A stretch of 64,000 bases of DNA, from positions 195,487 through 259,486 of the forward strand of contig JBLWXV010000001.1 in the NCBI GenBank assembly GCA_048267245.1, given 5' to 3'. Below the pieces are notes generated by a model. It was not told where the DNA came from, did no database searches, and worked only from the letters and a program-made list of their open reading frames with translations. Within the stretch, counting starts at the first letter, position 1, and each line of letters begins with the position of its first letter. Positions 1 through 64,000 of the stretch are shown here, piece by piece. The position numbers and the translations under genes are program-made. This DNA comes from Bacteriovoracaceae bacterium. GTDB taxonomy: Bacteria; Bdellovibrionota; Bacteriovoracia; Bacteriovoracales; Bacteriovoracaceae.

Positions 1-121
1 ATGCCTGCAAGGTAGTAAAAACATCTGCCCAGCGATAGTACCTTCCCCACTCAAAGATGGAGGTCGCTGCAGCGACGATCAGTAGGAGAGCAAAGAGCTT
101 TCTAGCATAGTGACTTAGCAT
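1..121 (-). CDS. hypothetical membrane-anchored protein, N-terminal fragment that continues past the left edge
   Basis: The ATG at 121-119 directly abuts the amt stop codon (TAAATG). It reads MLSHYARKLFALLLIVAAATSIFEW... and stays open to position 1. Only about 40 codons are visible, so no family can be assigned. Confidence 0.3.
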   Translation of the reverse strand, partial: MLSHYARKLFALLLIVAAATSIFEWGRYYRWADVFTTLQA

Positions 122-1273
122 TTATTCAAAAACCTTCTCACCATGATCTGTGACATCTAAAGTGGCTAGCTCAGCTTTCATATCAGTTCTTGTTAACTTC
201 TCTATCAATTTTAAGAGTAACCAGGTCATGAGTAGTGAATAAATTATCACGACCGCACTAGACACTAAATTTGCCCATAGCGCCCCCTTCGAAGCGATTA
301 CTCCAGTGATGATCGCACCTACTAGACCTGAAAGACCGTGACTAACAAAGACGTCAACTGCATCATCGACCTTTAGAATGTGATGAAAAATGCGCACACA
401 ATAGTAGATAAATGGACCGCTCAGAAGGCCAATGACCATTGCACCACCTGGAGAGATAACTCCTGCGGCTGGAGTGATCGCAACCAAAGCGCTGATCATG
501 CTTAGTGCTAGATTGCTTAGTGTGACTCTATGTGGAGTGTGCATAAATTCAACGATTGCCCCAGAGAAAATTGCACAAACACCACTTATCCAAGTCACTT
601 GAATTGCCTTTATAGATACATCAGACCATTCATAAGCAGATCCACTATTAAAGCCAAGCCATCCAATAAATATTAACCCCATTCCCAAGAAAATCATTCG
701 CTGATCAAGCCTTGGACGAAAGTTAAAGTAGTCGCTCCTTCTTCCACATACAATGGCCAGTACCAGCGCAGAGAAGCCAGCAGAGATATGAACGACAATC
801 CCTCCAGCAAAATCAATTGCACCAAGCCTTGCAAAGACACCACCTGGATTCCACACCCAGTGGGCCACTGGAAGATAGACTAGTATTGGCCAGAGAATGG
901 AGATGGCCAAAGCCACTTTCAACCTCAATCTCTCGAGGGCCGAACCGATAAAAATATACGTGGCGATAGCGCAAAAGAAAGCCTGAAAGAGAGAGAAAAC
1001 CTCAGGAGAGAGTGTGTTTACGAAGTAGATATTTCCCGAGGCAGGCACCCCGATTAGACCTCTCCAACTTTGTCCAAGTACGAGTTGCTCCCCAACAATC
1101 AACCACACGACAAAGCTACTCGCCAGTATTACCCAACTCTGTACTAAGGGGGAGAGGGCATATTGCTTGCGAACCGATCCTGAATATATGAGTGCCATTC
1201 CAAAGAAGAGAGCCGCTAGCAAAATAAAGCAAAACAGAACAAATAAGTTATTAAGCATAAGTCTTCCTAACAC
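122..1273 (-). CDS. amt: ammonium transporter (Amt/MEP family)
   Basis: 383-aa polytopic protein. It carries the Amt signature AIDFAGGIVVHISAGFSALVLAIVCGRR plus the C-terminal HGLSGLVGAIITG segment. Confidence 0.88.
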   Translation of the reverse strand: MLGRLMLNNLFVLFCFILLAALFFGMALIYSGSVRKQYALSPLVQSWVILASSFVVWLIVGEQLVLGQSWRGLIGVPASGNIYFVNTLSPEVFSLFQAFFCAIATYIFIGSALERLRLKVALAISILWPILVYLPVAHWVWNPGGVFARLGAIDFAGGIVVHISAGFSALVLAIVCGRRSDYFNFRPRLDQRMIFLGMGLIFIGWLGFNSGSAYEWSDVSIKAIQVTWISGVCAIFSGAIVEFMHTPHRVTLSNLALSMISALVAITPAAGVISPGGAMVIGLLSGPFIYYCVRIFHHILKVDDAVDVFVSHGLSGLVGAIITGVIASKGALWANLVSSAVVIIYSLLMTWLLLKLIEKLTRTDMKAELATLDVTDHGEKVFE

Positions 1274-1350
1274 TCTGTGATTTTATGATTGGTCTCAATA
1301 ATATTATAATGATACTTTAAGCTGTATATTTCAACGAATAGGCTCCTTTT

Positions 1351-3210
1351 ATGCATGGATTTTACGCTTATGCGCCTCGCGAGAGCGCTCAGCAAACAGA
1401 GCATCCATGGGACTTTGAAGACCCGTATTTTAAAGTTAACTTTGAAGGGGCACAGAATTGGCTATTTTCAGATTATCTTGTGCTAATTCAAGGCCATCAC
1501 CTACAAGAGCTCAGCACACTAAGTCCTCTCTCACTCGGTGAGCAGCAGGTTAGGTTGCTTACAGAGCAAATTCTTCAACAAGGAGCGAGTTCACTTCGTG
1601 CCTTTGATGGCGATCTCCTTGTCCTCATTTATAACTTAAAGCAACATGAACTCACGATCGCCAATAATCGCACCCAAGCCCACAAGCTCTATTACTCGGC
1701 GCTAGATTCATCCTTTCTCTTTTCAGATCACATGTCTCACTTCAAGGAGATGAATCTGCCAGTTCAGATTAATCTTGGAAGTGTACTTGGCTTTATGAGC
1801 AACGGGTTTACGATGGCCGATCAAACCCAAATGAATGGTGTCAAAAAATTGCTCCCTGCTTTTGTGGTTAAGGTTACTCCATCAGGTCCAAATTTTAGCG
1901 AGTACTGGTCTGAAGACTTTCACTTCAAGAAAAGTTCTCTGGGCAATATCGATCAGGCCATCGATCTCTATGAGAATCTTTATCAAAAGGGTGTCGAAAG
2001 CTTTATACAAGGCCACGAAACCAAGGAATTGGGAACACTTTTAAGTGGCGGCCATGATACATCATTCTGTCTCATTCAATCTTCCAAAGTCTTTCCCAAA
2101 CCTCTCCACACCTTCACATGTACTTTTCCAAACTGGGTCTTCAACGAAGAGGACTATGCTGGTCATCTCTCTCGGCGCTTTAATGCTAAATTTCATCCAG
2201 TTCCATTTGAATCTCATCACCTCGATCAAGTCATTGGACTCATTCACGATTGCCAAGAGCCCGTAGTTGGCAGCTGCTTGCCACTTTATATTCTTGGCAA
2301 GCACGCAAAGAATCATGTTGATACGTTATTTGGTGGTGATGGGGGAGATACACTCTGGGGTGAGTATTATCCGGTTCAAGAATATCACCGCTGGGTAAAA
2401 AACCTTCCGCTGGGTGCAAGAAAGCTCCTCCATAGTATTGCAACGGGACTTAGAGACCTGACGGATTGGGAGCGCTTCTGGGAGCTCTCTCATGTCAGTT
2501 CTCTTTTTACCTCTAATGATTATTACGATGACTTCATGAGAAAGCTTTGTACCTATCGCCACTTTCCAGACGATCTACAGGCTCGCCTTTTCACTGAAGA
2601 CACTCTCAGACACGAGATTCCAAGAAGCGCACTCGAGATTCCATTTAATAAAGAGAATTTTTCCCGCTCTCTCATAGAAGGAAAGCTCTATAATGCCTTC
2701 TTCACATACCAAAGCTTTAGTCAGTACCGAACCTTAGAGGCTTCTGGGTTGAATATTTTCTTTCCCACACTTTCTAAGCCTGTGATGGATTTCATCTGCT
2801 CTCTTCCTTGGAAGTGGGTCAATGGTGGCACTACCTTTCATCGCCTCACCAACAATAAGGTCATTAACAGACGCTTTCATAAAGTTGCCCTTGCTCGTTA
2901 TCTCTACCAAGATGAAATTTACAATCGCAGTTTCGATATGCCCTGGCACACCATCTTGGTACCGAGAGTTCACGTCCTAGAAAAGCTACAAGCTGCTCTT
3001 ATTAAGCGTGGCTGGTTCAATGCTGATGAATTGCGCGCCCTCTTTAGAGAGTTTCAATCTCAGGGTGTTAAAGATTGGGAGCTACTAGAGCTCAAGCATC
3101 ACGGCTATCGCATCTACACGTTATTGGTTCTAGAAGTTTGGACGCGACTCTATATCGATGGCCTAAAAGGCTTTGATGAGAAAACAATGTTAGAGGATTT
3201 TTTAAGCTAG
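1351..3210 (+). CDS. asparagine synthase (AsnB) family protein lacking the N-terminal Cys nucleophile
   Basis: 619 aa. The PP-loop LLSGGHDTS matches the SGGxDS class. The N-terminal amidotransferase-like segment NNRTQAHKLYY resembles RDRxGxKPLYY. Residue 2 is His (MHGF), not the catalytic Cys (MCG). Confidence 0.8.
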   Translation: MHGFYAYAPRESAQQTEHPWDFEDPYFKVNFEGAQNWLFSDYLVLIQGHHLQELSTLSPLSLGEQQVRLLTEQILQQGASSLRAFDGDLLVLIYNLKQHELTIANNRTQAHKLYYSALDSSFLFSDHMSHFKEMNLPVQINLGSVLGFMSNGFTMADQTQMNGVKKLLPAFVVKVTPSGPNFSEYWSEDFHFKKSSLGNIDQAIDLYENLYQKGVESFIQGHETKELGTLLSGGHDTSFCLIQSSKVFPKPLHTFTCTFPNWVFNEEDYAGHLSRRFNAKFHPVPFESHHLDQVIGLIHDCQEPVVGSCLPLYILGKHAKNHVDTLFGGDGGDTLWGEYYPVQEYHRWVKNLPLGARKLLHSIATGLRDLTDWERFWELSHVSSLFTSNDYYDDFMRKLCTYRHFPDDLQARLFTEDTLRHEIPRSALEIPFNKENFSRSLIEGKLYNAFFTYQSFSQYRTLEASGLNIFFPTLSKPVMDFICSLPWKWVNGGTTFHRLTNNKVINRRFHKVALARYLYQDEIYNRSFDMPWHTILVPRVHVLEKLQAALIKRGWFNADELRALFREFQSQGVKDWELLELKHHGYRIYTLLVLEVWTRLYIDGLKGFDEKTMLEDFLS

Positions 3211-3228
3211 GGCTTTTAAGAAGAAAAG

Positions 3229-3305
3229 TGGCGCAACCGGCAGGATTCGAACCTGCGACCACTTGATTCGTAGTCAAGTACTCTATCCAACTGAGCTACG
3301 GCTGC
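3229..3305 (-). tRNA. tRNA-Arg (anticodon ACG), CCA encoded
   Basis: The reverse complement is GCAGCCGTAGCTCAGTTGGATAGAGTACTTGACTACGAATCAAGTGGTCGCAGGTTCGAATCCTGCCGGTTGCGCCA. It folds as a cloverleaf with acceptor GCAGCCG/CGGTTGC and anticodon loop CTACGAA. It closely resembles the E. coli Arg-ACG tRNA. Confidence 0.95.
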
Positions 3306-3326
3306 ATTAACTTTTCAAGTTCTGGT

Positions 3327-3355
3327 TTTTTAAGCCTTGCGACTGACTTTGTCAA
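3327..3355 (-). promoter_or_regulatory. putative sigma70-type promoter for tRNA-Arg
   Basis: The minus strand reads TTGACA, then 17 nt, then TAAAAA, about 21 nt upstream of the tRNA 5' end. This is a pattern match only. Confidence 0.35.
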
Positions 3356-3884
3356 TCACTCAGGAAAGTTTTCTCTTTGGCTAACGGCCCAACCCCCTAA
3401 AATCACAATATTTTGCTCAATGCCAAACTCGCTGTGCTATGATCTCTTCATTATGGTTCAATAAAGCCCGCCCTTTTCTCTAATTTCCCATTTTTTATTT
3501 ATTCCTTTGTCCTAGGAGACATCGCCATGAACACAGCAAGCTGGGTGTGCTTTTTCGTCAATATTTCTCTCTTCCCTATGGGAGCTTGCTGTGAAATTTA
3601 CATACATTATTACGTTCCTCCTCTCCTGGAGCCTCTATACCAATGATCGCCTCTCGCTAAGAAGAAACTCTTCAAGCACTCGCTCGGCCCACACCGAGAG
3701 AGTCTGGGAGGAGTCCCAACTTAGGATCAGGAGACGCTCAAGGCTAAGAAGGTCATCTAAGCACAAGAGGAGGCCAAAGGACCTATATAAGAATCCTAGG
3801 CACCAGAACTCTATGCCTAGGTCTCATCGCTATTCTAATCAACGTTCTCTTAGAAGGATGTATCGCAATGGATGACATCTTGAG

Positions 3885-4019
<135 letters not shown>

Positions 4020-4022
<3 letters not shown>

Positions 4023-4409
4023 GATCAAGAAGCGCAAAAGCGTGCTCAAGCTAGAACTGTCATCGTTAAGGCCGTCTTTCCAGGAACCACAAATCACTAT
4101 CAGACCCTGTTTGGAGGCACGACTCTACAGTGGATGGATGAAGTCGCCTTCATTACAGCAACGAGGTATGGCCGAAGTAAGTTCGTTACTGTCTCAAGCG
4201 ACAGAATCGATTTCAAAGAGCCCATCCCCGCTGGTCACTTGGTCGAACTGATTGGAGAAGTGGTTAAAGTTGGCCGCTCGAGCCTAGTTGTTGAAGTCAC
4301 CATCTATGTTGAAGAAATGTATTCAACTCAGAGAAAGCTCGCCGTTAGTGGCCACTTCACCTTGGTCTGCGTGGGTGAAGATCGAAAACCTACGGCCATA
4401 AACCATTGA
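4020..4409 (+). CDS. acyl-CoA thioesterase, hotdog fold (YciA/4HBT-like)
   Basis: 129 aa. TNHYQTLFGGTTLQWMDEVAFITA ... VTVSSDRIDFKEPIPAGHLVELIGEVVKVGRSSLVVEV is the typical hotdog thioesterase pattern. Confidence 0.85.
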
Positions 4410-4425
4410 AATAACGGACATTCCG

Positions 4426-4463
4426 CTAGGTGTTTACATTGTGAACACCTAGTGGAGTTTTTT
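4426..4463 (+). terminator. terminator/attenuator-like hairpin
   Basis: A perfect 9-bp stem CTAGGTGTT/AACACCTAG encloses a 9-nt loop. After 5 nt comes TTTTTT. The gap before the T-run makes it atypical. Confidence 0.4.
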
Positions 4464-4535
4464 CAAGTGGGCCCACTTGCGCGCCCATGGCGGGTAATCT
4501 GGATCTTAAGTATTCATACAGAAAGGATCCCCCAG

Positions 4536-5801
4536 ATGAAACGCTACCTTCTTGCACTCTCTACACTTATCTCTATTCAGTCGGCCCTCGCGACTCCCAT
4601 GCATATCGGCTCAGGGGATGTCTGTAGAGTGAAAGCACTCAATAAGATCAAGGGCAACTCTGCCTGCGTCTGTGAAGTCATGAAAAAGGAGGAATGGAAT
4701 AAGAATGAGTACGCCTTTTACAAAATTGGTTGCGGCAAGTGGCTCAACTCACAATCCTGTGATCAAAAAATTATCGTAGATACTAAAGACAATATAGAAG
4801 GCTTTCTCTCTTCAATCCCAAACCTCTCACATGTAAAGGTAGGCTATGTTGGACACTGGGCTTCAGCAGAGGGAACAGTAGAGTATTTAAAAGATCGAAT
4901 TATTCCAATTGCAAACAATTATGATGTCCCAGTCTTCTATGACAATACGGCCTGCCAAGGGGCGAGCAATCCACTCTTAATTAGAAATTTTATCAACTCA
5001 CAACCTGAGCACTTACAGAATAAAATTATAGTGAAGGCCAATCAAAATATTTCAGTGGGTGAGTGGGACTCCATTCTCAAGCCAATCCTCACATCAAACA
5101 CAGAAATCACCATGTGTTCAAAAGGACTAGAGATTCCTAACTGCAGTGATTTCAATAGAAGAAATTGTTCTATTTCTATAAATGGAGGCGATACAAGCGG
5201 ATGCATCGACAAGAACAATCAGTTCAAAGTCTATAAATGCACTGACGTTAAGGAAAATAGAAGTGGTCGTTTTGAGCTTGGTAAGTGGAGAGAAGTTGAT
5301 ATGCGCTCAAGAGGCTCTCAAATCATTGAGACTACGATTAGTGATATTAATCCTACAGACTTCGCTTACGTCACTGGTACTAAGACAATAACAAACAAGG
5401 AACTCTTAGAAGAATATGGATACGAGAACGACTCTTTAGAGATAACCGATAGCAAACTTCTTATGATTGATTATCAAACTTACCACAACCAAGAAGCTAT
5501 GGCAGTGCAAGAGAAATTAAGAGAGATGTTTGGAAGATTTAGTTATATTAGTGATCGTCCAGAGCACTTAAGTGTAAGCCTCTATAAAGCTCAAAAATCA
5601 CCACTCACCTTGGAAGACGCTCCCGTCTATATTCTTATCGATCAGAACTCAAATATCCCAATGAGAGTCAGTCGAGATAGAAGTAAGCTTGAGTTTTTTC
5701 AAAAATCTAAAAACCCGATTATGAACTACTATCACATGTATGCGGATGAGCTTGAAACAGCAATCCCAGTAAGGTTTATCGAGAGCTTCCTAAATCGCTA
5801 A
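4536..5801 (+). CDS. secreted Cys-rich hypothetical protein
   Basis: I chose the internal ATG at 4536, preceded by AAAGGA. It gives the signal peptide MKRYLLALSTLISIQSALA. About 13 Cys are scattered through the mature part. No motif is recognisable. Confidence 0.7.
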   Translation: MKRYLLALSTLISIQSALATPMHIGSGDVCRVKALNKIKGNSACVCEVMKKEEWNKNEYAFYKIGCGKWLNSQSCDQKIIVDTKDNIEGFLSSIPNLSHVKVGYVGHWASAEGTVEYLKDRIIPIANNYDVPVFYDNTACQGASNPLLIRNFINSQPEHLQNKIIVKANQNISVGEWDSILKPILTSNTEITMCSKGLEIPNCSDFNRRNCSISINGGDTSGCIDKNNQFKVYKCTDVKENRSGRFELGKWREVDMRSRGSQIIETTISDINPTDFAYVTGTKTITNKELLEEYGYENDSLEITDSKLLMIDYQTYHNQEAMAVQEKLREMFGRFSYISDRPEHLSVSLYKAQKSPLTLEDAPVYILIDQNSNIPMRVSRDRSKLEFFQKSKNPIMNYYHMYADELETAIPVRFIESFLNR

Positions 5802-6426
5802 TTAATTGAGCTGGCCTATTATACTTTGATAGTAGGCCATGAAACGCTCTTCCCATTGAAACCGGTTCATCCTTGGCCATAAGAGCTCTGAGATTTATCT
5901 TTAATTCTTTGCGCACCTGATCTTCATCATCTCGCTTTATCTCATAGAGCTTAAACAAGTTTTCAAGTGGTTCCCCGCGCCCTCTTGCAATTGATGTCAT
6001 TAGGTTGGCTCGATTGGCGGCGACAAATTTAATCGTTTCACGCTCTAGAAAGCTTGTCTTCTTAGCGCTTGATGTTAGTTCAATCAGGTAGCTATTTGGG
6101 CTATACTCAATCATCTTTCCCGTGAGGGCATCGGTCCCCCAAGATAGCCAACTCGTAAGATTGAAGATAGCTACCTTATTGAGCGTCTTGTGTATCCTCA
6201 CTTCCTTTGTCTCATGGCCATCTTTCATCACTTTCAAAGTAATATTTGCGAAAGTATCTCTTTTAAAAGATTTTTTAAAAGGAGTTACGCCGAGCAATTC
6301 ACTTCCCTTATAGACCTTCGCGCCTGCAGGTATTGAGGTGAAACTTATCTCATCTGCACTTGGGCTAAAGAGCGTGCCACACGATGATAAAATTATTGCC
6401 GACAAAAGAACTAACACGTAGTTCAT
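5776..6426 (-). CDS. PEGA-domain lipoprotein
   Basis: The lipobox is MNYVLVLLSAIILSSC. The PEGA-like motif is SIPAGAKVYKGSELLGVTPFK. Confidence 0.72.
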   Translation of the reverse strand: MNYVLVLLSAIILSSCGTLFSPSADEISFTSIPAGAKVYKGSELLGVTPFKKSFKRDTFANITLKVMKDGHETKEVRIHKTLNKVAIFNLTSWLSWGTDALTGKMIEYSPNSYLIELTSSAKKTSFLERETIKFVAANRANLMTSIARGRGEPLENLFKLYEIKRDDEDQVRKELKINLRALMAKDEPVSMGRAFHGLLSKYNRPAQLISDLGSSR

Positions 6427-6492
6427 ATAGACTCCTTAATTCTCATTTGAACTATAGCTTAGTTGGACTCAACTAGATTTTCTAGAGCGAAT

Positions 6493-8082
6493 TTAGAAGG
6501 GAGGAGATTTATCGATTACATCGCGGATATAATCTAAATGCTCAAATTCGTCTGCACTGCGTCCCGTACAGAGGTTGACGTCTCTCCAACCTTGATCGCA
6601 GAGAGATCTAGCAAGCTCCTCACCCTGCACTCCATTTCCAAGATCGGAGTCGATATAGAATATTGTCTCTTTGCTCATAGCTTCGAGTGAATCCTTCAAC
6701 TCACTCCAACTCTCAAAGGTGGTCAGCTGTACTCCAACTTCACTGGCCCTAAGTTTCCAATTGAGCCTAACCAATTCGTCATTATCAAGTAAAACGAATT
6801 CTCTATCTCTTAAAATAGGAATGAATAAAATGGCCCTCGTTCCAACACCAAGAGTTGATTCATACCTTAGGCCTCCACTCCATTTCTGAGCTTCTCTCAT
6901 GGCAGCTTTTACCGCAATTCCATTGCCACCGCTCTTGCCCATACTTATTTCTTCTAACCCAATTTTCTGCACCAGCTCCTCACTCATTCCAATGCCTTCG
7001 TCCTCGACGATGATGAGAATATTCTGATCACGTAGTTCCGTAGCGATAGTGATCTGAGACTCTGCCTCTGAAGCCTCAATCGCATTGTTAATTAGATTTG
7101 AAATTATTCTTCTAAACTGCGGGCCATTAACGCGAACCCTTATGTCAGTGTGAGTACTCTCAACATTGAGTTTCAGCTTGTAGTTTGGAACTTCGGCCTT
7201 TTTGTGATCAACAATTGTCTTTAATTCCTCAGCAACCAAGATGTTCTCGCGACGAATTGCTCGATTCTCTCCAAGTAAATCATCGGCAATCTCTCTAATT
7301 CTCTCGACAGAGTCCTTTGCCAGTTGCTCTGAGCCTCCTCCTAAAAAACTCTCAAGAGCGGCTAGGGGAGAACGGATATCGTGAGCAACTTGCTTGGCTA
7401 CCTGTGCAATTTTATCACTGATTTTTAAATCGATATTTTCTTGATTCTTTATTGCAAGGTTATTTTTGAGTTTCTGAAGTGCTTCTTCAAGAGGTCTCAG
7501 CTCCCTTATCGGAGTCTTCACTGACCCAAGAGAATTTAGATCAGAGAGTTTTGAAATTTCGAGAGAAACTTCACCGACTTTGTGCGAGAGTTTTTTTGAT
7601 ATTAAGAAAATAATGAGCATCAGCAGAAGTGCCGATATAACTAGGCTCGTAATCAACGGGACGATAAAGTTTCTTATCGTAACGCTATTTCTCTGATCCC
7701 AATTGAAGGCAAGCGTTAGTCTTTGTTCAAAAATCTCAACTTCTTTGTGACTAAATTGTGAAGAGCAGCGATCGTCATCCATTTTTGGAAGGACATCAAC
7801 TCCATCCTTACAAACACCTAGACCAACTAGACCAAACTTCTCACCTTGCTTTAGGACGCCCCCACGAGAGTTCACTATATCTCCATAGAGTGCTTGGTCC
7901 TTAAAGACGCCTACTAACAACTCCTCTACGGCATTACGATAAAACTCATTCTTCTTCTGACTTTCCGTTTGTAGGTAATGATAGGACGTTATCGCGAGGG
8001 GAATTTGCATCAAGAAAAGCAAGAGAAGGCCAAAGGAAATCCCCTGGCCCAAGAGTGATTTATTCAAAGTGAATTTTGGCAT
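6493..8082 (-). CDS. hybrid sensor histidine kinase (two TM helices, extracytoplasmic loop, HisKA-HATPase, C-terminal receiver)
   Basis: The H-box is VAHDIRSPLAAL, the N-box is ISNLINNAIEAS, and G1 is EDEGIGM. The receiver-like tail has VLLDND, FYIDSDL and DKSPPF. Two hydrophobic helices flank a loop of about 110 aa that contains two Cys. Confidence 0.88.
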   Translation of the reverse strand: MPKFTLNKSLLGQGISFGLLLLFLMQIPLAITSYHYLQTESQKKNEFYRNAVEELLVGVFKDQALYGDIVNSRGGVLKQGEKFGLVGLGVCKDGVDVLPKMDDDRCSSQFSHKEVEIFEQRLTLAFNWDQRNSVTIRNFIVPLITSLVISALLLMLIIFLISKKLSHKVGEVSLEISKLSDLNSLGSVKTPIRELRPLEEALQKLKNNLAIKNQENIDLKISDKIAQVAKQVAHDIRSPLAALESFLGGGSEQLAKDSVERIREIADDLLGENRAIRRENILVAEELKTIVDHKKAEVPNYKLKLNVESTHTDIRVRVNGPQFRRIISNLINNAIEASEAESQITIATELRDQNILIIVEDEGIGMSEELVQKIGLEEISMGKSGGNGIAVKAAMREAQKWSGGLRYESTLGVGTRAILFIPILRDREFVLLDNDELVRLNWKLRASEVGVQLTTFESWSELKDSLEAMSKETIFYIDSDLGNGVQGEELARSLCDQGWRDVNLCTGRSADEFEHLDYIRDVIDKSPPF

Positions 8083-9532
8083 AATTCACTGTCTCGTCTA
8101 ATGGATCAATATTCTTAAAACTCATTCCCTTGTGGCCAAGAACTAAGCTCGAGTAGTGAATAAGGGGAAGGTAGCCACCAGAAAGACCAACATTCTTAGT
8201 CAGTTCACGCAGATCTTTCACTGATTTGGCTTTATCTGTCTGTTTTAAGATTTCTTTATATCTTTTAAACTGATCAGGCGTCTTATAAACCATTCCCATC
8301 TCTTCGCTAAATACCAGCGCTAGCCATGTGGCCGGATCGGGATCGGCCACCCCAAAGCTAAAGAGAGAGTAATCATAGACATCAGACTTTTCAAAAACTT
8401 TCACAAATTCTACAAGCGAGGGGAGAATTTCCCAGGATATTTTAAACCCCAATTTTGTTGCAATCGCATCCCACTTATTCATCACATATGAGTTGACAGA
8501 ATTTTTATTGGTTACGATTTTAAAGGTTTTCCCCTTCAGCTTGGCTAGATCAACATGTGGATAGTTAATCTCTTCAAATAGCGGATAGCCTAATGGCTGG
8601 AGCGAACGAGCTGGTTTTGAGTCTAAGCTGAGGTCATTTGGAAGATTCTCCGACCAAGCCCTTCCAAGCAAAAGGATGTTTTCACGGTGAGAATCTATCT
8701 TCTCGCCAACAAGAGGCCTTAAAAGAGAGACGCGATCCACACCCCTCGTCCAGTAGGGAGTATCATTGAGCTTAAAGAGCTCAAGCATTTCTGGTGAAAC
8801 AATAGAGTTCTCACGGTGGATATTTGCCCAGGTCTTTCGTTCAATAAAGTCTTTAATGTCGTAATCAATGTTTTTTAGACGAATAAGAATTTTATCGGCG
8901 GCACCCTTGGGGGCCATAAAGTCATGAGTGTTGCGAACAAGGCTCAAAAGATCATCACTAATACTCTCAACTTTGTAAGGACCATTGGTAAGTGTGTTCG
9001 ATTTAACAACCCCATCTTCACTCCAATCGTTAGGATGTGTGATCGCTAAGAAAGCTGAACCCATGCGCGTGAAAAACTCTTTACTTGGCTGCCGATTAAC
9101 CATTGTGATTGCAAAGTGCTTTTCATCAACGATAGTCATCGAAGAGACTTCAATAATCTTCTTTATTGTCTCCCCAAATGTACTCTTCTGAGCTATTGCC
9201 CTTTTGATATTAGCAATTAGTTGCTTCGAATTTACATTTGAACCATCTGACCACTTAGCCTTTGCATCAATTTCAAAAGTATAAGCTCCACTCTCAGAAG
9301 AGAAGGTCCACTTGGAAATTATTCCAGGCTTGGGGTTTCGACTCTCATCGTAGTCAAACCACGTCCTATAAAGGCAGAGATTTAAATCATAATCATCCAT
9401 TGCTTTAAAGGTGAGTGGATCGTGAGGAAGAACCGGTCTTCCGTAGACTTTAATCTCACTAGCAATTGATGTTGATAGAGTCATTAATACCCAAAATAAA
9501 ATGGAGAAGAGCTTCTTACTTTTCACCAGCAA
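8060..9532 (-). CDS. periplasmic solute-binding protein, family 5 (oligopeptide/dipeptide/nickel type)
   Basis: The signal peptide ends ...TSIA-SE. KWSDGSNVNSKQLIANIKRAI resembles the SBP_bac_5 WSDG motif. The size (490 aa) fits. The start is TTG or GTG. It overlaps the HK start by 23 nt. Confidence 0.78.
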   Translation of the reverse strand: MLVKSKKLFSILFWVLMTLSTSIASEIKVYGRPVLPHDPLTFKAMDDYDLNLCLYRTWFDYDESRNPKPGIISKWTFSSESGAYTFEIDAKAKWSDGSNVNSKQLIANIKRAIAQKSTFGETIKKIIEVSSMTIVDEKHFAITMVNRQPSKEFFTRMGSAFLAITHPNDWSEDGVVKSNTLTNGPYKVESISDDLLSLVRNTHDFMAPKGAADKILIRLKNIDYDIKDFIERKTWANIHRENSIVSPEMLELFKLNDTPYWTRGVDRVSLLRPLVGEKIDSHRENILLLGRAWSENLPNDLSLDSKPARSLQPLGYPLFEEINYPHVDLAKLKGKTFKIVTNKNSVNSYVMNKWDAIATKLGFKISWEILPSLVEFVKVFEKSDVYDYSLFSFGVADPDPATWLALVFSEEMGMVYKTPDQFKRYKEILKQTDKAKSVKDLRELTKNVGLSGGYLPLIHYSSLVLGHKGMSFKNIDPLDETVNYAKIHFE

Positions 9533-9671
9533 CTAGACAAGTAGAAGTTCCATTGCCCACCCGGGCCGTCTCACCAGTGCTTGCTTGCATCTTCTTAGTT
9601 TGAAATTTATTTCCCCATACTGGAGTAAGAACGAGGGCAATCACAAACATAATCGCACTTTGAATCTTCAT
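9516..9671 (-). CDS. small ORF (51 aa) absent from the ORF track: predicted secreted peptide, candidate YcaO substrate
   Basis: Hand translation gives MKIQSAIMFVIALVLTPVWGNKFQTKKMQASTGETARVGNGTSTCLVAGEK. The ATG lies 27 nt after the YcaO stop and is preceded by GGGAAG. Its stop TAA (9518-9516) overlaps the TTG/GTG start region of the SBP gene. Confidence 0.45.
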   Translation of the reverse strand: MKIQSAIMFVIALVLTPVWGNKFQTKKMQASTGETARVGNGTSTCLVAGEK

Positions 9672-9698
9672 ATCTTTCTTCCCGTTTAACCCTTGTCA

Positions 9699-10757
9699 TT
9701 AAGGTATCGGATGTATGTCAGTAGCTCGATTTATAGTCAAGTTTGCGCCAAAATAATTTTTCTGTACTGTAATATCCAAATCACTAAATCGCCCCAAAGT
9801 TATTGGAATAAGATGATCTGAGTGCAAGCAGACGGTTTTTACAACACCATTTTCTCGGTAGATCTCCTCTATTTTTGGTGTCAAAAGGTCACCAGTTAAG
9901 CAATCTTTCTCACTTTCTATCCATTCGGGAAAGGCTTCCAGATAGAGCCAGTAGTTGCGATGATCAACGAGCCTCTTGAACCCGTGGTTTTGAATTCTCT
10001 CTATGGCCCGATCTTTTGTGATCCCTTCATGCCCAAAGTAATAATTGATAATTGCTTCAAGCAGAGACTTTTCACTATCTCGACTTTCACCCTTTCCACA
10101 CGAAAGACCTACTACAAAACCTCTTTCTTCCCTTTGAATTATAAAGCAGGCCGTCGTTACTTTATGTCCCAAGAACGTCTTATAAAATCGAATTTCAAGT
10201 CCATCCCTCTCAAGCGTCCCTAGCACTTGCTTGTATTTAGATAGCTCTGGATAAATCCTCTCAAATGATGTTGAACTGTACCAATGTCTGAGAAACGAAT
10301 CTCTTTCATAGAGCTCCGAGAGTGCTGCATGATTTGCTTGCATAAAGTCTAAGCCAGAAGCTATTCCGTTGGTGCTATAGAGATTGTGCTTCTTAGAGTT
10401 TCTAACAAAGGATTCTCTTTCAAAAAACTCCATGGCCGCTAAGAAGTAGGCCTGATCTTGATCAAGTGACATTCCAAGACCAGAAATTTCAACTCCGTAC
10501 TCTGTTTCTTCTTTCGTTAATTGGAAGAGTTTCAAATCTTCCAAGCCCTCAATTGGAAGCTTCAGCGCTTCGTAGCGAGCACCACTTTCTATCTCGCGAT
10601 GAACCGCAAGTTTTAAATAGCTCTTTTTTATTTTAAGAATAATTTTCTCTATGAATGAATGCATATTCTCACCATAAACCCAACGCCAAAAATAATCGTC
10701 AATTTCTAGGAAGTGCCCCCTACTATTGAGTTTTGTTAAGAGAGTGTAAAAAAGCAC
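9699..10757 (-). CDS. YcaO-domain protein (ATP-dependent peptide backbone-modifying enzyme family)
   Basis: 352 aa. QAYFLAAMEFFERESF and STNGIASGLDFMQANHAALSELYERDSF correspond to the YcaO A..E..ER and SNG.A.G ... E..ERD motifs. Confidence 0.78.
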   Translation of the reverse strand: MLFYTLLTKLNSRGHFLEIDDYFWRWVYGENMHSFIEKIILKIKKSYLKLAVHREIESGARYEALKLPIEGLEDLKLFQLTKEETEYGVEISGLGMSLDQDQAYFLAAMEFFERESFVRNSKKHNLYSTNGIASGLDFMQANHAALSELYERDSFLRHWYSSTSFERIYPELSKYKQVLGTLERDGLEIRFYKTFLGHKVTTACFIIQREERGFVVGLSCGKGESRDSEKSLLEAIINYYFGHEGITKDRAIERIQNHGFKRLVDHRNYWLYLEAFPEWIESEKDCLTGDLLTPKIEEIYRENGVVKTVCLHSDHLIPITLGRFSDLDITVQKNYFGANLTINRATDIHPIP

Positions 10758-10888
10758 TATCTTTTACAGTATAAGTTAGTTCAGTGACGGGAACAAACCT
10801 CCATTGTAGCGCCAATTTCATCGAAGGTTTCAAATAATCATGGATCATTAGATAATGAGCATATGATCACTCACAAAAGCAGGACGAT

Positions 10889-11848
10889 TTGCGAGTATTG
10901 AAGTTTGTCCTATTATTCATCTTTTTAAGTGCTAGCGAGAGTCTCCTCGCGAATACAATTTTTCACACCGTGAGAGAAGGGGAGACCCTCGGCTCGATAT
11001 TAGAGAACCATGAACTTAAGCCCCTCTGGGGAGACAAGGGCTGGGTGAAGAAGGCCATCGCTCTCAACCCCAGTCTCATTGAAAGTAGCGGCGCTCTTTT
11101 AATTCCCGGGCAAATACTTACGTTTACGCAAGATGATCCAAACCCTTCTTTGGCAGGACCAATAAGAGAAGTATCTGCAATTGAAACTGTCACGCGAGAA
11201 AGTGAAGCAACTCTTAACATAGCGCCCATCTTAGAAACTTCTGTCACCACGCTCGAGGTAATTGATAAGACAACGCGCTCTAAAGCAAGTCTCTATTCTG
11301 GTCTAAACTACGGTGCAGGTATTCGCTTCTCATTAGTTACTACAGATTCTCGATTTTCTACAGGTATTTCGACCAAGAAGATTTCCTTCAAAGACGCCTT
11401 TAGCAAGAGACTCAAAGATAATGATCAGTTTTTTTCGAGAATCTTTTTTTCATATGAACGAAAGCTCAACTCACGACTTGTACTTTCTTTTGATACCAAT
11501 TATGTACAGGTCCCGCACCTGCATGCCGAATCGACCCAAGTTATTGCAGTTAAATCACTGTGGGTTCCAACTATCGGACTTTCCTCAAAATTTAATCTCC
11601 TGAAATATTCAAACTCAGATATCTACGCAAAAGCAAAAGTGTCCTATTTGGGAGAATCTACTAGCTCTTCTGACTCACTCGAAAGTGGATACAGCTATGG
11701 TTTTGGCCCTGGCTTTAAATACTTCTTTAAGAATTCAAATGCCTTAAGCACAGAGGTCTTCTATCAAAAGTACAATCAAGACTCCGTCCTAACCAATAGA
11801 GAATTAACTGAAGCATCAATGGCCATAAATTATGAATTTAATTTTTAG
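10889..11848 (+). CDS. LysM-domain outer-membrane (beta-barrel-like) protein
   Basis: It has a TTG start and a signal peptide. The LysM-like segment is HTVREGETLGSILENH...LIPGQILTF. The C-terminal half has alternating hydrophobic residues and ends ...INYEFNF, with a terminal Phe as in OMPs. Confidence 0.65.
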   Translation: MRVLKFVLLFIFLSASESLLANTIFHTVREGETLGSILENHELKPLWGDKGWVKKAIALNPSLIESSGALLIPGQILTFTQDDPNPSLAGPIREVSAIETVTRESEATLNIAPILETSVTTLEVIDKTTRSKASLYSGLNYGAGIRFSLVTTDSRFSTGISTKKISFKDAFSKRLKDNDQFFSRIFFSYERKLNSRLVLSFDTNYVQVPHLHAESTQVIAVKSLWVPTIGLSSKFNLLKYSNSDIYAKAKVSYLGESTSSSDSLESGYSYGFGPGFKYFFKNSNALSTEVFYQKYNQDSVLTNRELTEASMAINYEFNF

Positions 11849-13028
11849 ATTAACTTTCATTATACTTTGTCTTGCCCTTGCTTCCTGCCAAGAAAGTGTC
11901 GTCGAGGACACCTTTCACCCTGGCATTAGTAATGGTGAAGTCGGTGAATCAGTTGAATTTCAATCAATCAGCTCTATTCAATCTGGTCTGATCAATCGCA
12001 ATTCTCAGGGTTCGATTAACTTTAAGCTCACATTTAGTGGCGTTGTGAATGTTACTGGAACGCCTAAGATCAAAGTAAAAATTGGCGACAACACAAGGCT
12101 TGCTACTTACTCCACGGGAACAGGGACCAACGAATTAACTTTTACCTACACACTGCAAGCTTCTGATCTTGATCTGGATGGAGTGGAAGTTCATTCTCCA
12201 ATTGATCTATCAAGTGGTTCGATTGCTAGCTCCGTGACAGGGAGGTCTCTGACTCCAATCTATTCCGATCAGTCATTCCCTAACTTAAAGATTGTCTTTC
12301 CAGACCTAACCTTCTGGCTCGACTTTTCTAAGCCTAGCACCATGCGTACTGGCAATGATTGCTCAGGGACGCAGGTGAATGCAAATGACTCTGTTGGATG
12401 CGTTCTCGATCTCTCTGGAAATGGACTCAATGCTGTCATGGATACCGCAAACTTTAGACCAACCTATAGGGAAAATGTGCTCTCTGGTAAAAGCGCTCTG
12501 ACCTTCGATGGAAGTAATGACTATCTAACGATACCTCACAACAGTACTTTCATGAATAACATCACGAACTACACTGCTGTGATCGTTTTTAAACCTAGTT
12601 CTCTTGGCTCTCCCTATGGCCTACTTGCCAAAAGAGTGATGAGTACAAATTCTACTTTCTCAATTTTCCTTCACACCTCAAACTACGTTTACTTCGATCT
12701 TCCTAACGACAGTCAAAGAAACACAACCACAAGTTCGGTAATGGCCAACACCTCTTACTACTTTTCGATTGTCTATGATGGTTCACTGGCCAGTAACTTA
12801 AGAGGAGAGAGTTTTCTCAATGGATCCACAGAGTCCAATGGTAATGGATTTGCGACTCTCACCAACACCACAACCCCCGTCACAATCGGTACTCTCAATG
12901 TAGGTTATGGATCGTACTTTCCAGGGCACATCGGCGAAATCCTTTTCTTTAAGCGCTCGCTTGATAAATCGGCCAATGGGGAGCTTGAAGTCATTCACCA
13001 ATACATCGCTGCTAAATGGGGCATCTAG
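11832..13028 (+). CDS. lipoprotein with C-terminal LamG/concanavalin-A-like lectin domain
   Basis: The lipobox is LCLALASC. GKSALTFDGSNDYLTIPHNS ... GHIGEILFFKRSL is typical of LamG_3 domains. It overlaps the preceding gene by 17 nt. Confidence 0.72.
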   Translation: MNLIFRLTFIILCLALASCQESVVEDTFHPGISNGEVGESVEFQSISSIQSGLINRNSQGSINFKLTFSGVVNVTGTPKIKVKIGDNTRLATYSTGTGTNELTFTYTLQASDLDLDGVEVHSPIDLSSGSIASSVTGRSLTPIYSDQSFPNLKIVFPDLTFWLDFSKPSTMRTGNDCSGTQVNANDSVGCVLDLSGNGLNAVMDTANFRPTYRENVLSGKSALTFDGSNDYLTIPHNSTFMNNITNYTAVIVFKPSSLGSPYGLLAKRVMSTNSTFSIFLHTSNYVYFDLPNDSQRNTTTSSVMANTSYYFSIVYDGSLASNLRGESFLNGSTESNGNGFATLTNTTTPVTIGTLNVGYGSYFPGHIGEILFFKRSLDKSANGELEVIHQYIAAKWGI

Positions 13029-13046
13029 GTATTCACGGATTTGAAA

Positions 13047-13245
13047 TTCAAAAAGGCCACTGGGCTTTTTGGACGACGCTTGTTTTGAATCAACGGGATT
13101 TTGCGGAAAAGTTTTTCTTTGAAGAAGATACAAGTGGCGGAGACGGAGTTCAAAAAGGCCACTGGGCTTTTTGGACGACGCTTGTTTTGAATCAATGGGA
13201 TTTCGCGGGAAAGGCTTTCTTTGAAGAAGATACAAGTGGCGGAGA
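13047..13245. repeat. tandem direct duplication (2 x 97 bp, period 102 bp) ending in the 3' end of tRNA-Ser
   Basis: Copies at 13047-13143 and 13149-13245 differ at about 5 positions by hand alignment. Both end in TGGCGGAGA, which in copy 2 is the real 3' end of tRNA-Ser(GCT). Each copy contains the hairpin AAAAAGGCCACTGGGCTTTTT. Confidence 0.9.
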
Positions 13246-13325
13246 AGGCGAGATTTGAACTCGCGGTACCCAGAGGGTACGACACCTTAGCAAGGTGCTG
13301 GATTCGGCCACTCTCCCACTTCTCC
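13237..13325 (-). tRNA. tRNA-Ser (anticodon GCT), class II, CCA encoded
   Basis: The reverse complement is GGAGAAGTGGGAGAGTGGCCGAATCCAGCACCTTGCTAAGGTGTCGTACCCTCTGGGTACCGCGAGTTCAAATCTCGCCTTCTCCGCCA. It has a long variable arm and the anticodon loop TTGCTAA. Confidence 0.93.
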
Positions 13326-13341
13326 GCTGACCTTGTAAAAA

Positions 13342-13429
13342 TGGCGGAGGACACAGGATTCGAACCTGCGGACCCGTTAAGGTCAACGGTTTTCAAAACC
13401 GCCGCTTTCGACCGCTCAGCCAATCCTCC
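13342..13429 (-). tRNA. tRNA-Ser (anticodon TGA), class II, CCA encoded
   Basis: The reverse complement is GGAGGATTGGCTGAGCGGTCGAAAGCGGCGGTTTTGAAAACCGTTGACCTTAACGGGTCCGCAGGTTCGAATCCTGTGTCCTCCGCCA. The anticodon loop is TTTGAAA. Confidence 0.93.
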
Positions 13430-13439
13430 GCGAAGGTCT

Positions 13440-13468
13440 AATATAGGGCCTTGTGCGAGAAAAGACAA
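13440..13468 (-). promoter_or_regulatory. putative sigma70-type promoter for the tRNA-Ser pair
   Basis: The minus strand reads TTGTCT, then 17 nt, then TATATT, ending about 10 nt upstream of the tRNA-Ser(TGA) 5' end. Confidence 0.5.
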
Positions 13469-13483
13469 TTGAGAAATTTCGTT

Positions 13484-16400
13484 TTACTTCATGCGTTGAA
13501 TAAGAGTTTCTATCTGCCTTGTGTCAGGAGCACCAGGAAGAAGCTTTAGGTAGGTCTGGCATGACTCAATGGCGAGACCATTTTGGCCGATTTCGTTGTA
13601 AATGAGACAAAGTTCTTTGTGAACCTCAGGGTTATCCAGCTCCACTTTAAGGGCGCGCAGATACAGCTCTCGCGCAGGCTCGTAGAGTCTTTGATTGCGC
13701 TTAATCCAACCAAGGCTCATCAGGGCCTCGACGTACCTACCATTAATGGAGATCGCCTTTTCAAGCGAAGTCTCTGCGCCTGCAATATCGCCCTGGAGTC
13801 GCTTCACTTCACCCACGATATAGTGGCCAAATTCCAGTGCCGGGTTGAGCTCCACTTCCTTATTAGCGAATTCAAGTCCCTTTTTATAGTCTTTTTGTTT
13901 AACCATCACCTTCGCCAAAAAGTAATTCACCTTTGGAAAAGAGGTCAATCTCTCTCTCACATCAAGAAATGTGGCGTAGGCATCTGCAAAGCGATTATTA
14001 CTCAGTAGATAAGTACCAAGAAGCATGCGAGCTTCCATATCTCCAGGGGCAACCTTTAATAGATCTTTGGAATATTCGATAACCTTATCAATCTTTCCTT
14101 CTAATTTAGCACTATTGACCAGGAATCGATAAAAGCTCTCATCCTTGGCCGAAAGTTTGGCGACCTTTTCTTTATAAGTTTCAAATTGTTTAAGCTGCCC
14201 GTTTCGGTAGTAGTAGGTGGCAATATCACCAAGAAGCCTTGGGTTGTCTGGAAACTTTTCAAGCATATTTCTTAAATAGCCAATCGCCGCATCAGCACTA
14301 TCGAGTTCATAAAGAATCTTGGCATAAGTGGCCACGTAATCAACATTGAGAGGATCAAGTTCGATCGCTCTGGTAATCATCTGTTTGGAATTTTCATACT
14401 TCTTATAGAGAAGATAGATCTTTCCCAATCGAAAAAGGTCATCATCCCTTAAGGGATCCCTCTTAAGTGCCATTGTATAGTTCTTAATGGCCAGGTTTAC
14501 GTTTCCGATTTCATAGTAATATTGACCGAGGTAGGAATTGTACTCGGGAAGATCCTTAAGACTGGTCTGTCCGATTAGAATGACTTGATCTTGCGCTGGA
14601 ACAAACTTTCTTGCTTTAATCAAACCTTCAAGAAATTTAAAGCTCACATTCGCATTTAATGGATAATTTGATTTGAGTTTAGAGAGTGTCCCAAGCGCTG
14701 ATTCAAAATATCCTCGTCGAAGCTGAATATCAGCAAGAAGAAGCTGAGAGGGGATATAAGATTCAAGGATATCCACAGCATTAATGGCATGAGTAAAAGC
14801 AAGCTCCCAATTAGATAGTCTTAACTCTTGCTCAGCCTTTTTCATAAGCTGAATGACTCTTGACTCAAGAATTAATTTCTCGGCGGCATTGCCACCACCT
14901 CGTTGAAGAGCAGCTAGCTTGGATCTAAGTTCATCAGACTCCCGCAATTCAAGAGCGGTGTTAAAGAATTTCACTGCAGTATCAATTTCTTTAATATAGG
15001 CACTCAAAATTCCCATTCGCTCTAAGTACATGGCGGTATAAGTGGGGGATTGATCGGCCTGAAGTTTTTGTACGTTCTCTAGAACCGTCTTAAATTTGGC
15101 AGTGTCTCCCTCACGAACAAGATAGTCTGAGTAGAGCAATAGCAGCTCCACTGATTCACCATAGAACTTACCGGCCTCTTCGAGTGTCTTCTTTGCCTCA
15201 TCAAATTTTTCTTCTAATTCTAAGTAGCGGGCCATGGCGAGATATGCCTTGAGTGGCTTTTTTTCGATTGGCTCAATTCGCTCATAAACTTTCAAGGCCT
15301 GAATGAGATCTCCGGCATCGATAAGAATATTCAAATACGCCGCTAGAATATCCAGTGTTGGATTTCCAAGGCGCAGATAATTTTCTAAGGTTGTTCTGGC
15401 AGTATGTACCTTTCCATTTTTTTGATAGAAAAGGGCCGTCCCTAGCGCTGCATTGGGGTCTGTTAAGACTTTAGATCTCGCAATTTGTGTGAGCTTAAAA
15501 ATTACCTGTCTTGTTTTGAGTGGATCCTGAGCATTTTCCATTACCTCAGCATAAACTCGAAGAAGCCAAGGTAGAGCGTCGGAGCCATCAAATTTATTGG
15601 CGAGACTATCTTTCAATAATTTAATCGACTTTAGTTTATCAACATACTTATATGAATATGTAGCAAGAGCTTCATTGTAGTCCTGCTCTGCCTTTAGAGC
15701 ATTTGGCTTAACATCACCAATTGGAAATTCAACGACCACATTTATAGGCTTAAGTTCAGGGGCCTTCTTCTCTTCATCCATCATTAAGTAAGCAATGAGT
15801 AGTAGGATGATGACTAATATAATGGGTCTTGTTCCCTTGCGAGGTTTCTCTTCTTCTTCTTCGTCCTCATCATTTTCTAAAACAGTCGTGGCCGTTAGCT
15901 GAGTAAGCTTTGACTCCTCTTGCTCTAACTTTTGCTCAAGTTCCTTTTGGGTATCCTTAGCCTCGGTTTTAATTTTTCTCATCACCTCAGAGAGCACCAC
16001 CATTTGAGTTGCTTCTGAAGTATCTACAGGAATTTCCTCTGGAAGAATTTCTTTCTTTGTTTTTTCGTAATCTTCCTCGGGCTCTTCCTCCTCTTTTATC
16101 GCAGCAAGCGCCTTGGGATTCACAATTACAGTCTTATCAACGTTTTGTTGACGGGCCATTGGCCTTTGAAGAATTACTGTTTTCTCAACTCCCTCTTCGT
16201 CGTCTTGATCAGCACTGGTTTCATTTGCCTGCGAGGAGGGAGTAGAATCTGGGCCCTCATTAGCCTCTTCAGATTTCTCTGTCTGATACTTTTCTTCTAG
16301 GGCCTTATAGTCTACCGCTGACTCATCTTCCTTATTGAATACAAATTCAACAAAGTTACTCTTTGTCCCTTCGCCCTCTATTGGTTTCTTATTCTTGGCT

Positions 16401-16759
16401 TCTTCTTGAATATCTTCTTTTGCCTTCTTAGCCTCTAACGCAGCTTCTTGCTCTTCTTGCGCTTTTTTTTCACTCGCTTTCTTTTGAGCTGCTCCTTTGG
16501 CAAGGCTCATGCGTGCAACAGTATGAGAAGTCTGGGTGACTCCCGAAGATTTTTTTTCGCTTTCTTCTTTTGGTGATTCTGTTAGAACTGAAATTAATTC
16601 TTTATGGGCCGATAGGGGGGCCCATTCTCCAATGGGAAATAACTGGGCCTGCTCCTGACCTTTGATGTGACCCTTGTCAAAGAGCTCCCGAACTTGGATT
16701 TTAGTAAAAGGGCCTACGACCCTCCCGCCGGTGAGCCTTAGCCTATATTTGGCTGCCAT
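13484..16759 (-). CDS. large TPR-repeat membrane-anchored protein with GYF-like N-terminal domain
   Basis: 1091 aa. The N-terminus is YRLRLTGGRVVGPFTKIQVRELFDKGHIKGQEQAQLFPIGEWAPL (GYF_2-like). A long acidic/Lys-rich low-complexity linker follows, then one TM helix (ILVIILLLIAYLMM), then about 700 aa of TPR-like repeats. Confidence 0.8.
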   Translation of the reverse strand: MAAKYRLRLTGGRVVGPFTKIQVRELFDKGHIKGQEQAQLFPIGEWAPLSAHKELISVLTESPKEESEKKSSGVTQTSHTVARMSLAKGAAQKKASEKKAQEEQEAALEAKKAKEDIQEEAKNKKPIEGEGTKSNFVEFVFNKEDESAVDYKALEEKYQTEKSEEANEGPDSTPSSQANETSADQDDEEGVEKTVILQRPMARQQNVDKTVIVNPKALAAIKEEEEPEEDYEKTKKEILPEEIPVDTSEATQMVVLSEVMRKIKTEAKDTQKELEQKLEQEESKLTQLTATTVLENDEDEEEEEKPRKGTRPIILVIILLLIAYLMMDEEKKAPELKPINVVVEFPIGDVKPNALKAEQDYNEALATYSYKYVDKLKSIKLLKDSLANKFDGSDALPWLLRVYAEVMENAQDPLKTRQVIFKLTQIARSKVLTDPNAALGTALFYQKNGKVHTARTTLENYLRLGNPTLDILAAYLNILIDAGDLIQALKVYERIEPIEKKPLKAYLAMARYLELEEKFDEAKKTLEEAGKFYGESVELLLLYSDYLVREGDTAKFKTVLENVQKLQADQSPTYTAMYLERMGILSAYIKEIDTAVKFFNTALELRESDELRSKLAALQRGGGNAAEKLILESRVIQLMKKAEQELRLSNWELAFTHAINAVDILESYIPSQLLLADIQLRRGYFESALGTLSKLKSNYPLNANVSFKFLEGLIKARKFVPAQDQVILIGQTSLKDLPEYNSYLGQYYYEIGNVNLAIKNYTMALKRDPLRDDDLFRLGKIYLLYKKYENSKQMITRAIELDPLNVDYVATYAKILYELDSADAAIGYLRNMLEKFPDNPRLLGDIATYYYRNGQLKQFETYKEKVAKLSAKDESFYRFLVNSAKLEGKIDKVIEYSKDLLKVAPGDMEARMLLGTYLLSNNRFADAYATFLDVRERLTSFPKVNYFLAKVMVKQKDYKKGLEFANKEVELNPALEFGHYIVGEVKRLQGDIAGAETSLEKAISINGRYVEALMSLGWIKRNQRLYEPARELYLRALKVELDNPEVHKELCLIYNEIGQNGLAIESCQTYLKLLPGAPDTRQIETLIQRMK

Positions 16760-16816
16760 CTTCTCATAATATCGCAGTCTGAATTTTTACCCAAAGGGCA
16801 AATGCTACCTTAATAA

Positions 16817-17866
16817 TTATGCGAGTTTAGGTCTTCTCAGGTCTTTGTTGAGACCTACCAAAATCATGAAGGTTGAAACGAGAATTGCCACAATGAAAAT
16901 AATCGGGGCAATTTTCCAGATCAATTCAGTATGTTTTTGCTCATATACATTAATCTGCGCGAGAACCAGTGAACCCAAGCTTCCGGGGAGGAATAGGAAT
17001 TGGTAGAGAAAACCAATGATAGCAATACGAGAGCCAATTTCGGCTCGGTTTCTATCTTCTTGGAGAATGAGTGACAAAATAAGCTGACCAATAATCTCAA
17101 CAAAGAAGAGCGTCAAGAGATAGACCTTCACATCCACCTGCTCCCCCGACCACATGGGAAGTAAGACGAGAGATCTCATAAGAGCACAAAGAAGTGAGAT
17201 CAATTCGCGCTTTTCACTTCGCACCAGGCTCCAAGCTGTGAAGAGGAGGGCCATACCGACATAAGACCAGAGTCCAAAGTTGAGCATGGTTGGGTTCACA
17301 TAACTCGTAGCTTGTCCCATTACTTCTGACAATTTAAGGGGAAGTAGGAAGGCAACGATACTCAACTTAAATAGGGTCTTACCTTCGATCAGGCTTCCCT
17401 TTTTATACTCATGCTCAATAAGAAAGAGATGATGCCACAAGATCATCATCATCATCGGACAGGCGAGACTTATAAGTGACGAGCGCTCTATCAAATTAAA
17501 CTGAGATGTTATTAAAGTTGCCCCCAACCCAAGAGGTAGAACCATATCGAGTGATTTTCTATTGGGACCTGGGCGAGCAATAGTGAGTGCGAGGTAATAG
17601 CTTAAAAGCTCAAGCTCCAAAGGCATCTCAGCTAGGGCCCAAATTGAAATAAAGGTAACCATAAATGGCACCTCTTCTCTCTTGCGTGTCAAAAGACATA
17701 GGCTGGCCACCAACAGATAGGGGATGAGCATATAGTTCTTTGAGCAATAAAAGATCAAGGGCGCAATTGCTACAAGCATCGCGAAAACCTCTAGCTTCTT
17801 CACACGCATAAGAACGTAGGAGCAAAAAGAAAAAATGACTACTAGGAGTGATGTTTCATAAGCCAT
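16817..17866 (-). CDS. orphan polytopic membrane protein 7 of the nuoN-downstream array
   Basis: 349 aa, mostly hydrophobic helices, with no recognisable motif. It overlaps the preceding gene by 25 nt. Confidence 0.6.
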   Translation of the reverse strand: MAYETSLLVVIFSFCSYVLMRVKKLEVFAMLVAIAPLIFYCSKNYMLIPYLLVASLCLLTRKREEVPFMVTFISIWALAEMPLELELLSYYLALTIARPGPNRKSLDMVLPLGLGATLITSQFNLIERSSLISLACPMMMMILWHHLFLIEHEYKKGSLIEGKTLFKLSIVAFLLPLKLSEVMGQATSYVNPTMLNFGLWSYVGMALLFTAWSLVRSEKRELISLLCALMRSLVLLPMWSGEQVDVKVYLLTLFFVEIIGQLILSLILQEDRNRAEIGSRIAIIGFLYQFLFLPGSLGSLVLAQINVYEQKHTELIWKIAPIIFIVAILVSTFMILVGLNKDLRRPKLA

Positions 17867-18684
17867 GCTTGAACTTTACTCCTGCTAAAAAATTTAACTG
17901 TTAAAATTGAAAAGTAGAGAAGGGCCATCAAGGGATAGAGCTTTCCAATGCTCACAATGCCGATGACCGGAAGTAATTCCTCTTTTGACTTTAATGAAAA
18001 TGCACTTAGAACGACGAGGGCAAATGCTGTAATAAAGAGATAAACGCTTCCCTTAACTAAAGATATGAAAATTACTAGTGCACAAAGAGCTCTCAGTAAA
18101 CTTATACGCAACATACTTAAAAGTGAAATAACTGTAATCACCCATACGCTGGTATCTCCAAAGTTTTTAAAACTAATTATATTGCTCATATAAATAGCAA
18201 ATATTCCAAGAAACACCGTTTTATCACGTCCTGAGAAGAGAGCAACAAGAGCGATTGCAATTGAGATGGTGTATCTCAAGACTATTGGTGCCGAGCCAAG
18301 AGCGAGTTCAACTCCAAGGCTGTAATTAAGTGACTCAAGAACGCAACAAAGTAATAGTAAACCAATAGACCATAATGCCTCAGTGCGCTCAAAGAGAAAC
18401 TTGGAAAAAATAATCCCCGCCAGTGATAGGTTTATTCCAATAACGGGAGTGAGCATGGCAAAGAGATATGAAAGAGCGAGGACTACTTTGTCATTTCGAT
18501 CTTTAAGTACATGAGAACTCATCAAGACAAGAATCGAAATAGCAACTTCAGCATCGACTGACAGTGGTCGAGATTTAAATAGCCCAAACCAGCTGACTTT
18601 TAGGCAAATATAAACAACGACAGCAATAATCACAGCGATATTATCAAACAACCAATTTTTAAGGTTTTGTGGAGTCAACTTCAT
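17842..18684 (-). CDS. orphan polytopic membrane protein 6
   Basis: 280 aa and hydrophobic throughout. An ATGA start/stop overlap joins it to the preceding gene. The local string INLSLAGIIFSKFLF weakly recalls the LSLAGIPP.GF.SKF motif of antiporter-like Nuo subunits. Confidence 0.6.
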   Translation of the reverse strand: MKLTPQNLKNWLFDNIAVIIAVVVYICLKVSWFGLFKSRPLSVDAEVAISILVLMSSHVLKDRNDKVVLALSYLFAMLTPVIGINLSLAGIIFSKFLFERTEALWSIGLLLLCCVLESLNYSLGVELALGSAPIVLRYTISIAIALVALFSGRDKTVFLGIFAIYMSNIISFKNFGDTSVWVITVISLLSMLRISLLRALCALVIFISLVKGSVYLFITAFALVVLSAFSLKSKEELLPVIGIVSIGKLYPLMALLYFSILTVKFFSRSKVQAWLMKHHS

Positions 18685-19943
18685 ACATGCATCTCCTTTA
18701 AAAGAAGGACAATTGAAGTGATGATGACCAGAAAGAGAAATATTAAATAAGGAAATGATGTTTGACGACTAAGCCAACTTACATCGACTAATTCTTTCCA
18801 ATGTTTCTGTGACTCTGCTCTTTGTGCAGGTTCGATATTACTTTCTAGCCGTGCGGCCATTTTTCCATTTTTAAGAAACGAAGCGAGCAGTTCGCTGTGA
18901 ATGGCAATTAGCATTGGATTCTTTAGCCACAGCCTCATTGCTCCATAAATCATCCCAACAAAGCTAAGCACGATAGCACAAACTACGAATGATGTGGCCA
19001 GTGCCAAATCTCTATAATTTAGAACAATTAATATATTTCCAATAACCGATATACCAAAGAGGCTTGAGAACCCAAGAAATAGATCGCGCTCGTTTAATTG
19101 ACCAGAGTCTACCTGCTCATCAGATATAACTAGACCCTCGGCCAGTATTGAAAAAAGAGCAAATGTTAAAGACCAGGTAATTGCCGCCAGAGGCAAGTAA
19201 AAGCCGAGTCTCATCTCATATACATTTCCCATCAGAAGAATTGGTCCAAAAGTGAGGGCGAAGATTGATGCGAAGAAGACTTTAGGGCTTTGATAGAACA
19301 GACTTCTAAGTTTTAGAGGTGAAGGAAGTAACTCAGTCCTAGAAACCATACACTCTTGAAAGAGCAACAGCGATAAAACAACGGCCATTAATGTCAAAGA
19401 GAGGGGGCTACTCTCACTTAAGAGAAGCATCATTGAGAGACAGCTGCTCATAACTTTAATAGATGACTTAAGATTATGTGCCCAAAAAAGTAGCCTCAGA
19501 GAATAGATAATTGCAACATATTCTCCAACATACTGAATGCCTGGACCACTGATAGTGCCCTTGGAAAAATAAAGAAAACCCAGGGAAAGCGAGAAGTTTA
19601 AATGACCTTCTCTATCTGGTTCAGAGAGATATTCCTCGAGAACACTGATAACAAGAGCAAAGTATGCAAAAGGTCTTAATTGCGGTGGCAGCAGCATCGT
19701 AGCGCCCAAAAGAAGCAAGGAAAGAGGCTTAATGTTTTTTGACAACACTATTGCTGCAATAATTAATATTATCGAGTGAGAGATAATTTCGATAAATTCC
19801 GCCGCAAAAGGAAGTCCCAAAAGAGCAAGAGCTCTATAATCTTTTGTTCGCACTGACAAAGCGAGAAAGAGTGCGGCCACAATAAGGTAACCTAGGATTA
19901 CAGCCTTATCCATCTGTGCCAGACTACTCATCATCATGACCAA
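18681..19943 (-). CDS. orphan polytopic membrane protein 5
   Basis: 420 aa with many hydrophobic helices. It overlaps the upstream gene by 8-20 nt, depending on which of the MVMMM Met codons is used. Confidence 0.6.
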   Translation of the reverse strand: MVMMMSSLAQMDKAVILGYLIVAALFLALSVRTKDYRALALLGLPFAAEFIEIISHSIILIIAAIVLSKNIKPLSLLLLGATMLLPPQLRPFAYFALVISVLEEYLSEPDREGHLNFSLSLGFLYFSKGTISGPGIQYVGEYVAIIYSLRLLFWAHNLKSSIKVMSSCLSMMLLLSESSPLSLTLMAVVLSLLLFQECMVSRTELLPSPLKLRSLFYQSPKVFFASIFALTFGPILLMGNVYEMRLGFYLPLAAITWSLTFALFSILAEGLVISDEQVDSGQLNERDLFLGFSSLFGISVIGNILIVLNYRDLALATSFVVCAIVLSFVGMIYGAMRLWLKNPMLIAIHSELLASFLKNGKMAARLESNIEPAQRAESQKHWKELVDVSWLSRQTSFPYLIFLFLVIITSIVLLLKEMHV

Positions 19944-20169
19944 AGTCCTTAAAATGAGTCACAACGTAAGCGATTAACCAGATTAGGTAGATGAAAATGA
20001 CTTCGTATCCACTGACACTTGAATCTGGTCGATAAAAATAAGTTCTCATTAAAAGAAATAGAGATGAGAGGCAAAGAGCTATCGCCATGACTCTATTTTG
20101 AAGATCATTTGACTTATACCACTTCACTAATGCTATTAAAGCAGCTCCAAGCAAGATGAATGTATTCAT
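19924..20169 (-). CDS. orphan small membrane protein 4
   Basis: 81 aa with about 2-3 hydrophobic helices. An ATGA overlap joins it to the preceding gene. Confidence 0.5.
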   Translation of the reverse strand: MNTFILLGAALIALVKWYKSNDLQNRVMAIALCLSSLFLLMRTYFYRPDSSVSGYEVIFIYLIWLIAYVVTHFKDFGHDDE

Positions 20170-20582
20170 TTGCGCCTCAGCTTTGGAAGAATTCCGAGAA
20201 TTGCCCCTAGGAAAACGACACTAATGAGCCACAAGTCTTCTGTAGTTGATTTTTGATTGGTCTGGCTCACAACTGCTCTAAGCGTCGAGCTCGAATTTAA
20301 TACGTAGAATCCAGAAACGATAAGAATCAATGAAGTATAGAGGATAAAGTCGGTTGAGCGTGCACTTGGCAAGCGAGTTAAATCCTTCTTCTTAGTTCCA
20401 AGAACAATAATGGCCGGAACGATAAAAAAAGCAATTAAGTAGACGAGGTTAAGCTCAATTCCCATCTGGCTTGGTACTAAGCATAGTAACTGTAGCATCA
20501 AGAGCAAAACTAGGTTTTGACCAGGCTTTTCTATGGCAATAAACATTGAACCAATGATTGTTAGCAAGGCAAGTTCAATCAA
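20166..20582 (-). CDS. orphan membrane protein 3
   Basis: The track ORF is 20166..20660. I prefer the TTG at 20582-20580, which forms a TTGA start/stop overlap with the upstream gene stop (20581-20579). This gives about 138 aa of hydrophobic helices. Confidence 0.5.
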   Translation of the reverse strand: MIELALLTIIGSMFIAIEKPGQNLVLLLMLQLLCLVPSQMGIELNLVYLIAFFIVPAIIVLGTKKKDLTRLPSARSTDFILYTSLILIVSGFYVLNSSSTLRAVVSQTNQKSTTEDLWLISVVFLGAILGILPKLRRK

Positions 20583-21382
20583 AATCGCCCCCCAGTCACA
20601 ACGAAAATTCCCATTGATACGATGAATGCAACAATTGAAGTTGGTACAAATCTCGTCCAAATTGCCTTTTCAATTATCTCTTCACTCAGTGGAAAGAATA
20701 CCTTTGAAAATAATGACATCACTTTTTTTGCCACAAATAGATAGATGATTAAGTAGGCACCTGCACCTATCGTTTGAAGAATATCATTATAAATTGAGTC
20801 CATATTGAATACCCCGATCGCAGGTATTCCCCCAAGAAAGTAGAATAGTCCAAGTAGAAGGGCCGTATTAAGATGAAATTCAGAGCTAAGCTGGTATGGA
20901 AGTAGCCCATTCATATGCTTTTTGAGCTGGATATTTTTATACTTAATAAAACAAAGCCAATAAAAAAGAATGGCATTTACTGGATCATAGACTAGCCCAA
21001 CGCGAGGTATGCCTAGACTAGAGAGATTGGCTTGTCTCGATGTAATTTCGGCCAAGTTAAAGGTGCCGTAGCGAACAAGGGCCGACATTAAGGTTAGGGG
21101 AAGGACAATATCCATAACCATATTTACTCGGCTTCTCTCTAGTTTTTGCGACGTCATGGTTTGAAGATAGAAAATTACCAAGAGAATAAGCAGTGTACCC
21201 GTTTCTCTGTAATTTCCACTCACAACATCAATATAGCCAAAGGGAAGCGTATTTAAACTTAGGTAGAAAAGAAGAAAACTAAGAGTAAGAAGTAGATGTC
21301 CACTTCTATGAACTCCCTTTGACCAAAAAAAGGAGATCCAACCAGTGGTAAGGGCCTTTAATACAAATGCGACAGCACTCAT
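20579..21382 (-). CDS. orphan polytopic membrane protein 2
   Basis: 267 aa and hydrophobic. It starts 1 nt after the stop of the preceding ORF. Confidence 0.6.
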   Translation of the reverse strand: MSAVAFVLKALTTGWISFFWSKGVHRSGHLLLTLSFLLFYLSLNTLPFGYIDVVSGNYRETGTLLILLVIFYLQTMTSQKLERSRVNMVMDIVLPLTLMSALVRYGTFNLAEITSRQANLSSLGIPRVGLVYDPVNAILFYWLCFIKYKNIQLKKHMNGLLPYQLSSEFHLNTALLLGLFYFLGGIPAIGVFNMDSIYNDILQTIGAGAYLIIYLFVAKKVMSLFSKVFFPLSEEIIEKAIWTRFVPTSIVAFIVSMGIFVVTGGRF

Positions 21383-21383
21383 C

Positions 21384-21734
21384 TTATCTGCCCCCTTTAC
21401 TTGTTTCGTAAATATGGGAGATCAATAATATTGCTGTAGGAGAGAGCAACAAGAGCACAGGAAGTGTCTGCTCCATAGTTGGTGTTCTCTCGTTTCTAAA
21501 TAGAAGAAAGAGAACAAAAACTAAAAGTATAAGAAAGATGACCATCGAGATCAGCAGTTGCATCGGGACGCTTCTTCCATAGGAGTGGAGGAAAGCCGTC
21601 ATCTTCACATTAGATTTGAATCTTCTAGATCTATAAAGATAGAGCAAAGACGAAAGGACACCTACAAGAAGATAGGTGCCCCATTCGATGAAAACTATAT
21701 TATTGAATAAAGAGAGCTGCTCCACTGGCGGCAA
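21384..21734 (-). CDS. orphan membrane protein 1, overlapping the 3' end of nuoN
   Basis: 116 aa with about 3 hydrophobic helices. The only ATG/GTG starts (21734 and 21725) lie inside the last 35 nt of nuoN. Confidence 0.5.
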   Translation of the reverse strand: MPPVEQLSLFNNIVFIEWGTYLLVGVLSSLLYLYRSRRFKSNVKMTAFLHSYGRSVPMQLLISMVIFLILLVFVLFLLFRNERTPTMEQTLPVLLLLSPTAILLISHIYETSKGGR

Positions 21735-23166
21735 CCATGAGCTTTTGCCAGAATATACCTAGCACTATTACAGGGACAGTCATCACTAGAATTAATGACT
21801 GATTTCTAAAACCAAATCCTTCGATTTTCTCCTCTGATTCACTTTGCTTAAAGACCATGAGTCTCACAATTTTCAGGTAGTAGTAAGCAGAGATCACTGA
21901 GTTTAGAACAGCAATAATTGCTAGAGCGTAGTACTTTTGCTCCACAAGTGCGTAGAGAATGTTGAATTTAGCAACAAATCCAGCAAGTGGTGGAACACCA
22001 GTTAGTGAGAACATAACAACGATCATCACGATGGCCATCATTGGATAGCGAGTAGAGAGACCGTTAAATCTCTCAAAGTGATCATTGCCGTACTTATCTT
22101 GAACAAATGAAACCACATAGAAAGCAACAAGTGTCATAAAGAGGTAAGTAACGCCGTAGAAGACGATGGCGCGTACACCGATGGCATTGAGCACAACCAC
22201 ACCCATCATCATCACACCAGCGTGAGAGATCGATGAGTAAGCGAGCATTCTTTTAACTGAGCGCTGTCCTAGTGCTGATACGTTTCCAACAGTCATCGTA
22301 AGAGCACCGGCAATACTAAGAAGGCCAATCCAACTATCTTGAAGAACGCCCTCGGCACCAAATAGCACCATCGAGACGCGAACAAGGGCTGCCATACCGG
22401 CCATTTTTGGAACAATACTAAAGAATGTTGTAACTGGAAGCGGACTTCCTTCATACACATCTGGTGACCACATGTGAAAAGGTACACAAGCAATCTTATA
22501 ACCTAGACCTACAAAGAAGAGGACAAAGGCAGGGATCAAAATGGCAACTTGAGTTGTTCCAACTGTCGCAAGCACGCTCACCATATCAGAAAAATTGATT
22601 GTCCCAAGAATTCCAAAGAGATGACTCATTCCAAAGAGCATGAAAGCTGAAGAGACACCGCCGTAAAGAACATACTTAAGACCGGCTTCACTTGAGCGAT
22701 CGTCATTCTTCTTTAAGCTCGCAAGAACATAAGAGAGAATCGAAAGTGTTTCAATGCCGATGTAGAGCATAAGTAGGTTATTGGCCGAAGCTAGGATCAT
22801 GCCGCCGATGAGTACGCCGACAGCAATGATTGCGAATTCGCCCTTCACACTACCTTGGATATCATCTGAAACACTTGCGAGGTAAACCGCACCAGCAGTT
22901 CCGAGCACCATAATGATCTTAATCATCGCAGAGAATGGATCAATGACCATACTTCTTGTGAAGATCAGCTCAGGAGCGTGAGAAAAAGACGAAACCAGAG
23001 CACAAAAGCTAAAGATCAAACCGATAAAAGCAGTTGTGTAGAGGAGAGGTTTTTTCTTCTCGCCCTCATCGTAGGTTACTTCCACCAGAATGAGGCCCAT
23101 CATGGTCATGCACATGATGAGCTCCGGGATGTATCTACCAATATTCGCTAAATAATTCAGTCCCAT
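21700..23166 (-). CDS. nuoN: NADH-quinone oxidoreductase subunit N (ND2-like antiporter subunit)
   Basis: 488 aa. The conserved stretches are FHMWSPDVYEGSPLPVT, KRMLAYSSISHAG and FSLTGVPPLAGFVAKF. Confidence 0.9.
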   Translation of the reverse strand: MGLNYLANIGRYIPELIMCMTMMGLILVEVTYDEGEKKKPLLYTTAFIGLIFSFCALVSSFSHAPELIFTRSMVIDPFSAMIKIIMVLGTAGAVYLASVSDDIQGSVKGEFAIIAVGVLIGGMILASANNLLMLYIGIETLSILSYVLASLKKNDDRSSEAGLKYVLYGGVSSAFMLFGMSHLFGILGTINFSDMVSVLATVGTTQVAILIPAFVLFFVGLGYKIACVPFHMWSPDVYEGSPLPVTTFFSIVPKMAGMAALVRVSMVLFGAEGVLQDSWIGLLSIAGALTMTVGNVSALGQRSVKRMLAYSSISHAGVMMMGVVVLNAIGVRAIVFYGVTYLFMTLVAFYVVSFVQDKYGNDHFERFNGLSTRYPMMAIVMIVVMFSLTGVPPLAGFVAKFNILYALVEQKYYALAIIAVLNSVISAYYYLKIVRLMVFKQSESEEKIEGFGFRNQSLILVMTVPVIVLGIFWQKLMVAASGAALFIQ

Positions 23167-23184
23167 TGTTCTACCTATTTATTC

Positions 23185-24723
23185 TTATTGATACTGGGCA
23201 AGCATTGAAACGAGGTTACCAACAGATGCCTTCATCATATTAAGTAGTGGAGAGGGGTAAATCCCAAAGAGGATTACCGCAATACACAGAGGAATCATGT
23301 AAGCAATTTCTCTCGCGTTCATATCCGTGTACGACTTACATTCTTCGTTAACATCTCCAAAGAACATTCTCTTGAACATCCAAAGAAGGTAAGCGGCACC
23401 AAGAAGAAGACCAATGAGTGCAAGAACAGTAATTGTTGTAAATCGCTCGTAGATCCCAAGGAAAATAAGAGCTTCAGAAATGAAGCCTGAAAGTCCTGGA
23501 AGACCCATTGAAGCGAACATCGCGATAATGAAGACGATTGAGTAGCGTGGAAGCTGAGTATAGAGACCACCGAAACCGCGAGTACCGTCTGGACGAACGA
23601 TCCATCTGTGGTGTGAACGCTCGTAGAGGATACCAATCATAAGGAACATCATCGCTGTTGAAGTTCCGTGGTTGAACATCTGAAGAACAGCACCGTTCAT
23701 ACCTTGAACTGTCATCGAAGCAAGACCAAGCATTACAAAGCCCATGTGAGATACTGAAGAGTAAGCCACAAGTCGCTTCACGTCTGTTTGGGCCATAGCG
23801 CAGAAGGCACCGTAGATCACGTTGATGAGACCCAACCATGCAATACAATCAGAGAAATAAACTGAAGCTTGCGGGAAGATTGGGAAAGCAATTCTTAGAA
23901 ATCCGTAAGTACCCATTTTAAGAAGAACGCCGGCGAGGATTACAGACACGGCAGTTGGTGCTTGAACGTGCGCGTGTGGAAGCCAAGTGTGGAATGGGAA
24001 CACCGGTACTTTAATGGCAAAACCAATAAAGAGGAAAATAAAGAAGAACTTATCAAATGGAAGACTCATTCCAAAGATCTCAAGGTTTGGAACCTGTGAG
24101 AAGTTCATCTTGGCCAGAGCGAGAAGATCAAATGACTCAGCCCCTTGGTTAGTTGCGTAGTAGAGTGCAACCATCCCCACAAGCATGAGGACTGAACCAA
24201 AGAATGTGTAGAGGAAGAATTTAACCGCTGCGTATTCTTTGTTCTCGCCACCCCAAATTCCCACGAGGAAGAACATTGGAATAAGCATAACTTCCCAGAA
24301 GACGTAGAAGAGGAAGAAGTCTAGCGAGAGAAACACACCAAATACCGAAGTTTGGAGCATGAGAAGAAGTGCGAAGTAAGCCTTCACTTTCTTTTCAATT
24401 GTCCATGAACTCAGGATACAGATGAAGAAGATCAGCGCTGTAAGAAGAATCATTGGAAGAGAGATACCATCTACACCAAGTGTGTAGTTGATATTGAAGG
24501 ACTCAATCCAAGGAACCTTAATATTAAAGGTTGGCTGCATACCGGCAACTGTCTGGTCAAACTTCATATAAAGGATGGCCGACAACACGAGCGTAATAGT
24601 CGTGGTTGCTAGCGAAGCCCATCTAATGAGGTTAGCTTTCGCATTTGGTAAGAGCGCCACGACCAGAAATCCGATCATAGGCATCCATAGAATCCAGTTT
24701 AACAAATTTGATGAGCCGTGCAC
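23185..24723 (-). CDS. nuoM: NADH-quinone oxidoreductase subunit M (ND4-like)
   Basis: 512 aa. The conserved stretches are FPFHTWLPHAHVQAPTAVSVILAGVLLKMG and KRLVAYSSVSHMGF. Confidence 0.92.
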   Translation of the reverse strand: MHGSSNLLNWILWMPMIGFLVVALLPNAKANLIRWASLATTTITLVLSAILYMKFDQTVAGMQPTFNIKVPWIESFNINYTLGVDGISLPMILLTALIFFICILSSWTIEKKVKAYFALLLMLQTSVFGVFLSLDFFLFYVFWEVMLIPMFFLVGIWGGENKEYAAVKFFLYTFFGSVLMLVGMVALYYATNQGAESFDLLALAKMNFSQVPNLEIFGMSLPFDKFFFIFLFIGFAIKVPVFPFHTWLPHAHVQAPTAVSVILAGVLLKMGTYGFLRIAFPIFPQASVYFSDCIAWLGLINVIYGAFCAMAQTDVKRLVAYSSVSHMGFVMLGLASMTVQGMNGAVLQMFNHGTSTAMMFLMIGILYERSHHRWIVRPDGTRGFGGLYTQLPRYSIVFIIAMFASMGLPGLSGFISEALIFLGIYERFTTITVLALIGLLLGAAYLLWMFKRMFFGDVNEECKSYTDMNAREIAYMIPLCIAVILFGIYPSPLLNMMKASVGNLVSMLAQYQ

Positions 24724-24779
24724 CGGTCAACTCCTTCTCAAATAGACTTAACTTTTGAAACAATAACCAATATTTCTTC

Positions 24780-26957
24780 TTATATACTTAATTTCCAAAC
24801 ATACCCTACGAGCACCACAATGAGCACGAAGAAGTAGAATTGAACCTTTCCACTCTGAATCGTGCGCAGGATGACGTTAAAGAGGCGAATTGAAGCCCCA
24901 GTTCCGTCAACAGCAACCGTATCTACCCACAAGCGATCAAACCAGTTGGCAAATTTAAAGAGAACTCTGTTCACTTTTTCCCAACCATCGACGAAGTAGC
25001 GATCATAAACTCCCAAGTCAAACCAAGCGCTGGCGCGGTTTGAAGGAAGAAGAATCTTTCCAATCAGACCTTTAATATAAAGATCATCAAAGTAGTAGCG
25101 ATTTTGAAGTGCCTTATACCAGCGGTGGAATGTTGAAACCCACCAACCTGGATTGAGGGCACCACTGATATACATCAAGAAGGCAATGAAAACACCAAGG
25201 GCCGCAATGATAATTGAAACCACAGCGCCAATATGGTGAACGTGGTGAACAAAGTGGGCTTCCTCTTCATTCATGCCATGATCTGGATCGTACTTAGAGC
25301 GCTCCAATGTAGTCTTTGGTGCGGAGTCATTGAATCCAAAATCAGATCTTGTGTACTCGCCAAATTTTTCAAGGTGCACTGGCTTTTCAATAAGAGTGGC
25401 AAACCACTCTTTCTTCTCTCCAAATACTGTCACAATTTTTTGACCAGTAAGTGATCCAGAGAACCAGATACCAAGCGTAAATACCGCGAGGATAAGAAGT
25501 GGAACGTTTTGATTCCAGCTTAGGTGTTCTTTATGAGCGTGATCGTAGAGTTCCTTGTCGCGTGGTTCACCAAAGAACGTAAGGAACATCATTCTAAACA
25601 TGTAGAATGCTGTGAGGAAAGCGCCGGCAAAACCAAGAATTGTTGGAATCCACCAGAATCCACCTTTACCCATGGCCAGCACGAGAGCATCGCCAAGAAT
25701 TCTATCTTTAGAAACGAATCCAGAGAAGAATGGGATACCAGCAATGGCGAGCGTACAGCACAGCATCGCAAGATATGTGAATGGAAGCTTGTGACGAAGA
25801 CCACCCATTCTCGGCATTTCCTGCACGTGAGAGTGAGTGTGGTGATCGTGAAGTGAGTGAATCACTGAGCCAGCAGCAAGGAAGAGACACGCCTTAAAGA
25901 CAGCGTGAGTAATAAGGTGCATGAAGCTCGCGTTATACGCGCCAACACCAATACCAAGAACCATGTAACCAAGCTGAGAGATTGTAGAATAAGCAAGAAC
26001 CGCTTTAATGTCTGTTTGAACGAGAGCGATCGTCGCAGCACCAAATGCCGTGATCCCACCGATAACCGCAATCATCGGAAGAATGCCGGCAGCTTCCATA
26101 AGTGGGAAACATCTTAGCGAGAGATAAACTCCGGCAGCAACCATGGTCGCAGCGTGAATGAGGGCCGAACATGGAGTTGGTCCTTGCATCGCATCTGGTA
26201 GCCATACTTGAAGTGGGAACTGAGCGGATTTACCAATCGTACCCATAAAGATTGAGATGGCAGCAACTGTAATGAGTGGGAAGCCAATAGCGTAGAGCCC
26301 ATCAAATGACCCAGCTCCAAGTGCTTTATAAATATCAACAAAAGTTACGTTACCAACGACAGACCAGATTGCGACAATACCAAGGAGGAAGAAAACGTCT
26401 CCCACACGTGTTGTCATGAAGGCCTTAATAGAGGCGTTACCCGCAGCTTCCTTCTCATAGTAGAAGCCAATGAGCGAGTATGAGCAAAAGCCCATGAGTT
26501 CCCAGAAGATAAACACTGAAAGGAGGTTATCTGAGAGCACAAGGCCTAGCATCGCTGAAGTAAAGAGCGACATATACACAAAGAAGCGACCGTAGCGGGC
26601 ATCGTCGTGCATGTAGAAAGTAGAGAAGATGTGAATAAGTGTGGCCACACCAGTCACCATGAGAAGCATTACAGCTGTCATGTTGTCGATGTAGATACCC
26701 ATATCTACAGCAAAATTTTGTCCACCGGCCGTTAGGTCAAACCATGTGAATGTTTTGTGAATGTGGTAATCGGCGGCGTACTTACCAAAGACGAAATCAC
26801 CAAAGATTCTAGCTGCCCACAAGAATGAGGCAAAAATAGAAGCACAGCTAATAGTCACTGCGAGATTGGTGAACTTTTTCACGATAAACGAGTTGATTAC
26901 AAACGCGAAAAACGGAAAAAGAACAATCGGGGCTACGCTAAGAATTGTATAATCCAT
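24780..26957 (-). CDS. nuoL: NADH-quinone oxidoreductase subunit L (ND5-like)
   Basis: 725 aa. The conserved stretches are KSAQFPLQVWLPDAMQGPTPCSALIHAATMVAAGVY and KAVLAYSTISQLGYM. It has a long C-terminal extension consistent with the lateral helix. Confidence 0.92.
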   Translation of the reverse strand: MDYTILSVAPIVLFPFFAFVINSFIVKKFTNLAVTISCASIFASFLWAARIFGDFVFGKYAADYHIHKTFTWFDLTAGGQNFAVDMGIYIDNMTAVMLLMVTGVATLIHIFSTFYMHDDARYGRFFVYMSLFTSAMLGLVLSDNLLSVFIFWELMGFCSYSLIGFYYEKEAAGNASIKAFMTTRVGDVFFLLGIVAIWSVVGNVTFVDIYKALGAGSFDGLYAIGFPLITVAAISIFMGTIGKSAQFPLQVWLPDAMQGPTPCSALIHAATMVAAGVYLSLRCFPLMEAAGILPMIAVIGGITAFGAATIALVQTDIKAVLAYSTISQLGYMVLGIGVGAYNASFMHLITHAVFKACLFLAAGSVIHSLHDHHTHSHVQEMPRMGGLRHKLPFTYLAMLCCTLAIAGIPFFSGFVSKDRILGDALVLAMGKGGFWWIPTILGFAGAFLTAFYMFRMMFLTFFGEPRDKELYDHAHKEHLSWNQNVPLLILAVFTLGIWFSGSLTGQKIVTVFGEKKEWFATLIEKPVHLEKFGEYTRSDFGFNDSAPKTTLERSKYDPDHGMNEEEAHFVHHVHHIGAVVSIIIAALGVFIAFLMYISGALNPGWWVSTFHRWYKALQNRYYFDDLYIKGLIGKILLPSNRASAWFDLGVYDRYFVDGWEKVNRVLFKFANWFDRLWVDTVAVDGTGASIRLFNVILRTIQSGKVQFYFFVLIVVLVGYVWKLSI

Positions 26958-26970
26958 CGTCTATACTTCC

Positions 26971-27276
26971 TTACCTCTGAAGCTGAGTAGCATCATCAAT
27001 GTGGATACTATCTCTAATTTGGAAAAATCTAATCGCAATCGCGAGTCCTACTGCAGCTTCTGCGGCAGCAATAATGATAATAAAGAGGGTCATCAAGTGA
27101 CCGTCTAAATTATTATTCACGTAGCGAGTGTAGGTCACAAAGTTAAGTCCGGCGGCATTCATAATGAGCTCAATACCAAGGAGCATGGCGATGATATTCT
27201 TGCGAACCATCATCACTGCAATACCTGCAACGAACAGAACAAAAGAAATAAAGAGATAAGTAAAAATCGTTGTCAT
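26971..27276 (-). CDS. nuoK: NADH-quinone oxidoreductase subunit K (ND4L-like)
   Basis: 101 aa with three helices. The conserved stretches are NIIAMLLGIELIMNAAGLNFV and AAAEAAVGLAI. Confidence 0.9.
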   Translation of the reverse strand: MTTIFTYLFISFVLFVAGIAVMMVRKNIIAMLLGIELIMNAAGLNFVTYTRYVNNNLDGHLMTLFIIIIAAAEAAVGLAIAIRFFQIRDSIHIDDATQLQR

Positions 27277-27281
27277 GTCTC

Positions 27282-27812
27282 TTAATCCTTACGCGGTCTT
27301 GAAATAACGGCCGCACCAACAAGAGCTCCAAGAAGTAGGATAGAGCTGATTTCGAAGGCAAGGACGTGGTCAGTAATGAGTAGAGTTCCGATCTTTTCAA
27401 CTGTTGCTGTGAACGCAGGAACTTCACCTTGAGTGTAGCCCTTGAGGTATCCAGCAATAATTTTAAGAAGAACGAAGGAAATGACTAGGGCAGTGAAGAT
27501 ACCAAAGACATAAGTCTTTGTGCTTCCCATCCCTGGAACTTTTTCAATTCCAAAGCGATTGGCCTTATTTTCAGTTCCGCCTGTGAGCATGATCGCAAAG
27601 AGCATAAGGATCACAACACCACCAGCATAAACCACTAGCTGAGTTGCTGCTAAGAAGTCAGCTCCTAGAGTAGCGTATAGACCAGCAACACCAAAGAGAC
27701 ATCCCAAGAGATACACACAGGCATGCATGAGATGCTTAGAAAAAACGACTCCTACAGCACCACATATAGTGATGGCAGCAGAGAGAAAAAATAGCGTGTT
27801 ATCAAATAGCAC
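27282..27812 (-). CDS. nuoJ: NADH-quinone oxidoreductase subunit J (ND6-like)
   Basis: 176 aa. LMHACVYLLGCLFGVAGLYATLGADFLAATQLVVYAGGVVILMLFAIML matches the NuoJ pattern. Confidence 0.88.
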   Translation of the reverse strand: MLFDNTLFFLSAAITICGAVGVVFSKHLMHACVYLLGCLFGVAGLYATLGADFLAATQLVVYAGGVVILMLFAIMLTGGTENKANRFGIEKVPGMGSTKTYVFGIFTALVISFVLLKIIAGYLKGYTQGEVPAFTATVEKIGTLLITDHVLAFEISSILLLGALVGAAVISRPRKD

Positions 27813-27829
27813 CTTGAGTCTCCTCTATC

Positions 27830-29026
27830 TTAGTGTCCGCCGCCGCTACCGGCAGCAAGACTTCCAATGATTTGCCAAATTGATTCTCCGTGGAAGAGAT
27901 ACATCCAAAATGCACAACCAACGAGGTTAAAGAGTGCAATTGGAGTAAGGTACTTCCAACATAGTGTCATGAGGTGGTCGACGCGAAGACGTGGAAGCGT
28001 CCAGCGAACCCAAATCACGATATAGTAGAGAACCAATGTCTTAGAAACGAATGATCCAATTTCTAGTACGTTGCCAATTTTGCGACTAAGTTCTGGATCA
28101 AGTCCAAGCTTTTCAGTAAAGAAGACACCTGAGCCTAATTCAAATGGCACTTGGTATCCACCTAGAAAGAGTGCAACGGCCACACCGCAAACAACGAATA
28201 CTTCCATGTACTCAGCAAGAGCAAAGAAAGCAAAGCGCATACCGGTAAATTCTGTGTGGTAACCAGAAACAAGTTCTGATTCAGCTTCTGGAAGGTCAAA
28301 GGGAGCGCGGTTGGTTTCAGCAAGCACGCCAACAAAGAAGACGAAGAAGCCAATAAAGGTAAACGGATTGTGAAGGATATACCACTGGTGCGGAAGTCCG
28401 CCCTGGGCCCCAACGATAGTCCCAAACGAGAGACCACCGGCCATAAGTACCATGGCAAGAACAGAGAGGGTTACAGGAACTTCGTAAGAAACGATTTGAG
28501 CTGCACCTCTCATCCCACCAAGCATCGACCACTTTGAGTTAGATGAGTAACCGCCAAGAAAGATACCTACACCTACGAGTGATGAAACACCGATAAGGTA
28601 GAACACACCAACGTTGAGGTCAGTGAGTGTAAAGCCAGAAGAAAAGGGAATAACGGCGAAAGTAGCAAGAACACCAACGAGGCACATAAGAGGTGCAATC
28701 GTATAAAGGAACTTGTCCACGTGAGCTGGAACGATGTCTTCTTTCATCAACATCTTCACACCATCGGCAAGAAATTGAAGAAGACCAAATGGACCAACGC
28801 GGTTAGGACCCTGTCTCATTTGAAGGTCGGCAGAAATCTTACGTTCAGCGTAGGTTCCAAGACCGCCCACAGTAGCAAGTGCACCAAAGACAACAGCACA
28901 TCCAATAAAGAAAACGAGGAAGGCCATCAACCCTGAGGCATCAAAACCAAGAATGCCACTAACTGCGGCTACTGCTTGTTGATAAATTGTAAATTGTGAA
29001 ACGTATGAAACTATTGTTTCGTTCAT
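27830..29026 (-). CDS. nuoH: NADH-quinone oxidoreductase subunit H (ND1-like)
   Basis: 398 aa. The conserved stretches are ERKISADLQMRQGPNRVGPFGLLQFLADGVKM and APFDLPEAESELVSGYHTEFTGMRFAFFALAEY. Confidence 0.93.
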   Translation of the reverse strand: MNETIVSYVSQFTIYQQAVAAVSGILGFDASGLMAFLVFFIGCAVVFGALATVGGLGTYAERKISADLQMRQGPNRVGPFGLLQFLADGVKMLMKEDIVPAHVDKFLYTIAPLMCLVGVLATFAVIPFSSGFTLTDLNVGVFYLIGVSSLVGVGIFLGGYSSNSKWSMLGGMRGAAQIVSYEVPVTLSVLAMVLMAGGLSFGTIVGAQGGLPHQWYILHNPFTFIGFFVFFVGVLAETNRAPFDLPEAESELVSGYHTEFTGMRFAFFALAEYMEVFVVCGVAVALFLGGYQVPFELGSGVFFTEKLGLDPELSRKIGNVLEIGSFVSKTLVLYYIVIWVRWTLPRLRVDHLMTLCWKYLTPIALFNLVGCAFWMYLFHGESIWQIIGSLAAGSGGGH

Positions 29027-29463
29027 GCCGCATCCTTCTTGTCATTCGCCCCATAGCCCTTGTTGTCCACGTGGTACGACTTAACCCAATCAAGGTCACC
29101 CTTCTTCCAACAATAAACCACACCCAAAAGTAGGATCATCATAAAGACGAGAAGTGAACCAAGTACAACTCCACCGGCACCGATGTCGTTAAACTTTTTA
29201 AAGATCGCTGCTACCGGGAACATCAAAGCGCCTTCCACATCAAAGATGATGAATACGAGGGCTACGACGTAAAAGCGTACGTGAAAATTTGACCACGCTT
29301 GGCCAATGGGATCTTCACCACATTCATAAGGCTGCTCTTTGAGCTTGTTAGGATTGTGGGGACGAATTAATTTACCCATTAATAGGGCACCAGCGAATAC
29401 AATTACCCCTAGGCCCATAAGAATGAGCACGGGCATGTATACGTCTAAACTATGCGACGACAT
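29023..29463 (-). CDS. nuoA: NADH-quinone oxidoreductase subunit A (ND3-like)
   Basis: YECGEDPIGQAWSNFHVRFYVVALVFIIFDVEGALMFP is present. I prefer the ATG at 29463 (MSSHSL...), preceded by GGAG, over the TTG at 29481 in the track. Its stop overlaps the nuoH start by 4 nt. Confidence 0.88.
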   Translation of the reverse strand: MSSHSLDVYMPVLILMGLGVIVFAGALLMGKLIRPHNPNKLKEQPYECGEDPIGQAWSNFHVRFYVVALVFIIFDVEGALMFPVAAIFKKFNDIGAGGVVLGSLLVFMMILLLGVVYCWKKGDLDWVKSYHVDNKGYGANDKKDAA

Positions 29464-29627
29464 GCATGTCTCCGGTTGCAAAGCAAGGTTGAAAGCTCTA
29501 AAAGACTACACGATAACTAACATATTGGAAACATTTTGGCTCGGCTTTTTCAAGGGTAGGGAATTGAATGGACGAGCGAAATCTACTCGCGGCATCATTA
29601 GAAGAGTTTATTTAATTGCGGTGTGAC

Positions 29628-32600
29628 ATGAAGGCATTTCAAAGTTTAGGTCAGCGAATCACTCACTGGGTCACAAAAGATCAAGGCCCTCTAACTATTA
29701 CTGGAACGGCTCTCGAAGAGTGGAGCTTTATTTTGCGCGGCTTGCTAGAGGGTGAGGATGGGCTGGCAAAGAAAAATATTCTTATTGTGACGGGTGATGT
29801 CGAAGAAGCCGAGCGCTGTTACGCATCCCTCAAGGGTTCAATCCTCTCTCATGAACTTTTGTTTTACCCGGGTCTCGAACAGTCTCCTTATAGCTCAATT
29901 GTAAGCAGTGAAAGCTCTCTTTTATATCGCTTTGCAGCCCTGGCCAACGTGACAACCAGCGATCGACCCTGTGTCTTAGTCACCAGTATTGAAGCCTTTC
30001 TCTTAAAGGCCCCAACTCCTGCTTTTTTTATTGAGAACAGACTCGATTTGATTGAGGAAGATATTATTTCCCCCCTCGAACTAGCTTCAAAACTCGTAGC
30101 GCTCGGCTACGAGTCAGCCCCCTCAGTTGAAGAGCCTGGGACTTTTTGTTCAAAGGGAGAAATCTTCGATATTTACCCCCTCACTGGAGGGCCAATTCGC
30201 CTTCATTATTTTGATGATCTGATTGAGAAGATTCACCCCATTGATCAAGCAAGTGGTAAGACTAGAAAAGAAATCAGTATTAAAGATGTAAAGGTCTATC
30301 CAACTCCGCGCATTTTTCGCCGCTCAGAGTTTCAGCACACTCTACGTGAAAATATTCCCATGCCTCCACCTGGCCAGAAGTCCAAGTATGAAAAGCGCAG
30401 ACAGGTTTTTGAAAAGCTCAGTCAGGGTCAACTCTTTGAAGAGTATCCGGCCTATTGTCCACTCTTTCTCGAAGACTCTTGTACACTTGAACAGTATTTC
30501 GCTCCTGAGAAGGCTTTAACAATATTTTTCAATCCCATTAAGGTCTCCTCCGAGGGCCATGCGTGGATTGACTCCATCTCCCACGATTATGATGTTGAAT
30601 CTAAAAATGTAGAGGGTGATGTTCTTCTTCCAAGCCCAGAAAACCTCTATGAAATGAGAGTGGAGGAAATTCTCACTCACAACAAAGCAATTCACGTCAG
30701 TGAAGTTGATATTGGAGCCGATTTTGAGACTGACCTTGCTCACAAGGTAACGATTCGCCTCGAACCAGCCAAGTCCTACTTAACTTCAAACTCAGGTCAG
30801 TCAAAGGCGGAGTTTATTAAGGAGGCAATGGAAAATTGCAAAAAGCGCTTTATGCGCTCTGGTCACATTCTCTTTTGCTACTCTAACGATTCAGCGAAAA
30901 ACGAATTTGTTCATCTTCTTGATGTCTTTGAATTTTCAAGTGAGTTAAAAAAGCGCATTCACTATATTCCTTTTAAGCTTAATCGCGGCTTCTACTACGA
31001 AAATGAAGATCTCCTCATCCTCTCAGATGGAGATTTATTCTCAGTTAAGACTCAGAAAATTAAGAGTCGTCCACAAAAGGAGCTCGATCTCTTTGCCGAG
31101 CAGCTCGCTTCGCTTAAAGAAGGTGATTATGTCATCCACTCTGACCACGGTGTTGGTAAATATCTAGGACTAGAAAAGATTCAAGTAGGGGAGACGAGTA
31201 CTGATTTTCTTATTCTAGAATACTCTGGCAAAGACAAAGTCTACGTTCCTATTTATAAATTAAATCTCATTCAAAAGCACGCAGACGCAGCAGCTGAACT
31301 CAAACCTGATTCTCTAAGAACTAATAAATTTAAGACGATTAAGGCGCGGGCCAAAACTTCAGCCAAGAAGCTCGCCTTTGACCTCATTAAGCTTCAGGCC
31401 GAAAGAGAGAGCACCCCTGCCTATGCTTTTTCTCCACCCGACGACGATTTTAGAGAGTTTGAGCTCTCCTTTCCCTTTCAAGAAACACCCGATCAACTAG
31501 CGGCAATTCGCGATGTTGTTGAGTATATGCAGAAGCCTCGCCCGATGGACTATCTCGTCTGCGGCGATGTTGGATTTGGAAAGACTGAAGTCGCAATTCG
31601 GGCCGCGTTCAAGGCCGTTCTTGATCACAAGCAAGTTGCTGTGCTGGTTCCTACGACAGTACTTGCCCTTCAACACTTTAATAGTTTTGAGCGCAGACTA
31701 AGTGGCTTTCCAGTGCGCGTTGAATTTCTCTCAAGATTCAAATCTCCCAGTGAGAGTAAGAAAATTAAAGAGGATCTCGAGGCCGGAAAAATTGATATCG
31801 TTATTGGCACACACAAACTTCTCTCTGACTCAATTAAGTACAAAGACCTAGGGCTTGTTATCGTCGATGAAGAACAGCGCTTTGGTGTTGGACACAAAGA
31901 AAAGCTCAAGCTTCTTAAGGTCTCCGTCGACTTTCTCACTCTCACCGCGACTCCCATTCCTCGCACCCTGCAACTCGCATTCCTTGGTCTCAGAGACCTC
32001 TCGCTCATTAGAACTGCCCCACCCAAAAGACAGTCGATTAAAACCTATGTGATTAAAGAAGACGATGCCACCTTGCAAGCGGCTATACGCAAGGAGCTCT
32101 CTCGTGGCGGACAGGTCTTTATTGTCCACAATAAAGTTCACGATATCGAAGAGTACACAGGTTATATTCGAGAGCTCGTTCCCGATGCTTCTATTGTTTA
32201 TGCCCACGGGCAATTGCCCGAGCGTGAACTCGAAAAGAGAATGAAGGAATTTTACGATGGCAAATATCAAATTCTCATTTCGACGACCATCATTGAAAGT
32301 GGGATTGATATTCCCAACGCCAATACGATGATTATTGACCGCGCCGATACATTTGGTCTGTCTCAACTTCATCAATTGCGTGGGCGAATCGGTCGATCCG
32401 ATAAGAAAGCCTACGCCTTCTTTATTATTCCCAACACTCGAATGCTTTCAACTGTTGCAGAAAAGAGGCTCAAGGCGCTACAAACCTATGCTGAAATGGG
32501 AAGTGGATTTAATATCGCCAGTGCTGATTTAGAGATTCGTGGGGCAGGGGATATTCTTGGTGGCCAACAGAGTGGACATATTGAAGCCGTTGGGCTCGAA

Positions 32601-33122
32601 CTTTATATGGAGCTCTTAAAAGAGGCGATTGGTGAAATTCGAGGCGAGCGCAAAGTAATGCGCAGAGATATTGAATTTAACACTCCCTTTGCTGCCTTCA
32701 TTCCTAACAACTATATTAAGGACTCATCTGAGCGACTAAAGAGTTATAAGCGCCTCTCAAACTGCTTTGATGGAAATGCCCTTCAACAAATCAAAGAAGA
32801 ATTCGAAGATGTCTATGGAGTCCTTCCAAGTGAGCTCATTAATCTCTTTAGTATTCTCGAGGCCCGCCTGGCGCTTCAATTTTGTGGCGTGAAGTCTCTA
32901 CAGTGTAGTGACCACAACATTAATTTGCGCTTTGACAAAGAAATGCTTGAGTCAAATGATAAGTTAAGAAATCGAATCGTCGAATACTTTGTCGCTTACC
33001 CCAAGCAATACTCACTCACACCCGACTACCAGGTTCTCTACCGCTCAAAATTTCCGGTTACACCAACTGTTCTAGTCGAGTTTTGTCAGCACGTGGCCGA
33101 GCAAATAGTTCCAAAAGAGTGA
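29628..33122 (+). CDS. mfd: transcription-repair coupling factor
   Basis: About 1164 aa. The motifs are DVGFGKTEVAIRAAF (Walker A), VDEEQRFGV and LRGRIGRS, plus a UvrB-homology N-terminal part. The ATG at 29628 is preferred over the TTG at 29616. Confidence 0.93.
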   Translation: MKAFQSLGQRITHWVTKDQGPLTITGTALEEWSFILRGLLEGEDGLAKKNILIVTGDVEEAERCYASLKGSILSHELLFYPGLEQSPYSSIVSSESSLLYRFAALANVTTSDRPCVLVTSIEAFLLKAPTPAFFIENRLDLIEEDIISPLELASKLVALGYESAPSVEEPGTFCSKGEIFDIYPLTGGPIRLHYFDDLIEKIHPIDQASGKTRKEISIKDVKVYPTPRIFRRSEFQHTLRENIPMPPPGQKSKYEKRRQVFEKLSQGQLFEEYPAYCPLFLEDSCTLEQYFAPEKALTIFFNPIKVSSEGHAWIDSISHDYDVESKNVEGDVLLPSPENLYEMRVEEILTHNKAIHVSEVDIGADFETDLAHKVTIRLEPAKSYLTSNSGQSKAEFIKEAMENCKKRFMRSGHILFCYSNDSAKNEFVHLLDVFEFSSELKKRIHYIPFKLNRGFYYENEDLLILSDGDLFSVKTQKIKSRPQKELDLFAEQLASLKEGDYVIHSDHGVGKYLGLEKIQVGETSTDFLILEYSGKDKVYVPIYKLNLIQKHADAAAELKPDSLRTNKFKTIKARAKTSAKKLAFDLIKLQAERESTPAYAFSPPDDDFREFELSFPFQETPDQLAAIRDVVEYMQKPRPMDYLVCGDVGFGKTEVAIRAAFKAVLDHKQVAVLVPTTVLALQHFNSFERRLSGFPVRVEFLSRFKSPSESKKIKEDLEAGKIDIVIGTHKLLSDSIKYKDLGLVIVDEEQRFGVGHKEKLKLLKVSVDFLTLTATPIPRTLQLAFLGLRDLSLIRTAPPKRQSIKTYVIKEDDATLQAAIRKELSRGGQVFIVHNKVHDIEEYTGYIRELVPDASIVYAHGQLPERELEKRMKEFYDGKYQILISTTIIESGIDIPNANTMIIDRADTFGLSQLHQLRGRIGRSDKKAYAFFIIPNTRMLSTVAEKRLKALQTYAEMGSGFNIASADLEIRGAGDILGGQQSGHIEAVGLELYMELLKEAIGEIRGERKVMRRDIEFNTPFAAFIPNNYIKDSSERLKSYKRLSNCFDGNALQQIKEEFEDVYGVLPSELINLFSILEARLALQFCGVKSLQCSDHNINLRFDKEMLESNDKLRNRIVEYFVAYPKQYSLTPDYQVLYRSKFPVTPTVLVEFCQHVAEQIVPKE

Positions 33123-33200
33123 TTTTATTAGCCTCTGTGCTAAAATTTGATAAACTATTTGGTAATTACAAAATGCTAAGGAAGGCATGAGGTACCTATC

Positions 33201-34013
33201 ATGAAAAAAGCTCTCTTAATCGGCGCTGCCGTTTTCCCTCTAATGATCTTTTCTGCTGAGAAAGATCCTGTCGTGGCCAACGTGAACGGCACTGATATTT
33301 CTCTTTCTGAACTCGAATCAAATTATAAGCAAAATCTTATGCTTGTGACTGATAAGACGGTGACGAAGGAAAAAGTACTCAACGATCTCATCAATCGCGA
33401 ACTTGGTATTCAACGTGCGAAGGCAGAGAAGCTTCAAAACGAGCCAGTCGTTAAGAAGAAAATGGAAGATGTCCTCTTTCACGCGAAGATTTCTAAGGAT
33501 CTCGAGCCAAGACTTAAAAAGATTGTTGTGACAGATAAGGATGTCACCGACTATTACAAGTCTCATCCAGAATACCGTACGGCCCACATTCTCTTTAGAA
33601 TTTCGGCCGATCCACAAGAAGCTGAGTGGCAAGAAGCACAAAAAGCTGCTCGCCAGGTATATGCAGAACTTCAAAAGAGCCCAGAGAAGTGGGCCGAGCT
33701 CGCCAATAAGTATTCACAAAGTTCTAGTGCGCCCAATGGGGGAGATCTTGGCTTTCAACCGGCCATTCGTTTAGCACCAGAATACTTTGCTTCAATCAAT
33801 GGCAAGGCCGTTGGGTCATTGATTCCACCGGTGCGCACTCAATTTGGTTACCACATCATCAAAATTCTTGCGAAGCGTGAAGAAAAAGATATCAACCAGC
33901 AACTTTATAAGAAGATTGTCTACGATATTAAGCGCGACAAGATTCTTGAAGATTACTATCAAGAGGTGCGTAGCAGCGCCAATGTCAAAATCAATAAAGA
34001 ATTTCTCAACTAG
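33201..34013 (+). CDS. periplasmic parvulin-type peptidyl-prolyl isomerase (PpiC/PrsA-like)
   Basis: It has a signal peptide. The parvulin core is SSSAPNGGDLGFQP...FGYHIIKIL. Confidence 0.8.
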   Translation: MKKALLIGAAVFPLMIFSAEKDPVVANVNGTDISLSELESNYKQNLMLVTDKTVTKEKVLNDLINRELGIQRAKAEKLQNEPVVKKKMEDVLFHAKISKDLEPRLKKIVVTDKDVTDYYKSHPEYRTAHILFRISADPQEAEWQEAQKAARQVYAELQKSPEKWAELANKYSQSSSAPNGGDLGFQPAIRLAPEYFASINGKAVGSLIPPVRTQFGYHIIKILAKREEKDINQQLYKKIVYDIKRDKILEDYYQEVRSSANVKINKEFLN

Positions 34014-34022
34014 ACCTTTGAA

Positions 34023-34068
34023 ACTGGCCAGGCGCTTACATAATGCGCCTTGCCAGTTCCTCTTTTTT
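34023..34068 (+). terminator. rho-independent terminator
   Basis: A 13-bp stem ACTGGCCAGGCGC/GCGCCTTGCCAGT with one mismatch and a 9-nt loop is followed by TCCTCTTTTTT. Confidence 0.7.
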
Positions 34069-34113
34069 CCCTCCTAATCTAAGCTACTTCAAATCTCACT
34101 TTCATAGGTTTTT

Positions 34114-35037
34114 ATGAAGCAGCTACTCATTATTGCTCTCTTTTTTTCAACTCTAACTTCAAGCGCTTTTGGTGCTCCCAAGCTACTCGATAAGATTGTG
34201 GCCATTATAAATAGCAAGGTAGTGACCCTCTCAGAAATTAAGCGCATTCAAAATAGCATGGAGGCTAGGGCCAATATTTCGCCCATGCTCTATCGCGACA
34301 AATCAAAGAAGACTAACGATCTCGTTCGCATGTCAATTAATCGCTACCTCATTCGCGCTAAGCTCGAAGAACTTGGCTATATCGTGACTGACGATCAAGT
34401 TGAAGGACAGATTAAGTCAACGGAAGATAGACTTCGCCTCACACGCGCAGCACTTCTAAGCTTTCTTCAAAGCAACAACCTCACTTTTGATGAGTACTTT
34501 GAGATCATTAGAGAGAGTATTGAATTTAATATCTTCTTTTCTCGCGTAATTCAGCCTCTTGTAACAGTCACTGACCAAGAGGTGAAGAATGAGTACTTCA
34601 AGAGAAACGTTGATAATAAGACGCTCTCTTTTAAACTTGATCTAGTTGATTTCACCATGCCTAAGTCTCAGATGAACAAGGCGATGATTAATGAATTTCC
34701 GCGCGTACTTGAGAATATGCAATCAACAGGAAATATCCCGGATCGCTTTAGGGACTATTCAACCAATACTCTTGGCCAGATCTCTGAAGAGGGCCTAAAT
34801 AAAGAACTTAGAACTCTTCTTGTCCAAACGGAAGAGGGTGGCTTTAGTAAGCCAATTCTCATTGGTGATGACTACCATGTCTTCTACGTTAAGAAGAAAG
34901 ATCTCGTGGAATCAGAGCAGTATCTTCGAATTAAAGAGCAGATTCGCGCTGAACTAAGTGAGAACGTGAGCACAGAGATTCTTGCTCTATGGTTTCAACG
35001 TGAACAGAATAAGCACTTTGTGAGAACCTTTAATTAA
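34114..35037 (+). CDS. SurA-like periplasmic chaperone (SurA_N domain with degenerate parvulin domain)
   Basis: It has a signal peptide. LLDKIVAIINSKVVTLSEIKR is typical of the SurA N-terminal domain. It sits immediately upstream of pdxA, as surA does in E. coli. Confidence 0.65.
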   Translation: MKQLLIIALFFSTLTSSAFGAPKLLDKIVAIINSKVVTLSEIKRIQNSMEARANISPMLYRDKSKKTNDLVRMSINRYLIRAKLEELGYIVTDDQVEGQIKSTEDRLRLTRAALLSFLQSNNLTFDEYFEIIRESIEFNIFFSRVIQPLVTVTDQEVKNEYFKRNVDNKTLSFKLDLVDFTMPKSQMNKAMINEFPRVLENMQSTGNIPDRFRDYSTNTLGQISEEGLNKELRTLLVQTEEGGFSKPILIGDDYHVFYVKKKDLVESEQYLRIKEQIRAELSENVSTEILALWFQREQNKHFVRTFN

Positions 35038-35039
35038 AA

Positions 35040-35915
35040 ATGTTACACGTAAGCGCAGGACATGAAAAAGGTATTGGACTTGAAGTCTTTCTCAAGTCCT
35101 TTCTCTGCCTTCCTGCGCGCGATCAAGATCGCATCATTCTCCATTGTCGCCCAGATATTCTCAAAAGCGTTGCCAAGACTATTGGTCTTCGACTGCCAAG
35201 CGAATTAAGGCTCGTTGAATTAAGCACCAACACTGAAACTCTAACACTTCAATCTCTTCATAGTGCCCTCAATGCTATGGGTGAAAAAGATAGGCTCTTT
35301 ACCCTTCCCACGTCTAAAGATCAGCTCGTAACAAACGCTAAGAACCATCTTGGCTACACTGAATATCTTCGCCATCACTTCAAGTCACCAGACTTAATTA
35401 TGTCTTTTAAAGCACCTTCGTCACAGATTGCTCTTCTTACAGATCATGTGCCCCTAAAGGACTTTGTCACTCAAGCGGCGACTGCCCCTTGGGAAGATAA
35501 ACTCCAAGCGATCTTTGAGCACTGCTCGAGCTTTTATCAAGTAAGTAAGTTTGCGATTGCTGGGATAAATCCTCACGCTGGAGAAAATGGTCTCTTGGGT
35601 TCTGAAGATCAAGTCCTGGCCACTCTTATTCAAAAACTTAAAAAGAAAAATTCTCACTTAGAGATTTTGGGTCCTCTTCCTGGCGACACACTTCACCTAA
35701 AGAGTAGACCAGATACTCTTCTCATTTATCTCTATCACGATCAGGGTCTGTGCTGGTTTAAAGGCGCTCACGGCCTAATTGGGGCCAATATCACCCTAGG
35801 CCTGCCTTTTATTCGTCTAAGTGTGGACCACGGGACGGCATTTGATCTCTATGGTAAAAACAAGGCCGACTATCGAGGCTGCCTCTACTGTTTGAGGATT
35901 GGCCTAGACCACTAA
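35040..35915 (+). CDS. pdxA: 4-hydroxythreonine-4-phosphate dehydrogenase
   Basis: The conserved stretches are GINPHAGENGLLGSED and RLSVDHGTAFDLYGKNKAD. At 291 aa it is somewhat short. Confidence 0.8.
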   Translation: MLHVSAGHEKGIGLEVFLKSFLCLPARDQDRIILHCRPDILKSVAKTIGLRLPSELRLVELSTNTETLTLQSLHSALNAMGEKDRLFTLPTSKDQLVTNAKNHLGYTEYLRHHFKSPDLIMSFKAPSSQIALLTDHVPLKDFVTQAATAPWEDKLQAIFEHCSSFYQVSKFAIAGINPHAGENGLLGSEDQVLATLIQKLKKKNSHLEILGPLPGDTLHLKSRPDTLLIYLYHDQGLCWFKGAHGLIGANITLGLPFIRLSVDHGTAFDLYGKNKADYRGCLYCLRIGLDH

Positions 35916-35929
35916 TTATTTGAGTAGCT

Positions 35930-38752
35930 ATGAGCATTAACGAAATTATTATCAATAAGGCCCGCGTCCACAACCTCAAGGACGTTAGTCTCTCAATTCC
36001 TAAGAACTCACTCACAGTAATCACTGGCCCTTCGGGCTCAGGCAAGAGTAGTTTGGCCTTTGACACTATTTATGTAGAAGGACAGCGAAGATATATTGAA
36101 TCCCTTAGCTCCTATGCCAGACAATTTCTGGGTCAGTTTCAACCCCCAGATGTTGAGAGCATCTCTGGACTCTCTCCTGCCATTGCCATTGATCAAAAGA
36201 CCAGTTCAAAAAACCCTCGCTCAACTGTCGGGACAATTACAGAAGTTTACGATTATCTTCGTATTCTCTTTGCTAGGGCCGGAACACTATTTAGTCCCAT
36301 TAATGGCAAGGAAGTTAAGCAATATACTCCTCATCAAATCCTACTCACGCTCCTCACATATCCTGAAAAGACCAAGCTTCATATTATGTCGCCTTTTAGT
36401 GCAGAAAACCCGGCGAGCTTTGCCAAGCAACTCACTAAGTTTACTGCCATGGGATTTAGCCGCATTTACTTAGACGGCGAAGTGAAGGGCATTGAAGAGC
36501 TCACAAAACCAAAGGGCAAGGGCCCTTTTAATGCCCACGTAGTAGTGGACCGCGTGCTTATTAAAAGTGAAATTGAAAAGCGCCTTACCGACTCACTAGA
36601 GTACGCGCTCAAAGTTTCAAATGGATTTGTGAGCGTTCTCATCGGTGAAGGGGAGGGCGAGGAGTTTGTCACTTTCAGTGAACACAATATGGCCCCGGGC
36701 GATGAGACGGTCTATCCAAATTTGGAGCCTAGACTTTTCTCATTTAACTCACCTGTTGGTGCCTGTCCCAAGTGTAATGGTCTGGGTGAATCTAAGAGTT
36801 TTGATGAAGCCCTTATGGTCACAGACACATCTCTTTCTATTGAAGATGGTGCCATCGGCCCCATCGCAAAGAAGAATCGCTTCCTCTACAATATGGTAGC
36901 TTGTGTTGCTGAAGCTGAAGGCATTGATATCAATGCACCACTAAAAAAGATATCGAAGAAGAATCTCGATTTACTTTTCCATGGCTCAGGTGACGTATAT
37001 ACCTTTAGCTTCACCTCTGAAAATTCACACTTTGAATTCACTAAAGAATTTCCCGGTATTGTAAATTGGCTTGATAAGAAATATCACGAAACCGGTAGTG
37101 ATAAAGTCCGTGGTGAACTTGAAAACTTTATGCACATCACTCGCTGCTCTGCTTGCCAGGGTCAGCGCTTAAATCCAGTTGCTCTCTCTACTAAGATCGC
37201 AGAGAGAAATATCATTGAACTTGCTGAATACAGTATTGAAGACGCCTATCACTGGTTTACCAAGCTTAAACTTGAGGGCGAAAAGAAGATCATCAGCGAA
37301 AAGATTCTCAAGGAGATCAATTCGCGCTTGAAGTTTCTTCTCGACGTCGGTCTTGATTACCTAACACTCAATCGCTCGGCCATGTCTCTTTCTGGCGGCG
37401 AAAGTCAGCGAATTAGACTTGCCACTCAAATTGGATCGGCCCTCTCTGGCGTTCTCTATGTACTCGATGAGCCGAGTATCGGTTTGCACCAACGTGATAA
37501 TGACCGTCTCATTGAGACCCTGAAATCCCTTCGTGATCTAGGCAATACTGTGCTCGTTGTTGAGCACGATGAAGATACAATGCGTGCTAGCGACTATATT
37601 ATCGACATGGGTCCAGGTGCTGGAATTCACGGGGGAACGATAGTTGCCAAGGGTACTCCTGCTGAAATTGAAAAACAGCAGGGCTCACTCACGGCCGCCT
37701 ATCTCAAAGGGGAGTCGGCAATTGAAGTCCCTAAAAAACGTCGCAGCTCAAGTGCTAAGATTAAACTCTCAGGTGCACAAGAAAATAACCTTCAAAAGCT
37801 CACAACTGAATTTCCTCTTGGAACACTGACTTGCGTAACAGGTGTCTCTGGCTCAGGAAAGTCCACACTTATTCACCGCGTACTTGTACCGGCCGTTAAG
37901 GAAAAGCTCTCGCGCCGAGGTGATACCTTTGGCCGCAAAAACTATAACAGCCTAACTGGTACCGATGCCCTTAAGAGTCTTATAGAGCTTGATCAATCGC
38001 CCATCGGAAGAACTCCTCACAGTAACCCAGCGACCTACACCGGTCTCTTTGATGAAATTAGAACTCTCTATAGTAAAACTCCTGAATCTCAAATTAGAGG
38101 CTACAAGCCCGGTCGCTTTAGCTTTAACGTTAAAGGTGGTCGCTGCGAAGAGTGTGAGGGCAATGGCGTAAAGAAAATTGAAATGCACTTCCTGCCCGAT
38201 GTCTTCATCACTTGTCAGTCTTGCTATGGAAAGCGCTACAATCCAGACACTTTAAGCGTCCTCTACAAAGGCAAGAATATCGCCGATGTACTCGATATGA
38301 GTATTGAAGAAGCATATGAGTTTTTTAAGAATCACACCAAAGCCTCTCGCGTTCTTAAGACCATGCTTGATGTGGGTCTGGGCTATATTAAACTGGGACA
38401 ACCAGCAACCACTCTCTCTGGGGGAGAGGCTCAGCGCCTAAAGCTCTCAAGAGAGCTCTCTAAGAGCACCCGTGGCCATTGCCTCTACGTGCTTGATGAA
38501 CCAACTACCGGTCTACACTTTGAAGACATTCGCATTCTTCTCAAAGCTATTAATGAACTTGTGGACCAGGGAAATAGCGTGATTGTAATTGAGCACAATC
38601 TAGATGTCATAAAGACAGCAGATCACGTCATTGATCTTGGCCCCGAGGGTGGCTCTCGTGGAGGGACGATCGTTGCCTCTGGAACCCCTGAGGATATCGC
38701 CAAAGAGACAAAGAGTTATACCGGCAAATATTTAAAGAAGTACTTAAAGTGA
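35930..38752 (+). CDS. uvrA: excinuclease ABC subunit A
   Basis: 940 aa. It has two ABC modules (GPSGSGKSSLAF and GVSGSGKSTLI, LSGGESQR and LSGGEAQR) and Zn-finger Cys clusters. Confidence 0.95.
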   Translation: MSINEIIINKARVHNLKDVSLSIPKNSLTVITGPSGSGKSSLAFDTIYVEGQRRYIESLSSYARQFLGQFQPPDVESISGLSPAIAIDQKTSSKNPRSTVGTITEVYDYLRILFARAGTLFSPINGKEVKQYTPHQILLTLLTYPEKTKLHIMSPFSAENPASFAKQLTKFTAMGFSRIYLDGEVKGIEELTKPKGKGPFNAHVVVDRVLIKSEIEKRLTDSLEYALKVSNGFVSVLIGEGEGEEFVTFSEHNMAPGDETVYPNLEPRLFSFNSPVGACPKCNGLGESKSFDEALMVTDTSLSIEDGAIGPIAKKNRFLYNMVACVAEAEGIDINAPLKKISKKNLDLLFHGSGDVYTFSFTSENSHFEFTKEFPGIVNWLDKKYHETGSDKVRGELENFMHITRCSACQGQRLNPVALSTKIAERNIIELAEYSIEDAYHWFTKLKLEGEKKIISEKILKEINSRLKFLLDVGLDYLTLNRSAMSLSGGESQRIRLATQIGSALSGVLYVLDEPSIGLHQRDNDRLIETLKSLRDLGNTVLVVEHDEDTMRASDYIIDMGPGAGIHGGTIVAKGTPAEIEKQQGSLTAAYLKGESAIEVPKKRRSSSAKIKLSGAQENNLQKLTTEFPLGTLTCVTGVSGSGKSTLIHRVLVPAVKEKLSRRGDTFGRKNYNSLTGTDALKSLIELDQSPIGRTPHSNPATYTGLFDEIRTLYSKTPESQIRGYKPGRFSFNVKGGRCEECEGNGVKKIEMHFLPDVFITCQSCYGKRYNPDTLSVLYKGKNIADVLDMSIEEAYEFFKNHTKASRVLKTMLDVGLGYIKLGQPATTLSGGEAQRLKLSRELSKSTRGHCLYVLDEPTTGLHFEDIRILLKAINELVDQGNSVIVIEHNLDVIKTADHVIDLGPEGGSRGGTIVASGTPEDIAKETKSYTGKYLKKYLK

Positions 38753-39507
38753 ATTTGATTGAAATTAATGATCTGACCCATGAAATATTAGCGCCTTTTA
38801 TTAATTTAAAGAATAAAAAGCACGACGAACAGATTGTGGTCGATGGCTCCCAAACTCTAGAGAATCTTCTTCTTCAAGGTGCTTGTCCGCACTATATTGT
38901 GGCCACTCCACATTTTTATCAAAATATACAAACTGTCCCCAATTGCCCTCTCTATGTCGCTCCAAGGGAATTGCTCGAGAAGCTCATTGGGTTTCGTCTT
39001 CACCAAGGTGTTCTGGCAATTTTTGATAAGCCTAAACTCGTCCCTGCCAAAGATCTTGATAATCGCGTCCTCTGCCTTAATGGTCTCACTGGGCCAGAAA
39101 ATGTAGGAACCATTATTCGCTCGCTGGTTGCTTTTGGAATGAATTCACTTCTTGTTGATGCTCGCACAGTTTCTCCTTACTCAAGAAGGGTTGCACGAGT
39201 CTCGATGGGAACGTTTAATCGCATCAAGGTATGCGAATACACTGACGTCACCAATGGTCTTGCTCAGTTAAAAAAAGATGGCCATGTGATAATTGGAACT
39301 CGCAATACACCAAACTCAAAATGTATCTCTCAGTTTGAATTTCCAGAAAAATTTGTTCTTGTTATTGGAAGTGAGGGCAAAGGAATGGATGCAGAGGTCG
39401 AAGCTCTATGCGATATCATGTTGAAAATATCCATAGAGCCCGGTGTCGATAGCCTCAATGCGGCCCAAGCCGCATCAATTATCTTACATAGAGCTTATCA
39501 AGCTTAG
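38749..39507 (+). CDS. TrmH/SpoU-family RNA 2'-O-methyltransferase
   Basis: The conserved stretches are [26 protein letters not shown] and [13 protein letters not shown]. Confidence 0.8.
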
Positions 39508-39977
39508 AGTGCTTCAATTGACTTGAGAAGTGCCGCCATTTCAATGGCCGACATAGCAGCGTCCCAGCCCTTATTTCCAGCTTTTGTTCCAGCGCGCTCA
39601 ATGGCCTGCTCGAGAGTGTCTGTCGTAATCACACCAAAAATAACGGGTGTTTTTGTGTCGAGACTCACGCGCGAAATACCCTTGGCCACTTCACTACTGA
39701 CATAGTCAAAGTGAGGTGTAGAGCCGCGAATAACAGCCCCCAAACAAATTACAGCATCATAACCACCGCGAGTGGCAAGCGTTTGAGCGGTAAGAGGAAT
39801 CTCGTAAGCACCAGGCACATAGGCCACATGAACATTGTCCATATTTGCCGAGTGTCTCTTTAAGCAATCAAGAGAACCCTCAAGTAATTTCCCACAAATA
39901 AATTCATTAAATCTTGAAACGACGATGGCAAATTTCTTACCCTCGGCACTTAGATTCCCTTCAAGAATTTTAGTCAT
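39504..39977 (-). CDS. ribH: 6,7-dimethyl-8-ribityllumazine synthase
   Basis: 157 aa. The conserved stretches are [17 protein letters not shown] and [14 protein letters not shown]. Confidence 0.93.
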
Positions 39978-39989
39978 TTCAAACTCCGA

Positions 39990-41180
39990 TTAATGGAGAT
40001 GATCACCTAAAAAGTGATTCATCTTAGTCTTCTTTGTTAACAAGTATTTCTTATTATGATCATTTGGTTCAAAGCTAAGTGAGACGCGCTCAACTACTTC
40101 AATCCCATGCTTTTCAAGCTCACTAATTTTAACTGGGTTATTGGTGAGCAATCTCACCTGATTTATCCCAAGTTCTTTTAACATCTGCGCCGCAATGTCA
40201 TAGCGTCGCAAATCTGCTTCAAAACCAAGTTGGTGATTGGCCTCTACCGTATCATAGCCCTGGTCTTGAAGAGCGTAGGCGCGAATTTTATTGGGAAGAC
40301 CAATTCCTCTACCTTCCTGTCTCAAATAGAGTATTACGCCCCCTTCAAGATTAATCCTTTCAAGAGCACCTTGAAGTTGCTCGCCGCAATCACAGCGTGA
40401 ACTTCCAAAGATATCTCCCGTAAAGCATTCAGAGTGCATGCGAACAAGAGGAATACCCGAAAAGTCTTTTGAGATGGCCACGTGGTGCTCAAGACCCTTT
40501 TCAAAAAGGTGAAGATCAAAATCTCCAAACTTAGTGGGAAGCTTAATCTGCTCAGTTTTTAATTTGTATTCAGCTTTTTTTTTGCGGTAATTAACCAGAG
40601 ACTCAATTGTGATTTTCTTCAAATTGAAGGTGCGACAAAATTCATCAAGCCCTTCACCACGAAGCATTGATCCATCTTCTGCCATAATCTCACAAATCAC
40701 TCCCACGGGGGCCAGGTCTGCTAGGCGACAGAGATCTACACTCGCTTCAGTGTGACCCGTGCGCTCTAAGACACCTCCATCGCGGGCGATGAGTGGAAAG
40801 ATATGCCCTGGTCTTAAAAGATCACTCGGCTTTGTTTGTGGATTAACAAGTTCCAGTAGTGTCAGTGCGCGATCGGCTGCTGATATTCCGGTTCCACCCT
40901 TAGCGGCATCAATTGAAACCGTAAAAGCCGTGTGGTGGACAGAGTCGTTTTCTTTAACCATTAAGTTGAGATCTAATTCTTTAGCTCTACTCTTAGTTAG
41001 AGGGGCACAAACCAAGCCTCTCGCATACTTCACCATAAAGTTAATCGCCTCTGGCGTAACTTTTTCTGCGGCCATTATTAGGTCGCCTTCATTTTCACGA
41101 TCTTCATCATCAACAACCACAACCATTTTGCCGGCCTTGATGTCTTCAATCGCTTCTTCAATGAGTGCAAAATCTTTCAT
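39990..41180 (-). CDS. ribBA: bifunctional 3,4-dihydroxy-2-butanone-4-phosphate synthase / GTP cyclohydrolase II
   Basis: The conserved stretches are [18 protein letters not shown] and [23 protein letters not shown]. Confidence 0.93.
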
Positions 41181-41181
41181 T

Positions 41182-41838
41182 CTAAAATCCCATCTCTTTT
41201 ATCCAATCCATACTCAAGTCCTTCTTTGACGCTTGATTTTGAGATCGGTAAAAAAGTAAGTTTTCAACATACTTCGCAATAATATCCACTTCGAGGTTCA
41301 CAAGCGCGCCAGATCTTCTGTGTCTAAGAGCTGTTTGCTCCCAAGTATGTGGAATAATCGAGAGCATTAATTGGTGCTCTTCTCTTTTTAAGTCAGCAAC
41401 CGTGAGGCTTATGCCATCCACCGTAATCGAACCCTCTTTTACAATATAGGGTGCGCATTGGGGAGGATAAGACACCCATACGTCGTAGTTATTACCCTTT
41501 TTAAGTACGGTAACGATACTTCCCATTCCGTTGACGTGTCCTTGAACCAGGTGACCGCCAAGTCTCGTTTGTAGCTGCAGTGCAAGTTCGAGATTTACGT
41601 CTTCCCCGATGGATAATGCTCCGAGGGTCGTCTTCTCAAGCGTCGTATGAACGGCTTGAACGCGAAAATAGTCGCCTCCAAGCTCAGTTACAGTCTGACA
41701 GGCGCCATTAATTGAAACCGAATCATCAATTTCTAGATCTTTTATTAGGGCCGGTGCGTACACCTCAAGAGAGAGCCCTGAACTATTAGGAGTAAGAGAT
41801 TTCACCTTTCCAATTTCTTTGACGATACCTGTAAACAT
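41182..41838 (-). CDS. ribE: riboflavin synthase
   Basis: It has the MFTGIV N-terminus and duplicated barrel motifs ([11 protein letters not shown]-like and [11 protein letters not shown]). Confidence 0.92.
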
Positions 41839-42866
41839 TAAGGCCTCCCCGTCATGAGAACTTGGCTTCCCACTGTATGGATTTGGATATCTTTTAATTC
41901 AATTGCTTGGGACATTTTTAAATTTAATTCATTGCTAAAAAATGCAGGACCATTTCCAATAAGTTTTGGAGCGATAAATACACTCAAGCGATCAACAAGT
42001 CCTGCGTTTAGAAACGAGCTACTAAGTTTTGGCCCTGCTTCAACTAGTATTGATGTGATACCACTCGCACCGAGATCGGCCATGAGTGCGGGGAGATCTG
42101 CTCCACTAACAAATAAGGTCTGTGTACTATATTCATCACTCATGAGCTTGAGATCGTGATTAAATTCTTTCTGGCTTCCCGTCACAACTATTCGCTTAGG
42201 GCAGGGCTTATTAACTAGCCACGCGTCTCTTGGAGTGAGAGAGGGATTATCAGAGCGAAGTGTGCCTGCTCCTATCAAGACGGCGTCGTAATCATTGCGC
42301 CACTGATGGACGATACTTCTGGCCTTCTCATCAGTGATCCACTGACTTGAACCACTCAATGTACTCATACGACCATCAAGGGTTTGAGCAATCTTTAAAT
42401 GAACAAAGGGCTTTCCTGTGGTGATATATTTAAAAAAGCTCTCATTGAGTTCAGCGCCCTCACTTTCAAGCACTCCTGTCTCAACTTCAATTCCAGCGGC
42501 ACGTAAAATTGCGACTCCCTTTCCGGCCACTTCAGGATTCGGATCAAGATTCGAAATTACAACACGCGCAGGCTTCTTATCCAGCAAGAGATTCGTACAA
42601 GGTGGAGTGCGCTTATTGGTATGACAACAAGGTTCGAGATTGCAGTAGAGGGTTGAGCCTTCAACTTCGCTCGCGTTTAGATTTTTTAAAGCATCGGGCT
42701 CTGCGTGCATTTGACCCGGGCCTTTGTGATAACCCTCGCCGATAACCTTGCCATCTTTAACAACAACAGCACCAACGAGTGGATTGGGCGAGACCATCCC
42801 TCTGGCCTTCAAGGCAAGTTCAAAGGTTTGGCGAATATAGCTTTTATCTGTCTCGGTCATGACCAT
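41838..42866 (-). CDS. ribD: bifunctional diaminohydroxyphosphoribosylaminopyrimidine deaminase / 5-amino-6-(5-phosphoribosylamino)uracil reductase
   Basis: It has the deaminase motifs HAEPDAL and CNLEPCCH and a C-terminal reductase domain. Confidence 0.92.
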   Translation of the reverse strand: MVMTETDKSYIRQTFELALKARGMVSPNPLVGAVVVKDGKVIGEGYHKGPGQMHAEPDALKNLNASEVEGSTLYCNLEPCCHTNKRTPPCTNLLLDKKPARVVISNLDPNPEVAGKGVAILRAAGIEVETGVLESEGAELNESFFKYITTGKPFVHLKIAQTLDGRMSTLSGSSQWITDEKARSIVHQWRNDYDAVLIGAGTLRSDNPSLTPRDAWLVNKPCPKRIVVTGSQKEFNHDLKLMSDEYSTQTLFVSGADLPALMADLGASGITSILVEAGPKLSSSFLNAGLVDRLSVFIAPKLIGNGPAFFSNELNLKMSQAIELKDIQIHTVGSQVLMTGRP

Positions 42867-42920
42867 TTATTGCAGAGCTTAAAAATTGGCCATTTCTATC
42901 ATGAATTGACCCCTTGGGCC

Positions 42921-42948
42921 AATAAAAAAGGGGGCTGCTTGAGCCCCC
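42921..42948 (-). terminator. rho-independent terminator downstream of atpE
   Basis: The minus strand reads GGGGGCT-CAAGC-AGCCCCC followed by TTTTTTATT. Confidence 0.85.
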
Positions 42949-43060
42949 TATATCTTATCTAAGTATCTAAGATTATTTGTGATTTGTCAGAGAACTTGCT
43001 TGTTCAGCCGCTCGCTAACGCTCACTGGTCCCTGGCGGGGCCATTAAAGCTTCGCTTTAA

Positions 43061-43378
43061 TTAAACAAGAAACACAGAAATAAGTGTGAAGATCACAAGT
43101 GATTCCATAAGAGCAAGACCAAGAATCATTGGAGTTTGAATCTTGTCAGCAGCAGCTGGGTTACGAGCGATACCTTCAAGAGCTGAAGAAGCAGCGTTTG
43201 ATTGAGCAGCTGTACCACCGAATACTGCGATAGCCATTGTGAAGAAGTAAGCGATGTACTTAACAGCTTGGTCAGAGAAACCTGCACCTGAACCGTCTTG
43301 AGCGAATACGCTACCAGAAGCAAGAAGAAGAACTGGAAGAACTACAGCGAAAACGAGGATGATTTTACGGAAATCCAT
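43061..43378 (-). CDS. atpE: F0F1 ATP synthase subunit c with N-terminal signal-like extension
   Basis: It has the hairpin-loop ARNP and the carboxylate helix LGLALMESLVIF. It is 105 aa, versus about 75-90 for most c subunits. The N-terminus is MDFRKIILVFAVVLPVLLLASGSVFA-QD. Confidence 0.9.
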   Translation of the reverse strand: MDFRKIILVFAVVLPVLLLASGSVFAQDGSGAGFSDQAVKYIAYFFTMAIAVFGGTAAQSNAASSALEGIARNPAAADKIQTPMILGLALMESLVIFTLISVFLV

Positions 43379-43413
43379 GAATAACTCCTAAAAAAAATTG
43401 TGGTTACACTAAA

Positions 43414-44178
43414 CTAGTGGTGATCACCATGATCGTGGTGAGCAGTCGCTAGACTAATGTAGACCATTGTTAACATTGTAAAAACGTAAGCTTGAATAAA
43501 GCACACCAAGAGACCGAGCAGATAGAATGGAATCGGCACGATGTAGGCGGCAAGTGTTGAGAATGTCTCAAGAACTTTGTGGTCACCCATCATGTTACCT
43601 TGCAAACGAAGAGCAAGTGAAACTGGACGAATGAAGTTAGAGAGAATCTCAATTGGGAAAATAAGAATTGCCATGTACCAAAGTGGACCGGCGAAGTGCT
43701 TTAAATAGTTAATAGTTCCAAGTTCCTTACAGCCCTTGATGTTGTAGTAAACAAACGCAAAGGCACCAAGGGCAAGAGTCGTTGAAATATACTCTGTTGG
43801 AGGAAGGAATCCTGGGATCAAACCAATGAAGTTTGAAAGAAAGATGAGAATAAAAATTGTCGCGACAAAGTTAAAGTACTTAGGAGCTTCTTTCTCGCCA
43901 ATAACAGCATTGAGCTGAGAGTAGATAAATTTGCCATAGAGTTCGATGATATTTCTAAAGGTAATTCCTTCATCAGGAATGACAACGTTAGAAACATTTG
44001 AAATTTTGGCACGATAGATAAGACCAATAGTAGTAAGGAAAAGTCCTACGAAGATGAGAGTGAGAATGTGACCTGGGATATGCGTGGCATGTTCAATTGT
44101 ACCAAGCCAAGTGAATCCACCAGCGGCCATTGCAGATGAAGATGCTAAAAGAGAAAGAAGTAAAACTAGTTTCTTCAT
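43414..44178 (-). CDS. atpB: F0F1 ATP synthase subunit a
   Basis: SLALRLQGNMMGDH contains the essential Arg motif. The N-terminus MKKLVLLLSLLASSSAMAAGG is signal-like. The C-terminus is His-rich (HHDHGDHH). Confidence 0.9.
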   Translation of the reverse strand: MKKLVLLLSLLASSSAMAAGGFTWLGTIEHATHIPGHILTLIFVGLFLTTIGLIYRAKISNVSNVVIPDEGITFRNIIELYGKFIYSQLNAVIGEKEAPKYFNFVATIFILIFLSNFIGLIPGFLPPTEYISTTLALGAFAFVYYNIKGCKELGTINYLKHFAGPLWYMAILIFPIEILSNFIRPVSLALRLQGNMMGDHKVLETFSTLAAYIVPIPFYLLGLLVCFIQAYVFTMLTMVYISLATAHHDHGDHH

Positions 44179-44558
44179 TAAGTATCCGTACGTTGAGGCT
44201 TTAAACTTAAAACCAGAATAAAAATTAGCGCGACGTAATTTAATAGCGCTATAATTATCTTTTTTTGCATAAAAAATCCACCTAATATCATCGAAATAAC
44301 GAGAATTAGATGTTTTGTGAGTGCTGGAACAATAATATCGCTTTTTTTGCGCTTCGCTAGAACACCACTAGAAACCGCCGCCACAACCATCTCATAGACC
44401 ATTTCGCGCAGCATATAAAGACTGGTAATCGTACCCAGAGTCGCTATCGCGTAGCCAATATATTCAAATGTTGTTTCGAGCAGAAACCCACCCGCCACCA
44501 AAAGGGGAAGTGCGAGTAGGGCAAATCTTTTAATATTGAGTTTGGGCTTAATCAGCAT
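44178..44558 (-). CDS. atpI: ATP synthase protein I-like membrane protein
   Basis: 126-aa hydrophobic protein directly upstream of atpB, sharing one nucleotide with its start. The assignment rests on position and size only. Confidence 0.5.
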   Translation of the reverse strand: MLIKPKLNIKRFALLALPLLVAGGFLLETTFEYIGYAIATLGTITSLYMLREMVYEMVVAAVSSGVLAKRKKSDIIVPALTKHLILVISMILGGFFMQKKIIIALLNYVALIFILVLSLKPQRTDT

Positions 44559-44615
44559 ATCGGCATTGAATAGACCACTTCATCTGGATGCGGCAAGTAA
44601 AAACGATACAGGTCA

Positions 44616-44849
44616 CTAGTCCTTCTTCTTAGTGTCCTCGCCTTCTTTCTTCTGATTTACCTTCAGTGCATACCAGACCATGAGAGAGAGTGATTGAATT
44701 ACGACGAGGAGGAATAGCCCCCAACCAAGACCTCTTGAGAGTATGCCCTCCTCAATGAGTTTCATCACAACTAGGGCCAGAGCAAAAATCGTTGAGGGAA
44801 GTCCCATGGCGATTCCCACCACGCGAATCCACTTTGGATCTATCTTCAT
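44616..44849 (-). CDS. AtpZ/AtpI-family small membrane protein
   Basis: 77 aa with two hydrophobic helices, located at the head of the atp F0 genes. A 4-nt overlap joins it to the upstream lipoprotein gene. Confidence 0.45.
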   Translation of the reverse strand: MKIDPKWIRVVGIAMGLPSTIFALALVVMKLIEEGILSRGLGWGLFLLVVIQSLSLMVWYALKVNQKKEGEDTKKKD

Positions 44850-45691
44850 CTTCGCCTGGCCACTCTTCTGTTATAAATTGCATTTAATCTATTCTGGATC
44901 ACTTGCGTGTTTGGGTATTCACCCAAGAGTGAGTAGTAGAGATTGTAGGCTTCTTTTAACTGCTCCATTGTCTCGTAGGCGTTGGCCACTAAGAACTTGG
45001 CCTTAATAATGCCGTCTCTTCTCTTTTCTCGTCGAATGTACTCGTTGAGAAAGCCAACCGAGTGGCGCCAATCTTTTTGTTGAAAGGCAGCTAAACCAGC
45101 CTCAAAGAAAGAATCGACATGGTAGAGATGACCCTCATCTCTTTGAATGCGCACAAAAACGTCTTCAGCACTAGCAAAGTCACCCAATCTCAAATAGCTC
45201 TGCCCAAGTCGATATTCATAGAAATCATAATTGGCCAAGCGTGGCTTAAAAGAGGAGAGGAGTAAGTAGCTCTCAATCGCCGCTTTATAATTTTTAATAA
45301 AGCTGAAATTAATATCGCCAAGTCTCTCCTCCACTTTCACCAGCCATAGAGGATCTTCAGTTACCTCTTTAACCTTGCGGTAGTAGGCAACTCCTTTGAC
45401 GTTATTATTTAGGTTGATGCTATATACTTCGCCAAGCTGATAGTAGATTTTCACCTTCATATCGTTGGGAGGATTGCTCTCTAAAATTCTCTCATAGAGT
45501 TCAATCGCCTCTGGATAGCGTTGCTCGACTAAGTAATTTTGCGCTTCAAATACGCGTTTATAGAGTGGGGGCGTGAAGTCACATCCCGCAAAAAGAAAAG
45601 GCCCTCCTAAGAGGGCCAAAATGAATATCAACTTATTGATTTTCACCACCGGCTTCTTCGCTGCCTTCATCTTCTTCAATGATACTGGCAA
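44846..45691 (-). CDS. TPR-repeat lipoprotein (BamD/YbgF-like)
   Basis: The lipobox is [14 protein letters not shown]-like repeats are present ([24 protein letters not shown]). The start is uncertain and overlaps the gyrA 3' end by 38-59 nt. Confidence 0.65.
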
Positions 45692-48128
45692 CAGCTACCA
45701 CCTTCTCATTTTCTTTGAGTCTGATGATACGAACACCTTGAGTGGCACGACCGAGAAGTGAGATACCAGAAATCTTCGTTCTGATAACCTGTCCCTTATC
45801 AGTAATGATCATCAGATCATCTGTTTCAACCACTGGTTTAATTTGAACAATTTCACCTGTCTTCTCAGTAAGTCTCATTGCAAGGATACCCTTACCACCG
45901 CGAGATTGCTTACGATATTGAGAAGACTCAGTACGCTTTCCATAACCAAGTTCAGTTACAGATAGAATTTCAACACTGTCATCGATAATTTCCATACCAA
46001 TGATCTTTTCAGAGTCATCAATAGAAATACCCTTCACCCCTTGAGAGACGCGACCCATTGGGCGACAATCTTCTTCAGAGAAGCGAATGATTTTACCAGA
46101 TGAAGCACAGAGAAGAACGTCTTTAGATCCATCAGTCATGCGCACGTTAAGAAGTGAATCTCCGTCGAGAATCTTGATTGCGCGCAGACCGCTTTGTCTG
46201 ATGTTTTGATAATCTTCAAGTGCTGACTTCTTAACAAGACCTCGCTCAGTAGCGAACATGAGGTACTTGCCTTCAAGCTCTTCATCTTTTGGAATACAGA
46301 TGATCTCTTTAATCTTCTCACTTGGTGGAAGTTGGATGAGGTTAGCAATATTGCGGCCTTTAGATGTTCTTGAGGCTTCAGGAATATTGTAAACCTTAGT
46401 AGAGAATACTGTTCCGCGGTTAGTGAAGAAGAGCATTGTCGAGTGAGTGTTGGCCATAAAGATATCAGTATAGAAATCTTCTTCACCTTCGTTGAAGGCA
46501 CCCTTCACACCTGTTCCGCCACGCTTCTGAGTTTTATAAGTATCAGTGAGCATGCGCTTGATGTAACCCTTGTGGGTAATCGTTACGATGACATCTTCTT
46601 CTTTTACAAGATCTTCAATTTGAATTTCATCGGCCATCGGAACAATTTCAGTTCTTCTCTTATCGCCAAATCCTTCAATGATTTCTTGGAATTCTGCTTT
46701 GATAATTCCACGAATGAGCTCTTCACTATCAAGAATTCCCTCAAGGCGAGCGATCTCTTTCATGATCTCTTCGTAGTCTCTAATAATCTTATCGCGCTCA
46801 AGACCTGTAAGTCTTTGGAGACGCATATCGAGAATTGCTTGCGCTTGAATAACTGAGAGTGAGTAGGTCGACATCAACTTGTCTTTGGCCTCTTGTGGGC
46901 CTTCAGACTTTTTGATCATCTCTACGATTTCATCAATATTTTCAACGGCTACTTTTAAGCCTTCAAGAATGTGAGCTTTCTCACGAGCTTTCTTGAGTTC
47001 ATAAACTGTACGACGAATCACAACTTCGCGTCTGTGATCAATAAAGCTTACAAGCTGCTCTTTAAGGTTCATGACCTTTGGTGAGCCGTTTGAAATTGAA
47101 AGGAAGATGATACCAAAACTTACTTGAAGCTGAGTGGCCTTAAAGAGTCTATTGATAATAACGTTGGCGATTTCGCCCTTTTTAAGGTCAATCGCAATAC
47201 GAATACCAAGACGGTTAGATTCATCGCGGATATCAGAGATACCTTGGATTTCTTTGGCATTTACAAGATCAGCAATCTTTTCAATAAGCTTAGCTTTATT
47301 CACCTGATAAGGAATTTCTGTCACGACGATACGCTCGCGATCGGCGTTTTTCCCCATTGGCTCAACTTCAACTTTCGCGCGGATTTGAATCACGCCCTTA
47401 CCAGTGTGGTAGGCCGAGCGAATCCCTTCCGTTCCATGAATGTATCCAGATGTTGGAAAGTCAGGACCAGGAATATGAGTCATGAGTTGATCAATACTCA
47501 TTGAACGGTCATCAACAAGAGCAATGAGACCATTCATGACTTCAGTAATGTTATGTGGCGGAATATTTGTCGCCATACCTACGGCGATACCCGCAGAACC
47601 GTTAACGAGTAGGTTAGGGATCTTGGCCGGAAGAACTGTTGGCTCTTTTAATGAACCATCATAGTTTGGCTGCCAATCAACTGTCTCTTTCTCAAGGTCT
47701 TTGAGCATTTCCTCAGTAAGCTTGGCCATACGAATTTCGGTATACCTCATGGCGGCGGCGTTATCACCGTCAATTGAACCGAAGTTTCCTTGACCACTTA
47801 CAAGTGGGTATCTCATTGAGAAGTCTTGGGCGAGACGAACGATCGCGCCGTAGACCGCAGAGTCACCGTGCGGGTGATACTTACCGATAACGTCACCCAC
47901 CACACGGGCAGACTTAAGAAATGGCTTATTGTGATAGTTACCAAGTGAGTCCATGGCGTAGAGAACGCGACGGTGAACAGGCTTCAGACCATCACGAACA
48001 TCTGGAAGAGCGCGCCCCACGATTACCGACATGGCGTAATCGAGGTAGCAACTTCTCATTTCGTCTTGAATGACTACTTCTTGAATATTGCCGTGATTAA
48101 TTTCGTTGTTATTGTTTTCGTCCGACAT
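45633..48128 (-). CDS. gyrA: DNA gyrase subunit A
   Basis: 831 aa. The conserved stretches are [13 protein letters not shown] and [10 protein letters not shown] (active-site Tyr region). It has a C-terminal beta-pinwheel with an acidic tail. Confidence 0.96.
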
Positions 48129-48144
48129 ATTTCTTCCTTAAAAA

Positions 48145-51725
<3,581 letters not shown>

Positions 51726-51731
51726 TAAGTC

Positions 51732-52847
51732 CTAGAGCTTGAGTGGCATAATGATGCCTAGATAACTCGAAAGTGAGAGGCTCTTCACAATCACAGGGCT
51801 GAGTTCATTATTGAGTTCAAGAACAACTTCACCATTTTCTAAAGTTTGAAGAGTTTCAAGAATGTACTTAGCATTGAAGCCAATTTCCATTTCTTTACCT
51901 TCATATGATAATGGTACTTGTTCTACAGCGTCGCCAAGTGATGGGTTGTTGGCCGTAATAATCATTTCATTATTAGTGAGTTTAATTCTAATGCCGTTTG
52001 ATTTCTCATTGGACATGATTCGAATTCTTTTAACAGCATTGAAAAAGAGATCCTTATCCACATTCAGGGCATAAGTGGTCTTAGATGGAATGACTGCTTG
52101 ATACTTAGGGTATTCTCTAGCAATCAATCTAATAGACAGAAAGTATTCACCAGAAACGTGGGCGTGTAGAAAAGATTCATCAACTGAAAGACCAATTGAT
52201 TTATCTGGATAACTCTCGGCCATCTTCTTAAGTTCGAAGACACCTTTTTTAGGAATAATTACACCATTTACTAACGTTTCATGGTTCTCATTTGTGAGTT
52301 CTGTTTCAATTAGTGAAAGTCTGTGACCATCAGTTGCTACAGCTCTAAGCTTTCCGTCCATCTCTTGTAGGAAAATACCATTGAGATAGAGTCTCGTTTC
52401 ATCGTTAGAGATAGCGTGTGAAGTTTTAGCAATAATATTGATGATATCTTCAGAAGATAATTCAAATTCTTTTCCACTTCCTTTGAATACTAATTGTGGA
52501 AAATCATCATTCTTAAAAATGAGAAGAGTGTAGTGGATATTTCCACAATCTAATTTAAGTGATTGTCCACTTTGATCCACTTCCAATCTCACTGTCTCAT
52601 CTGGAAGCTCTCTCAAAATATCAAATAAGTTCTTAGAGTTTACACAGAATATACCAGGTTCATTCACATCAGCTGTGACACTAATCTTCGCTGAGACTTC
52701 TAAGTCAGTAGCCGATAATTCAAGAATCCCGTTTCTAGCTTCAAGTAATGAGTACTGAAGTATAGGGCGTGAGCTCTTCTTATCAACGACAGTGAGAATC
52801 TTATTTAAAGCAGATCTTAGTGCTTCAACTGATACGTGGGCTTGCAT
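51732..52847 (-). CDS. dnaN: DNA polymerase III beta sliding clamp
   Basis: 371 aa with a three-domain clamp pattern. It ends ...IIMPLKL. It sits immediately after oriC and dnaA. Confidence 0.93.
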   Translation of the reverse strand: MQAHVSVEALRSALNKILTVVDKKSSRPILQYSLLEARNGILELSATDLEVSAKISVTADVNEPGIFCVNSKNLFDILRELPDETVRLEVDQSGQSLKLDCGNIHYTLLIFKNDDFPQLVFKGSGKEFELSSEDIINIIAKTSHAISNDETRLYLNGIFLQEMDGKLRAVATDGHRLSLIETELTNENHETLVNGVIIPKKGVFELKKMAESYPDKSIGLSVDESFLHAHVSGEYFLSIRLIAREYPKYQAVIPSKTTYALNVDKDLFFNAVKRIRIMSNEKSNGIRIKLTNNEMIITANNPSLGDAVEQVPLSYEGKEMEIGFNAKYILETLQTLENGEVVLELNNELSPVIVKSLSLSSYLGIIMPLKL

Positions 52848-53508
52848 GATATATTTCCTCTTATTTGATTAGTTTTATCTAACGCCATGAAGATAGGCAA
52901 GGAATTGAGAATCATAGGTTCTTAGGTCTAGTTCCTTTATTATTATTAATTGTTGTTGTTGAAGTGTGGATAAGTGGAATTCTTCTCTAACATGCTGATT
53001 TGATAGATATTAGTATTTTATTATTGGTGTATTCGACCTAGGCCTTTGTGGCGCTTCATTTTAAGTTGTTTCGCAGATCATTTGCTTTTATGGGAAAACT
53101 GCCGTCTTACTGACTTTTTACTCACATCGTTTTCCACACATATTCGTAGATTTTTTTGGCCAGGTGTCAAAGGCCTCGTGACTACTCAGTTACCCACATT
53201 TTTATCCCCATTGTGGATAACTAGGCCTGTGGATAAGGCCCCATGTTAAAAGATGTTACTCACAATCCACGGCCTTTGTGGATAAGAGTTGTAAGTGTAC
53301 GTAATTTATAACTTTTTTATCATGAAACAAGGCCTTGGGGCCGTGGAAAGGCCGTGGATAACGTTGTGGGTTGTAAGGTAAGGTGAGGTTATTTTTACTT
53401 TATCAACATGGCCATGTGGATGCGGGGCCCAAGAGACGATTTTTGACACAAAAAAGGCCCTCGCTTGGGAGGGCCTGTGAGTAAGTCTAGGTTATTTGTG
53501 AATTTTAT
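52848..53508. other. oriC: chromosomal replication origin (oriC), dnaA-dnaN intergenic
   Basis: Perfect DnaA boxes TGTGGATAA lie at 52965, 53212, 53228 and 53277. One-mismatch boxes lie at 53130 (TTTTCCACA), 53190 (TTACCCACA), 53202 (TTATCCCCA) and 53353 (CGTGGATAA). A weaker box is at 53415. AT-rich tracts at about 52936-53030 are a candidate unwinding element. Confidence 0.88.
53449..53476 (-). terminator. rho-independent terminator downstream of dnaA
   Basis: The minus strand reads AGGCCCTC-loop-GAGGGCCT followed by TTTTTTGTG, 33 nt after the dnaA stop. Confidence 0.75.
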
Positions 53509-55107
53509 TTAGCAGAGTTCACTTTCAATTTGATAGAGCTCTTGGGTGAGTGCGGGCTCACTTTTAAGTCTTTCGGTGATTGTGCGAATAGCATGAATCA
53601 CACTGCTGTGATCTCTACCGCCAAAAAAGCGGCCAATATCTTGTTGCTTAGCTTTTATGATCTTACGACATAAGAACATGGCGACGAATCGTGCGTTGGC
53701 CACGTCTTTACCTCGGCTCTTTGATCTCAAATCAGCAATGGCAATATTATAGAATTTTGCAGTCGCCTTTGTGATGGATTCAATGGTGACTTCGTTTTTC
53801 TCTTCTTCAAAGGATTCTAGATTGAGGATCTGCTTAACTTGTTCAGCATCAAGCTCATTATTGATGAGGTCAGCATAAGCCTTTAGCTTCACAAGATTGC
53901 CTTCGAGCTCTCTAATATTTGTTTTAATCGCCTGTGCTATTGTGGCGATAATCTCGTCACTTAAGAAGAGGTCAATTTCAATGGCCTTCTTTCTAAGAAT
54001 GGCAATTCTAGTCTCGAGATCTGGGCGTTGAATGTCAGTGACTAGGCCCCATTGAAGGCGAGTCTTAAGTCTCTCTTCAATCCCATCAATTTCCTTTGGA
54101 GTTTTATCCGAAGTAAAGATGAGCTGCTTGCCTTTATTATGTAGCTCATTGAAGACGTGAAAGAATTCATTCTGAGTTTGTTCTTTGTGACTGAGCTCGT
54201 GGATGTCATCGATCATGAGGACATCTACTTGCTCAATGTACTTGCGGCGAAATTCATTCGTCCTTGAACTCTGAATGGCAGAGACAAGTTCGGTCATAAA
54301 AATTTTGGCCGAGGTAAAGCAGATGATGAGTTCTGGGAACTCTTCTCTAATTCTGTTGGCAATGGCGTGGAGTAGGTGGGTTTTACCCAATCCAGAATTA
54401 CTGTGAATGTAGAGTGAGGGGTATTTTCCACCCTTACCAGGCTTGTTGGCCACGGCGATGGCCGTAGAGAAGGCCATGTTATTTGAAGGGCCTACAATAA
54501 AGTTGTCGAAGGTCTTAGCGTGATCAATTTGGATCCCTCCCTGCTGGGTTGGTCTCACATGATCAATATACTTGGACTCTACTTCATGAATTAGGTCGTC
54601 ATTAGTTGGGTTGGCTTCAATCGTAAATTTGGCATCACGAGCAGTTCTAGGCTTAAGTCCTTGATTTTGCTCACTTTGAAAGTTTCCAAACGATTGGCTT
54701 AGGCTATCTAAGTTACTGTTATTTGATAATTCAGCTTCCCAGCTGGCCCCTAGTGTCTTTTGCACGGCCATTTCGAGGAGCCCTTTATAAGAGCTCTCGA
54801 GCAGACGGCTAAGAGTTGCTGTGGTGGCGCTAAAAACAACTTTCTTTTCTTTAATTTCAGATACTTGGAGAGCTCCCTCAAAGAGGGTATTGTATTTTAC
54901 TGCTGGAATTTCAGCTCTAATCTGAGAGAGAAGATCGTTCTGGATAAGAGCGATTTCCTCTGCACTAAAGAGTTCCTCTTCAGCTGGTGCACTACCAAAG
55001 TATTGTACTGGTGCTTGCTTGTAAGTGTCTGAATTCAAAGCTGTTTTTTCCTTTTCTGTCGCCTGTGGGGCCGAGAGAAAGTGCTCAAAAGGAAAATCCT
55101 GGCTCAT
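53509..55107 (-). CDS. dnaA: chromosomal replication initiator protein DnaA
   Basis: 532 aa. It has the AAA+ Walker A motif NSGLGKTHLLHAI, the box DVLMIDDIH, and the C-terminal DNA-binding helix GGRDHSSVIHAIR. Confidence 0.96.
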   Translation of the reverse strand: MSQDFPFEHFLSAPQATEKEKTALNSDTYKQAPVQYFGSAPAEEELFSAEEIALIQNDLLSQIRAEIPAVKYNTLFEGALQVSEIKEKKVVFSATTATLSRLLESSYKGLLEMAVQKTLGASWEAELSNNSNLDSLSQSFGNFQSEQNQGLKPRTARDAKFTIEANPTNDDLIHEVESKYIDHVRPTQQGGIQIDHAKTFDNFIVGPSNNMAFSTAIAVANKPGKGGKYPSLYIHSNSGLGKTHLLHAIANRIREEFPELIICFTSAKIFMTELVSAIQSSRTNEFRRKYIEQVDVLMIDDIHELSHKEQTQNEFFHVFNELHNKGKQLIFTSDKTPKEIDGIEERLKTRLQWGLVTDIQRPDLETRIAILRKKAIEIDLFLSDEIIATIAQAIKTNIRELEGNLVKLKAYADLINNELDAEQVKQILNLESFEEEKNEVTIESITKATAKFYNIAIADLRSKSRGKDVANARFVAMFLCRKIIKAKQQDIGRFFGGRDHSSVIHAIRTITERLKSEPALTQELYQIESELC

Positions 55108-55316
55108 TCTAACCTCATTGGGTGTTTGGTGGTCCTGTTTAAAAAAATGCGAGCGAAAGGTGTAACATGGCCCCTAATCTGAGACAACACGCTTTTCCTT
55201 ACCTTTGGGCCGCAAGGTTTGGTTTCATTTTCGGACTTCTCAATATTGACCTTTTGCCTCTAACTAGGTACATCATAGCCCTTTAAGATTTGTTCTTTGT
55301 TGAAGAGGATATAGCG

Positions 55317-55469
55317 ATGAGTAAAAGAACGTGGCAACCAAAGAAAAGTAAAAGACTTCGCGTACATGGCTTTCTTAAGCGTATGGCAACTGCAAATGGT
55401 CGCAAAGTGATCAACGCCAGACGTGCGAAGGGAAGAAAGTCTCTTACAGTTTCTTCTTCTACGAAATAA
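55317..55469 (+). CDS. rpmH: 50S ribosomal protein L34 (below the ORF-track size cutoff)
   Basis: Hand translation gives [50 protein letters not shown], the canonical L34 sequence pattern. It lies directly upstream of rnpA. Confidence 0.93.
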
Positions 55470-55485
55470 TTTAGCGTATTAGATC

Positions 55486-55878
55486 ATGTCTGAGTTCGAA
55501 TTTGGCGAGGGCTTTCCTAAAAGTCTTCGCCTTCTTACGTCTAGGGATTTTGATCGGTTAAAATCTGATTCCTCAGTTTTTCAAAATTCATTAATTCGCG
55601 TCTATTCAAAGAAAAGAGAAGAGGGCGAGCTCCATGCTCGCTTTGGTTTTGCTATTTCTAAGAAAGTTGGCAAAGCCCACGATCGAAACCGCCTGAAGCG
55701 TCTTATGCGGGAATACGTGCGCAAGCATGAGCTAAGGTCTATCAAGTGGGATTTTCTCTTTGTTGTCTCACCTCGTACTTTAAAGTTTGGAAGCCCTGCC
55801 GAATGTGAGGCAAAATTTCTTGAGTCCCTTGAGCATGTCGCCAAGAAGATTATGAGTTCACGCCTCTGCAAAAGTTAA
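55486..55878 (+). CDS. rnpA: ribonuclease P protein component
   Basis: The conserved stretches are RLLTSRDFDRL and RFGFAISKKVGKAHDRNRLKRLMRE. Confidence 0.9.
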   Translation: MSEFEFGEGFPKSLRLLTSRDFDRLKSDSSVFQNSLIRVYSKKREEGELHARFGFAISKKVGKAHDRNRLKRLMREYVRKHELRSIKWDFLFVVSPRTLKFGSPAECEAKFLESLEHVAKKIMSSRLCKS

Positions 55879-55928
55879 CATTCGAAAAGAGCTGTGATAC
55901 CTAAAGCTATCATTTTTTCGGAGATTTC

Positions 55929-57398
55929 ATGTCAGAGCAAAAACGGATTTTTTTAGCAGTTGCCCTATCTGGTTTAGTCCTCTTTGGGTGGCAAGCTTAC
56001 TTTATGCCCAAGAAGGATGCGGTAACTCAAACTGCGCCAGTCTCTCAGGTTGAGGAACTTAAAGAACGTGAGGCCAGCAGTGAGGTTGTCGCTACTGAGA
56101 CAGTTACGACTGCCCCTATAGAACCATCTAAGGTATCTCAGTCTGAATCTCTCTCTCTTGTTAAAGAGGGCAATGTCTACAATTTTCAAAATGACCTTAG
56201 CGTACAGAATATTGTCGATCCCAAGGCCGTTTTTGATTTCCAGGCCATTACAGACAAAGCAAATCCATTTCAGATTAAAGTCCTAATTAACGATTCACCT
56301 CGCGATCTTAATTTCACTATTTCTGAGAAGACTGAAACTTCTGTTAAAGGAAGAGATGAAGGACTTGGAATTGATCTTCATGCTCAAATTCTTGAAAATG
56401 GCCGCTTTGATTTAAAGCTAATTTCTGAAAACGCCTATACCTATCGCTTTCTCTTTCGCTCAACTGCAAAGGAGCTAGAGAATCACCAGGTGAGCCAATT
56501 TATTTTCTACTCTAAGGATGTTGAGAGACACAAAGTAGGTGATGAGTCTTCTGGTGATGGTAGTGCCAAATGGTTTGGTCTCGATTATAACTTTCACCTC
56601 TTTGCCTTTATTTTTAAAGATAAAGTTGCTGCTCGCTACCACACTGATAAAGCCGGTCGCTTTGTTGTTGATACAGTTTCTCCAATTAAAGAATTCTCTG
56701 GTGATCTTGTTTTCACAAAGAAAAATTATGATGAGCTTGTGGCCATTGGTGACAATCTTAATCTCTCTGTTGATTTTGGTTTCTTTGGCGTACTGGCCGT
56801 TCCAATTCTTAGAGGACTTCAACTCTTTTACGATTGGTTTCCAAATTACGGTGTAGCGGTCATTCTTCTCACATTGGTTGTGCGTACTCTTATGTTCCCG
56901 CTTCAGTTTAAAAGCTTTAAGAGTATGAAGAAGATGCAGAAGTTGCAGCCTGAACTTGCTAAGCTCAAAGAGAAGTTCTCTGATGATCCTCAGCGCATGC
57001 AACGCGAGACCATGGAACTCTTTAAGAAGGCCGGGGCTAACCCATTGGGCGGCTGTCTACCTATGCTTCTTCAAATGCCAATTTTCTTCGCCTTCTATAA
57101 GGTTCTCTACAATGCAGTAGAACTTGTTGGGGCTCCATTCTACGGCTGGCTCACCGATCTTAGTGTGAAAGATCCCTACTATGTACTTCCAGTGCTTATG
57201 GGTATTGCTATGCTTGGTCAACAAAAGCTCACTCCCACAGCGAGCGTTGATCCAACTCAAAAGAAGATCATGATGATTATGCCGATTGTTTTCACTTTCA
57301 TCATGAAGGATCTTCCGGCCGGTCTTAATCTCTATATTTTCGTATCTACTGTGTTTGGTATCATTCAACAGTTGATCGTTTATAGAACAATCGATTAG
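55929..57398 (+). CDS. yidC: membrane protein insertase YidC
   Basis: It has one N-terminal TM helix, a periplasmic domain, and the conserved core GGCLPMLLQMPIFFAFY. Confidence 0.92.
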   Translation: MSEQKRIFLAVALSGLVLFGWQAYFMPKKDAVTQTAPVSQVEELKEREASSEVVATETVTTAPIEPSKVSQSESLSLVKEGNVYNFQNDLSVQNIVDPKAVFDFQAITDKANPFQIKVLINDSPRDLNFTISEKTETSVKGRDEGLGIDLHAQILENGRFDLKLISENAYTYRFLFRSTAKELENHQVSQFIFYSKDVERHKVGDESSGDGSAKWFGLDYNFHLFAFIFKDKVAARYHTDKAGRFVVDTVSPIKEFSGDLVFTKKNYDELVAIGDNLNLSVDFGFFGVLAVPILRGLQLFYDWFPNYGVAVILLTLVVRTLMFPLQFKSFKSMKKMQKLQPELAKLKEKFSDDPQRMQRETMELFKKAGANPLGGCLPMLLQMPIFFAFYKVLYNAVELVGAPFYGWLTDLSVKDPYYVLPVLMGIAMLGQQKLTPTASVDPTQKKIMMIMPIVFTFIMKDLPAGLNLYIFVSTVFGIIQQLIVYRTID

Positions 57399-57406
57399 GT
57401 CTTAAT

Positions 57407-58906
57407 GTGAGCGGCGACTATCAAGATTTATCTCCTATAGTTGCCGCTAGCACTTCTCTTGCTAGTGCCGCGGGCATTGGTATCGTAAGAATTTCTGGTT
57501 TTAAATCTCTGAATGATCTTCAAAAACTGTTCTCAAAAAATCTTGGTTCTATAGGACCAGGCCGGTTCTATAGGACCAAAGTTTTCGATTTAGAATCTCA
57601 CCAAATTGATGATGGCGGAGTGGTCTTCTTTAAGGCGCCCCAATCTTATAATGGTGAGAATATTCTTGAAGTTCACATGCATGGCAACCCCGTGCTCATG
57701 AGACATTTTATTCACTCTATTGTTGAGTTGGGTATTGCAAGACACGCTCTCGCTGGAGAATTTTCTTATCGCGCTTTTTTGAATTCTAAGCTCACCCTTT
57801 CTCAAGTGGAGGGGTTGGATCTGGTACTTACCTCTAAATCTCTAAAAGGAATTCGTCAGGGCATTAGTTCTCTGGATGGTGAACTTCATCAGGCATTTTC
57901 TGAACTCTATAGTAAGTACCTTCGTTTTAAGTCCGCTATAGAACTTAATATTGATTTTTTGGAGGATATTGGTGAAGAGGGCGGCACCCAGGAGCTCAGG
58001 GATTCCTACCAAGCGCTCAATTCTCAAATTATCGCTCTTGCCAAGCGTACTGTTAGCGACGCCAGTTCTATTTTGAGTCCAAAAGTTGTCCTTCTCGGTA
58101 AGACTAATGCCGGTAAGAGCACACTCTTTAATTTTCTCCTTGGAACTGAGCGAAGTATTGTTTCGAGTGAAGAGGGTACAACGCGCGATTACGTCAGTGA
58201 AAATTTCTTCGTTGGAAGTGACCAGTATTCTTTAGTAGATACGGCCGGTGTTCGGATGGGCGCTGGTAAAATTGAAGAGGAAGGAATTCGCCGGGCGTCC
58301 GAAATTTTTGGCCGCGCTTTTTATAAAATTCTAGTGATCAATCCTCGCTTAGATTTTGATATTGAAAGTATGCTGGATCTCGGAGAGCTCGACCTGATCG
58401 TCTTTTCACACGCCGATGACAAAAATTTCAAAACTAATCTTTCTCGATTTAATGATTTTTTTCCTGAAGTGAAACGAGTTAGTTTTTGTGGATTAAGTGG
58501 TTCTATAGAACCACTTTTTCTCGGTCCTATAGGACCAAACTCTAGTGTTGAATCTGGTTCTATAGGACCAGAAAATGCTGTTCAAATAAGTGGTTCTATA
58601 GGACCAAAAATTCGCAATTCTGGTTCTATAGGACCGGCCCGCAACTCAAATGAAATTTCTTCGCTGGTTGCCTCTAAGTATCAGAAATTACTAAGTAATG
58701 ATCCTCTACTAATCGATCGTCAGTGCCAGTTGTTGCGCTCGCTTGTAGGGGAGTGTGCTGATATTGAAAATTTGCTCACCGGCGATATTGCAATTCTCTC
58801 TGGAGAGGTTAATCGCTTGGGGAGAAAGTTGACTGAATTGATCGGAATTATTTCTCCCGACGATGTACTTCATAATATTTTCAATAACTTCTGTATTGGT
58901 AAATAA
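57407..58906 (+). CDS. mnmE: tRNA modification GTPase MnmE, with repeat-derived insertion
   Basis: It has a GTG start. The motifs are G1 GKTNAGKSTLFN, G3 DTAG and the C-terminal FCIGK. An extra segment of about 45 aa (SGSIEPLFLGPIGPNSSVESGSIGPENAVQISGSIGPKIRNSGSIGP) is encoded by palindromic repeats. Confidence 0.9.
   Translation: MSGDYQDLSPIVAASTSLASAAGIGIVRISGFKSLNDLQKLFSKNLGSIGPGRFYRTKVFDLESHQIDDGGVVFFKAPQSYNGENILEVHMHGNPVLMRHFIHSIVELGIARHALAGEFSYRAFLNSKLTLSQVEGLDLVLTSKSLKGIRQGISSLDGELHQAFSELYSKYLRFKSAIELNIDFLEDIGEEGGTQELRDSYQALNSQIIALAKRTVSDASSILSPKVVLLGKTNAGKSTLFNFLLGTERSIVSSEEGTTRDYVSENFFVGSDQYSLVDTAGVRMGAGKIEEEGIRRASEIFGRAFYKILVINPRLDFDIESMLDLGELDLIVFSHADDKNFKTNLSRFNDFFPEVKRVSFCGLSGSIEPLFLGPIGPNSSVESGSIGPENAVQISGSIGPKIRNSGSIGPARNSNEISSLVASKYQKLLSNDPLLIDRQCQLLRSLVGECADIENLLTGDIAILSGEVNRLGRKLTELIGIISPDDVLHNIFNNFCIGK
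57545..57577. repeat. two copies of the 14-bp palindrome-like element GGTTCTATAGGACC (inside mnmE, N-terminal region)
   Basis: Copies lie at 57545-57558 (frame 0, read as GSIGP) and 57564-57577 (frame +1, read as RFYRT). Confidence 0.9.
58499..58635. repeat. five copies of the 14-bp palindrome GGTYCTATAGRACC (inside mnmE)
   Basis: The copies are at 58499 (GGTTCTATAGAACC, perfect palindrome), 58523 (GGTCCTATAGGACC, perfect palindrome), and 58556, 58592 and 58622 (GGTTCTATAGGACC). Spacings are 24, 33, 36 and 30 nt, so all are in frame. Confidence 0.92.
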
Positions 58907-59001
58907 AATTCAACTACTGTATTTCTTTCTAACTTACTGATATTTCGTAGATTTTCTTGCATTTTTGCGATATGAGTGCGCTCAAATTGCTTTTATATCT
59001 A

Positions 59002-59017
59002 TGTTCCACGTGGAACA
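59002..59017. other. parS: parS centromere-like site
   Basis: TGTTCCACGTGGAACA is a perfect 16-bp palindrome. It matches the consensus tGTTnCACGTGnAACa. It lies 12 nt upstream of the mnmG start. Confidence 0.85.
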
Positions 59018-59028
59018 TTTGAGGAATT

Positions 59029-60873
59029 ATGATTTTTGATGTCGTTGTACTTGGTGGTGGTCATGCAGGTGTCGAAGCCGCTTGGGCCGCCAATCAATAC
59101 GGACTTAAAGTTGCGATCTTGACGATTCCGGGTGTTGGCCTTGCCAGTGCTCCTTGTAATCCAGCAGTGGGTGGCGTCGGTAAGGGGCAAGTAGTAAGAG
59201 AGCTCGACGCCCTCGGCGGACTGATGGGGCGACTTGCCGACTTGGCCGGCATTCAGTACCGAGTCCTTAATGAGTCTAAGGGTTTTGCGGTTCAATCAAC
59301 GCGAGTTCAAGTTGATAAAGAAAAGTACTCTGCTTGGGCAGAGAAAATTGTTGCTGAGTCCTCAATTGAAGTGATTCGCCAAAGAGTGATGCGGGTGGAG
59401 ACCAAGGGGGAAAGCTTTCTCCTTCACCCTGAAGATGGAGATACTATTCAGGCGCGCAAGCTGGTGGTTACTACGGGAACATTTCTTGGTGGAAAGCTTC
59501 ATACCGGATCAGAGCAAACAAGTGGTGGAAGAGTAGGGGTTGTAAACTCTAATGGATTGGGAGATCTATTTTCTAGTGTTAAAACACTGGGAATTCGCTT
59601 TAAGACGGGTACACCTCCAAGGTTGAGAAGTTCGTCTCTGGATTACTCCCAATTTATTCCTCAGGAAAGTGATCCTAGCGCTCTAAACTTTCACCATGCC
59701 CATAGACCGCAAGAGCGCATTGAAAGACAGGTTTGCTGTTATCTCACGCATACAACTGAGGAAACTCTCTCTGTTATTCGTGAGAATAAGGAAAAATCAC
59801 CTATATTTAATGGGCAAATCAAGGGAATTGGTCCTCGCTACTGCCCGAGTATCGAAGATAAGGCCTTTCGCTACCCCGATAGGCATAAGCACCACGTTTT
59901 TATCGAACCTGAGGGGTTAGATTTAGAGACTATTTATCCAAATGGAGTTTCAACGAGTCTTCCTAGGGAAGTTCAAGAGGAATTTCTGCGCAAAATTCCT
60001 GGATTAGAAGATTGTGAGATCGTTATCCCAGGATATGCGGTTGAGTACGATGTAGTGAATACAACTGAGCTCAGTAGAACGCTAGAATATAAAGATGTTC
60101 CTGGTTTATTCTTTGCTGGTCAGGTGAATGGAACCTCTGGATACGAAGAAGCGGCGGGGCAGGGGTTAATAGCTGGTCATAATGCTGCTCTTTCACTGGT
60201 ATTTCCTGGAAAATCACTAATTTTATCGCGAGAAGACTCATATATTGGGGTAATGATAGAGGATTTGGTGACAAATCTTAGAGATGAGCCCTACAGACTC
60301 TTTACGGCCAGATCAGAAAACAGACTCTACATCAGAGAGGATAACACTCTCGAGAGAATTGCACCCTATCGCCTGGGTTTAAATCTTCAGGAAGGTGTGG
60401 ATAGTTACCTAATCTCCTATCTGGAAATGGAAAGTCAGCTCGCAACCATTGTTAAGCAGACAATTTTCTCTGCAAAAACTGATAATGATCTTTTTGCCGA
60501 ACTGGATTTGGGCGAAATTAAAGAAAATACCACATTAAGCGAAGTTCTTCGCCGTTCACAGCTCAATCCCGTAGAAGCACTAGTAAAGATTCTAGGGAAA
60601 TATGGGATTTCCTTTCCAGTTACAGTAATTAGAAATGTTGCCATTAATACCAAGTACGAAGGTTATATCCAGCGTGCCCAGGAGGGAAATGAGCGCATCT
60701 TGAAACTTGGTAAGAGAAAAATTGACTGGGAGAAACTTAGTGGCTTGCCACAAATCTCCAATGAGTGTCGACAGCGCATTCAGAAGATAAGACCTGAGAC
60801 CTTTTCTGATCTTCGATTGATAGAAGGTATTAGGCCAGCGACTCTAGCCTTTGTGGCGGGGAGTTTGTCGTGA
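59029..60873 (+). CDS. mnmG: tRNA uridine 5-carboxymethylaminomethyl modification enzyme MnmG (GidA)
   Basis: 614 aa. It has the FAD-binding motif DVVVLGGGHAGVEAA, plus GPRYCPSIEDK and FFAGQVNGTSGYEEAAGQG. Confidence 0.95.
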   Translation: MIFDVVVLGGGHAGVEAAWAANQYGLKVAILTIPGVGLASAPCNPAVGGVGKGQVVRELDALGGLMGRLADLAGIQYRVLNESKGFAVQSTRVQVDKEKYSAWAEKIVAESSIEVIRQRVMRVETKGESFLLHPEDGDTIQARKLVVTTGTFLGGKLHTGSEQTSGGRVGVVNSNGLGDLFSSVKTLGIRFKTGTPPRLRSSSLDYSQFIPQESDPSALNFHHAHRPQERIERQVCCYLTHTTEETLSVIRENKEKSPIFNGQIKGIGPRYCPSIEDKAFRYPDRHKHHVFIEPEGLDLETIYPNGVSTSLPREVQEEFLRKIPGLEDCEIVIPGYAVEYDVVNTTELSRTLEYKDVPGLFFAGQVNGTSGYEEAAGQGLIAGHNAALSLVFPGKSLILSREDSYIGVMIEDLVTNLRDEPYRLFTARSENRLYIREDNTLERIAPYRLGLNLQEGVDSYLISYLEMESQLATIVKQTIFSAKTDNDLFAELDLGEIKENTTLSEVLRRSQLNPVEALVKILGKYGISFPVTVIRNVAINTKYEGYIQRAQEGNERILKLGKRKIDWEKLSGLPQISNECRQRIQKIRPETFSDLRLIEGIRPATLAFVAGSLS

Positions 60874-61511
60874 GTTTTTGCGAAAAGTACCTGGATATCG
60901 TAAACACGGTCTATGCTGGTCTTAATTTAACTCGAATTCTGGATCCTGAAGAATTTCGTATTAAGCAGTATGAGGATTCCCTACTTCCCTTTAAAGAGTC
61001 CGAACACTTTAGATCCCTAGTTGAGAGTAGGGACATTATTGTGGATGTGGGATTTGGTGGAGGCTTTCCCTTGCTTCCGCTGGCCCATGAAATTGGACCC
61101 AAGACATTTACGGGCTTTGAAGCAAGAGCAAAGAAGTCAAAGGCAGTCAATGACATTGCTAAGCGCATGGGTCTTGGTTATGTTCAGACCCATCACTACC
61201 GTGTTGAAGAAATCCTATTTGATCAAAAGTGCATGATCACCTTTAAGGCCGTGGGTCGCATTGGTGAATTCCTAGCGCGCATCAATACAACTGAGTCTGC
61301 CGAAGTCGTGGTGGTCTTTTATAAGGGTCCCGAGATTCTTCCCGACGAGCTCAAGAACTTCCCTAGGGATTGGGAGATCTATCATCAAGAGCAACTCATG
61401 CTTGAAGGTACTGAGGGTAGAACCTTTGTTTATGCAAAAAAGAAAAATGTTCCACGTGGAACAAAGAATTCTTTAAGCAAAAACCTTGTCAAACTCTCAC
61501 TGCTTGTTTAA
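60870..61511 (+). CDS. rsmG: 16S rRNA (guanine527-N7)-methyltransferase RsmG (GidB)
   Basis: It has the SAM motif DVGFGGGFPLLPLA. The position after mnmG, with a 4-nt overlap, also fits. Confidence 0.88.
   Translation: MSFCEKYLDIVNTVYAGLNLTRILDPEEFRIKQYEDSLLPFKESEHFRSLVESRDIIVDVGFGGGFPLLPLAHEIGPKTFTGFEARAKKSKAVNDIAKRMGLGYVQTHHYRVEEILFDQKCMITFKAVGRIGEFLARINTTESAEVVVVFYKGPEILPDELKNFPRDWEIYHQEQLMLEGTEGRTFVYAKKKNVPRGTKNSLSKNLVKLSLLV
61448..61463. other. parS: parS centromere-like site (inside the rsmG 3' end)
   Basis: This is an identical TGTTCCACGTGGAACA palindrome. It is translated as NVPRGT within rsmG. Confidence 0.85.
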
Positions 61512-61550
61512 ATCTATTCATAGAGATTTCTTTGTCGAGAGAGGGCCTAA

Positions 61551-62369
61551 ATGGCTAAAATTATTGCTTTAATGAATCAGAAGGGCGGCGTTGGTAAGAC
61601 TACTACAGCTGTCAATCTTGCGGCGTGTCTAAGCGTGGCTGAAAAGCGCGTGCTATTAGTTGACTTAGATCCTCAGGGAAACGGAAGTATCTCAGTTGGT
61701 CTCAATAAAGATAATTTTGCAGACGCTAATATCTATCACGCCTTAATTGGTGAAAAAGATATACGCGATTGTATCTATAAGACTGAACTCCCTTTCTTGG
61801 ATGTTTGCCCCTCAGAAAATAACCTTTCAGGCGCTGAAATTGAACTTGTGAGCGAGTTTGCACGTGAGGCTAAGCTCAAGGCTGCATTCTCTACAGTTCA
61901 AGCGCTCTACGACTATATTCTCATCGACTGTCCACCTTCACTTGGACTGCTCACGGTGAACGCACTTAACGTCGCCAATTCTTATATTGTTCCTATGCAA
62001 ACTGAGTATCTTTCAATGGAGGGCTTGGCCCAGCTCATGAGAACGGTGACTCTGATTAAGAATTCTCTCAATCCCGCGCTTGAGATGGACGGCATTGTGC
62101 TCACGATGTTTGATTCACGCGCCTCTCTTAATAAACAAGTGGTGGAAGAAATTAAAAATCACTTTGGCGCCAAAGTTTTCGAATCAATTATTCCAAGAAA
62201 CGTGAAGCTTGCTGAATGTCCTTCATTTGGTAAGCCCATTATTCTCTACGATATTGAATCAAAAGGCAGTGAAGCTTATTTGAATTTGGCCAAGGAAGTG
62301 CTTTTGAAGGAACGCCAAAAGCAAGCCGGAGTTCAACAAGATCTCGGCATCTCTCCACAAGCACATTAA
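61551..62369 (+). CDS. parA: chromosome partitioning ATPase ParA (Soj)
   Basis: It has the deviant Walker A motif NQKGGVGKTTTAVNLA, plus DLDPQGN and IDCPPSLG. Confidence 0.93.
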   Translation: MAKIIALMNQKGGVGKTTTAVNLAACLSVAEKRVLLVDLDPQGNGSISVGLNKDNFADANIYHALIGEKDIRDCIYKTELPFLDVCPSENNLSGAEIELVSEFAREAKLKAAFSTVQALYDYILIDCPPSLGLLTVNALNVANSYIVPMQTEYLSMEGLAQLMRTVTLIKNSLNPALEMDGIVLTMFDSRASLNKQVVEEIKNHFGAKVFESIIPRNVKLAECPSFGKPIILYDIESKGSEAYLNLAKEVLLKERQKQAGVQQDLGISPQAH

Positions 62370-62379
62370 GGATTAATTT

Positions 62380-63300
62380 ATGGCCAAGAAAATAGCACTA
62401 GGTAAAGGTATCGCTTCACTCATTCAAGAAACTCCCAACGAGATTCTCAAGCAGAGTTTAAAAACTGTTGAAGAGGAAGCGGCAAAAGCAAATAAAGCAG
62501 AAGTTGTGGCCACTGGCCCTTTGATGATTCCTATTTCAAAGATTAAGGCGAACCCAGGTCAGCCCAGAAAAATCTTTAAGGAAAAGGAACTCGAAGAACT
62601 TTCACAATCAATTAAAGAAAACGGAATTATTCAGCCACTCGTTGTGGTTGAAATGACTGACGGTGGCTTTGAACTCGTCGCTGGTGAGCGCCGTATGCGC
62701 GCAGCCAAGAGAGCGGGTCTAGAGCACGTTCCAGTCGTGGTGAAAAAGGCGACCGATAAAGAGAAGATGGTCATGGCCATCATTGAAAACGTTCAGCGCA
62801 GTGATCTCAACTGTGTTGAAGAAGCGCTTGCGTATTACCAATTGATGGAAGACTTTCAACTTACTCAAGAAGAAGTTGCTAAGAAGCTTGGTAAGGAGCG
62901 CTCAAGTATCGCCAACTACCTGCGCATTCTTAAACTTCCAAGAGAAGTAATTGAAAAGCTTCAAAAAGAAGAGCTCTCATTTGGTCACGCGAAAATTCTC
63001 GCAGCACTAAAAGAGCGCGAACAGGTTATTCGCCTCGCTAATGAGTGTGTACTCAATTCACTTTCAGTGCGTGAACTCGAAGCACTTTCAAAGAAGACTA
63101 ATAAGCCGAAAGTGGCAAAAGAGACAAATCCCTTCTATAATGAAAAGCTTGAAGACTGCCGTGAAAAGTTAGAGCGCTCCACAGGCTTTCACTTCCAAAT
63201 TAAGTCTAAGAAGACGGGACAAGGTCAAGTTGTGCTTAAATTTAATAATGAGGCAGAATTCAATGATATTTATGAATATCTGCTCAAGCGCAGCAATTAG
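62380..63300 (+). CDS. parB: chromosome partitioning protein ParB (Spo0J)
   Basis: The conserved stretches are NPGQPRK and GERRMRAAKRAGL, plus the HTH region TQEEVAKKLGKERSSIANYLRIL. Confidence 0.93.
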   Translation: MAKKIALGKGIASLIQETPNEILKQSLKTVEEEAAKANKAEVVATGPLMIPISKIKANPGQPRKIFKEKELEELSQSIKENGIIQPLVVVEMTDGGFELVAGERRMRAAKRAGLEHVPVVVKKATDKEKMVMAIIENVQRSDLNCVEEALAYYQLMEDFQLTQEEVAKKLGKERSSIANYLRILKLPREVIEKLQKEELSFGHAKILAALKEREQVIRLANECVLNSLSVRELEALSKKTNKPKVAKETNPFYNEKLEDCREKLERSTGFHFQIKSKKTGQGQVVLKFNNEAEFNDIYEYLLKRSN

Positions 63301-63306
63301 GAAGTC

Positions 63307-63642
63307 ATGAAAAAAGATTCAGAGATTAGTGCGATCATTGAAGAGGGTTGTAAATTTGAAGGCAACCTCTCTTTTAATGGCGTAGCGCGTATCGCCGGCA
63401 TTGTGAATGGAAGTATCTTTTCAAATGACACAGTGATTATTTCTGAGGGTGCCGTGATTAACGCGGACATTAATGCCAATATCATTCTTATCTCAGGTGC
63501 AGTGAAAGGTAATATCAAGGCCTCTAGCCGTGTGGAGATCATTAAGCCCGCACGCTTTGAGGGCACTATCACTGCTCCAAGTCTAATCGTGGAGGAGGGC
63601 GTTATCTTCCACGGAACCACGAAAATGAAGGATAAATCCTAA
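63307..63642 (+). CDS. bactofilin (DUF583 polymer-forming cytoskeletal protein)
   Basis: 111 aa with the beta-helical repeat pattern FEGNLSFNGVARIAGIVNGSIFSNDTVIISEGAVINADINANIILISGAVKGNI. It starts 6 nt after parB. Confidence 0.85.
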   Translation: MKKDSEISAIIEEGCKFEGNLSFNGVARIAGIVNGSIFSNDTVIISEGAVINADINANIILISGAVKGNIKASSRVEIIKPARFEGTITAPSLIVEEGVIFHGTTKMKDKS

Positions 63643-63674
63643 CAATCTAAGTCGCCGTATTTAGCGCATTCTCC

Positions 63675-63703
63675 TTGACGATTTTGGCCCCTACGATTAT
63701 TTA
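63675..63703 (+). promoter_or_regulatory. putative sigma70-type promoter for atpF
   Basis: TTGACG, then 17 nt, then TATTTA, about 80 nt upstream of the atpF ATG. This is a pattern match only. Confidence 0.4.
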
Positions 63704-63782
63704 TTAGGGGCTATTGGCCAGATACTTTTTACGATCCTAGGAAACTAGGAAGCGTCTTTTACAATTTAGGGGAACTCTAAGC

Positions 63783-64000
63783 ATGCAAACGATCCTTAAC
63801 ATCTTTATTTCACTTGGTGTTGATCAGACCGTCTTCATCCAATTTGCCCTCGTTGTTGTTCTTTATTTCATTCTCAAATTCACCTTCTTTTCTAAACTTC
63901 AGGAAGTGATGGATACACGTGAAAATAAGACGACAAAGATGGAGTCTGGAGCTAATAAAAAATTTACTGAAGCCGAAGCGCTTGCAGCTAAATACCGCGC
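63783..64000 (+). CDS. atpF: F0F1 ATP synthase subunit b, N-terminal fragment (runs off the right edge)
   Basis: It reads MQTILNIFISLGVDQTVFIQFALVVVLYFILKFTFFSKLQEVMDTRENKTTKMESGANKKFTEAEALAAKYR. This is a single N-terminal TM helix followed by a charged helix, as in b subunits. Confidence 0.7.
   Translation, partial: MQTILNIFISLGVDQTVFIQFALVVVLYFILKFTFFSKLQEVMDTRENKTTKMESGANKKFTEAEALAAKYR

Follow-up and report, generated by a model that had tools for sequence, protein, structure and literature searches.

YcaO enzymes are known from azoline and azole RiPPs of the TOMM/LAP type, and we compared those of microcin B17 (McbD), LynD/TruD and phazolicin (PhzD), as well as the stand-alone enzyme of bottromycin, with a gene cassette in the 64-kb stretch of DNA analysed here (the window). 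The cassette shares with these systems the YcaO fold, the acidic ATP/Mg motifs, a proline-rich C-terminus and an adjacent small precursor gene with a Gly/Ser/Thr/Cys core. However, with about 320 aa its YcaO is very small, and it is only distantly related; E1/ThiF/RRE partner, dehydrogenase, leader protease and ABC exporter are all missing, and the precursor has a Sec or lipoprotein signal peptide and no cytoplasmic leader. What accompanies the enzyme instead is a binding protein together with a sensor kinase.

Modified peptides serve as quorum sensing signals in Gram-positive bacteria, that is, in the AgrD/AgrB/AgrC/AgrA and ComX/ComQ/ComP/ComA systems. Here as there, one operon holds the precursor, a dedicated modifying enzyme and the histidine kinase (HK) that would sense the product. 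In the Gram-positive systems, however, the enzyme is the protease/cyclase AgrB or the prenyltransferase ComQ and the peptide binds directly to a polytopic kinase, whereas the cassette encodes a YcaO, would export its peptide by the general Sec pathway and would sense it via a binding protein as intermediary. Moreover, its host is diderm and the operon contains no response regulator. Small envelope proteins which modulate sensor kinases (MgrB-PhoQ, CpxP-CpxA) are similar in being very small and exported, in their conserved periplasmic cysteine(s) and in being encoded with or acting on a kinase. Yet these modulators carry no modification and bind the kinase without an intermediary, whereas in the cassette a dedicated ATP-dependent modifying enzyme and a binding protein are obligatory partners.

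Sensor kinases which depend on a substrate-binding protein (SBP) include LuxP/LuxQ, TorT/TorS, XylFII/LytS, HptA/HptS and ChvE/VirA, and the genes of kinase-stimulating SBPs typically adjoin signalling genes and not transporter genes (PMC8050422). Like these, the cassette has an orphan SBP gene translationally coupled to a (hybrid) HK gene, a small periplasmic kinase domain and no cognate ABC transporter. It differs from LuxP/LuxQ-type pairs in that the SBP is of the peptide type (SBP_bac_5) and not Peripla_BP_1/4 or SBP_bac_11, in that the presumed ligand is an operon-encoded, enzyme-modified peptide and not a metabolite, and in the sensor domain of the kinase, in which two Cys are invariant and for which Pfam gave no match. 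SBP_bac_5 proteins are receptors for signalling or YcaO-modified peptides in the case of PrgZ (cCF10) and of YejA, an OppA-type SBP which handles and imports the YcaO-made azole peptide phazolicin (PMC10128002). In both cases an ABC permease takes over the peptide and imports it, and the target lies in the cytoplasm; in contrast, the cassette encodes no permease and the neighbour of its SBP is a membrane kinase. We found no paper that describes such a YcaO/precursor/SBP/kinase system. The cassette looks like an undescribed Gram-negative route to make and sense an own modified peptide signal, and its hosts are predatory-type bacteria (Bdellovibrionota).

The preliminary description had placed five minus-strand open reading frames here, and on recheck their coordinates and spacings are exact (Table 1). 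The YcaO frame is followed after 27 nt by the small ORF, whose end overlaps the TTG start of the SBP gene by 17 nt; the SBP and HK genes overlap by 23 nt and a gap of 66 nt separates the HK gene from a lipoprotein gene. It had also been noted that E1/ThiF, TfuA, dehydrogenase, exporter, HPt protein and response regulator are missing, and our search of the 64-kb window likewise returned none of them.

Table 1. Features of the cassette and its surroundings (positions in the window)
Feature	Position	Strand	Basis or content
Lipoprotein, lipobox LSSC, PEGA-like N-terminus, DUF3015 C-terminus	5776..6426	-	Profile scores
Membrane sensor HK, ~100-aa periplasmic domain, C-terminal receiver-like domain	6493..8082	-	HATPase_c, AF2
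Orphan periplasmic binding protein SBP_bac_5, signal peptide	8060..9532	-	PF00496, peptide/nickel/opine cluster
51-codon candidate precursor	9516..9671	-	Signal peptide (codons 1-20), linker with FK motif, core, short tail
Core motif GNGTSTC	9537..9557	-	Translation checked
Compact stand-alone YcaO, 321 aa from M32	9699..10664	-	PF02624, AF2, Foldseek
Upstream intergenic region, probable promoter/operator of cassette	10665..10888	-	

For the proposed 352-aa YcaO the family stood and the length probably did not. In a Pfam profile search the protein matches PF02624 with 57 bits (cut-off 25.7), the quoted motifs AMEFFERESF and STNGIASG...ELYERDSF are found in the frame, and ExxER, TNG and ExxERD are invariant among the homologues and with them the acidic ATP/Mg motifs. 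The AF2 model (pLDDT 84.5, pTM 0.86) predicts the YcaO fold; the best 41 matches in a Foldseek search of the PDB are all YcaO enzymes. The frame (9699-10757, minus strand) is open up to a GTG at 10757. As homologues have 310-331 aa and align from M32 on, the start is probably the ATG at 10664. A sequence search of the PDB gave a best E-value of 2e-4, which indicates a distant enzyme, and among solved structures the YcaO of McrA thioamidation is nearest in both sequence and fold. Sequence and model together thus indicate a compact, divergent YcaO. Its C-terminus, IHPIP, is a partial version of PxPxP, the canonical motif of azoline-forming YcaOs (PMC12338566), and most members of this family end in PHPIP or PHPxx. 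No partner protein (RRE, E1-like, Ocin-ThiF) is present at any locus of the cassette. The only N-terminal extension of the precursor is its signal peptide, and there is no RRE by which the YcaO could recognize a leader.

In relatives, the YcaO gene was expected to adjoin a small ORF, an SBP_bac_5 gene and an HK gene, and this is what we find. The four genes are linked in 10 of 10 loci which we call type I; these come from Bdellovibrionota/Oligoflexia MAGs and metagenomes, their YcaOs are 30-71% identical and their flanks unrelated, and the core is present in all nine loci other than ours as far as the contigs extend. A larger sister group (type II, at least 12 loci beyond type I) has the same neighbours in the permuted order small ORF (signal-peptide or lipoprotein type), SBP, YcaO, HK, and an independent search from the kinase side also lands on this permuted cassette. 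Pairwise identities of YcaO, SBP and HK are correlated with r = 0.94-0.97, which suggests a co-inherited unit. As a further likeness to TOMM/LAP systems, sister enzymes of the same YcaO clade belong to classical azole-RiPP clusters, where their neighbours are a PqqD-like protein, a SagB-like (nitroreductase-type) dehydrogenase and a Cys-rich precursor without signal peptide. It appears therefore that the clade acts on small Cys/Ser/Thr peptides.

The 51-codon frame, claimed before as a secreted-peptide ORF, is by the sequence comparison a real gene. A purine-rich RBS (GGGAAGAAAG) lies 4 nt 5′ of it. Compared with L001, the closest relative, it has 10 synonymous-only codon changes and in the last 11 codons a single change, again synonymous; the substitution pattern is thus of the coding type. 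In 10 of 10 type I loci a small ORF sits in the same place, between ycaO and the SBP gene, with the hydrophobic N-terminus, positive n-region and small residues at -3/-1 of a Sec-type signal peptide and with a conserved G-x-G-T-S-T-C-like core. More generally, type I and type II small ORFs (the latter where the contig extends upstream of the SBP gene) combine an N-terminal hydrophobic peak and positive n-region with a conserved Gly/Ser/Thr/Cys core whose distance from the C-terminus is constant. Among 770,000 six-frame residues scanned, the strict core motif occurs exclusively inside these small ORFs. The 10 type I precursors share the Thr-Cys pair without exception, and as YcaO target we propose Thr44-Cys45 and/or Gly41-Thr42. 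In one locus (L027) the precursor has no cysteine, so that the target residue, and hence the expectation of a -18 Da thiazoline, is uncertain. Type II cores differ as well (RC-x3-C), and no one modification site suits all loci.

Could the YcaO have another substrate? Its target might, for example, be the SBP, the kinase or, in the manner of E. coli YcaO with S12/RimO, a housekeeping protein; the SBP-kinase pair would then sense exogenous peptides such as prey- or cell-wall-derived oligopeptides, with the small secreted protein in an accessory, modulating role. YcaOs acting on large proteins do exist, the McrA-thioamidating enzyme named above among them, and the missing RRE and the cysteine-free precursor of L027 would be accounted for. 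Nevertheless we consider this highly improbable: the small ORF is kept throughout type I, and throughout type II wherever the contig extends upstream of the SBP gene, always with its core, the type III relatives of the YcaO have a typical Cys-rich precursor adjacent, and TfuA, which is required for protein thioamidation, is absent.

The assignment of the 490-aa protein to SBP_bac_5 was confirmed (PF00496, 62.8 bits, cut-off 32.4). Its best sequence relatives in the PDB are OppA, PrgZ and DppE; the similarity is weak (E about 6e-4), but the nearest solved relatives are peptide binders and PrgZ binds a pheromone. Similar scores are reached against NikA, Opp5A and CntA, which bind metals or metallophores, as against Opp binders. 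In each type I locus an orthologue (33-73% identity) lies 3′ of the small ORF, and neither the window nor the related loci contain an ABC permease or ATPase. These scores leave room for a metal-binding or antimicrobial azoline peptide in place of a dedicated signal, with the SBP-kinase pair helping the producer to re-capture it, to autoinduce or to regulate immunity. Autoinduction of nisin by NisK and SBP_bac_5 proteins which bind metallophores or azole peptides are precedents. The occurrence of the YcaO clade in classical azole-RiPP clusters and the import of phazolicin by YejA (PMC10128002) point in the same direction. Against this, we see in type I and type II loci neither a dehydrogenase or tailoring enzymes nor immunity genes, an exporter or a leader protease, the cassette consists invariably of just precursor, SBP, YcaO and kinase, and the core is short and strongly conserved in distant genomes, whereas the cores of weapons are hypervariable. 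A bioactive product is in our view improbable.

The kinase had been described as a hybrid HK with an extracytoplasmic loop. Kinase and loop are confirmed: the 529-aa protein matches HATPase_c with 56 bits (HisKA weakly), H234 lies within an invariant QVAHDIRSPL box, and in the AF2 model TM helices flank residues ~41-135, a periplasmic part in which C91/C106 and the motif YGDxVNxRG are invariant. The receiver domain is not detected by Pfam and is sub-threshold by sequence in the window HK, but it is supported by a (beta-alpha)5 fold at 428-523 in the model (pLDDT >90) and by D435, D478 and K525, which are invariant in 30 homologues. Foldseek matches of the model are WalK, HK853 and ShkA. A sigma54-type regulator adjoins the cassette of one type II relative.

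The placement of the YcaO, the linkage of its neighbours and the conservation of the small ORF make the wiring proposed before, in which a peptide is made, exported by Sec and sensed by SBP and kinase, the best-supported reading. We thus suggest, as on balance probable, a self-contained signalling module of four genes (ycaO, precursor, SBP, hybrid HK). Its first step would be cytoplasmic: with ATP, the compact YcaO would activate a backbone amide in the precursor core (...VGNGTSTC...) and close an azoline ring, most likely a thiazoline from the invariant Thr-Cys pair or alternatively a (methyl)oxazoline at Gly-Thr. By means of its own Sec signal peptide the modified precursor would then cross the inner membrane, and cleavage of the signal peptide would leave a peptide of ~31 aa. 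The orphan OppA-type SBP could capture it in the periplasm and, when loaded, dock on the small disulfide-containing periplasmic domain of the HK. Docking would switch autophosphorylation and phosphorelay via the attached receiver-like domain, with output to an HPt/response regulator encoded elsewhere.

Such a signal might stay within the cell or pass from cell to cell. In a diderm, Sec export reaches only the periplasm, and none of the loci encodes a way through the outer membrane; intercellular signalling is therefore only a possibility. Since nothing in the type I and type II loci encodes an exporter, a protease or an outer-membrane channel and type II precursors carry lipobox-like sequences (..TTGC/..ATSC), by which they would be membrane-tethered, a diffusible pheromone is doubtful. 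It is possible, though we think unlikely, that the modified (type I) or lipid-anchored (type II) peptide stays in the envelope of its producer as a cell-autonomous reporter. The SBP-kinase pair would then monitor its presence, modification state, oxidation or proteolysis and read out cytoplasmic ATP/YcaO activity or envelope protease/redox conditions, comparable to MgrB and CpxP. Besides the missing exporter and the lipoboxes, the size of mature type I peptides fits such a role, as about 30 aa exceed the limit of general porins, and their single Cys together with the two invariant Cys of the periplasmic HK domain hints at redox chemistry. On the other hand, it is not clear why a purely internal loop should need an ATP-dependent heterocyclase and a high-capacity peptide-type SBP, and the C-terminal helical tails, long in the precursors of L005-L007 and short in others, suggest processing to a smaller released fragment.

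The module as we propose it does not include the lipoprotein. The label "PEGA" rests on a score below the cut-off (18.7 versus 20.8 bits), whereas DUF3015 is above it with 28.1 bits. Outside the window the gene is kept only in L001; it is missing 3′ of the HK in L003, L006, L007 and L017. It is a lineage-specific neighbour outside the core. Upstream of the cassette, the intergenic region is shared with a divergent gene (10889-11848). TTTACA-17-AATAGT at 10750-10722 (minus strand) is a sigma-70-like pattern match only; such matches are not enriched over shuffles. The region is a probable promoter/operator; with its counterpart in L001 it shares 81% identity, compared with just 61-72% for the coding genes of the cassette.

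The cassette comprises the genes for a YcaO enzyme, a candidate precursor peptide (the small ORF), a binding protein of the SBP_bac_5 type (SBP) and a histidine kinase (HK), followed by a lipoprotein gene. The ORF table reproduces exactly the arrangement that the preliminary description had read from this region, namely five co-directional ORFs on the minus strand, with a gap of 27 nt, overlaps of 17 and 23 nt and a gap of 66 nt in order along the cassette. By its gene order and conservation the cassette has a layout like Agr or ComQXPA, in which a precursor, a modifying enzyme and a sensing kinase, here all predicted, stand in one operon.

Features of the window, cassette ORFs according to the ORF table
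Feature	Position (nt)	Strand	Remark
Asparagine-synthase-family amidotransferase, 619 aa	1351-3210	+	
tRNA-Arg	3229-3305	-	opposite side of the cassette region from the tRNA-Ser pair
Cobalamin riboswitch match	3868-4036	+	
4HBT thioesterase ORF	4020-4409		start overlapped by the riboswitch match
Lipoprotein, 216 aa	5776-6426	-	
HK, 529 aa	6493-8082	-	
SBP, 490 aa	8060-9532	-	
Small ORF (precursor), 51 aa	9516-9671	-	
YcaO ORF, 352 aa	9699-10757	-	
Intergenic region upstream of ycaO	10665-10888		common to ycaO and the divergent gene
Divergent gene	10889-11848		
Tandem direct repeat	13036-13239		
tRNA-Ser(gct)	13237-13325	-	
tRNA-Ser(tga)	13342-13429	-	
Five ORFs (349, 280, 420, 164, 267 aa)	16817-21382	-	downstream of a 1091-aa TPR protein
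Origin genes	43000-63300		
dnaA	53509-55107	-	dnaN, recF, gyrB and gyrA also on the minus strand
yidC, mnmE, mnmG, rsmG, parA, parB	from 55929	+	

The first protein is a YcaO enzyme. The YcaO motifs that had been quoted for it are present in the ORF, and the profile PF02624 matches with 57 bits (cut-off 25.7), the match spanning only profile positions 110-234 of 325. TIGR03604 (SagD) gives 44 bits, far under its cut-off of 219, and the YcaO, the small ORF and the SBP all stay below the cut-offs of the NCBIfam models. The homologues are 310-331 aa long and their alignment begins at Met32; the true start of ycaO is therefore probably the ATG at 10664. An AlphaFold2 model calculated from eight homologues (pLDDT 84.5, pTM 0.86) was compared with the PDB using Foldseek. 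The 41 best matches are all YcaO enzymes, among them those of M. kandleri and M. jannaschii, E. coli YcaO, LynD, McbD, TruD and MusD, with query-normalised TM-scores of 0.39-0.59 (mostly 0.5-0.6) over alignments of about 255-430 columns. In sequence the protein is distant from all solved YcaOs, and the best match of the family profile is M. jannaschii MJ1094 (E = 2e-4). The family alignment shows no variation at E110, E113, R114, N130, G131, E148, E151, R152 and D153, nor in the motifs ExxER, TNG and ExxERD. These motifs presumably carry the Mg/ATP ligands, judging from the published YcaO structures and from the alignment to MJ1094.

For the chemistry, azoline formation was ranked first. The canonical motif of azoline-forming YcaOs is a C-terminal PxPxP (PMC12338566). 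Most members of the present clade end in PHPIP or PHPxx, and the window protein and its orthologue in L001, the closest relative of the window, end in IHPIP and thus retain only xxPxP. Thioamide formation was ranked lower, with no TfuA found in the window; the same holds for amidine formation, as the free N-terminus needed for a macroamidine would be blocked by the signal peptide of the precursor. An E1-like or Ocin-ThiF partner or an RRE, fused or adjacent, was not found in the window nor in the related loci with the same gene order (type I) or with a permuted order (type II). An FMN-dependent dehydrogenase of the SagB/McbC type, a leader protease and a dedicated exporter are likewise missing, both in the window and in the loci of types I and II. 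Over the whole 64 kb we found no E1/ThiF, TfuA, dehydrogenase, protease, exporter, HPt protein or response regulator, so that the caveats attached to the preliminary description hold throughout.

The type I loci were collected in two ways. A word-indexed protein search yielded eight relatives of the YcaO, and scans of genomes and metagenomes together with look-ups of the encoding contigs yielded nine further loci with the order ycaO, small ORF, SBP and HK (L001-L007, L016 and L017; the 66 kb contig encoding the homologue P0005 is L003). Their sources, where named, are Bdellovibrionota, Oligoflexia, Bdellovibrio and Bacteriovorax MAGs. The YcaO proteins are 30-71% identical; wherever the contig extends far enough, ycaO is followed by an SBP_bac_5 orthologue (33-73% identical), and the subsequent kinase is homologous also over its N-terminal sensor part. 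The flanks differ between the loci (Fic, MutL, SNase, acetyl-CoA synthetase, HTH regulator). The pairwise identities of YcaO, SBP and HK correlate with r = 0.94-0.97, and therefore the four genes of the cassette are inherited and diverge together. Related loci do have the small ORF, the SBP and the HK beside the YcaO, a co-occurrence that the preliminary description had proposed to look for. Its inclusion of a PEGA lipoprotein, on the other hand, has to be withdrawn. The lipoprotein matches DUF3015 above threshold and PEGA below it, and outside the window it occurs in L001 alone. A conserved five-gene unit is thereby ruled out, and the lipoprotein lies outside the core of the cassette. Two type I copies (L002 and L004) are found in the MAG 'Bdellovibrionota bacterium FG-2'. 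In a Bdellovibrio MAG (L006, 14091-15527) the kinase is without its C-terminal receiver-like domain and a second SBP_bac_5 gene follows.

The small ORF is preceded at 4 nt by a purine-rich ribosome-binding site and is found in all ten type I loci, each time after ycaO and ahead of the SBP gene. Its N-terminus in these loci has a lysine-rich n-region, a hydrophobic stretch of 12-15 residues and small residues at positions -3 and -1, features by which it is predicted to be a Sec-type signal peptide, too short to serve as a membrane anchor. An FK-containing linker leads to a conserved core, which reads ..RVGNGTSTC.. in the window and ..RDGTSTC.., ..GDGTATC.., ..GEGTATC.., ..GDGGATC.. and ..GGSSTC.. 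in other type I loci. Thr-Cys is invariant, and its cysteine is the sole one of the mature part. After the core comes a short tail or, in three loci, a helical tail of about 45 aa. Between the window and L001 ten codons of the small ORF carry only synonymous changes, and the last 11 codons differ by a single change, again synonymous. When 770,000 six-frame residues were scanned for the core with a strict regular expression, these ORFs alone matched. The conserved position, signal peptide and core together with the coding-type substitutions rule out a chance ORF in the 166-nt spacer; with the specificity of the motif added, we conclude that the small ORF is a real and constrained gene. It is the obvious candidate for the YcaO substrate and, as looked for in a TOMM/LAP cluster, it is an adjacent ORF of 51 aa with a Cys/Ser/Thr core, GNGTSTC. 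That the YcaO acts on some other protein is less likely.

The same compact YcaO occurs well outside the type I loci. An exhaustive profile search over 1.84 billion representatives gave 789 sequence clusters at E<=1e-10, 48 of them also at E<=1e-30. Of the best 150 of these 789 clusters, almost all are 300-340 aa long, and the 58 proteins that were read end in HP-x-x. The compact YcaO is a sizeable unannotated family and not a one-off. More distant members belong to type II loci with the order small ORF, SBP_bac_5, YcaO and HK (L008-L010, L012 twice, L013, L015, L018-L020 and L022-L024). In L012, an Oligoflexia contig, two such cassettes stand in tandem (1202-3968 and 5006-7778), and in L022 alone among the type II loci a sigma54-type response regulator adjoins the cassette. 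The type II small ORFs have 64-109 aa, often with a lipoprotein-like signal (..TTGC followed by G after the cleavage site), and their C-terminal cores read for example ..ERCRARC.., ..TRCGIKC.. or ..SDNGTICG. Searching from the kinase side, the nearest proteins with similarity outside the kinase core as well, after the window protein and its L001 orthologue, were P0191 and P0188, both of them kinases in cassettes of the order small ORF, SBP, YcaO and HK. The precursors beside them have ..SDG[TS]KTE.. in common and one is free of cysteine; cysteine is therefore not a universal target.

A third setting (type III) places the same YcaO clade in a classical azole-RiPP cluster, on the contig encoding P0140 and in L025 (4636-6171). 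Both contigs carry a nitroreductase/SagB-like dehydrogenase, enzymes of the JmjC and FA_hydroxylase types and a glycosyltransferase. L025 further encodes a PqqD-like protein of 93 aa and a Cys-rich precursor of 77 aa (..GQVCYCGMYSSDPYNCSSGYCDNRC) without a signal peptide; the small ORF on the P0140 contig has 104 aa. The PqqD-like protein and the nitroreductase-family gene are confined to the type III relatives. These clusters support the view that the YcaO clade cyclodehydrates small peptides with Cys, Ser or Thr.

The third protein of the cassette was confirmed as a family-5 binding protein by SBP_bac_5 (PF00496) with 62.8 bits (cut-off 32.4), and its signal peptide, MLVKSKKLFSILFWVLMTLSTSIA followed by SE after the cleavage site, can be read directly off the sequence. 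Among PDB sequences it is most similar to OppA, to PrgZ, a pheromone binder, and to DppE, though weakly (E about 6e-4), and in NCBIfam binders of nickel and metallophores score about equally. The product might accordingly be imagined as a bioactive or metal-binding RiPP with sensing on the side of the producer, a reading that we regard as less likely than a peptide signal. A role of the SBP in an ABC importer was rejected, as neither the window nor the related loci have a cognate permease or ATPase gene (BPD_transp or ABC transporter), the sole ABC_tran match of the window being UvrA. Genes of binding proteins that stimulate kinases typically stand beside signalling genes and not beside transporter genes (PMC8050422). 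The SBP gene adjoins the kinase gene, with the 23-nt overlap and without a cognate transporter, and in this it resembles the sensors of the LuxPQ and TorTS type.

The kinase had been described as a hybrid, and its kinase part is borne out. HATPase_c matches with 56 bits and HisKA weakly; model and alignment place two transmembrane helices around an alpha/beta periplasmic domain of about 100 aa, which contains an invariant pair of cysteines and the motif YGDxVNxRG. The H-box QVAH234DIRSPL comes next, then the ATPase domain and, at the C-terminus, a (beta-alpha)5 domain. For the latter, by sequence the receiver assignment stays below threshold: Pfam Response_reg is absent from the window HK, reaches 27.3 bits in the type I locus L017 and is weak in 4 of 30 homologues, all sub-threshold; a profile search of the PDB gave no significant match; and hhalign gave E = 0.076, likewise sub-threshold, with the register correct. 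In the AlphaFold2 model residues 428-523 adopt the (beta-alpha)5 fold with pLDDT >90, D435, D478 and K525 are invariant in 30 homologues, and the domain is doubled in three orthologues. On the two grounds of predicted structure and invariant residues we accept it as receiver-like.

The gene content of the cassette, the families and folds of its products, their conservation and their linkage are observed, and from these we infer the chemistry and its site, the export, the binding and the signalling. We suggest the following steps as the best-supported model. In the cytoplasm the YcaO would heterocyclise the core of the precursor. The peptide would then pass the Sec system by means of its signal peptide, which is removed. 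The product of about 31 aa would be bound by the orphan SBP, and finally the SBP would modulate the hybrid kinase. The strongest competing reading is a cell-autonomous loop within the periplasm, which agrees with the lack of a route past the outer membrane and with the lipid anchoring predicted for type II precursors. Quorum sensing of the Agr/ComQXPA type would lead one to expect extracellular accumulation of the peptide and a cognate response regulator. Here the genes provide for no export further than Sec, and a response regulator is missing from the window.

Going beyond the four-step model, we put forward with some reserve that the cassettes could represent an unrecognised class of Bdellovibrionota signalling, either between cells or within the bdelloplast, in which a partner-less YcaO makes a peptide that leaves by Sec or lipoprotein export with the signal peptide as leader and is sensed by an OppA-type SBP and a hybrid HK. 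Should this be true, it would be the first signalling peptide made by a YcaO and, in diderm bacteria, the first pheromone circuit of such design based on a RiPP, with sequence clusters numbering dozens for type I and hundreds for type II. In the literature covered, with few papers from subscription journals, we came across neither a YcaO associated with an SBP and a kinase nor RiPP precursors of this type with a Sec signal. The components are all of known families, and the logic of a modified peptide and a kinase encoded in one operon, as well as that of SBP-assisted kinases, is precedented. For combining them, and for relying on general secretion, we found no precedent.

YcaO enzymes are makers of antibiotics and toxins and modifiers of a few large proteins. 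Signalling would be a new role for them, if the enzyme is hard-wired to the receptor pair, and in that case a RiPP precursor with a Sec or lipoprotein signal peptide would do without a dedicated leader, protease and exporter. The sensing of modified peptides is well known in Gram-positive and barely documented in Gram-negative bacteria. For kinases stimulated by an SBP a handful of small-molecule ligands is known (PMC8050422). The cassette is genetically compact, four genes with a predicted ligand of about 31 aa, and open to biochemistry. It is carried by predatory bacteria or relatives of predators, about whose life-cycle cues little is known; the module is a candidate for the sensing of self, density or envelope state in predators.

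Between ycaO and the divergent gene, the intergenic DNA shares 81% identity with its counterpart in L001, above the 61-72% of the cassette genes, which suggests conserved regulatory DNA. Matches in scans for promoters and terminators were not enriched over shuffles.

The window is the neighbourhood of the replication origin, with a minimum of the cumulative GC skew near 50-52 kb; nuo genes, mfd, uvrA and a riboflavin operon are also present. The five ORFs downstream of the TPR protein have no Pfam match, and their run is syntenic in L001. The amidotransferase is weakly similar to models of the XrtA/PEP-CTERM amidotransferase and of lasso-peptide cyclases. With 2.5 kb between it and the cassette, and synteny limited to L001, it is probably unrelated to the cassette. 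The cobalamin riboswitch match is just above threshold (34.2 bits, gathering score 31.5). Beyond the cassette, two copies of a 102-nt direct repeat, 90% identical, directly abut the tRNA-Ser genes.

Follow-up and report, generated by a model that had tools for sequence, protein, structure and literature searches.

The question raised by this locus is whether a 51-codon open reading frame (ORF), lying between the genes for a YcaO-type enzyme and a periplasmic solute-binding protein, is a real gene and, if so, what its product might do. The window, to which all coordinates refer, is the whole stretch of 64,000 nucleotides that was analysed, from a Bacteriovoracaceae bacterium (contig JBLWXV010000001.1).

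A small gene between two larger ones

We confirmed by exact translation that the minus-strand ORF at 9516-9671 is as the original prediction had described it. It lies between the YcaO ORF (stop codon at 9699-9701) and the SBP_bac_5 ORF, and the same small ORF had already been predicted on the source genome by a gene caller. The features of the locus are as follows.

6493..8082, minus strand: membrane histidine kinase, with two predicted transmembrane segments around a periplasmic region of ~105 aa, followed by HisKA-like and HATPase_c domains
8060..9526, minus strand: orphan family-5 (oligopeptide/nickel type) periplasmic solute-binding protein (Pfam SBP_bac_5, 62.8 bits)
9516..9671, minus strand: putative precursor peptide gene of 51 codons (51 aa), whose translation is exactly MKIQSAIMFVIALVLTPVWGNKFQTKKMQASTGETARVGNGTSTCLVAGEK, followed by a stop codon
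9537..9551, minus strand: codons G41-T42-S43-T44-C45, the core motif G-x-x-T-C, in which T44-C45 is the proposed modification site
9576..9578, minus strand: codon of Thr32, invariant in the 13-sequence alignment, within a K-x-x-T-x-E-like stretch 12-13 residues N-terminal to the Cys
9678..9683, minus strand: Shine-Dalgarno-like GGGAAG, 6 nt 5' of the ATG
9699..10664, minus strand: minimal standalone YcaO of 321 aa, with start codon ATG 10664 (Pfam PF02624)
10665..10888, minus strand: conserved non-coding region 5' of the operon, defined by alignment with the closest related locus (L001), with a near-invariant block AATGGAGGTTTGTTCCCGTC..TGAACTAACTTATACTG

The local signals for translation also held up. 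The predicted Shine-Dalgarno-like sequence is present (9683-9678), and L001 has GGGAG at equal spacing. The coupling-type overlap with the binding-protein gene was confirmed: the stop codon of the peptide gene (9518-9516) falls within the start region of the binding-protein gene, this GGTGAAAAGTAA overlap is kept in L001, and overlaps of the same type recur in three other loci (L004, L010 and L011).

The length of the ORF, without conservation, is of no significance, and by our own estimate an ORF of this length would occur by chance in ~4% of cases per frame at a composition of 40% G+C. An equivalent ORF between the YcaO and binding-protein genes was found in 15/15 related loci read, at YcaO identities down to ~33%, and the mean identity among the peptide ORFs is 29% (13-sequence alignment). 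Compared with its closest relative, in L001, the peptide gene has dN = 0.14 and dS = 0.78 (dN/dS ~0.18), and the differences at codon positions 1, 2 and 3 number 8, 6 and 18, so that third positions dominate. Comparison of orthologous loci had been suggested as a check on the ORF, and there the ORF, its frame, the signal-like N-terminus and the Thr-Cys of the 'STC' motif are all kept. These features persist where the YcaO is only 33-39% identical and where the flanking genes differ. Because frame, signal peptide and motif are conserved and dN/dS is ~0.18, the 51-codon ORF is, judged from these comparisons, a genuine gene under purifying selection.

It might be argued that the ORF arose by chance, or is a non-coding spacer separating two real genes, given that 51 codons are not rare by themselves in DNA of 40% G+C (see the estimate above). 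We consider this extremely improbable and rejected it in view of the retention of frame, signal peptide and motif in 15 loci and the low dN/dS. A structured RNA in place of a gene was also rejected: an Rfam search of 5-11 kb in the window gave no match, and the substitutions are codon-like.

The peptide and the enzyme encoded beside it

Residues 1-20 of the peptide form a predicted Sec-type signal peptide with cleavage between VWG and NK, leaving a predicted mature peptide of 31 aa, NKFQTKKMQASTGETARVGNGTSTCLVAGEK. Heuristic analysis of the n-, h- and c-regions and of the -3/-1 positions found signal-peptide features in 13/13 peptides (positive charge at the N-terminus, a 12-mer of strong hydrophobicity and, at residues 19-23, a -3/-1 site), and the peptides of all related loci read have a Sec-type signal peptide (n = 15). 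The original prediction cautioned that a Sec signal is not typical of a RiPP leader. This caution is fair, yet there is precedent, in that bufferins and oxazolins are MNIO-modified RiPPs with Sec signal peptides (PMC12452194).

Beyond the signal peptide, conservation centers on the core motif. Five residues (M1, T32, G41, T44 and C45) do not vary among the 13 aligned sequences. Thr-Cys occurs in 15/15 peptides, including the two outside the aligned 13 (L026 and L030), and the longer G-x-x-T-C in 13/15. The Thr-Cys pair is found ~20-25 residues downstream of the predicted cleavage site, the motif starts at residue 41-45 in 13/13 peptides, and among close pairs of peptides the surroundings of Thr-Cys are the best-conserved part. 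The stretch around Thr32 may be a recognition element. Peptides of the window's clade have a single Cys and no His/Cys-rich metal motif in the 13-sequence alignment, and some peptides of the family have a C-terminal extension of ~45-54 aa past the core. Pfam and NCBIfam scans of the 13 peptides gave nothing significant, and assignment to a known precursor family was therefore rejected. Two of the 13 match the NprX pheromone model at only E = 0.014, which we attribute to resemblance between signal peptides.

The YcaO protein matches PF02624 with 57 bits (cut-off, 25.7) over profile positions 110-234 only. An AlphaFold model (pLDDT 79.7, pTM 0.80) has the YcaO fold over its full length, and the top 41 Foldseek matches in the PDB are all YcaO structures, with E values down to 7e-9 and TM ~0.5. 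The closest are minimal thioamide-forming archaeal YcaOs, the best being that of M. kandleri, an organism that is not known to encode TfuA. McbD, LynD and 7u58 are also among the matches, the last of which we take to represent YcaO peptidase chemistry. Residues E110, E113, R114, E148, E151, R152 and D153 are invariant in the A1 alignment and align to the MJ1094 motif; following published YcaO structures, we take the acidic residues among them to bind ATP and Mg2+. ExxER is found in 153/154 family members and ExxERD in 146/154. The extreme C-terminus is IHPIP in the window's YcaO, and across the family HPxx is present in 139/154 members, PHPxx in 99/154 and strict PxPxP in 20/154. Azoline-forming YcaOs have been linked to a C-terminal PxPxP (PMC12338566). 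The best NCBIfam match is TIGR03604, the SagD-type TOMM cyclodehydratase model, at 44.1 bits, far below its cut-off of 219; the NCBIfam matches also include an S12 accessory YcaO. The modelled structure and the alignments indicate that the window's YcaO keeps an intact YcaO fold and motifs, and by analogy it would activate backbone amides in an ATP-dependent manner.

Genes for the usual partners of YcaO enzymes were looked for in the cassettes and their flanks. There is no E1-like, Ocin-ThiF or RRE partner in either, and no extra domain in the ~320-aa YcaO. No FMN-dependent dehydrogenase (SagB/McbC type) and no TfuA is encoded in any cassette examined, and no MNIO (DUF692) enzyme or DUF2063 partner is present in the window's cassette or the neighborhoods examined. 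These absences apply to cassettes and flanks, and an E1/RRE partner elsewhere in the genome is possible. We rejected assignment to a classical TOMM cluster, as E1-like, RRE and dehydrogenase genes are all missing from the cassette and flanks.

The YcaO ORF, taken mechanically, reaches GTG 10757. We rejected this longer start because all homologues begin near residue 32 and the extension contains two frame-breaking indels of 1 nt in L001. The region at 10665-10888, with a promoter-like TTTACA-17-AATAGT at 10750-10722, is presumably a promoter or regulatory region, to judge from its sequence.

The binding protein, the kinase and the cassette in relatives

The binding-protein gene could start at GTG 9526 or at TTG 9532, both overlapping the end of the peptide gene; GTG 9526 yields a clean signal peptide, MKSKKLFSILFWVLMTLSTSIA, cleaved before SE. 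The nearest solved relatives of the protein are OppA, PrgZ (a pheromone binder) and DppE, all of which are peptide binders, with a similarity that is weak (E ~6e-4) and confined to the N-terminal part. Weak NCBIfam matches were to NikA, the metallophore binder CntA and Opp proteins. The binding proteins of the other cassettes are 34-73% identical to that of the window. Because no cassette examined contains an ABC permease or ATPase gene, we rejected a role for the protein as a component of an ABC importer. Genes for kinase-stimulating binding proteins typically lie beside signalling genes (PMC8050422), and the present one is accompanied by a kinase gene and by no gene for an ABC permease or ATPase.

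The kinase has a C-terminal extension of ~100 aa that may be a degenerate receiver. Pfam detected no receiver domain in the window's kinase, even with the isolated C-terminus, and the term 'hybrid' is therefore avoided; only the kinase homologue in L011 gives a Response_reg match, which is below threshold. No cognate response regulator was found in the window's cassette, and a sigma54-type regulator adjoins the cassette only in L031.

We found that the four genes form a conserved cassette in flanks that are not conserved. The order YcaO, peptide, binding protein, kinase was confirmed by tblastn in each locus with enough sequence, and the peptide gene adjoins the YcaO gene in all loci of the window's clade. 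In sister clades the genes are reordered and all four are retained, with the peptide gene beside the binding-protein gene rather than the YcaO gene. The small proteins of these clades bear signal sequences and are different peptides with a Cys motif near the C-terminus; they are lipoprotein-like, seemingly membrane-tethered, and carry Cys-x(3-6)-Cys. One genome has paralogous cassettes whose peptides have diverged (L006 and L008), and at L016 such cassettes lie in tandem. By itself, the co-occurrence of the four genes does not single out the substrate of the YcaO enzyme.

The hosts are Bdellovibrionota, Oligoflexia, Silvanigrella and relatives, which are kin of predatory bacteria. An exhaustive HMM search recovered 47 representatives of related YcaOs at E≤1e-30 and 795 at E≤1e-10 (50%-identity clusters), compared with eight matches in a word-index protein search, which badly under-reports the family. 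By these sequence searches the family would span dozens to hundreds of 50%-identity clusters. We found no description of such a module in the literature on YcaO in connection with Bdellovibrio, kinases, binding proteins, Sec signals or quorum sensing, and no family describing it in Pfam or NCBIfam.

A candidate modified ligand and its alternatives

The proposal that the ORF encodes a precursor peptide or a small periplasmic ligand is supported by its conservation at orthologous loci, and probably both descriptions hold together, the peptide being a modified precursor whose product is the periplasmic ligand. In our preferred explanation, to which we give about an even chance, the product of the ORF is a precursor from which enzymatic modification and export by Sec yield a small peptide, the cognate ligand of the adjoining sensor; the modification and its chemistry, the export, the binding by the binding protein and the physiological cue are steps that we infer.

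The operon would yield a minimal YcaO, a 51-aa precursor, a binding protein and a kinase, with the binding-protein gene translationally coupled to the precursor gene. A chain of 51 aa would be off the ribosome before its signal peptide could be engaged co-translationally, and so would spend a short time in the cytoplasm, within reach of the YcaO. Using ATP, the enzyme would activate a backbone amide at Thr44-Cys45, the invariant pair, most likely so that Cys45 cyclodehydrates onto the carbonyl of Thr44 and a thiazoline forms; as no dehydrogenase is present, the product would stay an azoline. Export by Sec and a cut by signal peptidase I after VWG20 would then release a periplasmic peptide of ~31 aa. 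The orphan OppA-like binding protein, which has no permease or ATPase partner, would bind the modified peptide, and the loaded protein would dock on the periplasmic loop of the kinase and alter its activity, much as in LuxP-LuxQ and TorT-TorS.

Paralogous cassettes with diverged peptides are as expected for specific ligand-receptor pairs. The lack of an RRE/E1-like partner, TfuA or dehydrogenase leaves substrate recognition and chemistry unexplained under the preferred explanation. Since the closest fold is that of thioamide-forming archaeal YcaOs, thioamidation remains a candidate chemistry, and amidine formation and YcaO peptidase chemistry are also possible. There is no obvious route across the outer membrane for a 31-aa periplasmic peptide, and the lipoprotein-like, tethered peptides of the sister clades are a poor fit to a freely diffusing signal. 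The low TIGR03604 score, the rarity of a strict PxPxP in the family, the weak likeness of the binding protein to peptide binders and the missing response regulator in the window's cassette also count against this explanation.

Several known systems share parts of this arrangement. New RiPP families are known to come from standalone YcaOs (PMC8442711). In the bottromycin (BotC/BotCD) and streptamidine-type clusters, a YcaO without an E1-like/RRE partner likewise adjoins a short precursor whose core is conserved, and the ~45-54-aa extension in some of the present peptides recalls a follower peptide. The present cassette differs in having a Sec signal in place of a leader or follower and no other tailoring enzyme, protease or exporter, in its fixed linkage to a binding protein and kinase, and in occurring in Bdellovibrionota rather than Actinobacteria. 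With TOMM systems (SagBCD, McbBCD, LynD/TruD) it shares a YcaO with ATP/Mg motifs and a Pro-containing extreme C-terminus, and a short precursor with a Cys/Ser/Thr core beside the YcaO, in which Cys and Thr are classical targets of cyclodehydration. Unlike those systems, it has no E1-like/Ocin-ThiF protein or FMN dehydrogenase, it offers one candidate site rather than many, and its match to TIGR03604 is below the cut-off. Bufferin and oxazolin precursors share the N-terminal Sec-type signal and combine it with a modified Cys and a periplasmic function, but their enzyme is a DUF692/MNIO protein with a DUF2063 partner rather than a YcaO, and bufferin clusters are not linked to a binding-protein/kinase pair. 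Because MNIO and DUF2063 are absent, the window's peptide is not a bufferin, and only the logic of export is shared.

On the sensing side, LuxP-LuxQ, TorT-TorS, HptA-HptS and XylFII-LytS likewise have a periplasmic binding protein whose gene adjoins that of a membrane kinase and not transporter genes (PMC8050422). Those binding proteins are of the sugar/Peripla_BP type or SBP_bac_11 and sense small molecules, whereas the present one belongs to family 5 and is accompanied by a genetically encoded candidate ligand and a modifying enzyme. In agrBDCA and comQXPA, a modifying enzyme, a precursor and a receptor kinase are encoded in one operon, a gene logic that is mirrored here, and the OppA-like pheromone binder PrgZ is among the nearest solved relatives of the binding protein. 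The present cassettes differ from agr and comQXPA in having no homology to AgrB, AgrD, ComQ or ComX, in their diderm hosts, in the usual absence of a response regulator and, as proposed here, in relying on Sec and not on the modifying enzyme for export and on a binding protein for sensing.

Other roles for the peptide have to be weighed against the preferred explanation. The peptide could respond to metal or redox state in the periplasm, with a YcaO-made heterocycle or thioamide and nearby acidic residues chelating a metal or reacting with an oxidant, the NikA/CntA-like binding protein seeing the loaded peptide, and the kinase reporting envelope metal or redox state and not cell density. Bufferins set a precedent as Sec-exported, Cys-modified periplasmic RiPPs that chelate copper (PMC12452194), and NikA and CntA, besides Opp proteins, are among the weak matches of the binding protein. 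Tethered sister-clade peptides with Cys-x(3-6)-Cys and the lack of an outer-membrane export route would also suit a resident sensor better than a diffusible signal. The window's clade, however, has one Cys and no His/Cys-rich metal motif, no metal-homeostasis genes were found in or beside the cassettes examined, and the diverged peptide tails in the paralogous cassettes of one genome suggest specificity pairs and not a shared metal ligand. We regard this explanation as unlikely. It is likewise unlikely, in our view, that the peptide instead stays unmodified and assists the binding protein and kinase in the periplasm (for example as inhibitor, adaptor or tethered pseudo-ligand) and that the YcaO acts on the kinase, on the binding protein before export or on an unlinked protein. 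All that the peptides universally share is a Cys close to the C-terminus, with Thr before it in every peptide of the window's clade, which is a canonical type of YcaO target; the constant distance from N-terminus to motif suggests that an enzyme measures it like a ruler; and no other conserved substrate was identified. Such a role would nevertheless fit the lack of a leader-recognition partner, the translational coupling of the peptide to the binding protein and not to the YcaO, and the position of the peptide gene beside the binding-protein gene in sister clades. YcaOs can act on full-size proteins, and the matches here include both an S12 accessory YcaO (NCBIfam) and, as best folds, the YcaOs that thioamidate methyl-coenzyme M reductase.

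A role as an antimicrobial or an effector of predation, with the product being a bacteriocin-like compound of linear, azoline-containing type and the binding protein and kinase serving only in the regulation or auto-induction of its production, seems very unlikely. Many YcaO RiPPs are antibiotics, and the hosts (Bdellovibrionota, Oligoflexia) are relatives of predatory bacteria. Against this, the cassettes examined contain no dedicated exporter, protease, immunity gene or dehydrogenase, the peptide has only one candidate heterocycle site, and the strict 1:1 linkage to the binding protein and kinase at every locus points to sensing.

Taken with its conservation, the cassette has the look of a module, so far undescribed, that signals through an enzyme-modified peptide. 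More tentatively, as something we hold possible rather than probable, it may be the first example of a class of peptide signalling that has gone unrecognised in diderm bacteria, a self-contained enzyme-pheromone-receptor module comparable to agr or comQXP, in which a minimal standalone YcaO makes a heterocycle or thioamide beside a near-C-terminal Cys of a Sec-exported peptide, a dedicated OppA-like protein reads the peptide, and a kinase responds. If the preferred explanation is true, YcaO would be the second enzyme class, after MNIO, to modify Sec-exported RiPP precursors, and a bare ~320-aa YcaO would find its substrate without an RRE partner. The peptide would be a genetically encoded ligand for a binding-protein-dependent histidine kinase, in contrast to the small metabolites sensed by the known pairs. 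To our knowledge, peptide signalling in predatory bacteria and their relatives is essentially unexplored, and the module would be a candidate for cell-cell or envelope-state signalling in these organisms.

A small coding ORF between the YcaO and binding-protein genes

The interval between the YcaO gene and the gene for a family-5 solute-binding protein contains a 51-codon ORF, and the following features of the window bear on it or lie near it.

Features of the window
3229-3305 (-), tRNA-Arg(acg)
3868-4036 (+), cobalamin riboswitch aptamer, upstream of ORFs 4020-4409 and 4452-5801 (Rfam 34.2 bits, just above the gathering score of 31.5 bits)
5776-6426 (-), PEGA/DUF3015 lipoprotein-like gene
6493-8082 (-), membrane histidine kinase
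8060-9526 (-), family-5 solute-binding protein
9516-9671 (-), 51-codon peptide ORF
9699-10664 (-), YcaO-domain protein
13036-13239, 102-nt unit in two tandem copies (90% identical), directly downstream of tRNA-Ser(gct)
13237-13325 (-), tRNA-Ser(gct)
13342-13429, tRNA-Ser(tga), adjoining tRNA-Ser(gct)

Every element of the observation behind the original prediction was correct. Translation of 9516-9671 (-) gave the identical 51-residue product, the YcaO stop codon (9699-9701) lies upstream and the SBP_bac_5 ORF downstream, a Shine-Dalgarno-like GGGAAG is found 6 nt before the peptide ATG, and the peptide stop codon falls within the start region of the binding-protein gene. The GTG at 9526 yields a binding protein with a clean signal peptide (MKSKKLFSILFWVLMTLSTSIA, followed by SE), and the overlapping GGTGAAAAGTAA at the junction of the two genes is also present in the closest relative, L001. 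The kinase and the PEGA/DUF3015 ORF follow. The exact 51-aa product had previously been called as a gene on the 2.4-Mb source contig.

We gathered related loci by exact look-up, a scan of species-representative genomes, a metagenome scan and further look-ups. Close relatives of the window YcaO are few. All 15 readable loci of the window's clade (L001-L004, L006-L011, L020, L021, L026, L027 and L030) carry a small same-strand ORF between the YcaO and binding-protein genes. One of these, L027, is not an independent example, because its YcaO protein (P0024) is the same as that of L026 and its 52-aa ORF was called but left untranslated. Across the 15 loci, YcaO identity to that of the window was 33-71%; peptide identity was only ~25-30%. 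GenBank MAGs contain homologues of the peptide that carry no label beyond "hypothetical protein", and there is no family model for these peptides in Pfam or NCBIfam.

The warning that an ORF of this size can arise by chance was sound as far as length goes: length alone is non-significant in DNA of 40% G+C (an estimated ~4% per frame). In an alignment of 13 peptides, M1, T32, G41, T44 and C45 are invariant, and the Thr-Cys of the proposed C-terminal motif is retained in two additional members, L026 (...EGGSTC...) and L030 (...DSSGTC...). Comparison of the peptide gene with that of L001 gave dN = 0.14 and dS = 0.78, with 8, 6 and 18 differences at codon positions 1, 2 and 3. No RNA family was found in the peptide region (Rfam). 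The ORF is a genuine protein-coding gene on which purifying selection acts, and we give practically no weight to a chance ORF.

Non-coding DNA ahead of the YcaO gene (10665-10888) is ~80-88% identical to that of L001, even though synonymous sites in the neighboring genes are saturated. It includes a near-invariant block, AATGGAGGTTTGTTCCCGTC..TGAACTAACTTATACTG, that could serve as a binding site for a regulator or as a 5' leader.

Properties of the peptides and of the YcaO protein

All 13 aligned peptides have a positively charged N-terminus, a strongly hydrophobic stretch of 12 residues (mean Kyte-Doolittle 2.0-3.2) and, at residues 19-23, a signal-peptidase site that fits the -3/-1 rule. Cleavage of the window peptide is predicted after VWG20, giving NKFQTKKMQASTGETARVGNGTSTCLVAGEK. 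A G-x-x-T-C motif begins at residue 41-45 in every aligned member, in most cases with Asp, Glu or Asn in front of it. Conservation in close pairs (window/L001, P0015/P0017 and P0018/P0019) is greatest around Thr-Cys. Typically 3-10 residues follow the Cys; four peptides instead continue past the Thr-Cys core for ~45-54 charged, helix-prone residues, possibly a pro-region or a recognition region of the follower type. In these four extended precursors, the end of the gene is overlapped by the binding-protein gene.

Extended precursors
L004, 1289-1582
L009, 6924-7202
L010, 6943-7248
L011, 3873-4154

The upstream ORF encodes a YcaO-domain protein (PF02624, 57 bits). Homologues begin at residue 32 of the long ORF, and L001 has two 1-nt indels between GTG 10757 and ATG 10664. 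These rule out a start at GTG 10757 and place the true start at ATG 10664, giving 321 aa. The AlphaFold model (pLDDT 79.7, pTM 0.80) resembles YcaO structures only, with the minimal M. kandleri and M. jannaschii enzymes at the top, followed by E. coli YcaO, McbD, LynD, TruD and MusD; the window protein has no additional domain. E110-x-x-E113-R114, N130-G131-x-A133 and E148-x-x-E151-R152-D153 are invariant in the family alignment and line up with the corresponding MJ1094 motif. Of 154 family members, 153 contain ExxER, 146 contain ExxERD and 139 end in HPxx. Given the intact predicted fold and the invariant motifs, the enzyme looks catalytically competent.

A proline-containing extreme C-terminus (PxPxP) has been described as the hallmark of azoline-forming YcaOs (PMC12338566). 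The window protein ends in IHPIP, and its top NCBIfam match is a SagD-type TOMM cyclodehydratase model, far under the cut-off. Our guess is that cyclodehydration of Cys45 is the most economical chemistry; thioamidation and other YcaO reactions are possible.

A four-gene cassette and its relatives

Wherever a locus was long enough to tell, tblastn searches with the window proteins as queries recovered the order YcaO, peptide, binding protein, kinase. Genes outside these four vary, and include an HTH regulator, SmpB, a nuclease, acetyl-CoA synthetase and a second binding protein; the conserved unit is therefore the four-gene cassette. The PEGA/DUF3015 gene, present in L001 (59% identity) and absent from distant cassettes, is probably outside the module. 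None of the cassettes examined has an ABC permease or ATPase, exporter, protease, E1-like/RRE protein, TfuA or dehydrogenase.

When 1.84 billion representative proteins were searched exhaustively by HMM, 47 representatives of the YcaO family were recovered at E<=1e-30, rising to 795 at E<=1e-10, and almost all of the best 150 matches are 300-340 aa long. The hosts with names are MAGs of Bdellovibrionota, Bdellovibrio, Bacteriovorax, Oligoflexia and Silvanigrella. More distant YcaO relatives are arranged small protein, binding protein, YcaO, kinase (L005, L012-L014, L016, L017, L019, L022-L024, L031 and L033, the last with a divergent kinase). The small proteins in these loci cannot be aligned with the window peptide. 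Here too there is an N-terminal signal, in many cases bearing a lipobox-like ...[ST][SG]C-G, and a Cys motif lies within a few residues of the C-terminus (R-C-x3-6-C, ...SIC..., ...RIC... or ...TQCD). In several, the N-terminus is unusually conserved for a signal peptide (K-x-I-A-T-T-T-A-S-T-L-L...[ST][SG]-C-G), which suggests a lipid-anchored peptide or an N-terminus doubling as an enzyme recognition sequence.

Sister-clade small proteins with the conserved N-terminus
L005, 953-1189
L012, 867-1115
L016, 1202-1435 and 5006-5242
L019, 535-768

Directly upstream of the sister-clade cassette in L031 is a sigma54-dependent response regulator (714-2165; Response_reg and Sigma54_activat), a candidate output regulator for the family; the window cassette has no such gene.

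Proposed pathway and alternatives

The binding protein (SBP_bac_5, 62.8 bits) has weak matches (E ~6e-4 to 7e-3) to its nearest solved relatives, OppA, the enterococcal pheromone binder PrgZ and DppE, all of which bind peptides. The kinase has two hydrophobic segments around a ~105-residue loop, followed by a DHp/HATPase core (HATPase_c and a weak HisKA). Pfam did not recognize a receiver in its C-terminal 100 residues, and we therefore refrain from the term hybrid kinase. Binding proteins stimulate sensor kinases in LuxP-LuxQ, TorT-TorS, HptA-HptS and XylFII-LytS, and their genes characteristically adjoin signaling genes, not transporter genes (PMC8050422), the arrangement also found in the window cassette.

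We propose that YcaO would modify the precursor at Thr44-Cys45 in the cytoplasm, the ribosome presumably releasing the 51-residue chain before co-translational capture of its signal peptide. The modified precursor would then be exported by Sec and trimmed by signal peptidase, and the orphan binding protein would capture the product of ~31 aa and control the kinase. The cassette follows the same gene logic as agrBDCA and comQXPA. One genome (Bdellovibrionota FG-2) has two cassettes with differing peptide tails (L006 and L008), and L016 has two in tandem, favoring specific ligand-receptor pairing. Duplication within genomes, with diverged peptide tails, extends to binding proteins: L010 has a second SBP_bac_5 after the kinase (10091-11527). 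We put the complete chain of events at about even chances, are more confident that the peptide is real, exported and functionally linked to the cassette, and are less confident of the thiazoline detail.

The objection that a Sec signal is atypical for a RiPP is fair, but bufferins are one experimentally supported precedent; the paper describing them calls the feature highly unusual (PMC12452194). A bufferin-like element of a metal or redox sensor, resident in the periplasm, would fit with the apparently lipid-anchored sister-clade peptides and with the lack of an outer-membrane route; we consider it unlikely, if the least so of the alternatives. Next comes the reading that the peptide stays unmodified and serves the binding protein and kinase as an accessory, with another protein as the YcaO substrate; this seems to us rather improbable. 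That the peptide is an antimicrobial product we regard as very improbable.

The proposed module joins known kinds of component: a RiPP enzyme of the standalone YcaO kind, a RiPP precursor of the Sec type and a kinase that depends on a binding protein. We found no description of this combination in the full-text literature on YcaO with Bdellovibrio, histidine kinase, solute-binding protein, Sec signal peptide or quorum sensing. It differs from a classical TOMM cluster in having no partner protein, no dehydrogenase and a sub-threshold SagD match, and from bufferins in having no MNIO, and we therefore place it in neither class. In the proposed pathway, YcaO must recognize a signal-peptide-bearing substrate without a known recognition partner. 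The cassette is a compact, directly testable candidate for peptide signaling in relatives of predatory bacteria.

Follow-up and report, generated by a model that had tools for sequence, protein, structure and literature searches.

What are the seven genes that follow nuoN at this locus? The window analysed here, a 64-kb stretch of DNA from a Bacteriovoracaceae bacterium of the predatory Bdellovibrionota, carries on its minus strand a canonical, highly conserved set of complex I membrane subunit genes, nuoAHJKLMN (21700..29481), and 3' of nuoN seven packed hydrophobic ORFs, here o1–o7. A sequence-only reading had described linked orphan membrane-protein genes completing a 14-gene, all-membrane, same-strand array, and both the ORF list and the sequence agree with this. 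It had also proposed that they encode novel accessory or replacement subunits of a complex I-like membrane module. Comparison with relatives bears out the link to the complex I membrane module and indicates another origin: we consider it likely that o1–o7 are the remains of a paralogous second set, nuoA2-H2-J2-K2-L2-M2-N2, lying behind the conserved nuoAHJKLMN of Bdellovibrionota. They are probably a degenerate, non-catalytic paralogous membrane arm and probably not a new protein family.

The fourteen-gene array and its flanks

The first set comprises nuoA (29023-29481), nuoH (27830-29026), nuoJ (27282-27812), nuoK (26971-27276), nuoL (24780-26957, 725 aa), nuoM (23185-24723) and nuoN (21700-23166, 488 aa), all on the minus strand, with nuoA and nuoN matched by Pfam and NCBIfam. 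Its orthologues in the sister genome L001 carry recorded Pfam families, and the two sets are 93-98% identical. On the same strand, o1 (21384-21734, 116 aa) opens with TTG and overlaps nuoN by 35 nt (translation might also start from a GTG at 21725); o2 (20579-21382, 267 aa) follows after a 1-nt gap, o3 (20166-20582, 138 aa; 164 aa as the longest mechanical ORF) after a TTGA overlap and o4 (19924-20169, 81 aa) after an ATGA overlap. The remaining genes are o5 (18681-19943, 420 aa, or 418 aa if counted from the first ATG), o6 (17842-18684, 280 aa), joined by a second ATGA overlap, and o7 (16817-17866, 349 aa), which overlaps o6 by 25 nt. All seven products are strongly hydrophobic (GRAVY 0.60-1.10). 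The block had been called AT-rich and is mildly so (36-43% G+C, against 40-46% in nuoA-N), but equally low values occur elsewhere in the window. None of o1–o7 has a match at curated thresholds in Pfam or NCBIfam, or any in PADLOC, and searches across billions of proteins recovered their own small clade alone. Peripheral-arm genes are absent from the operon and from the rest of the 64-kb window.

After a 57-nt gap, o7 is followed by a TPR gene (13484-16759, minus strand, 1091 aa) whose product matches Pfam TPR families and has one TM helix (residues 307-331) and TPR repeats at its C-terminus. The suggestion that this gene belongs to the module holds only in so far as it is a conserved downstream neighbour: in Bacteriovoracaceae loci it lies 3' of the block or, where the block is missing, directly after nuoN, so its linkage is independent of the seven genes.

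Second nuo sets in related loci

The comparison covered 79 non-redundant related Bacteriovoracaceae loci, 22 of which were too short to score, leaving 57 that were informative. In 44 of the 79, the interval from nuoN to the TPR gene holds seven hydrophobic ORFs on the same strand, neither more nor fewer; two more loci carry seven, one has eight and 10 have no block. Throughout, neighbouring genes of the block overlap or lie just a few bases apart, and by size they rank K < A < J < H, L being the largest, in 50 of 53 loci as well as in the window. The sizes themselves are graded, from 119/349/169/97/658/494/462 aa down to the 116/267/138/81/420/280/349 aa of the window. Full-size second sets are found in some Bacteriovoracaceae and Bdellovibrionaceae-like genomes; Pfam recognises all seven genes as Nuo in locus L009, and profile searches pair each position of the full-size sets with the cognate first-set subunit of the window. 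Both the quinone-site loop and the Lys and Glu residues of the proton channels are retained in these sets. Most Bacteriovoracaceae have seven shortened genes that have lost those residues and whose similarity has faded beyond recognition.

Between these states there are intermediates. Outside the window's clade, matches of reduced H2 proteins range from 2e-25 down to none, those of reduced N2 proteins of 427-451 aa from 3e-29 to 9e-6, and two reduced M2 proteins match at about 1e-7, while L008 and L056 hold recognisable and unrecognisable second-set genes within single genomes. The catalytic residues are gone in the intermediates as well as in the window; the less-decayed relatives have already lost TM5 Glu, TM7 Lys and TM12 Lys or Glu. 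As still-alignable relatives lack the quinone-loop and proton-channel residues, the earlier proposal of working replacement subunits is unlikely to hold. On a crude NJ tree of first-set NuoM and NuoN, loci with a full-size, a reduced or no second set are intermingled, which implies repeated decay and loss. The window's lineage would represent an advanced stage of this decay, and the series among relatives, from intact through unrecognisable to deleted copies, is a natural record of how a multi-subunit membrane module decays.

Partial second nuo operons occur elsewhere, for example in Streptomyces, where extra membrane-subunit copies beside a complete nuo operon stay recognisable Nuo proteins; here, by contrast, a whole seven-gene set has eroded past detection by curated models with its ORFs still open. 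For Bdellovibrionota, a nuoAHJKLMN cluster at one shared chromosomal site in all members and a second cluster, ~37.5-41.5% identical to the first, in Peredibacter, Bdellovibrio and Bacteriovorax have been described (PMC13147790). This fits the two paralogous sets observed here, although the excerpted text of that study gives no account of a tandem second AHJKLMN decaying into unannotated hypotheticals or of its repeated loss (PMC13147790).

Proposed correspondence of o1–o7 to Nuo subunits

The seven-gene order and size rank of o1–o7 are those of complex I NuoA/H/J/K/L/M/N (ND3/1/6/4L/5/4/2), but their products fall 20-45% short of the first-set subunits in length. The clearest case is o2, which, judged by its alignments, is a NuoH2 relic that has lost its N-terminal portion and its quinone-site loop. 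It matches a full-size H2 at E = 2.4e-5 (phmmer), and the same H2 matches NuoH at 5e-74; hhalign gives a probability of 83-88%, and a profile from which the window's clade was left out finds o2 at E = 9e-6, with NuoH the top match in 4/4 clade members. The alignment shows that o2 lacks the AETNRxPFDLxEAESEL loop.

The other small genes have links that are weak, and iterated profiles are prone to drift. With ~3, ~5 and 3 predicted TM helices, o1, o3 and o4 have the helix numbers expected of small complex I subunits, and we infer that they are relics of NuoA2, NuoJ2 and NuoK2 at positions 1, 3 and 4. The iterated clade profile of o1 gathered position-1 proteins only in rounds 1-5 and reached NuoA in round 6 (E = 0.0017 for the first match, against a 384-member set); compared directly with the NuoA profile, o1 gave no significant match, and it lacks the YECG and FDVE motifs. 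For o3 the assignment follows position and size: its clade profile at first matched other clades solely at position 3 (L094 at 8e-4, then 8/8), the iterated profile later drifted to position 4, and a direct comparison with the NuoJ profile was not significant. A weak match joins o4 to the NuoK profile (E 2.6e-4 to 0.015 across the clade): of the four clade members, two have NuoK as their top match and two have it second, just below NuoM. In the collinear alignment, both membrane glutamates are gone (E to A, and E to I or L). Faint sub-threshold matches of o4 to Wzy-type models of Pfam and NCBIfam were also seen.

No sequence method ties o5–o7 to NuoL/M/N or to same-position proteins of other clades, and their assignment to NuoL2, NuoM2 and NuoN2 would follow chiefly from positions 5, 6 and 7. 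In o5, the largest of the seven and without any signal to NuoL in profile searches or hhalign, size and C-terminal architecture also point to NuoL2: a 45-aa polar stretch (353-397) precedes a single C-terminal TM helix, and such a NuoL-like stretch and anchor typically marks position 5 (median 44 aa) and is missing at positions 6 and 7. Position is the basis for o6, which has no signal to NuoM even with a five-member profile, and for o7, which has none to NuoN in profile searches and whose matches among 1.84 billion representatives were confined to its own clade. AlphaFold2 models of o5 (pLDDT 48) and o7 (pLDDT 44.5, 14 helices) are of low confidence, and Foldseek searches with them were uninformative. 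Two strings had been read as hints of antiporter motifs. The FLFLPGS motif of o7 (FLFLPGSLG in the window), conserved 58 residues before the C-terminus, may descend from the TM12 motif of antiporter subunits; INLSLAGIIFSKF in o6 is not kept even in the nearest outgroup, and its resemblance is therefore probably coincidental.

Selection, expression and rival explanations

The seven ORFs stay open across four or five diverged relatives; four complete loci of the clade, and the partial locus L144, have them intact. Codon-position identity runs 2 > 1 > 3 in each of o1–o7 and so shows real genes still under purifying selection, which would mainly keep hydrophobic helices and a few motifs. Values of dN are 0.14-0.71 with dS saturated; o1-o4 and o7 are 64-80% identical between relatives despite this saturation, o5 and o6 fall to ~40% and about 40-46% between sister genomes, and the first nuo set evolves 5-30 times more slowly than the seven.

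Their expression may differ from that of nuoN. A terminator-like GC-rich hairpin (21655..21682, minus strand; 11 pairs, T-rich tail) begins 17 nt past the nuoN stop codon, within the 5' end of o1, and ranked first, with the longest stem, in a scan for such sites. It is kept in 4/4 clade genomes (dG about -20 to -24 kcal/mol), and analogous post-nuoN hairpins occur in 26/43 reduced-set loci compared with 0/15 full-size-set loci (Fisher p = 3e-5), against a background frequency of ~1% of coding windows. Simple translational coupling to nuoN, as first suggested, is therefore an incomplete account even though the overlap is real, and the predicted hairpin argues against simple co-expression. It would probably attenuate o1–o7 in reduced-set lineages.

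One explanation for these data is that the block is functionless DNA en route to deletion, its ORFs kept by inertia, polar effects or avoidance of toxic fragments. Whole-block loss in 10/57 informative loci, the hairpin, the missing catalytic residues and the very fast divergence, with o5/o6 identity at ~40% beside 94-98% in the first set, would suit this, but the codon-position pattern in all seven genes, the identity of o1-o4 and o7 at saturated synonymous sites, invariant motif islands in o5 and o7, and seven intact ORFs in at least 44 diverged lineages make it improbable. Another possibility is a working, streamlined ion-translocating or complex I-associated module, which might be a minimal assembly of antiporter type or another membrane arm serving one phase of the predatory cycle. 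The seven genes, their order and tight junctions are kept family-wide, o5 has conserved charged motifs (LEEYL, GEY and LRL) in a hydrophobic context, and in size the proteins come close to mitochondrial ND subunits. However, the NuoH quinone-site loop, both NuoK glutamates, the NuoA acidic motif and the TM5, TM7 and TM12 residues are gone, the rate is high and the block has been lost repeatedly, so we hold this equally doubtful.

Least probable, and very much so, is that o1–o7 are new accessory subunits without Nuo descent or an unrelated system such as a polysaccharide polymerase, flippase or Mrp-type antiporter. The want of curated family matches, the confinement of detectable o5-o7 similarity to their own clade and the faint Wzy-type matches of o4 would allow it; against it, o2 at position 2 is a NuoH homologue, genuine full-size Nuo paralogues fill the same seven slots between the same flanks in relatives, and L008 and L056 hold part-recognisable sets. 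Mrp, Wzy and Wzx matches are absent at any meaningful threshold. Mrp (Mnh/Pha) antiporters, evolutionary kin of the complex I membrane arm, are likewise encoded by seven consecutive membrane-protein genes, but o1–o7 match no MrpA-G family, differ in sizes and order, and have a NuoH-like protein at position 2, a subunit that Mrp lacks.

For a degenerate second nuo set, we propose that the products would be translated and inserted in the membrane, would no longer be able to act as a quinone-coupled proton pump, and probably survive, at low expression, as a relic assembly or scaffold with no catalytic role. That dozens of genera retain all seven ORFs, and that o5 and o7 carry conserved motif islands, could reflect a real derived function and not just relic status.

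Seven hydrophobic genes between nuoN and the TPR gene

A second set of complex I membrane-arm genes, degenerate and probably non-catalytic, is the best explanation for the seven hydrophobic ORFs that follow nuoN, here o1 to o7. These ORFs lie on the minus strand, as does the conserved first set in the order nuoA, H, J, K, L, M, N (nuoA, 29023–29481; nuoN, 21700–23166), in which NuoL is unusually long at 725 amino acids. Their products have 116 (o1, 21384–21734), 267 (o2, 20579–21382), 138 (o3, 20166–20582), 81 (o4, 19924–20169), 420 (o5, 18681–19943), 280 (o6, 17842–18684) and 349 amino acids (o7, 16817–17866), and all seven are strongly hydrophobic (GRAVY 0.6–1.1). The coordinates and the sequence bear out the sequence-only reading, which had described seven ORFs behind nuoN, and the junctions that it proposed from nuoN to o7 (a 35-nt overlap, a 1-nt gap, TTGA, ATGA, a short overlap, ATGA and a 25-nt overlap) are the same in the sequence. 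It had also judged the block to be richer in AT, and the G+C content of the o1–o7 genes is somewhat lower (36–43% vs 40–46% for the nuo genes). Horizontal transfer was considered as the source of this lower G+C content and rejected, because the block is syntenic family-wide and the difference is small.

A gap of 57 nt separates o7 from a gene for a 1091-amino-acid protein that combines one TM helix with TPR repeats (13484–16759, minus strand). Directly downstream, two tRNA genes on the same strand (13240–13325 and 13345–13429) end the minus-strand gene array, and the divergent mfd gene flanks the operon upstream. ORFs for a YcaO-domain protein (9699–10757), a family-5 solute-binding protein (8060–9532) and a histidine-kinase-type ATPase (6493–8082) adjoin one another, all on the minus strand, and a cobalamin riboswitch at 3868–4036 (plus strand) scored 34.2 bits, just over the Rfam gathering score of 31.5. 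Homologues of NuoB, NuoCD and NuoI were not found within the 64-kb window; the first-set NuoH retains its quinone-site loop, which implies a peripheral arm encoded elsewhere. According to a 2026 paper on Peredibacter (PMC13147790), all Bdellovibrionota carry a nuoAHJKLMN cluster at this site, and there is a second nuo cluster about 37.5–41.5% identical to it.

Second nuo sets in related genomes

A NuoN scan of one genome per species together with a metagenome scan gave about 140 loci, and by these the window belongs to the Bacteriovoracaceae (Bdellovibrionota); the metagenome scan gave no relative exceeding 69% NuoN identity. In most loci tblastn placed the TPR gene 5–7 kb downstream of nuoN. 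ORF maps of 79 non-redundant loci answer the question of whether seven genes follow nuoN in relatives: the interval between nuoN and the TPR gene contains exactly seven hydrophobic same-strand ORFs in 44 loci and eight ORFs in one, and two loci with another interval state have seven hydrophobic ORFs as well. The TPR gene directly follows nuoN, with the block absent, in 10 of the 79, and the contig is too short to judge the interval in 22. The tandem arrangement of a first and a second set also occurs in Bdellovibrionaceae-like loci.

The proteins encoded in the interval form a size series, running from 119/349/169/97/658/494/462 amino acids at its largest (for example at locus L009) through intermediates of 116/355/153/103/538/387/448 and 106/319/166/93/510/265/335 to 116/267/138/81/420/280/349 in the window. 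In 50 of 53 loci the sizes rank K < A < J < H, and L is the largest of the seven. At L009 all seven genes were recognised by Pfam, and profile searches led from every position of the full-size second sets to the cognate subunit; as second copies of NuoA, H, J, K, L, M and N these sets are genuine. Their NuoH retains the quinone-site loop, their antiporter-like subunits retain the residues in TM5 (Glu), TM7 (Lys), TM8 and TM12, and the intermediates show a stepwise loss of the quinone-loop and antiporter-subunit residues.

Similarity to the Nuo families also grades away among the reduced sets of clades other than the window's. With lineage profiles, the reduced NuoH counterparts (H2) range from E = 2e-25 down to no match and the reduced N2 proteins (427–451 amino acids) from 3e-29 to 9e-6, two M2 proteins score about 1e-7, and L2 is past recognition already at about 600 amino acids. 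Single genomes are mosaic, as at locus L008, where A2, H2, J2, K2 and N2 are recognisable and the intervening pair of genes, between K2 and N2, is not. In all-against-all sequence networks the positions stay separate, except for the paralogous L, M and N. On a tree of first-set NuoM and NuoN, loci with a full-size, a reduced or no second set are intermingled, which implies repeated decay and loss. The block in the window is positionally equivalent, in the order A-H-J-K-L-M-N, to the recognised Nuo genes of these relatives, and for the block taken together, ancestry as a second set is well supported. At two other loci, L079 (about 10001–14800) and L134 (about 2573–7400), a NuoN only 37% identical to that of the window is followed directly by a TPR-like ORF of 977 amino acids; the L079 NuoH clusters with full-size second-set NuoH in a NuoH tree, and both loci may contain a second-set-type cluster adjoining a TPR gene.

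Assignment of the individual subunits

All seven proteins fell below threshold in Pfam, NCBIfam and PADLOC, in agreement with the earlier statement that none carries a family signature. Membership of an Mrp antiporter, of Wzy/Wzx polysaccharide machinery or of an anti-phage defence system drew noise-level Pfam or NCBIfam matches at most and none from PADLOC. Relatives are few: o5 alone matched nothing but itself among 5.8 billion proteins, an alignment of its clade reached three proteins, and a 32-sequence position-7 alignment reached seven in a large protein search, six of them being four window-clade proteins and two 407-amino-acid proteins, one of which is the position-7 protein of locus L018. 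The o7 clade profile added one relative among 1.84 billion representatives, P0015, on the more distant locus L144, and tblastn with o1–o7 across the related loci gave no homologues beyond the immediate clade.

Second-set ancestry is likewise well supported for o2. It matched a lineage NuoH profile built without the window's clade (E = 9e-6), NuoH was the best lineage-profile match for all four clade members, and phmmer linked o2 to full-size H2 at 2.4e-5. When hhalign was used to compare the window-clade profiles with 136 clade/position profiles and the Nuo families, o2–NuoH was the sole detection (probability 83–88%). Pfam and NCBIfam were silent on NuoH/ND1 (PF00146) at E <= 1. Both the window's NuoH and the full-size H2 proteins keep the TM5-6 quinone-site loop (AETNRxPFDLxExESELVxG); in the other reduced H2 proteins it is degenerate, and o2 and its clade lack it.

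For o1, o3, o4 and o5 the same ancestry is moderately supported. Searches of o1 for NuoA/ND3 (PF00507) gave no Pfam match and a lineage-profile match that was not significant, and the acidic NuoA motifs (YECG..., FDVE) were not found in it; the o1 clade profile gathered position-1 proteins alone through five iterations and then reached NuoA, so that the link is an iterated, position-specific chain only. Lineage-profile scores for o3 and o4 count without window-clade proteins in the profiles. On this basis o3 gave no significant match to NuoJ/ND6 (PF00499), nor a Pfam match, and the initial matches of its clade profile were all position-3 proteins of other reduced clades (8e-4) before the search drifted. 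The o4 protein had no Pfam match to NuoK/ND4L (PF00420) and weak matches to the NuoK lineage profile (E = 2.6e-4 to 0.015); it aligns collinearly with NuoK, with both membrane glutamates of NuoK (TM2 and TM3) replaced.

The antiporter-like subunits NuoL, M and N share a fold of two inverted five-helix repeats with broken TM7 and TM12 helices that carry Lys or Glu. For o5, o6 and o7, nothing matching NuoL/M/N (PF00361) was obtained with Pfam, NCBIfam, lineage profiles or hhalign. By hydropathy only, o5 ends in a 45-amino-acid polar stretch and a 23-amino-acid terminal TM helix, a C-terminal extension of the NuoL type (a long amphipathic segment with an anchor helix) that recalls the lateral helix and anchor of NuoL; across loci, position 5 typically has this extension and positions 6 and 7 lack it. 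Sister genomes share about 40% identity in o5 with invariant islands (LEEYL..P...GH, GEY.A..Y.LRL.FW, LP....L..LFY..P..FF and GPILL), and its C-terminal helix is nearly unchanged between them. Assignment of o6 and o7, and with it their second-set ancestry, is positional only. A plausible series leads from the TM12 motif to the conserved FLFLPGS of o7, which may be a relic of that motif. AlphaFold2 models of o5 (pLDDT 47.8, 3-sequence alignment) and o7 (pLDDT 44.5, from an alignment of the six position-7 search matches) were of low confidence, and the lack of a Foldseek match to the PDB under E 0.8 with such models is not negative evidence on fold.

Selection, transcription and possible function

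The same layout occurs at three more loci, L001 (a metagenome-assembled Bacteriovoracaceae genome), L002 and L143, which with the window form its clade; L144 is partial. Within this clade identities are 93–98% for NuoA–N, 92% for Mfd and 85% for the TPR protein, and about 65–73% for o1, 66% for o2, 71% for o3, 77–80% for o4, 38–42% for o5, 41–46% for o6 and 65–78% for o7. The o1–o7 reading frames are open in all close relatives compared, identity by codon position follows 2 > 1 > 3 in all seven genes (0.50/0.66/0.34 at positions 1, 2 and 3 in o5), and dN is 0.14–0.71 with dS saturated. We infer from these three features that o1–o7 are translated genes under purifying selection, which would be far weaker than that on the first nuo set and, in o5 and o6, would mainly maintain hydrophobic character.

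In the 5′ end of o1, 17 nt past the nuoN stop, there is a terminator-like hairpin (21655–21682, minus strand; GC-rich, 11 bp, T-rich tail), and all four clade genomes conserve it. Under one fixed definition, within 120 nt after nuoN and with a background of 0.4–1.3% of coding windows, such a hairpin was present at 26 of 43 reduced-set vs 0 of 15 full-size-set loci (Fisher p = 3e-5; hairpin at L002, L003, L005-7, L014, L016-18, L021-23, L027-29, L031-32, L035, L037, L041-42, L091, L094, L096, L099 and L112). Its sequence varies between clades and its position is constant. Given this association, attenuated transcription of the second set would accompany its relaxed evolution and may drive it.

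With the quinone-site loop missing from o2, the NuoK glutamates from o4 and the acidic NuoA motifs from o1, the window's second set, judged by these residues, cannot carry out canonical quinone-coupled proton pumping. One proposal is that the eroded set has been repurposed as a non-catalytic, seven-subunit pseudo-membrane arm. By itself, or together with the first set and/or the TPR protein, this arm would continue to assemble and would form a lineage-specific scaffold in the inner membrane of these predatory Bacteriovoracaceae, its dosage tuned by the hairpin; we regard this as unlikely. Reading o1–o7 as a degenerate second set turns seven hypothetical proteins per genome, family-wide, into one interpretable unit, and our literature searches found no account of a decaying tandem nuo copy. 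The loci would provide a rare natural series in which a whole seven-subunit membrane module decays in step with its frames open throughout. It would begin with intact sets, pass through shrinkage with catalytic residues lost, go beyond the reach of curated models and end in deletion. For complex I research, such a series can separate the parts of membrane subunits needed for insertion and assembly from those for catalysis. It also indicates that orphan genes can originate by divergence and not from non-coding DNA, and the coincidence of decay with a newly arisen terminator-like hairpin connects transcriptional insulation with protein erosion. The series also raises the question of a pairing partner for the strongly conserved, peripheral-arm-less nuoAHJKLMN of Bdellovibrionota. 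Identity at third codon positions is 0.61 in nuoN, compared with 0.46 in the TPR gene and 0.34–0.48 in o1–o7, and dS is 0.4–1.2 across the first set (21700–29481) vs saturated in its neighbours (13484–21734); this low synonymous divergence suggests strong codon-level constraint on the first set, or recombination.

Follow-up and report, generated by a model that had tools for sequence, protein, structure and literature searches.

Why does mnmE of this Bacteriovoracaceae bacterium carry repeated copies of a short palindrome beside a parS site and the probable oriC, and are these copies kept as DNA or as peptide? In the window (the whole stretch of DNA analysed, 64 kb), the word GGTYCTATAGRACC has 7 exact copies within mnmE with 0 expected (100 shuffles gave 0; 64 kb scanned). 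The seven starts called in the first-pass annotation (57545, 57564, 58499, 58523, 58556, 58592 and 58622) were all verified, as were the copy types (GGTTCTATAGAACC at 58499, GGTCCTATAGGACC at 58523 and GGTTCTATAGGACC for the remaining five) and the statement that no full copy lies elsewhere: the scan of the 64 kb detected no exact GGTYCTATAGRACC outside mnmE and counted 0 in the remaining 57 kb. The same annotation described a 14-bp palindrome, and here the copies are real but the length is not, the flanking bases giving a true unit of 16 bp; in the window a T precedes 5 of the 7 copies and an A follows 6 of the 7. Moreover, what had been taken for a partial match at 56117 is instead a genuine variant site, GCCCCTATAGAACC at 56112-56125 (TGCCCCTATAGAACCA plus flanking bases), that recurs in relatives, at the identical position of yidC in L113, L050 and L091 and ~20 residues upstream in L082; overall, the TGCCCCTATAGAACCA variant occurs 31 times in related loci and genomes versus 0.011 expected. 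The consensus unit is the 16-bp palindrome TGGTYCTATAGRACCA, which tolerates T6>C and A9>G as well as a GCCCC half-site. The conserved unit spans 16 bp and occasionally 20-22 bp; site 3 with its flanks forms the perfect 22-bp palindrome AAGTGGTTCTATAGAACCACTT; beyond position -1 the flanks are weakly or not conserved.

Table 1. Palindromic sites and neighbouring features, in window coordinates.
Feature	Position	Strand	Details
Site 1, TGGTTCTATAGGACCA	57544..57559	.	In-frame G47-S-I-G-P51, N-terminal-domain loop of MnmE
Site 2, CGGTTCTATAGGACCA	57563..57578	.	Phase 1, G-R-F-Y-R-T; 19 bp from site 1
Site 3, TGGTTCTATAGAACCA	58498..58513	.	GSIEP
Site 4, CGGTCCTATAGGACCA	58522..58537	.	GPIGP
Site 5, TGGTTCTATAGGACCA	58555..58570	.	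GSIGP
Site 6, TGGTTCTATAGGACCA	58591..58606	.	GSIGP
Site 7, TGGTTCTATAGGACCG	58621..58636	.	GSIGP
Site 8, variant TGCCCCTATAGAACCA	56111..56126	.	yidC N-terminal variable region, T-A-P-I-E-P, ~aa 62
mnmE (tRNA modification GTPase), 499 aa	57407..58906	+	TrmE_N, MMR_HSR1 and MnmE_helical domains; C-terminal FCIGK; hosts sites 1-7
MnmE insertion, sites 3-7 and spacers	58490..58642	+	aa 362-412; predicted disordered
Canonical parS, TGTTCCACGTGGAACA	59002..59017	.	mnmE-mnmG spacer, 367 bp from site 7
Second canonical parS	61448..61463	.	rsmG 3' end
dnaN-dnaA intergenic region (probable oriC)	52848..53508	.	DnaA-box cluster 52965-53408
parA, parB and bactofilin genes	61551..63642	+	parA 61551-62369, parB 62380-63300, bactofilin 63307-63642

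We scanned 185,579 species genomes for paired copies of the motif, all counts concerning such pairs, and obtained 112 loci, essentially from Bacteriovoracales only; origin-block genes are present at 103 of the 112, and these come from Bacteriovoracales-type genomes. Every Bacteriovoracales pair (~100 species) maps to the origin gene block dnaN-dnaA / rnpA-yidC-mnmE-mnmG-rsmG-parA-parB-bactofilin or to its immediate flanks, and complete or near-complete chromosomes (3.7, 2.5 and 2.2 Mb) each yield a single locus in the paired scan. One pair, in L079, is just beyond the atp operon that comes after bactofilin; its neighbours are a secreted protein and an uncharacterised one of 304 aa. Exact sites number 437 in 746 kb versus 0.011 expected, 382 of them in mnmE and the other 55 in the rest of the block, and further copies are found in the mnmE-mnmG spacer, mnmG, yidC, the parB 5' region, around bactofilin and in the dnaA-dnaN (oriC) spacer. 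Neighbouring palindromes are most frequently 27 bp apart, centre to centre. Conservation of the element extends over the order Bacteriovoracales, and the element is restricted to the origin-proximal block and the DNA directly beside it; whether motif and insertion are lineage-specific, a question raised earlier, is answered by the genome scan at the level of the order, not of the species.

Within mnmE, 6 of the 7 copies are in phase 0 and read GSIGP, GSIEP or GPIGP, while that at 57564 is read in phase 1 as GRFYRT, as had been pointed out. All six in-frame copies had been thought to build an insertion in MnmE, which is true of only five (aa 362-412), the sixth being N-terminal (aa 47-51). The peptide could itself be the selected feature, G-S/P-I-G/E-P being functional in Bacteriovoracales MnmE and its identical codons arising from recent tandem duplication or gene conversion (slippage). 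We regard this as very improbable and already largely refuted, even if mnmE copies are in frame and number from 1 to 11 across species, protein length follows copy number (r = 0.87), and some other species have perfect periods of 24, 27 or 30 bp, as is typical of slippage. Against it, 388 of the 415 G[SP]I[GE]P pentapeptides in mnmE orthologues (93%) use the exact codons GGT YCT ATA GRA CCA, a string expected at 1-2% from codon usage, and with ascertainment corrected by removing two per locus the exact string still accounts for 206 of 233 (1-2% expected). ATA is used in 412/415 (background 20%), GGT in 411/415 (37%) and CCA in 385/415 (45%); the preceding base is T in 407/415, and the Pro wobble A is also fixed. 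This invariance, neighbouring wobble bases included, spans MnmE orthologues of 35-45% identity. GSIGP repeats with divergent codons had been proposed as the mark of protein-level selection, and the orthologues exhibit the opposite; a functional peptide repeat of the collagen-like or pentapeptide kind was likewise rejected, since synonymous codons fail to vary.

How the sites vary also argues against selection on the peptide. One-mismatch variants cluster at mirror positions 6 and 9, producing CCT>CCC (synonymous) and Ile>Met; the Ile>Met change is as frequent as its mirror synonymous change, and Leu or Val variants are absent. Of 19 intergenic variants, 16 fall at the same mirror-variant position as the coding ones, and both the Y/R freedom and the variants at positions 6 and 9 are mirror-symmetric and alike in coding and intergenic copies. 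The S/P and G/E swaps are non-conservative and mirror the symmetry of the DNA. In four relatives with 65-78% nucleotide identity, the motifs are invariant, with S/P and G/E swapping within them, and the spacers have diverged with indels; site 1 is unchanged in three close relatives save one Y switch (S->P) in L114, and the out-of-frame site 2 is invariant across all four. Copies in phase 1, in mnmG, in yidC and in spacers are at odds with a peptide repeat too, as is L075, whose MnmE lacks the insertion and whose five sites come directly past the mnmE stop codon, outside the gene; the array may be coding or non-coding. Conservation is therefore at the DNA rather than the protein level, as first suggested, because codons are invariant, copies occur out of frame and between genes, and degeneracy is symmetric: selection acts on nucleotides, not on the peptide.

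Slippage as the source of the array, one of the three alternatives in the first-pass annotation, holds in part. The exact periods in some species indicate that slippage modulates copy number there and account for its changes, but the upkeep of the motif amid diverging spacers is left unexplained. For the window, a simple tandem repeat (slippage or VNTR) was discarded, the spacers between sites (10-22 nt) being mutually unrelated, unlike the cores, and TRF reporting only a weak period of 36 (2.5 copies, 79% match) driven by those cores; the same spacers count against a duplicated peptide repeat.

A second of these alternatives counts the motif among small palindromic elements, selfish or mobile, that insert in frame, in the manner of Rickettsia palindromic elements (RPEs), REPs or MITEs. 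This would fit a motif that is palindromic, repeated and present in different genes (mnmE, mnmG, yidC, the parB 5' region) and in spacers. Moreover, RPEs are likewise palindromic DNA in frame within housekeeping genes, tolerated in surface loops. They are, however, selfish, genome-wide and 100-150 bp long, whereas the motif is 16 bp, occupies one region and is also non-coding, and the mobile reading was rejected because pairs are not genome-wide and the unit falls far short of RPE length. Pairs are restricted to one ~20 kb block in ~100 species and absent elsewhere in complete chromosomes, the other 57 kb of the window are empty, site positions are orthologous between species, and the unit has neither terminal repeats nor target duplications. 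We give this origin hardly any credence. A mobile or viral source was also discarded on a paired-motif scan of IMG/VR, which gave 4 matches, all collagen-like GPIGP genes.

The element might instead act as RNA, with hairpins or copy-to-copy duplexes in mnmE mRNA or antisense RNA controlling stability, translation or termination. Predicted folding is indeed far above shuffles in stability on both strands (z -9.9 and -8.8), and, at the copy right after parB, a T-run often follows an extended stem, in a way reminiscent of an intrinsic terminator. The low folding energy, however, follows automatically from the repetition of palindromes, and base pairing is not maintained: the sense-strand classes at Y4/R11 are CA 218, CG 69, TG 57 and TA 37, so that the commonest class (218 of 381 copies) would form a C·A mismatch, and both mixed classes exceed the independence expectation, the opposite class TG included, neither strand keeping the pairing. 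A structured RNA element was rejected on this failure of covariation on the transcribed strand. Copies also lie on both sides of oriC, in oriC itself and in differently transcribed units, and Rfam offers no match; in permissive mode over 52-64 kb of the window it returned only a sub-threshold miRNA match. We therefore consider RNA-level action quite improbable.

Position narrows the choice further. The distances given in the first-pass annotation were confirmed, with parS TGTTCCACGTGGAACA at 59002, 367 bp from the array (~370 bp claimed), and the DnaA-box cluster 4.1-5.3 kb away (4-5 kb claimed); the dnaN-dnaA spacer, with 4 perfect and 5 one-mismatch DnaA boxes in 450 bp, is probably oriC. 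In 72 related loci, the parS of the mnmE-mnmG spacer is 263-396 bp (median 312) past the last mnmE site, and rsmG holds 38 parS sites (<=1 mismatch) across related loci; canonical parS is found at these two positions in most relatives, and the main array is always ~0.3 kb from the first parS, on the origin side. In 26 of 37 loci, though not in this window, the bactofilin gene has copies of the motif at its flanks, a link that is only positional. In L030, a 2.3-kb mnmE-mnmG gap contains two ORFs (329 and 387 aa) that, judged by eye, are cysteine-synthase-like and cystathionine-lyase-like, with no obvious regulatory domain.

Given these neighbours, the motif could be a secondary, divergent ParB site, bound by ParB or a paralogue as NBS is by Noc, with the array as part of the centromere. 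It equals parS in length and symmetry, adjoins parS and parAB in every species and, like parS, has all its sites within or directly beside the dnaN-dnaA...parB-bactofilin block, where ParB is, besides DnaA, the sole sequence-specific DNA-binding protein; its half-site TGGTYCTA also shares T1, G2, T4, C6 and a degenerate fifth position with TGTTNCAC. Nevertheless, it does not fit the parS consensus TGTTNCACGTGNAACA, 3 of 8 half-site positions being different, central ones included. Perfect canonical parS is kept at two conserved places, so that ParB specificity looks canonical and the coexisting motif does not replace parS. Furthermore, each locus has one ParB match, with no noc-like paralogue between rsmG and parA. 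Binding by ParB is therefore unlikely. A Noc/NBS-type system with its ParB paralogue next to parAB was set aside as well, rsmG abutting parA and paired sites being at the origin block only, and so was a plasmid-type centromere or iteron array, the neighbours being only housekeeping origin-block genes and canonical parAB.

DNA-level, positional and symmetry evidence together favour the remaining alternative put forward in the first-pass annotation, an array of binding sites tolerated inside a gene. The motif is thus probably a cis-acting DNA element, a putative array of sites for a dimeric DNA-binding protein in the origin/centromere region. It has a feature generic to operator arrays, namely a dyad of 14-20 bp with symmetric degeneracy independent of coding, and we infer its function from position only. 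Each palindrome would be bound by a dimer of a putative sequence-specific protein, and a nucleoprotein complex would arise next to the ParB-parS centromere from several adjacent dimers, their centres mostly 27 bp apart, with tandem duplication altering the number of sites. The likeliest roles would be to organise, anchor or insulate the origin and centromere, where the array could, for instance, serve as an accessory centromere or, as a roadblock, limit how far ParB or SMC move towards oriC; titration or regulation of a replication or partition factor appears less likely. Two different half-sites are paired in 72-78% of sites, a pairing not foreseen by the model of a simple symmetric dimer, and such mixed copies may have a preferred orientation. 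Searched with Pfam for a candidate binder, 20 of the smaller ORFs of the window (81-352 aa) proved to encode metabolic and membrane proteins, with no DNA-binding domain. Comparison with GntR-type TGGT..ACCA operators, SinR GTTCTYT, the FRT arm, the NrdR box and the Geobacter LexA box gave no convincing match.

A bolder form of the binding-site array, which we put forward tentatively and at somewhat less than even chances, is that Bacteriovoracales carry a second centromere-associated system, in which a dedicated putative protein occupies dense TGGTYCTATAGRACCA arrays next to oriC, on either side of the ParB-parS loading zone. Such a system could tether the origin, for instance to a bactofilin scaffold or the cell pole, or set a boundary for ParB/SMC sliding in the unusual filamentous, multi-chromosome cell cycle of the predator, and the fixed array-parS distance would force MnmE to carry a disordered peptide-repeat loop. 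If so, Bacteriovoracales as an order would clearly exemplify how a function of the DNA can dictate the sequence of a protein.

For MnmE, we propose that the G-S/P-I-G/E-P peptide is a tolerated by-product of the DNA element. Repeats are present in 120 of the 120 best protein homologues, and their copy number at the insertion region differs among aligned orthologues. The structure-model check called for earlier suggests that the loop is tolerated: the insertion is predicted to be disordered (pLDDT 25-35, no secondary structure), between a strand (356-359) and a helix (414-429), which also speaks against a functional peptide. The sites of the window are all coding, a point against a pure DNA element, and a role of the peptide in MnmE may therefore exist here. 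With an array of sites inside an essential, universal gene shaping its protein, the locus is an unusually clean natural case of overlapping codes, whose marks on the protein are an insertion that differs in length, S/P and G/E swaps that follow the symmetry of the dyad, and Ile fixed as ATA, although the neighbouring genes use this codon for just 20% of their Ile. It also cautions annotators that a DNA element may lie behind peptide repeats or 'low-complexity insertions' of housekeeping proteins.

The chromosome cycle of Bacteriovoracales comprises a non-replicating attack phase followed by several rounds of replication in the prey, and is, to our knowledge, poorly understood. Our findings point to a DNA-binding factor and its cis-element at the origin/centromere across an order of such predators, and the constant ~0.3 kb between array and parS yields testable predictions on ParB spreading and SMC loading boundaries. 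A literature search on the DNA words, the peptides, and Bacteriovorax or Halobacteriovorax with parS, oriC or MnmE retrieved no description of the motif, nor is the site mentioned in a paper on Bacteriovorax chromatin (PMC11789641); the element looks like an undescribed array of putative protein-binding sites.

Among known systems, chromosomal parS sites are similar in being 16-bp palindromes within a few kb of oriC/parAB, sometimes coding (parS in rsmG), with four fixed half-site positions and a degenerate fifth in common with the motif, but their sequence is distinct, and they neither crowd into arrays of 5-11 copies repeated every 24-30 bp nor give rise to a peptide-repeat insertion. Plasmid centromere arrays (sopC/SopB, parC/ParR, tubC/TubR) build a multi-dimer partition complex; in sopC of the F plasmid, a 43-bp unit containing a 16-bp inverted repeat occurs 12 times. 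They resemble the motif in their tandem short units, each with a site (a putative one for the motif), but are non-coding and lie beside their own partition genes, whereas the array is chromosomal and mostly coding, with variable spacers and no dedicated partner gene nearby. In Bacillus subtilis RacA-ram and Noc-NBS, non-parS palindromes mark the origin-proximal domain, where a dedicated DNA-binding protein anchors or organises the chromosome. There too a second family of palindromes, distinct from parS, occupies that domain, but ram and NBS extend across hundreds of kb to Mb, against ~10-20 kb for the motif, their sequences are unrelated to it, and no noc-like paralogue is in the block. Finally, in Myxococcus xanthus (BacNOP-PadC; bacM), the bactofilin gene directly follows parAB (PMC5703909); this species has no described sequence-specific DNA motif beyond parS and differs in this respect from Bacteriovoracales, but has the same gene order and provides a precedent for a bactofilin scaffold that positions the ParB-parS complex.

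The first-pass annotation, made by a model without database searches, had claimed seven exact copies of the 14-bp palindrome GGTYCTATAGRACC in the 64-kb window, and all seven were found at the positions it gave (see table). The motif was absent from 100 dinucleotide-preserving shuffles of the window, and allowing two mismatches added just 15073 and 56112. A single ORF, identified as mnmE by its TrmE_N, G-domain and MnmE_helical domains and its C-terminal FCIGK, holds all seven copies, and the unit reaches 16 bp once flanking bases are counted (T-GGTYCTATAGRACC-A). Six copies lie in phase 0 and are translated as GSIGP, GSIEP or GPIGP; that at 57564 lies in phase 1 and is translated as GRFYRT. 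Five copies, with unrelated spacers of 10-22 nt, form an insertion of ~50 residues after the G domain, in which Tandem Repeats Finder detected a weak period of 36 (2.5 copies) and nothing else. In an AlphaFold2 model this insertion (aa 362-412) has pLDDT 25-35 and no secondary structure, and MnmE, judging by the model, would simply tolerate it. Site 3 and its flanks form a perfect 22-bp palindrome, AAGTGGTTCTATAGAACCACTT, whose AAGT/ACTT flanks are shared by two close relatives, an indication that certain sites exceed 16 bp. The match in yidC, previously taken as merely partial, is instead a variant site, GCCCCTATAGAACC (translated T-A-P-I-E-P), composed of TGCCCCTATAGAACCA plus flanking bases and having a second type of half-site, with GCCCC replacing GGTYC. 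Sites of this variant kind, TGCCCCTATAGAACCA or the mirror-image TGGTTCTATAGGGGCA, number 31 in related loci against 0.011 expected. The yidC site recurs in four relatives, in the same variable N-terminal part of YidC, and brings the window total to eight sites. Elsewhere in the window, a YcaO-domain ORF (9699-10757) is followed by ORFs without Pfam match (10889-21734; 319, 147, 280, 81, 267 and 116 aa), none of them related to the motif.

Motif sites and origin-region features in the window
Feature	Position	Remark
DnaA-box cluster, dnaN-dnaA spacer	52965-53408	
dnaN-dnaA spacer	52848-53508	660 bp; 4 perfect and 5 one-mismatch DnaA boxes; probable oriC
Variant site in yidC	56112-56125	~aa 62
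mnmE ORF	57407-58906	
Exact motif copies (starts)	57545, 57564, 58499, 58523, 58556, 58592, 58622	
Site 3 with flanks	58498-58519	
Canonical parS TGTTCCACGTGGAACA, mnmE-mnmG spacer	59002-59017	perfect
Second canonical parS, 3' end of rsmG	61448-61463	perfect
Bactofilin gene	63307-63642	starts 6 bp after parB

The nearest MnmE homologues belong to Bacteriovoracales, an order of the phylum Bdellovibrionota, and include Halobacteriovorax, Bacteriovorax and many MAGs. Pentapeptides of the form G-[SP]-[IM]-[GE]-[PA] occupy the equivalent place in 15 aligned orthologues with identity down to 40%, in varying copy number; each of the 120 best homologues has at least two, and in these MnmE length correlates with pentapeptide number (r = 0.87). 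Scanning 185,579 species genomes with the two-copy DNA pattern CTATAGRACC-N1-31-GGTYCTATAGRACC yielded 112 loci, of which 103, from Bacteriovoracales-type genomes, have origin-block genes. When proteins of the window were located on these loci, each Bacteriovoracales pair proved to lie in or immediately beside the block dnaN-dnaA / rnpA-yidC-mnmE-mnmG-rsmG-parA-parB-bactofilin(-atp operon); in a Halobacteriovoraceae MAG (L079) it is just beyond the atp operon that comes after bactofilin. Chromosomes of 3.72, 2.48 and 2.22 Mb, complete or nearly so, have one paired locus apiece, in the origin block. The other scan matches were isolated chance hits or, in planctomycete-like contigs (e.g. L003 and L031), simple repeats with a 9-bp unit, (GGTCCTATA)n, and pairs in four viral contigs (L115-L118) fall, equally coincidentally, in collagen-like phage genes coding for GPIGP; outside Bacteriovoracales the paired motif was found only in these two settings. 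The 746 kb of related loci contain 437 exact sites, where 0.011 would be expected: 382 in mnmE, 17 in the parB-bactofilin spacer, eight adjoining mnmE at a locus end, seven each downstream of bactofilin and in the mnmE-mnmG spacer, five in mnmG, four each between parA and parB and on the dnaA side, two in rsmG and one in parB. A mobile palindromic element, akin to Rickettsia palindromic elements, REP or MITE, is contradicted by this strict confinement of the pairs to one block, the orthologous positions, the 16-bp size and the collagen-like nature of the viral matches.

Five independent lines of evidence show that the nucleotides, and not the peptide, are conserved. The exact 14-mer encodes 388 of the 415 G[SP]I[GE]P pentapeptides in mnmE orthologues, and 206 of 233 after dropping two per locus against ascertainment bias in the search, compared with 1-2% expected from the codon usage of neighbouring genes. 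Codons are nearly fixed (ATA in 412/415, background 20%; GGT in 411/415, 37%; CCA in 385/415, 45%), as is T at the wobble base of the preceding codon (407/415). The Y and R that mirror each other in the dyad account for the S/P and G/E alternatives, and one-mismatch variants cluster at mirror positions 6 and 9, where one change is silent (CCT>CCC) and the other turns Ile to Met; intergenic variants have the identical preference (16/19). Besides the phase-1 copy in the window's mnmE and copies in mnmG, there are non-coding ones past the bactofilin gene and in the dnaA-dnaN spacer. The parB-bactofilin spacer carries pairs or triplets of them, and wherever it exceeds 45 bp it has at least one site; sites flank bactofilin in 26 of 37 loci. 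At one locus (L059, 797-1840) alternating GGTTCTATAGGGGC and GGTTCTATAGGACC copies, which give GSIGAKEKSGSIGPKKE repeats on translation, share an uninterrupted reading frame with parB and appear to be embedded in an N-terminal ParB extension. At another (L075) MnmE has neither insertion nor pentapeptide and five sites come right after its stop codon, in the mnmE-mnmG spacer (5862-5990), that is, at the equivalent chromosomal place but non-coding; L040 is intermediate, with one site in mnmE and two in the spacer. When the window is aligned with three relatives (65-78% nucleotide identity), the motifs, including the out-of-frame copy, are invariant save for S/P and G/E swaps, whereas the spacers diverge with indels and copies are gained or lost; where all four share an amino acid, codons are identical in 8/9 columns within motifs and 77/271 outside (p = 4e-4). 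That the peptide is what functions, codon identity arising by slippage or gene conversion, is thus contradicted by the codons, the symmetric degeneracy, the other-frame and non-coding copies, the L075 array and this footprint. Slippage does explain the changes in copy number, some species having 8-10 perfectly periodic units.

Coding arrays have centre-to-centre spacings of 24, 27 or 30 bp, and 27 bp is commonest in non-coding pairs (15/31). Mixed sites, with one C-type (GGTCC) and one T-type (GGTTC) half, make up 72-78% of exact sites in the scan loci and the window; a hand-calculated chi-square of ~43 against independence is indicative only, since the sites are phylogenetically non-independent. 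Non-coding mixed sites on the mnmE side have GGTCCTATAGAACC on the strand leading away from oriC in 22 of 23 cases, and the mirror-image arrangement holds for 4/4 on the dnaA/dnaN side, again away from oriC; mnmE in the window's clade carries the opposite mixed type. These small numbers hint at polarity. Most copies just past the parB stop take the variant form GGTCCTATGGGACC, their flanks extended and accompanied by a T-run, AAAGTGGTCCTATGGGACCACTTTT (e.g. L032 6505, L078 5638, L097 6504), and such a copy could double as an intrinsic terminator. Could the motif work as an RNA-level pairing element? Both strands are predicted to fold very stably (z = -9.9 and -8.8), but this is automatic with repeated palindromes, statistics at the degenerate mirror positions Y4/R11 contradict conserved pairing on either strand, and Rfam gave no match.

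The setting near parS and oriC, with its DnaA boxes and gene order, was as first described: past the first parS come mnmG, rsmG, parA, parB and the bactofilin gene, the last of which is placed like bacM in Myxococcus xanthus, after parAB (PMC5703909). The dnaN-dnaA spacer, which contains motif copies in L091 and L106, may correspond to a large accessible intergenic region reported near the Bacteriovorax origin (PMC11789641). Most Bacteriovoracales loci have parS at the same two positions, and 263-396 bp (median 312; 72 loci) separate the last mnmE site from the one in the mnmE-mnmG spacer. In one MAG (L030), two ORFs of 329 and 387 aa (1427-3590), by eye cysteine-synthase-like and cystathionine-lyase-like, part the array from the usual parS position. 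Since canonical parS is retained at both places, the motif adds to the ParABS system and does not replace it.

We infer that a sequence-specific DNA-binding protein, acting as a dimer, would bind the dyad-symmetric sites of the array, whose position beside centromere and oriC is fixed. By its position it might be an accessory centromere or anchor; it might also be a boundary limiting how far ParB or SMC moves from parS in the direction of oriC, because the parS-parAB zone is bracketed by sites in many species, or an array with a titrating or regulatory role, which would double in copy number right after initiation. The origin block encodes no DNA-binding proteins other than ParB and DnaA, and 20 of the window's smaller ORFs had no DNA-binding domain. 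ParB itself or a distant paralogue is a possible binder, parS and the motif both being 16 bp and having in common four fixed half-site positions and a degenerate fifth, but retention of perfect parS argues against changed ParB specificity.

A recent study of Bacteriovorax chromatin does not mention the site (PMC11789641). Full-text literature searches found no description for the DNA words, the peptides, or the organism with parS, oriC or MnmE. Origin-proximal arrays of protein-binding palindromes are a known kind of feature, examples being parS, the ram and NBS sites of RacA and Noc in Bacillus subtilis, and sopC, the F-plasmid centromere. What appear to be new are the motif itself, its order-wide conservation, the density of its packing and its location inside a universal enzyme.
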